From Mycoplasmoides pneumoniae FH (GTDB taxonomy: Bacteria; Bacillota_I; Bacilli_A; Mycoplasmatales; Mycoplasmoidaceae): a stretch of 32,000 nucleotides of DNA. The position numbers were made by a program, and so were the translations under genes. Under the pieces are notes generated by a model, which saw nothing but the letters and a program-made list of their open reading frames with translations, made no database searches and was not told where the DNA came from. This document shows, in pieces, positions 1 through 32,000 of the stretch; positions within the stretch are counted from its first letter, which is position 1, and every line of letters begins with the position of its first letter. Location of the stretch: positions 602,809-634,808 of the forward strand of contig NZ_CP010546.1 in assembly GCF_001272835.1 (NCBI RefSeq), in the 5' to 3' direction.

Positions 1-229
1 GGCTTCACCGCTTTTTAAAACAAGACCAATTGCAACTTGTTCCTTTGTTTAGTCCAAACTTTTTGCAAGTTTTGTTGGCGCTTCTCAATAAACTGGTCAA
101 TTTATTTAGTGAAAACACAACAATGAAAACAAATAAAAAATACGCCTTTGCGGCGTTGCTAATGCAAGCTCAAGCTAAGCTCCCAAATTCATTTAAATTC
201 TTTCTTTCAAAGAAAGGAGGTATGGCTTA

Positions 230-841
230 ATGAAAGAGAAAATTCCGTTTTATAACGAAAAAGAATTCCATGACATGGTGAAAAAGACCAAAAAGGGCAC
301 TTTTTCAGGTTGATATATCATTGACAAAGATAACAACAGTGTGGAATTCTCTGGCAAATTCAACAGACAATTTAAACTTAACAAACCGGTTATACCAGTG
401 AACACGGAATACGTAACGCGTAAAGAGTTTAACGAGTACAAAAACTCAAACGACCAACGACTTACAAAGATTGAAACCACTTTGGCCGCCCAAGGTGAAC
501 AAATCAACAAATTGACTCAAACTGTTGAAAAACAAGGCGAGCAAATCAATCAATTAGTTCAAGTTGTGCTTCTTCACGGTGAACAAATCAACAAATTAAC
601 TCAAACTGTTGAAAAACAGGGCGAGCAAATTAAAGAACTTCAAATCGAGCAAAAAGCTCAGGGCGAAACCTTAAAGCTAATCTTGCAAACGCTGCAAAAG
701 ATGAGCGATCGCTTGGACAAGATGGAAGTAAAAATGGACAAAATGGAAGTAAAAATGGACAAAATGGAAGTAAAAATGGACAAAATGGAAGTAAAAATGG
801 ACAAAATGGAAAAAAGAATAGACAAACTTGAGTCCAAATAA
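230..841 (+). CDS. DUF16 / RepMP1-family coiled-coil protein (203 aa under table 4)
   Basis: ATG at 230 lies 9 nt after AAAGGAGG (213-220). It is in frame with track ORF 341..841, and the only interruption is one TGA (ggt TGA tat, giving FSGWYII). The translation is [19 protein letters not shown]...[18 protein letters not shown]...[10 protein letters not shown](x4)[11 protein letters not shown], with heptad-rich coiled-coil character. A paralog sits at 4823..5203. A hairpin terminator follows. Confidence 0.85.
494..634 (+). repeat. Internal duplication with an 84-bp period inside the DUF16 gene ([18 protein letters not shown] twice)
   Basis: ggtgaacaaatcaacaaattgactcaaactgttgaaaaacaaggcgagcaaatc at 494 recurs at 578 with only a few substitutions. 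The paralog at 4823..5203 has a single [12 protein letters not shown] unit. Confidence 0.8.
722..826 (+). repeat. Tandem 21-bp repeat (atggaagtaaaaatggacaaa, encoding MEVKMDK): four perfect copies plus one diverged unit (MEKRIDK)
   Basis: Perfect copies lie at 722-742, 743-763, 764-784 and 785-805. The diverged copy is at 806-826. The repeat is in frame within the DUF16 CDS. Confidence 0.95.
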
Positions 842-860
842 CCAATGCTCAGAAATAAAA

Positions 861-906
861 ATACCAACAGTGAAACCTAAAGATGCGGCGCTGTTGGTAT
901 TTTTTT
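861..906 (+). terminator. Rho-independent terminator downstream of the DUF16 gene
   Basis: ataccaacag (861-870) pairs perfectly with ctgttggtat (891-900) and is followed by a T-run (901-906). It begins 20 nt after the stop codon. Confidence 0.7.
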
Positions 907-920
907 CAATTCACATAAAT

Positions 921-1236
921 AAAAAAGCCATCTGCCCAAGGTGAAAAAAACAGACGGCTTTTTGGCGATTTTGAAATTAACAGCAAGTTGTAACTTTTAG
1001 TGATTTGAATGAAAGGAATATATGACCTTTATTCTTTTAAAAAAAGAGATACATCAATTGTGCTGAAAGCCATTGCGTTAACATAAATAAATTAAGACAT
1101 AAAAAATAAACACATTAATCAAATAAGTGTGGGAACAGAAAATTAGGCTTTCAACACAAAATTTTCGTTTTCCTGCCCCCACTAAATAAATTGAGTTGGG
1201 TTTTAAAAAGCGTCAAAAATTTTAATTTAGTTTTTG
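921..1236 (+). repeat. Left copy of the imperfect direct repeat (RepMP1-type flank) bracketing the adhesin-cassette block
   Basis: aaaaaagccatctgcccaaggtgaaaaaaacagacggc (921-958), the acagcaagttgtaac segment, ggctttcaacacaa...ctgcccccactaaataaattgag (1146-1195) and gcgtcaaaaatttt all have recognisable counterparts in the same order at 4364-4640. Confidence 0.7.
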
Positions 1237-2554
1237 CTACTTTCCCCTCCCCCTCACGGGTGAAAACCCCGGCGCTTGGGCCTTAGTGCGCGATAACATT
1301 GCCAAGGGCATCACTGCCGGTAGTAACACCCAACAAACCACGTATGATCCCACCCGAACCGAGGCCACCTTGACCACCGCCACCACCTTTGCGTTACGCC
1401 GGTATGACCTCGCCGGGCGCGCCTTATACGACCTCGATTTTTCGAAGTTAAACCCACAAACGCCCACGCGCGACCAAACCGGGCAGATCACCTTTAACCC
1501 CTTTGGCGGCTTTGGGCTGAGTGGGGCTGCACCCCAACAGTGAAACGAGGTCAAGGATAAGGTCCCCGTCGAGGTGGCCCAAGACCCCTCCAATCCTTAT
1601 CGGTTTGCCGTTTTACTCGTGCCGCGCAGCGTGGTGTACTATGAGCAGTTGCAGCGGGGGTTAGCGCTCCCTAACCAAGGGAGTTCGTCAGGCTCCGGTC
1701 AACAAAACACCACCATTGGCGCGTATGGGCTGAAGGTGAAAAACGCCGAGGCGGACACCGCGAAGAGCAATGAAAAACTCCAGGGCTATGAATCCAAGTC
1801 TTCCAATGGATCTTCAAGCACTTCCACCACCCAACGTGGGGGTTCGTCAAATGAAAACAAAGTCAAGGCGTTGCAGGTGGCGGTGAAAAAGAAATCCGGG
1901 AGTCAGGGCAACTCCGGTGACCAAGGCACCGAACAGGTGGAACTTGAATCTAATGATTTAGCCAACGCCCCGATTAAACGGGGCTCCAATAACAACCAGC
2001 AAGTCCAACTCAAGGCGGACGATTTTGGTACTGCCCCTTCCAGTTCGGGATCAGGCACCCAAGATGGCACCCCCACCCCCTGAACGCCGTGGTTAACGAC
2101 TGAGCAAATTCACAACGACCCCGCCAAATTCGCCGCCTCGATCCTCATTCTGTACGATGCGCCTTATGCACGCAACCGTACCGCCATTGACCGCGTTGAT
2201 CACTTGGATCCCAAGGTGATGACCGCGAACTATCCGCCCAGTTGAAGAACGCCCAAGTGAAACCACCACGGTTTGTGGGACTGAAAGGCGCGCGATGTTT
2301 TGCTCCAAACCACCGGGTTCTTCAACCCGCGCCGCCACCCCGAGTGGTTTGATGGCGGGCAGACGGTCGCGGATAACGAAAAGACCGGGTTTGATGTGGA
2401 TAACTCCGAAAACACCAAGCAGGGCTTTCAAAAGGAAGCTGACTCCGACAAGTCGGCCCCGATCGCCCTCCCGTTTGAAGCGTACTTCGCCAACATTGGC
2501 AACCTCACCTGGTTCGAGCAAGCGCTTTTGGTGTTTGGGATTTGTTTGTCTTAA
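1226..2554 (+). repeat. Silent, start-less copy of the 5' part of the P1 adhesin gene (RepMP4-type by my recollection of the nomenclature)
   Basis: One table-4 frame is open from 1226 (just after a TAA) to TAA at 2552-2554. It joins track ORFs 1286..1543, 1574..2083 and 2300..2554 through TGA codons only. There is no ATG at the 5' end. The translation [23 protein letters not shown]...[51 protein letters not shown]...ILILYDAPYARNRTAIDRVDHLDP...FEAYFANIGNLTWF matches my memory of the N-terminal third of mature P1. The segment is visibly GC-rich compared with its AT-rich flanks. Confidence 0.8.
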
Positions 2555-2596
2555 TTAACTAACAAAATTAATAAATAGGTCTATAGGTTATATTAG

Positions 2597-4432
2597 TACA
2601 CCCCCTACACGCCCTTTACGACACCGCTCAATGGGGGGCTGGATGTAGTGAAGGCGGCCAATTTACACCCCTCATACGAACTCGTGGACTGAAAGCGGGT
2701 GGAGGATACCAAGTTGGTGGCGCTGGTCCGTTCAGCGTTGGTCAGGGTGAAGTTTCAAGATAGTTCGAGCCAACAAGGCACTGAGAGTAATGGCCAAGAC
2801 CAAAATGCCCTTAGTTTTGATACCACCAAGTCCCAACAAGCCTTACAGCAAGCTGGCGATCAATCAGGAACTTCATCTAATTCCACCCAAGAAGACTTCG
2901 CCAGCTACATCCTCATCTTTAAAGCCGCCCCGAAGGCCACGTGGGTGTTTGAACGGAAGATTAAGTTGGCGTTGCCCTACGTTAAGCAGGAAAGTCAGGG
3001 TTCCGACGATCAAGGTTCCAATGGTAAGGGCTCCCTCTACAAAACCCTCCAAGACCTCCTCGTCGAACAACCCGTGACCCCTTACACGCCCAATGCGGGG
3101 TTAGCCCGGGTGAATGGGGTTGCTCAGGACAAGGTGCATGGGTTGGAACAAACCACTCAATGAAACCAACAAGCCTCCCAAAAAAACCTCACCAACAACC
3201 CCGCCCCCAAGGCCGTCACCGGCTTTAAGCTCGACAAGGGCCGCGCGTACCGGAAGTTAAATGAAGCTTGACCGGTGTATGAACCCCTGGATTCGACGAA
3301 GGATGGCAAGGGGAAGGATAAAGATGGGTGAATCACTTCCGGGGCGAGTGAGGCCAAAGGAGATGCCCCGTTGGTGAGCTCAACCGAGAGTCAAATGGCT
3401 GCAGTCACAGACAGTCAGCAATCAGGTCATAACAGTGGATTGGTATCGCTTGCCCAGCGCTCCACTACTGTTGCTGTCCAAAAAAGTGACTCTTCTGGTT
3501 CTCAAGGCCAAGGCACAACCGACAACAAATTCCAAAAATATTTAAACACCGCCCAGGCCTTGCACCAGATGGGGGTGATAGTGCCATCTTTGGAAACGTG
3601 ACCTGGTAAACCAAGTACTGGAATCGCTACCCGTGCTGGTGGTGGTGTTTCAGTCCAAGCAGCGACCCGGCAATCGTCTTCTACAAATGAAGATCTGCCG
3701 AATGTAATAACACAGTTATACCACACCTCCACGTCCCAACTCGCTTACTTAAATGGCCAGATCGTTGTGATGGGTTCAAACGCGGTACCGAGTTTGTGGT
3801 ATTGGGTCGTGGATGAGCGAACCACGTCCGGGAGGGCGACTTGATGAGCCCACACCGAGTTGAACTGGGGCACCGACAAGCAGAAGCAGTTTGTGGAGAA
3901 TCAGCTTGGTTTTAAAGATGACTCAAATTCTTCCTTGACAAACTTCAAGAGTCAAGGCTTAACTCAGCCAGCTTACCTCATCGCCGGCCTTGACGTTGTC
4001 CAAGACCACCTCGTCTTTGCGGCCTTCAAAGCGGGCGCGGTGGGGTATGATATGACGACTGATTCGAACGCTTCCACCAAAGACCAAGCGCTCGCCTGGT
4101 CGACCACGGCCGGGTTGGACAGTGCTGGGGGGTACAACAACCTGGTGGAAAACACGGCCGGACTGAACGGCCCGATTAACGACTTGTTTACCCTGCTCGA
4201 CACCTTTGCTTATGTGACCCCGGTGAGTGGGATGAAAGGGGGGAGTCAGAATAACGAAGAAGTGCAAACCAAGTATCCCGTTAAGGATGATAGTAAGGCG
4301 AGTGCAAAGATTGCCTCCTTAATTAATGCTTCGCCCTTAAACAGTTATGGGGATGATGGCGATAAAAAAGCCATCTACCCAGAGGTAAGAGGCAGACAGC
4401 TCCAAAATATTTTTTGATGATTGGAAAACTAA
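2597..4432 (+). repeat. Silent, start-less copy of the 5' half of the ORF6 (P40/P90, MPN142-type) adhesin-accessory gene (RepMP5-type by my recollection)
   Basis: One table-4 frame is open from 2597 (after a TAG) to TAA at 4430-4432. It joins track ORFs 2699..3163, 3371..3601 and 3860..4417 through TGA codons only. The translation TPYTPFTTPLNGGLDVVKAANLHPSYELVDWKRVEDTKLVALVRSALVRVKFQD...LNWGTDKQKQFVENQLGFKDDSNS...FAYVTPVSGMKGGSQNNEEVQTKYPV...INASPLNSYGDDG matches what I recall of ORF6. The similarity stops near 4363, where RepMP1-type flank sequence begins. There is no start codon. Confidence 0.8.
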
Positions 4433-4640
4433 CGCAAGGTGTTAGTTTGATGTAGAGGCAAAACTATGAATTTACTAAATTTTATTTAAATCAGCGGGAG
4501 CAGGCTCGTTTTTTCAACACAAGTCACTCTGTCTGCTCCCACTAAATAAATTGAGACAGATGTTCAAAGTCGCCAAAGAGTTTGAATATTTTTGCAATTT
4601 GGGTTTGTAATCCCTTCTAACTATTAATAGGAACTTTTAC
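4364..4640 (+). repeat. Right copy of the imperfect direct repeat bracketing the adhesin-cassette block
   Basis: aaaaaagccatctacccagaggtaagaggcagacagc (4364-4400), the aacgcaaggtgttag segment, ggctcgttttttcaacacaa...ctgctcccactaaataaattgag (4503-4555) and gtcgccaaagagttt are collinear with 921-1236. The outer end of this copy is approximate. Confidence 0.7.
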
Positions 4641-4822
4641 TTTCAAAAAAGTTTTGAAGTTATTTTGGTGTCTTTACTAACTTTAAGTAATTTAGTTAGT
4701 GTAAGCACAAAAACCGTTATGTGTAATGTTTTTATTAATTTAGCAAAACAGCTGAACTTAGTTGGCAGCACTACTGCAAGTTGTAGTTTTCCCAACCTCT
4801 TTCAGAAAGGAGGTATTGCTTA

Positions 4823-5203
4823 ATGAAAGAGAAAATTTCCGAAAAGGAATACAAAGCTTTAATCCGTAAAACTGGCAAAGAGCACTTTGATGGTGAAAAA
4901 GAAGAGTATGGTGATGGCACAGTTGGAGTTTGAACTTATGAATTGCGAAAATATAAACTTAAACCACCTGTGAAAGTTAAATACGTAACCCAAGAACAAT
5001 TTCAGGAATATAAAGATTCCAACAATCAGCGACTCATAAAGATTGAAAATAAGGTTGATAAATTAGTTGAAATTGTTCAAATTCACGGCGAACAAATTAA
5101 AGCACAGGGAGAAACCCTGCAATTAATTTTGCAAACGCTGCAAAAGATGAGTGATCGCTTGGACAAGATGGAAAAAAGAATAGACAAACTTGAGTCCAAA
5201 TAA
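4823..5203 (+). CDS. DUF16 / RepMP1-family coiled-coil protein (126 aa under table 4), short paralog of 230..841
   Basis: ATG at 4823 lies 9 nt after GAAAGGAGG (4805-4813). It is in frame with track ORF 4943..5203, with one TGA read as Trp (GVWTYEL). The N-terminus [10 protein letters not shown] and the C-terminus [26 protein letters not shown] are shared with the first copy. It lacks both the 21-bp array and the 84-bp duplication. Confidence 0.85.
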
Positions 5204-5270
5204 CTAAAGCCCAGAAATAAAAAGTCATCTTATCAAGGCGAAAGACGGACATCTAATGAATTGAAATCAA

Positions 5271-6035
5271 TTACTTAATTAAATATTCCAAGTAAATAAA
5301 GAGATTAATATCTCTTGAGTAGCCGCTGGTATTATTAGCATAGCTACTCAAAAATTGTTTCACACTTTTTTGACTAACATCATCTTTGCCTTTTATTAAT
5401 CAGCTAAGTGAAGCGCTAAACTCAATTCACTCTAAATTTCTTGTAATTTCTTTTCCATTAACTTTATTTTTTTCTTCTTTAGTAAGAAATTTTTCTGTAG
5501 TAAATTGTTTTTTTGGATCAGAATTAGATTTAATTTTAAGGAAAAGATCAAAATAATGCTTGTCACCTTTCTTAGCAGTGAAACCACCTGAAGAATAATC
5601 TCCAAACCAATTAAAGTTATAGCTCAACTTAGCTTCAATTGACAAACCCTTAAAACTTTGGTATGTCATTTGAAAATGATCAACCTTTCGCTCAAACTTA
5701 AAAGGTTCACTGGTTTTGGGATAAATTACATCTTCAAAATCAAGATCCGGAATACCTAATTCGCCCTTTTCAAAACTCTGTTTTCAGGCGTCTAACAACA
5801 ATTTTGTTGTATCTTTCGGATTAACTTCGTAAGATTTCTTTAAAGAAGTTATTATGTTCTTTTTTCCTTCTGTAGTTTTAATTGCCTTGTAAACATCAAT
5901 GTCTTTTTTGGTGGTTTCCTTGATAAGATTTCTGAGATCTGCTTGGATGCCAGTATAGGCGCTTAAAACTGTTCCACATAATAAAAATAGAGAACTAAAG
6001 GAAATCCTTGACAACAATCTCTTTTTGCGCATCAA
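5271..6035 (-). CDS. Putative lipoprotein (254 aa under table 4)
   Basis: Track ORFs 5784..6035 and 5427..5669 share a frame. I translated the gaps and the 3' extension down to TAA at 5271-5273 and found only TGA codons (four of them). The N-terminus [22 protein letters not shown] has a basic n-region, a hydrophobic core and a lipobox-like LFLLC. Confidence 0.75.
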
Positions 6036-6060
6036 CAGTAAAAATAACTCTTTAATTTTG

Positions 6061-6077
6061 TTTTTTTTTTTTTTTTT
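6061..6077. repeat. Homopolymer T17 (A17 on the coding strand of the lipoprotein gene), 26 nt upstream of its start codon
   Basis: Counted directly: tttttttttt tttttttgga at 6061-6080 contains 17 consecutive T. Confidence 0.95.
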
Positions 6078-6419
6078 GGAAAAGCAACTTTAAAAACGGA
6101 AAGCTAATTGAAATTTCGGTTTGAACATTAATTAAAAAACTGAAATTTTCAATCATTTATTAACAACTATCACTGATAAACATCTCGATCTGAGTGGTTC
6201 TCATAATTGCCAATTGTTGGTATTTTTATTCATTTTCAAGCTGTATAAAACTTTTTTGCAATTTTGTTGGCACTTCCAAAAGCTCATTTCAATTTATTTA
6301 GTGGAGGAGCAAAATGCAAATCTTTAATTTTTGAAATTGATCAGTAAAGAATCTGATCCCTGTTGGCAACCGAGTTGCAAGCGTTAGTTACTTTTTAAAA
6401 AATCAAAAGAAAGGAGGAT

Positions 6420-6674
6420 TTGACCATTAAAAAAGTAAAGGTTACAGAGAAAGCTTCTGTTGAAAGAATGATAGAAGTATTAAGTGATTCTGAAATTTTG
6501 TCTTATTTATTAAGTAATAAGCACACTGCTGATGGAGTTAATGAAATTTATGTAACGATGAACATTAAAGACAAAGATTCAAACACTCAAAGGAAGCCAG
6601 ATAAAATGTCTTTAGAGCTTGAATTGTTTTTAAATCAGTTTATTGAATTCTTAAAAGAGCAGAGAAAAAGCTAG
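6420..6674 (+). CDS. Hypothetical small protein (84 aa from TTG 6420, or 68 aa from ATG 6468) with a RepMP1-type leader
   Basis: The ORF is free of TGA. The upstream 6250-6417 region is homologous to the leaders of both DUF16 genes, including AGAAAGGAGG (6408-6417). The TTG is only 2 nt after the Shine-Dalgarno sequence, so the true start is uncertain. A terminator hairpin follows. The protein has no recognisable family. Confidence 0.4.
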   Translation: MTIKKVKVTEKASVERMIEVLSDSEILSYLLSNKHTADGVNEIYVTMNIKDKDSNTQRKPDKMSLELELFLNQFIEFLKEQRKS

Positions 6675-6684
6675 CAGCATAAAA

Positions 6685-6719
6685 ATACCAGCAGTTAATG
6701 CATAGCTGTTGGTATTTTT
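6685..6719 (+). terminator. Rho-independent terminator
   Basis: ataccagcag (6685-6694) pairs with ctgttggtat (6706-6715), giving a 10-bp stem with one G-U pair. tttt follows at 6716-6719. The hairpin is homologous to the one at 861-906. Confidence 0.65.
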
Positions 6720-6921
6720 ACTTAAGTTTTGACCATTTTGAATGGATAAAATTTCCTTGCAAATAGAAATTACAAACCAAAAACTATAACAAAATGAACT
6801 AAGCAATTTTCATCTTGGCTTTTTTCTTATTTAAAAGAGATTAAATTTTCATCTTAAAAGCTTTTATTTTTACCACACAGGATCTAATAAATTTCAAGAG
6901 TTAAAGAAGTACAAACTTTGT

Positions 6922-6927
6922 TAATAT
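6922..6927 (+). promoter_or_regulatory. Candidate -10 box (TAATAT) for the large lipoprotein gene
   Basis: TAATAT lies 29 nt upstream of ATG 6956 in an AT-rich intergenic region. This is a sequence match only. Confidence 0.25.
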
Positions 6928-6955
6928 TTCTCCAAATTTCGGGTTTTTAGTGTTT

Positions 6956-9337
6956 ATGAAATTTAAGTATGGTGCCATCTTTTTTAGTGGCTTTCTAGGT
7001 CTTTCTGCCATTTTGGCTGCCTGTGGTACAAAGGGTAAATTTGATCAAGTTGATGATGGCAAGATTAAATTGGCTTCCTCTTTAACTTCTAAAAGTGCAT
7101 CAAAAGCCTTACAAGCAATTGTTAAAAAATATAACGAAGTTAAAAAACCTGGTGATTACCCTATTGAAATTACCCAAATCGCTGGTGGTTATGATGGCGG
7201 TCGTAGCGATTTACAAACCCGAGTCAACGTTAAAGACACCACTAACTTTTACAACTTAATCTTAAACTACCCTGATCTAGTTTCAACTTTAGGTCGTGTT
7301 GGTATGGAACTGCCGTTTGACAATGTAAAGGTTGACAAACTATCACCCCGTTTTTTAGATTTCAACAACCGCATTAGTGCAATTTCTAAACCAGGAATTT
7401 ACGGTATTCCGGTTTCTTTATCCACCGAAGTTTTATCGATCAACGGACCGGTGTTGCACTATATTTTGAACAACGCTAAAAAGAAAGAAGGTACTTTAAA
7501 CCAAAAAATGACAAGTTCTTCTGAAGGAAAAAACAGCAGTGGCACTTTAACAGTAGCAACTGATACTGAAACAAGTAGTTTATGGAAAAAGATAGAAGAT
7601 TCTGCAAAAGCTAACGGTAAAAGCGATGAAAAAGGAAAAGGTAAGAAGAAAGATAATAAAAGTGCAACTTTTTCGCTTGTACAACTAAAACAAACTCAAG
7701 AAAAAACAGATGATTCCCAAGACACTAAAAATAGTGATGATCAAGTTAAAAAATCTTGAGGCGAATACCAAGAAGTAGATGGTGTTCTTAAAAATTTTGA
7801 ATTTAAAGCGAGCATCTTCGAAAATTGACATGACTTACTTGATTTTTCTACTAGAGTAGCTAAATCTTTTAAGAAGATACACGAAAATAGCAACAAAAAA
7901 GGTAATGACATTCAGGGCATACTTGGAGTCGACAGTACGCCCAACTCATTGTTTACCTCTGTTTTTGCAGCTGGCGGCGGGGATTACAATAATTTCTTTT
8001 ACAAGATTGAAAATGGTCGCGCTGACTTTAGTAACTTTAAGAATAAAGGGACTTCTTACCAAAATCTTCAAAAAGTATTTGGTGATTTCAAAGGCTTAAT
8101 TGACAAAAATGGTATCTTTGTGAATAAGGGTGGATCTTACTCATCAAACTTCCAAAAGTTCCACCAATTAGCTTACAGCATTTCCTCTACTTCCGGTTTC
8201 TTCTATTCGTTTGCCGGTAAAAGTGCAAAGCGTTTAAATTTTGGTGATAGCTTTATTGAGTATCCGCGGTTTACTCAAGAAATTAAAGCACCATCAAAAA
8301 ATGGAGAAAATGGCCAAACAAATGAAGGAAATAGTACCAATGGCGAACAAAATCTCTTAGGAACTTTCGAAGTCAAGGATGACAGTAAGCCTAAAGAAGA
8401 AGTTAAAAGTAATAAAAATAGTGGTAAAGAAAGTAGCCAAAATCAGGGTAAAAAATCTAACAATAACAAGACTATTTACCTTTATGAAACAAAAATTCCA
8501 GATGGAAAAACTGCAGGTGATAATGCTATCTTAATCAAAGATAAGAACGTTATCGAAAAGCTTAAAAGTGCAGCTAAAGAAGAAAATAAAGAACAAACTG
8601 CTGAAGCAACTAAAGCTGCAATTACAAGTAATAAAGCAAAAAGCACTAAAAAAGAAAGCAGTAAAGTTATCGGTTACACCACAACTGATAGTGTTCGCGA
8701 AGATGGCAAAAACATTTTCGCAATAGATAGAGTTAATGGTGAAAACTATGACCGTAAGATTATTGTAGGTGCTAAAGCAGAAACTTTAAACCAATCTAGC
8801 ACCTTACAAAGTGAAGAAGCGATTGTTTTGCCTGCCCCTGGAAAGTATCTAAATGGTGATCCCAAGAAAGTGACAATTACCCAAGGACCTAACATCATTG
8901 GCATTCATGCTAACGAAAAGGAAAATGCAGAAACGCAAAAGTTCGTAGATTGATTCTTAAACAGTCCGCAAACTTGAGAAAAACAAAGTAGAGATAAGAA
9001 AGGATCAAGCGAAAAACAAACTGCTGCTGAGTTCTTTGCGGAATCCGCTTCTTACATTCTGCCCTTAAAAGAAATCTTTGACAAAAACGATACAAAAACA
9101 GAAAAAGGTAAGAACAGTAAAACGCAACAGAGAACTAATACCTATGCTGAAAAAGCTTTGGAACTCTTCAAACAAATTAGTCAAAATCAAATAGTAAGCT
9201 ACAGTGATCCAAGTGACTTTAGGAGTGGAAAATTCCGTGATGCAATTGGTGCTACTTTCAATGCTGCAGTTAGTTCCAAAGCAGACTTCAATAAATTCGT
9301 CCAAAACTTTACCGCTACATTAGGTAGTGACATTTAA
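6956..9337 (+). CDS. Large lipoprotein (793 aa) with ends resembling an ABC-transporter solute-binding protein and Lys/Ser/Asn/Glu-rich low-complexity inserts
   Basis: Track ORFs 6950..7759 and 7949..8953 plus the 3' extension to TAA at 9335-9337 share one frame. I checked 7760-7948 and 8954-9337 codon by codon and found only TGA interruptions. The signal peptide [24 protein letters not shown] has a lipobox. An in-frame GTG at 6950 is an alternative start. The N-terminal ...[19 protein letters not shown]...[15 protein letters not shown] and the C-terminal ...[21 protein letters not shown]...[16 protein letters not shown] resemble family-1 extracellular solute-binding proteins. Confidence 0.8.
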
Positions 9338-9456
9338 TTCAAAAGCAGTTTTTCAAAATTCTTGATTTACCTTTAAAAGTATCAGCAACACAATAAAATT
9401 AACTGTTTGCAAGAGCTCTTTTAAAGCCTTTTAAAAGAAATTAAACTTTTATTGTT

Positions 9457-10548
9457 GTGCAAATTAGGACTTACAAAATCAAAGATATTTGCGACATTCA
9501 ACGTGGTCGTGGTATCACTAAGGAATACATTAAAAATAACTCTGGAAAATATCCTGTTTATTCTGCCGCTACTACCAATAACGGTGAGTTAGGTTTTATT
9601 AATACTTACGATTTTGCTGGTGAATATGTTACCTGAACCACTAACGGCTATGCTGGCGTTGTTTTCTATCGTAATGGCAAATTTAGTGCATCACAAGACT
9701 GTGGTGTTTTAAAAGTAAGAAACAAGGAAATTAACGCTCAATTTTTAGCTTTTGCTTTAAGTTTAAAAACACCTCAATTTGTCCATAATTTGGGATCAAG
9801 ACCTAAATTAAACCGAAATGTGGTAGCTGAAATCTCCTTAGATTTTCCACCTCTAGAAGTTCAAGAAAAAATTGCTCATTTTCTCAAATCTTTTAATGAA
9901 TTAAGCAGCCAGTTAAAAGCTGAATTAATTAAACGACAAAAGCAATACGCATTTTACAGTGATTATCTACTCAATCCTAAACATTCACAAGGTGAAGAAT
10001 ACAAACTCTTTAAACTCAAAGATATAGCTAAAAAGATTTTAGTTGGCGGTGAAAAGCCAAGTGATTTCCAAAAAGAAAAGGATCAAGTTTATAAATACCC
10101 TATTCTTTCTAATAGTCGCAAAGCAGACGATTTTTTAGGCTACAGCAAAACGTTTAGAATTGCTGAAAAATCAATTACAGTTAGTGCAAGAGGCACAATT
10201 GGTGCTGTTTTTTACCGTGATTTTTCCTACTTACCCGCTGTTAGTCTAATTTGCTTTATTCCTAAGCCAGAATTTAATATTAAGTTTTTGTTTCATGCTT
10301 TAAAAGCGACTAAATTCCACAAACAAGGTTCTGGCACAGGACAGTTAACCATGGCACAGTTTAAAGAATATCAGGTTTATATTCCATCTTTAAAAAAACA
10401 ACAAGAAATTGCTGCCACTTTGGATCCACTTTACTATATCTTTGCAAATTCTAATTGAGGAATATACAAAGAAATAGAATTGCGCAAAAAGCAAATGCAA
10501 TACTATCAAGAACGTTTGTTTCAGTGAATAGAAAACCAAAAAGTTTAA
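9457..10548 (+). CDS. hsdS: Type I restriction-modification specificity subunit HsdS (363 aa under table 4), with no adjacent hsdM or hsdR
   Basis: The frame of track ORF 9790..10458 extends upstream through TGA 9634-9636 to GTG 9457 (a TAA stop lies at 9442-9444) and downstream through two TGA codons to TAA 10546-10548. Two target-recognition half-domains begin YKIKDICDIQRGRGITKEY and FKLKDIAKKILVGGEKP. Each is followed by a conserved helical spacer, PPLEVQEKIAHFLKSFNELSSQLKAELIKRQKQYAFY and PSLKKQQEIAATLDPLYYI...ELRKKQMQYYQERLF. The start codon is uncertain. Confidence 0.85.
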
Positions 10549-10575
10549 TTACTAGTTAATTTTATCCGTTTAGAT

Positions 10576-12486
10576 TTAAGCGCTTAAAAGAACAAAGTGT
10601 AAATAGCTGGCTAGATCAACTACCGGTGGTTTGGTAGCTCCGGTGACTAGTTCTAAATCATGCAAGTTTTGTCCTCTCAATAAATTCATAAAGTTTGGAT
10701 CGGCAAATGAAATCTGTTCTTTGACATACAATGTAAATAACAATTCATCCTTGTCATTAAACTGGAAGAGAGAACCAGGATAGTCTTTTTTAGCAACGGT
10801 GTAAACTGGAATTGATCCATCAACAATGAACTTTAAGTTCATTTCACCACTTCAAGAGCTTGGGAATTTAGTAAATAAAGCTGCAAAAGCATAGAAACCA
10901 TACAATTGGTAACCACCGGTATATTTAATGTCCACTTCAAATCGATAATTAAAGGGATTAGCTTTATCTTGTTTTATTCCAACACCATCTATTCAATTAA
11001 TGGTTGGACTTTCAATTTTATTTTGAACTTTTAATTCCTTAATCTTTAGATTGATGTTGGATTTGCTAGTAAGTTCACCGCGCAATCAATCGGACATGTA
11101 AATTCCATTTAAACCATCTTTAGGGAATTGGATTCCTTGACTACCAAAGGCCTTTTGCTTCGCATCGTTATTTTCTTTTTTAGCGTTGTAATACCAATCA
11201 ATGGCAGTTCGAAATCCAGCAATTAAGAAACTGAAAGTTCTGTTTCTATCTGCTTCCAAGGAGATTTTTAAAGCCTCTGCTAACTGTTTTTTATCAGTGA
11301 CATCTTTGTTCTTCTTACTTCAATATTGTTTGAATTCTGATGCAGCTGTTAGAGATTTGTTAAAAGCTTCTCTTTCTGCTTCGAGTTTTTTAACTTCCTC
11401 TGCTTTTGCTTTGGCCTCTGCTTCTTGAAGTTTACGCTCCTCTTCTAGTTTCCTTAACTTTTCAACGTGCTCAGCATGTGCTTTTTCTCTTTCTTGCTTG
11501 AAAGGATTGAGTACTTTTTCCCTAAATTTAGTTGCAACATCTGTTTGGTTATTTATTTCAATAACTGATTCTGTCAGGTTAACTTTAGTATCAAATAAAG
11601 AATCACCTAAAGCAGTTTGAGCAAGTGTAGTTAAATCATTTGTGCCGTTTGAAATTAGCTTATGCACTGATGGTTTTCAAAACAGTTGGGTATTTAAATC
11701 TTTACCAGATTGTCAGAAACTGTCTTGTAAATCTGTTAGATTGGCAAAATTAGTAGTGGATGCGTTGAGTGCAAACTGTAAATCTATCGTGCTACCATCA
11801 CCTTCATAAATAGTTGCAAAATCCATTTGGATGGAAAAACTATAACAAACTTTGCCCTGAATGACTATGTCGTTTTTTCGCTCTAAATTTAAATCAAAGT
11901 TTTTGAGTGCAATCGACTTAAGGTTATATTGATCGAATAATGCAGCAATATTGTCAGCAATCTTTAAACCCTTTGGATGTAATTGCGGAAAGAAACCATC
12001 ACCAAGTAAACCAAAAAGCTTTTGTGACACTTTAGGAATTTTAGTGCTGTCGGAAACAGGAAACACAGCATTAGCTGCATTTATTTCTGCTTGAAGTTGA
12101 TTCATTAAATTAACCGTGTTTTGCACACTTTGTTTAAAACCACTAAGAAGGTTATAAACATCAATTAAACCTAATGTTTTTGGACTTAAAGCTTGTTTGA
12201 CAAAGTCCTTTTCAAATTGTTCAAAGTTGTGCTTTCAATCCTTATTTTTCGCTATTACAGCTAACTCTTCCTCACTAAAAGTAGATGCGTTAGCAAGATT
12301 GACCAAGTAGCTGTCATTATGGGCTCTAGCTAAACTTTTATTGTGTAGTGCTAAAGTATTAATGTCAGCACTAGAACCTTTTTGAGTTAATGTAGGAAAT
12401 AAAAATGCGCCTAAAGTTACAGTAGTGGTACAAAAAGCCAGCAAAAACGCTTTTGTTTTGAAGCGAATTTTTTTAGTTGCTTTCAA
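10576..12486 (-). CDS. Paralog A of a four-member tandem family (636 aa, intact): N-terminal signal or anchor, central Glu/Lys/Arg coiled coil, conserved C-terminal domain
   Basis: Track ORFs 12235..12486, 11713..12126, 11320..11667 and 10576..10842 share a frame. I translated all gaps (12127-12234, 11668-11712, 10843-11319) and found only TGA codons. The start is TTG. Conserved family motifs are IDVYNLLSGF, FFPQLHPKGL, DWYYNAKK, DYPGSLFQF and PPVVDLASYLHF. It may belong to the mycoplasma MG032/MG096/MG288-type family, but that is from memory and unverified. Confidence 0.85.
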
Positions 12487-12604
12487 TTTAGTTGAGAAAT
12501 AAGCTAACTAAATTACTTATTAAACTAACGAAATCAATTAAGAATTAACTTTCAACCACAACAAAGTACTACAACAAACAGGGAAAATGTAATTTGTACG
12601 TAGT

Positions 12605-12610
12605 ATTTTA
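12605..12610 (-). promoter_or_regulatory. Candidate -10 box (TAAAAT on the minus strand) for paralog A
   Basis: The hexamer occupies the conserved position in an upstream block shared by all four paralogs. Only T2 follows it on the plus strand. Confidence 0.3.
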
Positions 12611-12652
12611 GTTCTTTCTTGTGAAATATTGCAAAAGTTAGCTAAATCGAAA

Positions 12653-14590
12653 TTAGCTCTTATCCGCTAAAATGAGAAAGTGGAGGTAGCTCGCTAAGTC
12701 TACTACTGGCACTTTAATGTCACCACCTCAAGGCTCTAATACATCGAGCTGTTGTTTCTTCAATAATCCTTTAAAGCGTTGATCCTGTACATTAATCCAC
12801 TGAGTAATGTGTAGAGTAAATAACAGCTTGTCATCCCTAAACTGGAATAAGGTTCCAGGATAGTCCTTTTTGGAAGTAATTCAATCTGCTAATTGTCCGT
12901 CAACATTGAGCACTAATTCCATTTCACCCTTCCATTCTGGAGGAATTCCACCAAGTCCTCAATTTGCTAAAGTTCAGTAAATACCTTTAAGTCCATAATC
13001 ACCGGTGTATTTCATTCTGATTTGGAAAGCATATTTAAACGGATAGGTTTGTCTAAACTCAATACCGTTCTTGGCTTCATTTCAGAAAATTTGTTTTGGT
13101 ACACCCCAACCATTAATGTCATTGTGAATATCTTTTGTAGTTACCGATTGCAGGTTCAACTTTAAGTTAGCTCTGTGTTTTAGCTCTCAGCGTAACCAGT
13201 TAGGGATAAAGATTCCATCAACACCTAGTTTTGGTAATTCAATGCCAACATCACCAAAGGCTTTTTTCTTGGAATCTTGATCATCCTTTTTGGCGTTGTA
13301 GTACCAATCAACAGCATTTCTAAAAGCATCGGTAAGGAAAATAAAAGTTCTGTTTCTATCAGTCTTAAAGGCCAGTTTAAGTACTTCAATAAGTTGCGAT
13401 TTAATTTCAACGTTTTTACCTTTTCCTTTTCAGTAATCTTTAAAACTTTTAACGTTATTGAATGAACTAAGAAAGCGTGTTTTTTCCCTAATTAACTCTT
13501 GAACTTTCTTTTCTTTACCTTTAAGTTCTTCTTCAAGCTGTTTACGTTCACGTTCTAAACGCGCTTGTTCTTCATCATGAATGCGTTTTGCTTCCTTACG
13601 TTGTTCAATGAATGGATTGAGGATGCGTTCCTCAAACGATTTGCGAGCTTTAGTTAAAACCGTTCCATCAATTACTGAATCAGTTAAGTTAACCTTAAGA
13701 TCAAACAGGTTTTCACCAATCGCTGTTCTTGCAATTGTGGTTAAGTCATTGCCCTCATCAGTAATTAATTTATCTATTACTGGTTTTCAGAACAATTGGG
13801 TTGAGAGTGTTTGACCACTATTAGTAAAACTTTCACGTAATTCCTCTAAAGAGCTAAAGTTATTCGTTTGAGCTTGCAGAGCAAAATCAAGGTCAATTTT
13901 GGTATTTTTGCCAACATAAACGGTATGAAATTTCATTTCGATGGCAAAACTATAGCGCACCTTGTTCTTTAAAACAATGTCGTTTTGTTTGAGCAACTGC
14001 AAGTTAAACGCTTTTAACTTAATTGAATTTAAGTTGTAGTCATTAAACAAAGAAGCAACCGTATCACTAATATTTAAACCACGTGGTGTTAATCTTGGGA
14101 AGTAATCTTCACCAAAAAAACTAAAGAAACCTTCTGGTACTTTAGGGATCGTGTTTTTGTCCTCTACGGGAAAAATCTCGTTAGCCGTATCCGCCCGTTT
14201 TTGTAAGTTGTTTGCTAAATTTACTAAAGCTTGGGCTTTTTGTTGAAACCCACTAAAGAGGTTATAAACATCAATGAGAGTAAAAGCTTGGGGATCAATA
14301 AGTTGGTCAGCAAACTTATTTTGGAACTCGCTAAAGTTTTGTTCTCAATCAGTGCGACTTGTAATCGTTTCGAACTCGGTTTGACTAAAAGACGAGTTGC
14401 GCTGCAATAAGTAACTCTTGTTGTGTCGCTTATCAAAGCTACTGCTATTTAAATTAACAGCATGTGGATCATTAGCTGAACCGTTCTGTGATAAGGTGGG
14501 TACTAGAAAAACGCTAAAAGTTAGCGTTGCTGAAAATAAAGACAGCAAAAACGCTTGCGTCTTGAAGTGAAAGTTTTTCGAAGATTTCAA
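12653..14590 (-). CDS. Paralog B (645 aa, intact)
   Basis: A single frame runs from TTG 14590 to TAA 12653-12655. I translated 14344-14051 and 13786-12653 codon by codon and found only TGA interruptions. Motifs are the same as in A. It is closest to paralog C. Confidence 0.85.
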
Positions 14591-14686
14591 AGATTCTTGT
14601 CAGTGTGACTAAAAGAAATAAATTAACTTACAGGTTACGAAATGCAGACAAAATAAAAGAAGCAACGGAAAATTTAAATTCAGAAA

Positions 14687-14692
14687 ATTCTA
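14687..14692 (-). promoter_or_regulatory. Candidate -10 box (TAGAAT on the minus strand) for paralog B, directly abutting the homopolymer
   Basis: The minus strand reads A16-C-TAGAAT-tttctgaatttaaattttcc. The same TAnAAT position is conserved upstream of paralogs A, C and D. Confidence 0.35.
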
Positions 14693-14693
14693 G

Positions 14694-14709
14694 TTTTTTT
14701 TTTTTTTTT
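14694..14709. repeat. Homopolymer T16 (A16 on the gene strand), immediately upstream of the candidate -10 box of paralog B
   Basis: Counted directly: 7 T at 14694-14700 plus 9 T at 14701-14709. The homologous position has T6 for paralog C (16870-16875), T5 for D (18960-18964) and T2 for A (12612-12613). Confidence 0.95.
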
Positions 14710-14843
14710 AGTTTGAACTCAAAACGGGTTGGTGAAAGAAACTGCAATAAGCTGTTGTAAATAACTTTAACTAAGTTAAAAACTGTTTCAAACTAACCAA
14801 GCTTACTTTTAGTGTGCCTTATTGGAAATTAATGTTGGCTTAA

Positions 14844-16776
14844 TTATTTATCTGCCAAAATTAAGAAGTGGAGGTAGCTCGCTAAATCCACAACTGGTAC
14901 TTTAATTTCACCACCTCAAGGTTCAATCACATCCAATTGCTGTTTCTTTAGCAGGTTCATGAAACGTTGATCCTTAACGGTAATACGTTGCACTACGTGT
15001 AGGGTAAACAACAGTTTGTCATTTTGAAATTGGAATAACGAACCAGGGTAATCTTGCTTTTGGGTAATCCAGTTAGCTAGCTTACCATCAATTTGGAACT
15101 TCAATTCCATGTCACCACTCCATTCTGGCGGAATGCCACCAAGACCCCAGTTAGCCAAAGTTCAGTAAATCCCTTTTAACCCATAGCTACCTTTGTAATT
15201 CATGGTTATTTCAAAACCATAAGTTCAAGGAGTGGTTGCTCTGTAATTAATGCCGTTGTTGTGGTCGTTCCAATTAATCGAAACAGGCACACCTCAACCA
15301 TAAACCTCAAAGTTGTTTTCCCTTACTTTGACATTTTGTAATTGAAGTTGAATATTAGCTCTGTTGATTAATTCCCAACGTAACCAGTTAGGCATAAAGA
15401 TGCCGTTAAGACCTGATTGAGCAAAGGAAATGCCGCCGCTACCAAATGCTGTACGTTTTGCTTCTTCATCGTGTTTTTTATCGTTGTAATACCAATTAAT
15501 AGCATTCCTAAAGGCATTGGTTAACAGTTCGAAAGTAGGGTTCTGCTTGGCTTGGAAGGAAAGCTTTAAGGCTTCGATTAGTTGCTTCTTGTCTGCTACA
15601 TTTTTACTGCGCTTAGCTCAGAACTCCTTAAAACTCTTAACGTCTCTAGTAGATTGGTAAAAGGCTCAATGTTCTTCACGAATACGACGAGCTTCATCTT
15701 CCTTGGCTTTCAATTCAGCTGCAATCCGTTTTCGTTCCGCCTCTAAGCGTCTTGCTTCTTCATCATGAATGCGCTTAGCTTCAACTCGTTCAGCGTGGAA
15801 CGGATCTAAGATCTTGTCCTCAAATGATTTTTGCGCTTGCTGTAAAACGCTTTGATCAATTATTGAATCAGTTAAGTTAACCTTGAGGTTAAACAAACTT
15901 TCACCAATTGCTGTTTTAGCAATGTTGGTAAGATCATTGCCACCATCTGTGGTTAATTGTTCTACCACTGGCTTTCAGAATAGATGGGTTGAAAGAGTGT
16001 TGCCATTGTTTTCAAAACTATCACGTAGTTCTTGTAAGCTAGTGAAGTTTATTGTTTGGGCTTGTAAACTAAACTTTAAAATAGTGGTGTTCTTTCCAGC
16101 GTAAACCGTGTCAAAGCCCATTTGAAGAGCGAAGTTGTAACGCACCTTATTCTTTAAAACAATGTCGTTTTGGCGCAACAGTTTTAGGTTAAAACCAGTA
16201 AAGTCAATTGAATTTAAGTTGTAGTCATTAAACAAGGAAGCCACATTATCGGCAATGTTCAAACCACGGGGAGTTAACCGCGGAAAGTAATCTTCCTGAA
16301 AGAAACTAAAGAAGTTTTCCGGCACTTTAGGGACAGTAAGCATTGTCCTCTACGGGAAAGATTTCGTTTGCCGCATTAACTCGTTTTTGCAAGTCATTGG
16401 CTACATTAACTAAACTGCGTGCTGTTTGTTCAAAACCACTAAAGAGGTTGTAAACATCTGTAAGTGTAAAATGCTCTGGGTCAATTGCTCGTTGGGCAAA
16501 CCGTTTTTGGAATTCACCAAAGTTTTGCGCTCAGTTAGTTTGCTTGGAAAGGTTTTCATACTCAGCGTTACTTAAAGCAGTTTTGCGCTTCAATAAGAAT
16601 TTCTTACTGTTATGCTTTTCAAAGCTACTGCTGTTTAAACTTACAGTTTGTGGATCAGTAGCTGAGCCATTTTGGGAAAAAGTGGGTACCACAAAAACAC
16701 TAAAAGTTAGTGTTGCTGAAAGGAGCGAAAGCAAAAATGATTGCGTCTTGAAGTGGAAACTTTTAGTTGGTTTCAA
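14844..16776 (-). pseudogene. Paralog C, split by a 1-nt frameshift into a 149-aa N-terminal ORF (16327..16776) and a 499-aa C-terminal ORF (14844..16343)
   Basis: The N-terminal frame from TTG 16776 runs into TAA at 16327-16329 (...FPVEDNAYCP*). The rest of the family sequence continues in another frame from ATG 16343 (MLTVPKVPENFFSFFQEDYFPRLTPRG...). Paralog B has 10 nt (tcgtgttttt) where C has 11 nt (cagtaagcatt) between the conserved tttaggga and gtcctctacggg. Both C fragments are otherwise free of non-TGA stops; I checked 16530-16327 and 15665-15159. Confidence 0.85.
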
Positions 16777-16862
16777 TGTAAAGGTGTCAGTGTGACAGAA
16801 AAAGATTGGTTTACTTTTAAAAAGTGAAAACTAAGACGACAGGGAAAATTTAAATTTAATAA

Positions 16863-16868
16863 ATTTTA
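16863..16868 (-). promoter_or_regulatory. Candidate -10 box (TAAAAT on the minus strand) for paralog C
   Basis: It occupies the conserved position in the shared upstream block gggaaaatttaaattt..aaattttag-T6. Confidence 0.3.
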
Positions 16869-16955
16869 GTTTTTTCACCGAACAAAAAACGGTTTCATCG
16901 GAAAATGAAGCATAAACGGCTCAAACAACTTTAAGAATGTTTAATGATGCCTTGA

Positions 16956-18860
16956 TTACTGTTGATTTAACTTCAACAGTTGGTAGTGTAAATAACTCGC
17001 TAAATCCACTACTGGCGGCTTTGTGGACTCGGTACGTAGTTCTAAGTTATGGAGGTTTTGTGACTTAATTAATTCCATGAATTCTGGCTCTTGCACCGTA
17101 ATTTTTTCTCACACATGGAGCTTAAATAACAGCTGTTGCTTTTGATCATCAAACTGGAACAACGAACCTGGGTAATCGGGCTTTTGGACAATCTCTCAAC
17201 TTAAATCACCATCAACAATAAATTTTAAATTCAATTTACCCTTTCACTCTCCGGGAATACCAGAAAACTTGGCAATAATGGCTTCTAATCAACTTAATTT
17301 GTAATTACCTTGATATTCAATGTCAATCTCAAAGCGGAAGTTGTAAGGTTTGTCTTGATTTCGCTTAATACCGATATCTTTGTTCCATTTAATGGTAGGA
17401 CTTATCTTTGAATCAGTTACCTTTAAGCTCTTTATGTCTAAGTTAATCTTGGCCTTTTCCCCTAGCTGTTTACGCAACCATTCCGACATAAAGATGCCCT
17501 TTAAACCAGATTGGGGAAAGGCGATACCTTGTGTACCAAAAGCAGTTTTAGCAGCCTCACTTTGATCTTCTTGGTCATTTGGGTAATAATTGCTAATACC
17601 GTCCTGGAAGTTCTTAATCAAAAAGGCAAAGGTCTTATTTTGTTCTTTGGCAAAGGAAAGTTTTAAAGCTTCTAACAGCTGCTTTTTATCGGTAACATCT
17701 TTCTTTTGCTTTTGCCAGTATTCTTTAAAGGCTTGCACTGACTCAAGCGATTTGCTTACTTCTGCTAGCTATTCAGCTTCCTTTTGTTTTTGTTTTAATT
17801 CTTCGAGCTGTTTTTGGCGTTGCTCCTCTAAGACTTTTTGGTGTGCTTGGTGTTCCGCTAGTGCCTTTTGCCGTGCTTCAATGAACGGTTTTAAAACAGT
17901 TGCTTCAAACCTTGATTCAGCCTCTTTTAGCACGGTTTGATCCAAAACTGACTTGGTTAAATTAGCTTGGGTGGTAAATAAATTATCACCAACAGCTGCT
18001 TTTGCTACAGTTGTTAAATCATTGTTATTACCCAACACTAACCGCTTGACCGTTGGCTTTCAAAAAAGTTGTGTAGTTAAGTTCTGGCCACGTAAAACCA
18101 AGCTGTCTTGCAATTCCTGTAAGTTAGCAAAATTAGTGGTCATTGCCTTAACTGAAAAAGCTAAGTTGGTTGTACTGTTTACACCCGTATAAACTGTTTC
18201 AAAATCTCATTGGATTACGAAGCTGTAACGCATCTTGTAGCGCTTCACAATGTCCGGTTGTTTTTCTAGTTTCAGATCAAACTGCTTTAACGCAATGCTT
18301 TGAAGTTTGTATTGTTGCAAAACTGTCGTAATATTCTCAGTCACATTTAAACCCTTAGGGGTTAATTGAGGAAAGAAATCACTACCCAAAATGGTAAACA
18401 GCTGTTCGGGTACTTGGGGCAATTGAAATGCCTCGTGCACCGGAAAAACGGCATTTGCTAGTAATACCTTTGCATTTAAGTCATTAATTAACTTAACGGT
18501 ATCACGCGTACTTTGTTCCAATCCACTCAACAGGTTGTAAACATCAATCACACCCAACTGTTGTGGGTTAAGCGAATTGTCCTTAAACTTAGTTTGCAAC
18601 TGTTCAAAGTTAGCCTTTCAGTTAGTGTGTTTGGTGGTGTAATCCAGGTCAGCTTGACTAATACCAGAATTAAATTGCAACTGGTAGCGGTTGCTTTGGT
18701 TTTGTTCAAAGCGTTGGTTGCTTAAGGTAAAGTCACTAACTGACTGGTTTGTTTTTTCAGTTAAAGTCGGTCAAACAACGATAGCTAGAGTAGTTGTTAA
18801 ACCAGCTAAGCTTAACGATAACGTTTTGAGAAGTAAACGTTTCTTTTTAATTAATTTCAA
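16956..18860 (-). pseudogene. Paralog D, interrupted by a single in-frame TAG (363-codon N-terminal part 17769..18860; the remainder runs to TAA at 16956-16958)
   Basis: A single frame runs from TTG 18860 to TAA 16956-16958. I translated 18860-18600, 18206-18039, 17768-17739 and 17288-16956. The only non-TGA stop is TAG at 17769-17771 (...ELKQKQKEAE*LAEVSKSLESVQAFKEYWQKQKK...). Family motifs continue in the same frame after it. Confidence 0.85.
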
Positions 18861-18952
18861 GTTTGGTTAAAAACGGTTTAACCAAATAGTTAAATTACTA
18901 ACCGAAATGAATTAAAGCAACTACAACAACAGAAAAATTTAATGCGTTAATA

Positions 18953-18958
18953 ATTGTA
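18953..18958 (-). promoter_or_regulatory. Candidate -10 box (TACAAT on the minus strand) for paralog D
   Basis: It occupies the conserved position in the shared upstream block. T5 follows it on the plus strand. Confidence 0.3.
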
Positions 18959-19010
18959 GTTTTTGTACTTTACTGTGTTGACAATCAACTGTTAAAAACA
19001 AATAATACTG

Positions 19011-20342
19011 TTAGCTTTTATCGATTTGTTGCACCAGCCAGTCTTTGATTTCGCCATAATAACTAGAGATACTGCGCACTAGTGCTTGACCCACTTTTAA
19101 ACTTTTAATTTCACTAGCACAGGTAATATCAACCCCATACAGGTTAGCCACTTCTTCTGCTTCCATCATGTCAATTAAGCGGTGGGCAATTAGGGTACTG
19201 GTGTTGTTAATAATCTGTGATTTAAAGTTATCACCACCAATATTGCGCAGGTTAGCAAATGATTGATAGGACAGGATAACTACAGTATTGAACGAGCGGA
19301 CTTGCTCCAATACCACCCCCACATAGTGGCTCCCAAAATTACCAAATTCATCAGCAATAAAAAAGGTCGAGTTATCACTCGTTTCTTCCAAACTCGTAAT
19401 TGTTTGGCCAAAATCCAAAAAGATTAACTTGCCCAAGTACTTGGCATTAATCATGTCGTACATGCTGCTAATGGAAAACAAAACAGCATCTTGGCAGTTT
19501 GATAATATCTATCAATCCCACACCATTAGAATCGATTGAACCAATTTCCGCTAGTTCCCTGAGGTTTTCTCTTAAATTTTCAAAGTCCTTTGTGTCAATG
19601 GTTTGAACATGCTCCGTATAGTATTCATCAATTTTTTCTACAAAAATTTGATTGGAAGGTTGAAAGCGACCTTTTTCTTTCATTTCTAAAATTTCTTTTC
19701 GGCGTTTTTCTTTGTGAATTTTTTTAAACAAACTGGGTTCAAATTTAGCAAAAATATCAAAGTCACGTAGTAATACTTCATTTGTCCTTTGCTACAGTAA
19801 CGCGCTAAATTCTTAAAACTCAAATTGTGGGGACCTTCCTTTGCAATTACTAAAGGTACTAAAACTTGCAAAATGGCCTTCTTATTACGTCAATAATAAG
19901 CACTGTCCTTGGTGTTTTCCACCATATCGTTATAACCAAACATTTCCAAGATTAAAGTAATGATTTGTTTGGGTGTTTTTTACTTAAACGGGTTGTACTT
20001 AATCGTGGCAATTCTGTCATCTAAGCTCCAAATTTTGGCACTAGTATTTTTGAGTGCCACTAACTTAACCGTATCAAAACCGTCTTCGGGACTTAGTTGT
20101 TTGGCGCTCGTTTGGTAGTGTTCAAACTGGGTAATTAATTCCTTATCACCCTTACCATTCACAAAAATTAAGGGATGGTCGTTGTCAATTGCATACTTCA
20201 AAAAGTGCAGCAAGATATTGGACTTACCAAAACCACTCACACCTAGTACCGAGACGTGCTGGGGGAGCTTTTCCAGTTCCAAAAAACACTCCTCGTTTAA
20301 AAAGATTTTCTTACCAGTCTGGTTATTGATGTCCTGTTCCAT
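19011..20342 (-). pseudogene. Decayed VirD4/TraG/TraD-like type IV coupling-protein ATPase (P-loop NTPase), with no N-terminal transmembrane region
   Basis: Four ORF pieces are present. Piece 19980..20342 carries the Walker A context HVSVLGVSGFGKSNILLHFLKYAIDNDHPLIFVNGKGDKEL and IWSLDDRIATIKYNPFK, and ends at a true TAA (19980-19982). The same frame then continues (KTPKQIITLILEMFGYNDMVENTKDSAYYWRNKKAILQVLVPLVIAKEG...). The coding signal shifts frame near 19785-19795 and again near 19485-19510. The last piece, 19011..19481, has Walker B TFFIADEFGNF and the motif VVILSYQSFANL...NTSTLIAHRLIDMMEAEEVANLYG, typical of coupling proteins. Confidence 0.7.
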
Positions 20343-20450
20343 TACTAAAAAATAATTTGTACTGCAACTTCAAAGTTAACTTATTCTAATTTTGCTAGAT
20401 CATTGATTTCATTCACAGTTTCCCAACTTAGTTTTCACTGTTCAAACAAT

Positions 20451-20478
20451 TAAAAAAGCACCAGCTAGTGCCAGTGCT
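20451..20478 (-). terminator. Rho-independent terminator of rpoC
   Basis: The minus-strand RNA reads agcacugg-cacuag-cuggugcu, an 8-bp stem including two G-U pairs (20457-20478), followed by uuuuuu (plus-strand A6 at 20452-20457). It starts about 25 nt after the rpoC stop. Confidence 0.7.
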
Positions 20479-20503
20479 TCTTTAATCGATAGTTTAGTGG
20501 TTT

Positions 20504-23500
20504 TTAATACTCCTCTTGAACCGTTTTGGCACCGAGGTAGGCCAATTCTTCATCGGTTAAAAACCCAGTACCAGCCGGGATCTTACCCCCAATGATCACG
20601 TTTTCTTTCAACCCTAAGAGGTAGTCAACTTGGGTTTTTACCGCAGCATCGGTCAAGATCTTCTTGGTGTCTTGGAAGGATGCGGCACTCAAGAAGGAGT
20701 TCGACTTGCTGGCCGCCTCATCGATCCCAAACACCTGGTTAATGGCAATCACTGGCATCTTCCCCGACAGCAACAAGCTCTTGTTGAGTTCATTGAGGTG
20801 GTGACTGTGTACCAGTTGACCCACAAACAGGTTACTGCTGCCAGCATCGGTTACTTGGAGTAAGCTCGTCAACTGGCGGATAATAATTTCGACATACTTA
20901 TCAGCAATCTCAATCCCCTGAATACGGTACACCTTTTGGATTTCGACAATCATGTACTGGCGTACCCGTTGGATCCCAGCAACCCGTAATAACTGGCGAA
21001 TGTCAATCGAACCTTCGGTAATCTTCGAACCTAGTTCTACTGCATCACCGACCTTGACACGCAGTTGCGCACTAAACGGAATCGAGTAAGTGCGTTCATC
21101 GACACTAGATTCAATCAACACTTCCTGCGCGTTTTGGGTGGTAGTAATCGATTTAACTACCCCCTTAACTTCAGAAATGACACAGCGCTCGTAATCCTTA
21201 GGGGCGACTACTTCAAAGATTTGCTTTAAACGTTCAAACCCTTGGGCCAAGTTGTTTTCGGTCGAAACCCCCCCGGTGTGGAAGGTACGCATCGTTAACT
21301 GGGTTCCTGGTTCACCGATCGATTGCGCTGCAATTACACCCACAGCGGTACCCAATTCCACCAGTTTGCCGGTGGACAAATCGACCCCGAAACAGTACTG
21401 ACACACGCCGTTTTCGCGTTCACAGTAAATCACAGAGCGCACTAACACTTGTTTAATCGAAGTGGCACAAATTTGCTTGGCTAACTCTTGGGTAATTAGG
21501 CTGTTAGCAGGGACAATTTCCGCCTTGGTTTCGGGATCTAAAATTGGTCCAATCGTGTAACGGTTGACAATGCGGTCAAACAGTGATTCCACCAACGAAC
21601 GGGTTTTGGTTTCCACAATTGCTTCGACCACAATTCCCTTGCGTGTACCACATTCATCGTGGTTAATAATCAATTCGTGGGTTGCATCCACCAGTTTACG
21701 GGTCATGTAACCAGACTTAGCCGTTTTCATGGCGGTATCGGTCATCCCCTTACGCGCCCCATAAGATGAGTTGAAGTACTCGTTAATCGTTAAACCTTCC
21801 AGGAAGGAGTGCTTAATAGGAACCTCAATCGTGTCCTTAATAATTTTGGACTGGTTGTTGCGTTCATAGTTAAAGCTCTTACTCATTAACCCCCGCATCC
21901 CAAACAGCTGGGTAAAGTTGGAGATATTACCCCGCGCCCCGGAATCGGCCATGACAACAATCGAGTTATCACGGTACTCTTCACGTTTAATTAAGTCCTG
22001 GATCTCACTCGACACCTTTTCCTTCACACCGTTTCACAGTTTCACCACCCGTTTATACCGTTCATCATCGGTCAGTAAACCCTTGTTGTAAAACTGCTTG
22101 TACTTCAAGACCTGTTGGTCCGCTTCATCAAAGTACTGCTGTTTGTTGGAGTACTTCGGAATATCAAACACCGATACAGTGGTGGAAGAGTGGGTCGAGT
22201 ACTTAAAGCCTAAGGCCTTAATGTTGTCCAAGATCCGTGGTAGATCCTTAAATTCAACCACCGTGTAAAGTAAGTCAATTAACTTGGAGATGACCTTCTT
22301 ACCAAAGGCAGGGAGCACTTGGTGTGCGGCAATCGCAGCACGCACATCACCACTTGGTGGTACTATGAACTTTTGCGGACACGCATGTTCATCAAATTCC
22401 CCTTCATTAATGTAAGGGATGTTGTCCCCTAACACATCGTTAAAGATAATCTTACCAACCGTAGTGATTAGAGTACCTTGAGCTTCAAAGTGCTTGTTTG
22501 GAAAGGCTTTGGTGCTAATGCCGACAATGGCGTGGAGGTGCACCTTGCCCGCTTCGTATGCCGCGCGGGCTTCATGCACGGTACCAAAGATGATGCCTTC
22601 ACCCGTTTGACCCTTACGCTCAGTAGTGAGGTAATAGTTACCTAACACCATGTCCTGGGTTGGGGTGACAATTGGCCGGCCATCTTTTAGTCCCAAGATG
22701 TGCTTGGAAGCTAACAGAATAGCACGCGCTTCGTTAACGGCATTTTCGCTCAACGGAACGTGCACCGCCATCTGGTCACCGTCAAAGTCAGCGTTAAAAG
22801 CAGTGGTCACTAACGGGTGTAGGCGAATCGCTTTCCCATCGACAATCCGCGGTTCAAAGGCCTGTATTCCCAAACGGTGCAAAGTAGGTGCCCGGTTTAA
22901 TAACACCGGACGGTCCTTAATGACATCATACACAATCCCCCAGATCAGGTCGTCCTGATTTTTAATCATGTCCTCCGCTTGCCGAATCGAGGACGCAATT
23001 GGTCTAATTTCGTTACCGTTGCTGTCAAACTTATTAATTAACCCGTGAATAATAAATGGTTTGAACAGCTTGAGGATCATTAATGCTGGAATCCCGACCT
23101 CATACATCTTTAGTTCTGGACCCACCACAATTACACTCCGACCAGAATAGTCCACCCGTTTACCTAAAAGGTTGTGACGGAACAACCCTTGTTTCCCTTT
23201 TAAGCGGTCGGTGAGTGACTTCAAGGAACGTTTGTCTTTGGATAACGCTGGCTTGTGGCGCGACGAGTTGTCAAACAAGGCATCAACTGATTCTTGTAAC
23301 AAGCGCTTTTCGTTGTTAACCACAATGGCAGGTACGGTACCATCTTCCAAGATGCGGCGTAAACGGTCGTTACGGATAATTACCCTTCTGTAGAAGTTAT
23401 TAATGTCACTGGTGGTAAATTTAGCACCATCTAACTGGATAATCGGCCGGATGTCTGGCGGGATCACTGGCACCGTGTGCAGGATCATGTTTTTCGGGTG

Positions 23501-24376
23501 CAGCTTCGAATTTCTAAACCAGCTAATTGTTTCCAATTGACGCAAGATCTTTTTAACCTTAGCATACTCAACACTATCCTTCTTAGCCTTCCGTAACGCA
23601 TCATTGAGCTTACTAAACTCATAGTTAAGGTCAATCTTGTTGAGCAATTCTAAGATGGCTTCAGCCCCGATACCAACGCGGAAGCCAGTGTACTTCTTAA
23701 TGTAGTTAAAGGCATCATTTAAGGAGAACGGTAACGAACTGTTCTTTAAGCTTTCATAAAAGATCTTCCCCTTGCGGTAGTCTTCGCTACTCCTGTTCTT
23801 AATCAGGTTCCGGAAGATGTAACCGATCACCCGGCGCATTTTTTGCCGCGTGGTTAAAGAACCCTTGCCTGCTAAGTCCAACACTTCCTTAAACTTAAAC
23901 GGCATGATCTTGGGATCTTTGATCTTCCCAGTATCTAATACTATGTAGTTAACAAAGTACAAGACCTGTTCCACTTCCTTATAAGAGATGTTTAACACTA
24001 AGGAGATCTTGGAAGGGGAAGGCAGTTCCTTCGACATCCAGATGTGCGCTACCGGACTGACTAGGGCAATGTGGCCCATACGTTCCCGGCGCACAATTGA
24101 TTCGGTTACCCAAACACCACAGCGATCACAGCGCACGCCACGGTACTTAATCTTCTTAAACTTCCCACAAGCACACTCATAGTCCTTCACTGGACCAAAA
24201 ATGGCTTCATCAAACAAACCACCAGGTTCGGGTTTTAAGGACTTATAGTTAATCGTTTCCGCCTTGGTAACTTCCCCTTCGGATCAGTTTAGGATCGTGT
24301 CGTTGGAAGCAATCGAAAGCTTAATTGCCTTAATGTTCTTGTACAGCTTGTTGTTCTTTTTATTACGCTTTGTCAT
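20504..24376 (-). CDS. rpoC: DNA-directed RNA polymerase subunit beta' (1290 aa under table 4)
   Basis: Track ORFs 20504..22027 and 22034..24217 share a frame and are joined by one TGA (VVKLWNGVKEK). The N-terminus extends through one TGA to ATG 24376 (MTKRNKKNNKLYKNIKAIKLSIASNDTILNWSEGEVTK...). It has the zinc-binding motif YECACGKFKKIKYRGVRCDRCGV, the catalytic motif NADFDGDQM, and conserved C-terminal blocks. Confidence 0.97.
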
Positions 24377-24379
24377 TAA

Positions 24380-28555
<4,176 letters not shown>

Positions 28556-28647
28556 TCGTGTACAAAAAAGGGCTAAAAATAACAGTAAAAAGCCACTAAC
28601 AGCGACAAAAGGGCCGCATGCTAATGGGCTTTGTAAAGTTTGCTACA

Positions 28648-29148
28648 TTATATCAATTTTTGTACGTCAGTGATAAATGGCTGAAAATCAAAGCCATCAT
28701 GATAGCCATTTACTAACACGGCTCCCTTAACGTTGAGACCACTAAAACTAAAGAATTTAGTGAGTAGTTCCAGCACTGTCTTACCACCACTCTTAGCTGC
28801 AGGAGTGACACAGCAAATAATTCCATCAAGCTCCTTTAAAAACTGGTTTTTACCGTATTGGGTATCGCGGGTCATCCAGTCGATTGTGTTTTTAGCAAAG
28901 GCAGGGACAAAACCGTTGTGTTCTGGAGTGACAAAAATTAGCGTTTTGTGATCGTGTAGTTTGCGCACTAAACTCTTAATTTTTTCGGGAAAATGATCCT
29001 TTTCCAAATCTTCACAATAAAAATCCACTTGGTAGTCAACTAGTTCAATTAATTCAGCATTGAGTTGTTGTTCCAAAGCTTTAGCAAACTTCCGGTTAAT
29101 TGAATTTTTGGAGTTAGCTAACAATAAGATTAACGGTTTGGTACTCAT
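28648..29148 (-). CDS. Flavodoxin-fold protein, NAD(P)H-dependent FMN reductase-like (166 aa)
   Basis: The ORF is uninterrupted. The N-terminal [20 protein letters not shown] resembles the flavin phosphate-binding loop (GSxRxxSxN-like). [22 protein letters not shown] is typical of this family. Confidence 0.65.
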
Positions 29149-29211
29149 TTTTTTATCTTTGATCCTATTTATATAAAAGAAAATTGTTAATTAAAGCGGA
29201 GAAAACTTAAT

Positions 29212-29943
29212 TTAATTTTTAGTTTTCTTTTTTGCAACCAATTTCGCTTTAGCAACCCACTCCTCATTACTTTTCCTTAATTCTTGAGCTTTTCTTTCTT
29301 TGATCAACTTAATAAGTTCATTGATTTTTGCTTGTGCTTTTTCCTTATAAAACTCATCAGTAGCTCTTCTAACAGCTTGCAGTTATTCTCTTTTATCGTG
29401 ATCAAAGGTGGTATATCATTCTGAGTCCAACTCTAATAAAGCGTCTTTTTTAGCAGAAGCTAGTCGTTCTTTAGCTTCTTTGGCATTTCAATGATCTTCT
29501 GATGGTAGTTTGGTGTCCATTGAAGATTTAAGGTACTTTTTTAATTCTTTGAGATGCTTCTTATCTTCGTTCTCTGATCATTTTTTAATGCTTTTTAAAT
29601 GCTTAATTAAATCTTTAGACTGATCGTCTTCTTTAAAGCTTCCTCCCTTTCTTAGACTTTTGAATAAACCTTCTATTCTATCCAATACCTCTTCTTTATG
29701 ATCATCCTCTAAGTTTTCCTCTAAATTTTTCTTAAATAAGAATTGAAAACAATAAACATCTTTTTTTATTAGTTTCACAACTACCAAAACTTTCACAGCT
29801 AAATTTATCAGTGTCTCACTTTTTTAATTCTTCTTTCGTTTTTAATTCAATTTCTTGAATTCTTTTTTTTGTTTTGCTTGTTCTTCTTTAGCTGCACACC
29901 CTCGGAAAAACTTATTAATCTCATCTCTCTTTGAGTTTTCCAT
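29212..29943 (-). pseudogene. Lys/Glu-rich hypothetical reading frame, apparently disrupted (in-frame TAA codons and possible homopolymer frameshifts)
   Basis: ATG 29943, track ORF 29578..29796 and the terminal TAA at 29212-29214 are all in one frame. That frame contains TAA at 29842-29844, 29824-29826 and 29383-29385. Between T8 (29863-29870) and T7 (29761-29767) a different frame is open (RIQEIELKTKEELKKWDTDKF...). The downstream part reads ...DSEWYTTFDHDKRE*LQAVRRATDEFYKEKAQAKINELIKLIKERKAQELRKSNEEWVAKAKL. Confidence 0.4.
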
Positions 29944-30245
29944 TTTTTTCAATATAAAACAAAAGAGCACTCCACTAATGTGAAACGCTCAATTGTTAGA
30001 GGCAAATACTTATACCTCTAAATCTTTTGAACAGATTTCTATTAATCTATATGCTTGAGAAAGATATGGATAGGGTCTCAAGAAAAGAACATCTGAATAA
30101 TAAAGCTTTGAAGTTTTAAACTTCTTAAACCCTATATTCATTTTTTTCAGAAACTCTTTCCAAATTCTTTTCTTAACCACTTTATTTTTAGTGCTTCAGA
30201 TATCACAAATAAAGCTAATACGCTTTCAAAGTTAATGCTTTTAGT

Positions 30246-31292
30246 TTACTTTTCAATAAAGAAACAAGACTCGTATTGCTTGATGTCACCTATTAGAGTA
30301 TTAGTGCTTACGGTGGTTAAACCAACGTTTTGATCTTTATTGGCCTCTAATAAACAGATGCAATTATTGTCATAGTTGTAACCCTTCATTACTTCAACAA
30401 TAAAATAGGCATCTTGTTTAATCACAATTGCATTAACTTGTAAAGTGCTAGCTTCTTGGGCAAACACTTGCAAGTTTTCAAAATACAGCAATAATTGTCC
30501 CGCAAAGTTAATAAAGGCTTGCTTTCAAATGGTATTGTTATCTATTTGTAAGTGGTGCTTAATACTCTCCAAGTTTTTGAGTAAATACTTGTGTGGTACG
30601 TTGAAGTGCACATCAATGTCTAAGTTATTTTCAGTATTAAAGCGTTCTTTGAAACTGGTAAAGCTCAGGTCAAAACTGTTACTGTTAGCCATAGAAGTGC
30701 CAAAAGCAAACTGTGAATTTAACTCGACAAAGAAAAGGTTATTCTTTGTTTTTTGCTTGCGCTTTTGGTGGTTCCAAGTATTAAAAAACTTCTTTTCAAA
30801 GTTTTTGCGGCAATAACGTTTGTACTGATAACCGTGCTTTTTAATGATTTTAACGATTTCATAAGAAAGCTTTGTTCGCTTATTTTCAAACGGAGAATTA
30901 ACTAGTAAAACCACTAATTTCAGCCCGGAAAACTGTTTAACTGCTTCTAACAGCTTTTTAATTTCTGTTTCTGTTTGTTTGGTTTTTTCGACCAACATAA
31001 ACACTGTTTCCGCTTCTTTATGTAACCTAATCGCTAAACCAAAACCACTTAATAAGTTATTGTCAAAACTTAAAAAGCGAAAGTGATCAAAGAAAACGTG
31101 TTGGTAAACTGTTTGACTCGCTGATGGTACTAATAAGTATTTAATCTGATTCGACTTAACTAGGTGATTGACAAAATCTAAGTATTCTAAAGCGGAAAGT
31201 AATCCCACTTTATTGGTGTTTTGAAAGCAATCGTAAGCTAAAAGTCTTTGCTCATTCACCAAGGTTTGCTCGTTAATGGTTGTTTGTGCCAT
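30246..31292 (-). CDS. Hypothetical protein (348 aa under table 4)
   Basis: Track ORFs 30525..31292 and 30246..30491 share a frame and are joined through one TGA ([20 protein letters not shown]). ATG 31292 lies 2 nt after the stop of the upstream hydrolase gene, which suggests an operon. It ends at a TAA stop. I do not recognise a family. Confidence 0.7.
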
Positions 31293-31294
31293 AC

Positions 31295-32000
31295 CTAGTA
31301 AATTTTACCTAGTTTATTATGCTTCAAAATATCGTGCATTGCTTTACAGAAACTTTCATGCTTGCTGTTAAACATTTGGTGTTGACTGTGTAAGATAACC
31401 CCTGATTGCAAGTTACCTTTCTTAATCAAAAAGCGGTTAAAGTAGTTTAAAGTAGCTTTTGTAGGCATAAAATCATCATGTTGAGCCAACAGTAAAAAGG
31501 CTGGTATGGTAATAGTTTTATAAGCACTGTTTAAGCGCGACAATTCCTTAAAGATCTGAAAGGTGAGTTTTTTGCACATAGCAGTATGCTTGTCTAACTC
31601 CATTTGTCACTGTCCATCGTTTTGTAAATCAGGAAACTTTGGTTGAAACATCCGCTTAAAGTAAGACAGCTTTTCGTCCTTCTTTTTAAAAGCCTTTTTA
31701 ATCTTGTAGTAATTCAACAAGTTGGAATAAGACAGTGGCGCTAAGAGCACTAGTTTTTCCACTCGTTGTGGTTTTAAAAACTGCAATGCATAACTAGCCA
31801 CTGCCCCACCCATGCTGTGTCCTATTAAAACAATGTTTTCTAAATCTTGCTTTTCAATTCAAGCTACCAATAAATGGGCATAGTGAATAGGTGACAATTC
31901 CTTGTCAGTAAAACCATGGTGGTTATGACCCGGTCACAAGGGTGCGTAATAGTCATAATCCACCAGCGTTTCAGAAAAGCTCTTAAAATAAGAATGGTGC
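31295..32000 (-). CDS. Alpha/beta-hydrolase (putative esterase/lipase), 5'-partial at the window edge
   Basis: Track ORFs 31295..31603 and 31607..31813 share a frame joined by TGA, and the frame stays open to position 32000 through further TGA codons. It has the nucleophile elbow [16 protein letters not shown] and ends at TAG 31295-31297. Confidence 0.8.

What the first reader, a model, noticed from the sequence alone, without database searches (positions are those of the whole stretch)
19011..20342. Remnant of a type IV secretion / conjugative coupling-protein (VirD4/TraG/TraD-like) ATPase directly downstream of rpoC
The fragments together encode the hallmark motifs of coupling proteins in the correct order. 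These are Walker A in the context hhhhG.SG.GKS...DxKGE (VLGVSGFGKSN...FVNGKGDKEL), the ...YNPF motif, Walker B (FFIADEFGNF), and the ...SYQSFANL...STLIAHRL.D...AEEVANLYG C-terminal block. The gene is broken by one TAA and two frameshifts and has no N-terminal membrane anchor. No other conjugation genes, integrase or relaxase are visible in the window. This may therefore be the last trace of an integrative conjugative or other mobile element that once entered this accessory region. The region also holds hsdS, the paralog array and repeat cassettes, all packed against the conserved rpoBC operon. A TAGAAT hexamer at 20383-20388 and the rpoC terminator at 20451-20478 suggest the remnant could still be transcribed on its own. 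I cannot tell from the sequence alone whether this has been described before.
Basis: partly seen in the sequence, partly recalled or inferred. Interest (0 to 1): 0.7.

Follow-up and report, generated by a model that had tools for sequence, protein, structure and literature searches.

The report
Dead conjugation coupling-protein gene remnant
Directly after rpoC, Mycoplasma pneumoniae carries the broken, silent remains (MPN_514 to MPN_513) of a DNA-transfer "coupling" ATPase whose intact relatives sit in conjugation gene clusters of other mycoplasmas, so it is a molecular fossil of a lost mobile element and not a working gene.

Summary
The window is Mycoplasmoides pneumoniae (genetic code 4). 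On the minus strand, 20342..19011 holds four ORF pieces (MPN_514, two unnamed ORFs, MPN_513). Joined, they give a ~450-aa protein interrupted by one TAA (19982..19980) and two compensating frameshifts. The repaired protein passes Pfam's thresholds for TrwB_AAD_bind and TraG-D_C. HerA, FtsK and ABC models do not reach threshold.

The closest relatives (about 30-39% identity) are intact 600-900-aa proteins with N-terminal membrane segments. They come from M. amphoriforme, M. testudinis and uncultured Mollicutes. In five uncultured contigs the gene heads a compact conjugation module: T4SS pilin, a polytopic membrane protein, and a VirB4 ATPase related to mycoplasma ICE TraE.

The M. pneumoniae copy lacks the membrane anchor, and profile searches find no other module gene in the window. 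Nothing comparable follows rpoC in M. genitalium, M. alvi or M. gallisepticum. Published data list MPN513/514 as their own weakly transcribed operon, non-essential and never seen by mass spectrometry.

Verdict: a pseudogenised type IV coupling protein, the last trace of a conjugative element (ICE or plasmid unresolved). NCBI already gives MPN_513 the domain name; the reconstruction and its clade context appear undescribed. Interest is modest.

The parts
20451..20479 (-). rpoC intrinsic-terminator-like hairpin (AAGCACTGG..CTGGTGCTT) followed by a T-run. It separates rpoBC from the remnant.
   Evidence: Sequence read. The terminator scan reports stem 20472..20457 plus T-run. A published operon table puts rpoBC (operon 372) and MPN513/514 (operon 373) in different units.
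20383..20388 (-). TAGAAT -10-like hexamer about 40 nt upstream of the MPN_514 ATG; a candidate promoter of the remnant.
   Evidence: ATGAAA-18-TAGAAT, 9 of 12 matches. Promoter-like sites in the region are not enriched over shuffles, so this is only a candidate.
20343..20375 (-). In-frame stretch upstream of the ATG (LWSCSTNYFLV). Alignment to relatives extends weakly into this stretch, and the open frame ends at the stop codon just upstream of it. This marks the 5' truncation boundary: the roughly 90-190 N-terminal residues that relatives carry before this point, including their membrane segments, are missing here.
   Evidence: tblastn alignments of P0045 (from 20375) and P0001 (from 20360). 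The stop codon immediately upstream is shown.
19983..20342 (-). Fragment A = MPN_514 (120 aa). It is the N-terminal part of the nucleotide-binding domain, with Walker A GVSGFGKS (20243..20220), FVNGKGD and YNPFK.
   Evidence: identical to ADK87276.1; 1 aa different from MPN_514 of M129. It is 35-39% identical to the M. testudinis and M. amphoriforme proteins.
19980..19982 (-). In-frame TAA. It replaces the residue that is D or N in relatives (NPFK[D/N]KT).
19792..19979 (-). Fragment B, in the same frame as A (KTPKQIITLILEMFGYNDMVENTKDSAYYWRNKKAILQVLVPLVIAKEGPHNLSFKNLARYCS). It contains the TGA = Trp codon at 19892..19890 and corresponds to the start of the helical middle domain.
   Evidence: It is annotated in strains as an 85-aa hypothetical ORF.
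19686..19791 (-). Interval containing frameshift 1 (net -1 nt), where the two reading frames overlap. The exact site is not resolvable.
19501..19685 (-). Fragment C, in the other frame (...EKIDEYYTEHVQTIDTKDFENLRENLRELAEIGSIDSNGVGLIDIIK). It is the end of the middle domain and is annotated in strains as a 71/87-aa hypothetical ORF.
   Evidence: tblastn frame -3 HSPs 19623..19501 with P0044 and P0046.
19490..19505 (-). Frameshift 2 (net +1 nt), which restores the original frame.
   Evidence: HSP boundaries at 19501/19502. Alignment of GVGLIDIIK | DAVLFSISS against relatives.
19011..19489 (-). Fragment D = MPN_513 (147/150 aa as annotated). It has Walker B FFIADEF (19364..19344), the SYQSFANL / STLIAHRL / AEEVANLYG block (TraG-D_C) and the terminal TAA at 19013..19011. 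A segment of about 31-35 aa present in relatives is missing near the C-terminus.
   Evidence: Pfam hits on this piece alone: TrwB_AAD_bind 34.0 bits and TraG-D_C 31.8 bits. NCBI product name 'type IV secretion system DNA-binding domain-containing protein'. Alignments.

Best explanation
The locus is a pseudogene of a type IV coupling protein (T4CP; the VirD4/TraG/TraD/TrwB superfamily).

In its intact form this kind of protein is a membrane-anchored hexameric ATPase. It receives relaxase-bound DNA and feeds it to a minimal Mollicutes-type T4SS made of a pilin, a VirB6-like channel protein and a VirB4 ATPase.

In the M. pneumoniae lineage an element carrying such a module lay next to rpoC. Deletions then removed everything except about 1.33 kb of the coupling-protein gene. 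The 5' end, which encoded the membrane anchor, was cut off right after the rpoC terminator. The rest then acquired an in-frame TAA, two compensating 1-nt frameshifts, a roughly 19-aa insertion and internal deletions.

Shown here:
- The family assignment.
- The breaks and the missing anchor.
- The absence of partner genes in the window.
- The absence of the gene at this position in three relatives.
- The conjugative context of its nearest relatives.
- Fixation of the broken state across the species.

Inferred:
- That the ancestor was part of a complete conjugative element.
- That the remnant has no function today. It is weakly transcribed from its own unit, but no protein has been detected.
For: Family assignment:
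- Pfam TrwB_AAD_bind and TraG-D_C score above their gathering thresholds; other P-loop families score below theirs.
- NCBIfam's best hits are conjugative TrbC, TraD and CD1115 VirD4-like models.
- A family profile hits DotL/IcmO at E = 4.6e-15.

Pseudogene state:
- One TAA and two frameshifts, confirmed by frame-specific tblastn HSPs.
- No N-terminal membrane segments, whereas P0001, L002, L003, the M. testudinis 812-aa ORF and L011 all have them.
- The same fragments occur in hundreds of contigs of both M. pneumoniae subtypes.

Conjugative ancestry:
- The remnant falls in a clade with the M. amphoriforme and M. testudinis proteins and with P0048/P0185, P0047, P0045, P0050 and P0052.
- In L011/L012, L014, L015, L001 and L002 the T4CP is followed by a T4SS_pilin, a polytopic protein matching Mbov_0396/MMCAP2_0566, and a VirB4 matching NF045975, 'Mbov_0397 family ICE element conjugal transfer ATPase', at E = 1e-108 to 1e-118. 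Some loci also carry SSB, ArdC or a MobC-like gene.
- Plasmid hits are Spiroplasma and Bacillus plasmid T4CP-like genes.

Accessory status:
- No homolog lies downstream of rpoC in M. genitalium, M. alvi or M. gallisepticum.
- mpn490-mpn514 is the largest dispensable block of the genome (PMC9825166; PMC8601177).
- GC is 37.3% in the remnant versus 46.3% in rpoC.

Silence:
- Expression 2.58 and 5.19 versus 9.41 for rpoC; detected in 0 MS experiments with 0 peptides; classed NE (PMC10920889 Suppl. Data 6).
- Low expression in all clinical isolates (PMC4559472).
Against: - No integrase, transposase, relaxase, att-like repeats or any other T4SS gene survives in the window. The former presence of a whole element is therefore inferred only from relatives.
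- In M. testudinis, one of the two closest named relatives, no VirB4 lies within 10 kb of the intact gene. Only a MobC-like gene, ParA and an R-M system are nearby. Some members of this clade may therefore not belong to complete T4SS modules.
- Walker A and Walker B are still intact and the two frameshifts compensate each other. This leaves a small possibility of residual or recent function.
- The rest of the M. pneumoniae genome could not be searched for partner genes.
Confidence: 0.88

Rival explanations
1. The pieces are not dead. MPN_514 (the Walker A half) and MPN_513 (the Walker B / TraG-D_C half), or a recoded full-length product, still act as a soluble split ATPase with a domesticated role such as DNA uptake, defence or recombination.
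For: - Both nucleotide-binding motifs are intact and the two frameshifts cancel each other.
- The locus forms its own transcription unit with measurable RNA.
- The fragments are nearly invariant across strains.
- The ProTInSeq table does not flag them as truncated or pseudogene.
Against: - No peptides in about 116 MS experiments, very low RNA, and classed non-essential.
- The membrane anchor is lost, and the middle domain is out of frame and shortened.
- The in-frame TAA replaces a residue in the conserved NPFK[D/N]KT stretch.
- No partner genes are present in the window.
- Near-identity among strains is expected anyway in this very clonal species, so it says nothing about selection.
Confidence: 0.05
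2. It is a remnant of an unrelated P-loop NTPase (HerA/FtsK-like translocase, ABC or AAA+), and the resemblance to coupling proteins is only superfamily-level.
For: - There are weak sub-threshold hits to AAA_16, DUF87/HerA, KaiC and FtsK_SpoIIIE around Walker A.
- A single-sequence PDB search gave BceA (an ABC ATPase) at E = 0.006 as its top hit.
Against: - All those hits are below their curated cut-offs and cover only the P-loop.
- The T4CP-specific models pass their cut-offs on the C-terminal domain.
- Full-length collinear alignment to T4CPs that carry TM anchors and sit in T4SS modules.
- The family profile hits DotL, and nothing else in the PDB at E <= 0.01.
Confidence: 0.02
3. The family is the same, but the history differs. 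The gene was not brought to this spot by an ICE. It descends from an integrated conjugative or mobilisable plasmid, or from an old, vertically inherited island of the Pneumoniae-clade ancestor that M. genitalium lost and M. testudinis and M. amphoriforme kept.
For: - Relatives occur on Spiroplasma and Bacillus plasmids.
- L003 and M. testudinis L007 carry ParA near the T4CP, and L011 and L007 carry a MobC/replication-relaxation-like gene.
- No integrase or DDE transposase was seen in any relative's locus.
- The two closest named relatives belong to the same clade as M. pneumoniae.
Against: - The remnant is no closer to the M. testudinis/M. amphoriforme pair (32.7% identity) than to uncultured P0185 (32.7%). 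Those two are 61% identical to each other, which does not look like simple vertical descent. The long pseudogene branch weakens this argument.
- VirB4 and VirB6-like neighbours of relatives match mycoplasma ICE families specifically.
Confidence: 0.35

Closest known systems
Type IV coupling proteins (TrwB of R388, VirD4, TraD/TraG, DotL/IcmO; Pfam PF10412 TrwB_AAD_bind + PF12696 TraG-D_C)
   Same: - Same nucleotide-binding domain, with Walker A and B in the same order.
- A helical insert lies between the two motifs.
- A C-terminal TraG-D_C block is present.
- Both Pfam models are passed, and the family profile matches DotL.
   Different: - The gene is broken: one stop and two frameshifts.
- It lacks the N-terminal transmembrane anchor.
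- It has no T4SS or relaxase partners nearby.
- Identity to proteobacterial T4CPs is very low. NCBIfam equivalog models for TraD and TrbC are matched only far below their cut-offs.
Mycoplasma integrative conjugative elements (MICE: ICEA, ICEB, ICEF, ...; CDS5 = TraG-like T4CP, CDS16 membrane protein, CDS17 = TraE/VirB4, CDS12 SSB)
   Same: In the nearest intact relatives the T4CP lies in modules whose VirB4 and polytopic membrane protein match the MICE-specific NCBIfam families. These are Mbov_0397 (E = 1e-108 to 1e-118) and Mbov_0396/MMCAP2_0566. SSB is nearby. Eroded MICE 'vestiges' are well known in M. agalactiae PG2 and M. bovis (PMC7466169).
   Different: - The VirB4 scores (363-394 bits) are below the family cut-off of 590.
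- The modules are more compact than MICE, and no DDE transposase (CDS22) was seen.
- I could not align the remnant with a canonical CDS5 sequence.
- MICEs have so far been reported only in the Hominis and Spiroplasma clades, and M. pneumoniae is described as deprived of them (PMC7466169).
TraG-like / 'TraM recognition domain' gene fragments on Spiroplasma citri pSci and other Spiroplasma plasmids
   Same: These are Mollicutes genes with homologous C-terminal domains (27-34% identity over about 120-160 aa), and they are often themselves truncated.
   Different: They are plasmid-borne, and they are more distant from the remnant than the M. testudinis / M. amphoriforme / P0185 clade is.
Short single-TM or soluble T4CP-like proteins of Firmicutes (Thomasclavelia about 458 aa; Bacillus small plasmids; CD1115-family VirD4-like)
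   Same: Their overall length is similar to the remnant (about 450 aa), with collinear alignment over 86-94% of it at 22-24% identity. There is a weak NF045973 hit.
   Different: They are much more distant than the Mollicutes clade. Even these keep an N-terminal TM helix (P0029) or a longer N-terminal region (Bacillus, 630 aa). The short length of the M. pneumoniae copy is therefore due to truncation, not to membership of a short family.

Membership tests
Type IV coupling protein (VirD4/TraG/TraD/TrwB superfamily) | FtsK/HerA-type nucleotide-binding domain with Walker A and Walker B, recognised by T4CP-specific profiles. | tested here: met
   GVSGFGKS and FFIADEF are present. PF10412 scores 37.9 bits (cut-off 20.5) and PF12696 scores 28.9 bits (cut-off 22). 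The family profile matches DotL at E = 4.6e-15.
Type IV coupling protein (VirD4/TraG/TraD/TrwB superfamily) | N-terminal transmembrane anchor. | tested here: not met
   Only 33 residues precede Walker A, and no hydrophobic segment is present. Homology ends at about 20375, next to the rpoC terminator. Relatives have 1-4 TM segments. This is interpreted as loss by 5' truncation.
Type IV coupling protein (VirD4/TraG/TraD/TrwB superfamily) | All-alpha domain inserted between Walker A and Walker B. | tested here: inconclusive
   The about 180-aa region between the motifs aligns collinearly with the corresponding region of relatives. It is shorter than in the MAG proteins and is out of frame. The AlphaFold model of relative P0001 was too poor (pLDDT 50) to confirm the fold.
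Type IV coupling protein (VirD4/TraG/TraD/TrwB superfamily) | Intact reading frame encoding a functional ATPase. | tested here: not met
   One TAA and two frameshifts, fixed across strains. No peptides detected by MS.
Type IV coupling protein (VirD4/TraG/TraD/TrwB superfamily) | Genetic linkage to a T4SS (VirB4) and/or a relaxase. | tested here: not met
   None in the 32-kb window by tblastn, Pfam or custom HMMs. The feature is met in relatives' loci L001, L002, L011/L012, L014 and L015. The rest of the genome was not searchable.
Mycoplasma ICE (MICE) vestige | Homology of the fragment to MICE backbone gene CDS5 (TraG). | not tested
   No canonical CDS5 sequence could be obtained with the tools. 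NCBIfam has no CDS5-specific model that hit. None of the top named relatives is from a known MICE host.
Mycoplasma ICE (MICE) vestige | Other backbone genes (CDS17 TraE, CDS16, CDS14, CDS22 DDE transposase) or inverted repeats / target duplications nearby. | tested here: not met
   No such genes or flanking repeats are present in the window. Relatives' neighbours match the Mbov_0396 and Mbov_0397 families, but below the curated cut-offs.

The most novel reading that the evidence does not exclude
The remnant, together with the intact homologs in M. testudinis and M. amphoriforme, is the first sign that the Pneumoniae clade of mycoplasmas once hosted, and in some species may still host, a MICE-related conjugative system of a distinct, compact lineage. 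Its layout is MobC-like, T4CP, pilin, VirB6-like, VirB4. M. pneumoniae, M. genitalium and M. gallisepticum are currently described as devoid of ICEs. Under this reading, the 30-kb dispensable block between recA and rpoC in M. pneumoniae is partly the decayed cargo of such an element.
Probability: 0.5. Interest if true: 0.5.

Novelty: new member of a known kind. Interest (0 to 1): 0.3.

Why it matters
M. pneumoniae is a model minimal cell and a chassis for engineered therapeutics. Reviews state that it, and the whole Pneumoniae clade, lack integrative conjugative elements and show little horizontal transfer (PMC7466169).

A decayed coupling-protein gene shows that the lineage was once exposed to conjugative DNA transfer. 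It has intact relatives in two species of the same clade and in T4SS modules of uncultured Mollicutes. It also marks the recA-rpoC accessory block as a former landing site.

In practice it has two uses. It corrects the annotation: four 'hypothetical' ORFs are really one pseudogene. It also points to M. testudinis, M. amphoriforme and the uncultured relatives as places to look for a working conjugation system that could serve as a genetic tool.

It does not reveal a new mechanism.

Tried and rejected
- **Structure prediction.** The AlphaFold2 model of relative P0001, built from a 5-sequence alignment, gave mean pLDDT 50 and pTM 0.29. This was too poor for a fold search, so I ran none.
- **Single-sequence PDB search.** It gave only marginal hits (BceA at 0.006, DotL at 0.016). 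I replaced it with the profile search.
- **Restricted inputs.** The repaired protein could not be submitted to the 1.84-billion-protein search. I used an alignment of exact fragments plus relatives instead.
- **Naming distant relatives.** A look-up of ten further AT-rich top hits returned no informative names. Whether canonical MICE CDS5 proteins lie among the more distant hits remains unknown.
- **M. amphoriforme locus.** The gene could not be fetched because its exact product is not on record.
- **Other remnants in the window.** I looked for other conjugation-gene remnants with tblastn and with custom HMMs for VirB4, VirB6-like, pilin and MobC-like proteins. Nothing credible came up. The best hit had E = 0.003 with high compositional bias, in a coiled-coil-like ORF at 29386..29823.
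- **Element boundaries.** I searched for att-like direct repeats bracketing the remnant. Only the paralog-array and DUF16 repeats appeared.
- **Lipoprotein link.** I tested whether the neighbouring DUF240/DUF237 paralogs resemble the large lipoproteins flanking T4CPs in MAG loci. They showed no similarity.
- **Promoter scan.** Promoter-like sites are not enriched over shuffles, so the TAGAAT hexamer remains only a candidate.
- **Literature.** Searches for MPN513/MPN514, TraG, coupling protein and pseudogene in M. pneumoniae found no paper that discusses this locus as a T4CP remnant.
Full report
**Identity of the window.** Exact look-up of the ORF pieces shows that the window is Mycoplasmoides (Mycoplasma) pneumoniae, with an FH-like (subtype 2) allele.
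- The 120-aa piece is MPN_514.
- The C-terminal piece is MPN_513.
- Two intervening ORFs of 85 aa and 71/87 aa are annotated as hypotheticals.

The organism reads TGA as Trp, so I redid all translations with code 4. On the minus strand rpoB is 28642..24380 and rpoC is 24379..20504.

**Check of the observation.** The description is accurate.
- The frame that starts at ATG 20342 reads MEQDINN...VLGVSGFGKSN...FVNGKGDKEL...YNPFK and meets a TAA at 19982..19980.
- It continues in the same frame (KTPKQIITLILEMFGY...) and then decays into junk, ending at 19686.
- A second frame is open from 19791 to 19468.
- The first frame resumes at 19508 and ends at the TAA at 19013..19011, with FFIADEFGNF, SYQSFANL, STLIAHRL and AEEVANLYG.
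- tblastn with intact relatives puts significant HSPs in exactly these three segments: frame -1 20333..~19710, frame -3 19623..19501, frame -1 19502..19065. The gene therefore has one nonsense codon and two mutually compensating frameshifts.
- The TAA replaces a residue that is D or N in the conserved NPFK[D/N]KT stretch of relatives.
- Only 33 residues precede Walker A. The open frame ends at a stop codon at about 20376-20378, roughly 75 nt after the rpoC terminator hairpin (20479..20451), and alignment to relatives reaches only weakly into the last residues before it.
- The same fragmentation is present in hundreds of contigs from both subtypes. It is therefore real and fixed in the species.

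**What it is.** The conceptually repaired 450-aa protein passes the Pfam gathering thresholds of the two T4CP models.
- TrwB_AAD_bind scores 37.9 bits (cut-off 20.5).
- TraG-D_C scores 28.9 bits (cut-off 22).
- AAA_16, DUF87/HerA, KaiC and FtsK_SpoIIIE remain below threshold and touch only the P-loop.
- NCBIfam's best, though sub-threshold, hits are conjugative TrbC, TraD, the CD1115 VirD4-like family and SXT TraD.
- A profile of the family hits a single PDB protein at E <= 0.01, the Legionella coupling protein DotL/IcmO (E = 4.6e-15).

**Relatives.**
- A word-indexed search found only one relative.
- A scan of GTDB genomes found three more, all in uncultured Mycoplasmataceae.
- An exhaustive HMMER search of 1.84 billion representatives found 3,730 family members at E <= 0.001.
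- Ranked by similarity to the M. pneumoniae sequence, the closest are the M. amphoriforme protein WP_343251531 (39% and 32% identity in the two domains) and the M. testudinis protein WP_052663560 (35% and 29%). Uncultured Mollicutes proteins P0048/P0185, P0047, P0045, P0050 and P0052 come next.
- In a rough NJ tree the remnant sits on a long branch inside this clade. It is equally distant (32.7% identity) from the M. testudinis/M. amphoriforme pair and from P0185.
- Relatives for which the N-terminus could be read under code 4 start with transmembrane segments. The annotated 639-aa M. amphoriforme protein shows none, but its locus could not be fetched to check the start. Even the short Thomasclavelia-type proteins keep one TM helix. 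The missing anchor in M. pneumoniae therefore reflects truncation.

**Context of relatives.** In L011/L012 (P0185), L014 (P0052), L015 (P0050), L001 (P0001) and L002 the T4CP heads a compact, conserved module. Its parts are:
- small ORF(s);
- a T4SS_pilin protein;
- a polytopic membrane protein of about 480-575 aa;
- an 811-929-aa ATPase;
- in some loci an upstream MobC/replication-relaxation-like gene, and SSB or ArdC nearby.

The ATPases tested (L011, L002) match NCBIfam NF045975, 'Mbov_0397 family ICE element conjugal transfer ATPase', at E = 1e-118 and 1e-108. The L011 polytopic protein matches the Mbov_0396 and MMCAP2_0566 conjugal-transfer families. All of these scores are below the curated cut-offs. 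The modules are thus related to the classical mycoplasma ICE backbone but not identical to it. Plasmid hits are T4CP-like genes of Spiroplasma and Bacillus plasmids. In M. testudinis the intact gene (an 812-aa ORF under code 4) lies near a MobC-like gene, ParA and an AlwI-type R-M system, and no VirB4 lies within 10 kb.

**Context in M. pneumoniae.** The window holds no other conjugation gene. Pfam annotation of the large ORFs gives:
- DUF16 genes;
- RepMP copies (P1_N and MgpC);
- lipoproteins;
- an orphan hsdS;
- a DUF240/DUF237 paralog array;
- rpoBC;
- an FMN reductase.

tblastn with all ORFs of the relatives' loci and custom HMMs for VirB4, VirB6-like, pilin and MobC-like proteins find nothing. 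No att-like repeats bracket the locus.

Downstream of rpoC, M. genitalium has an MgPa repeat and then recA, M. alvi has the suf operon, and M. gallisepticum has P116 paralogs. None shows T4CP similarity. The second refutation condition, a conserved intact ortholog at this position, is therefore not met either.

mpn490-mpn514 is described as the largest deletable block of the genome (PMC9825166; PMC8601177). The remnant's GC content is 37.3%, against 46.3% for rpoC.

**Activity.** In the ProTInSeq supplementary gene table (PMC10920889, Suppl. Data 6):
- MPN513 and MPN514 share operon 373, separate from rpoBC (operon 372).
- Their expression values are 2.58 and 5.19, against 9.41 for rpoC.
- They were detected in 0 MS experiments with 0 peptides.
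- They are classed non-essential.
- They are not flagged as truncated or pseudogene.

Expression is similarly low across clinical isolates (PMC4559472). The TAGAAT hexamer itself is only a candidate, because promoter-like sites are not enriched in the region.

**Interpretation.** The best explanation (confidence about 0.88) is a pseudogenised coupling protein, the last recognisable piece of a conjugative element of the Mollicutes type.

Shown here:
- family membership at the domain level;
- the lesions and the missing anchor;
- the lack of partner genes in the window;
- the lack of the gene at this position in three relatives;
- the conjugative context of the nearest relatives;
- fixation of the broken state in the species;
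- lack of detectable protein.

Inferred:
- that a complete element once lay here;
- that it was an ICE rather than an integrated plasmid, or rather than an older island inherited from the clade ancestor. I leave this last point open (rival, about 0.35).

A residual function of the fragments is unlikely (about 0.05), and an unrelated P-loop origin is essentially excluded.

**Novelty.** NCBI's pipeline already names MPN_513 a 'type IV secretion system DNA-binding domain-containing protein', so the domain hit is public. I found no paper in the searchable library that treats the four ORFs as one T4CP pseudogene or links it to conjugation. A review states that M. pneumoniae, M. genitalium and M. 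gallisepticum seem deprived of MICE, and that MICEs are known only from the Hominis and Spiroplasma clades (PMC7466169). The remnant, plus intact homologs in M. testudinis and M. amphoriforme, therefore adds a modest new point: the Pneumoniae clade has been in contact with MICE-related conjugative systems. I rate it as a new (degraded) member of a known kind, with interest about 0.3.

Noticed in passing
window 10576-18866 (-): An array of four DUF240/DUF237 paralogs with a 2.1-2.2 kb period. Two copies are intact (10576-12507 and 12653-14608). One is split by a frameshift (16327-16830 plus 14844-16349). One is split by an in-frame stop at 17769-17771 (17769-18866 plus 16956-17768). Pseudogenisation is therefore common in this block.
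   Followed up: partly
window 197-5203 (+); L008 11880-14300: GC-rich RepMP copies (P1_N at 1226-2554, MgpC at 2597-4432; 49-53% GC) are flanked by two DUF16 genes with 42-nt tandem repeats (DKMEVKM heptads). In M. genitalium a homologous MgPa repeat lies directly between rpoC and recA. The adhesin-repeat island is therefore the shared feature of this locus, and the rest is specific to M. pneumoniae.
   Followed up: partly
window 9445-10548 (+): An orphan type I restriction specificity gene (hsdS, two Methylase_S domains) with no hsdM or hsdR in the window. In M. testudinis the intact T4CP also lies next to an R-M system, of AlwI type.
   Followed up: no
L011 4330-16027; L014 653-8438; L015 1039-8973; L001 237-9224; L002 9386-16649: Uncultured Mollicutes contigs (code 4, 25-33% GC) share a compact conjugation module. 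Its order is MobC/replication-relaxation-like, T4CP, small ORF(s), T4SS pilin, polytopic Mbov_0396-like protein, VirB4_plasma-like ATPase, with SSB or ArdC in some loci. The VirB4 scores (363-394 bits) fall below the NCBIfam cut-off (590). This looks like a distinct, apparently undescribed relative of mycoplasma ICE backbones.
   Followed up: partly
L007 9677-12115: The M. testudinis T4CP is annotated as 704 aa, but the code-4 ORF is 812 aa. The extra N-terminal part contains the transmembrane segments, with TGA-encoded Trp residues. The database start is probably too far downstream.
   Followed up: no
window 20120-20176 (-), within MPN_514: M. pneumoniae has a roughly 19-aa insertion (TQFEHYQTSAKQLSPEDGF) after the GKGDKELI motif that is absent from all relatives. 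It also lacks about 31-35 aa that relatives have near the C-terminus.
   Followed up: no
literature: PMC10920889 Suppl. Data 6; PMC12205969: The M. pneumoniae reference gene table lists MPN513 and MPN514 as 'conserved hypothetical proteins' with the truncated/pseudogene flag set to 0. Separately, the 2025 Mollicutes ICE survey names 'M. pneumoniae' among cattle-group ICE/IME hosts while also stating that no HGT was detected in M. pneumoniae. This is probably a naming slip.
   Followed up: no
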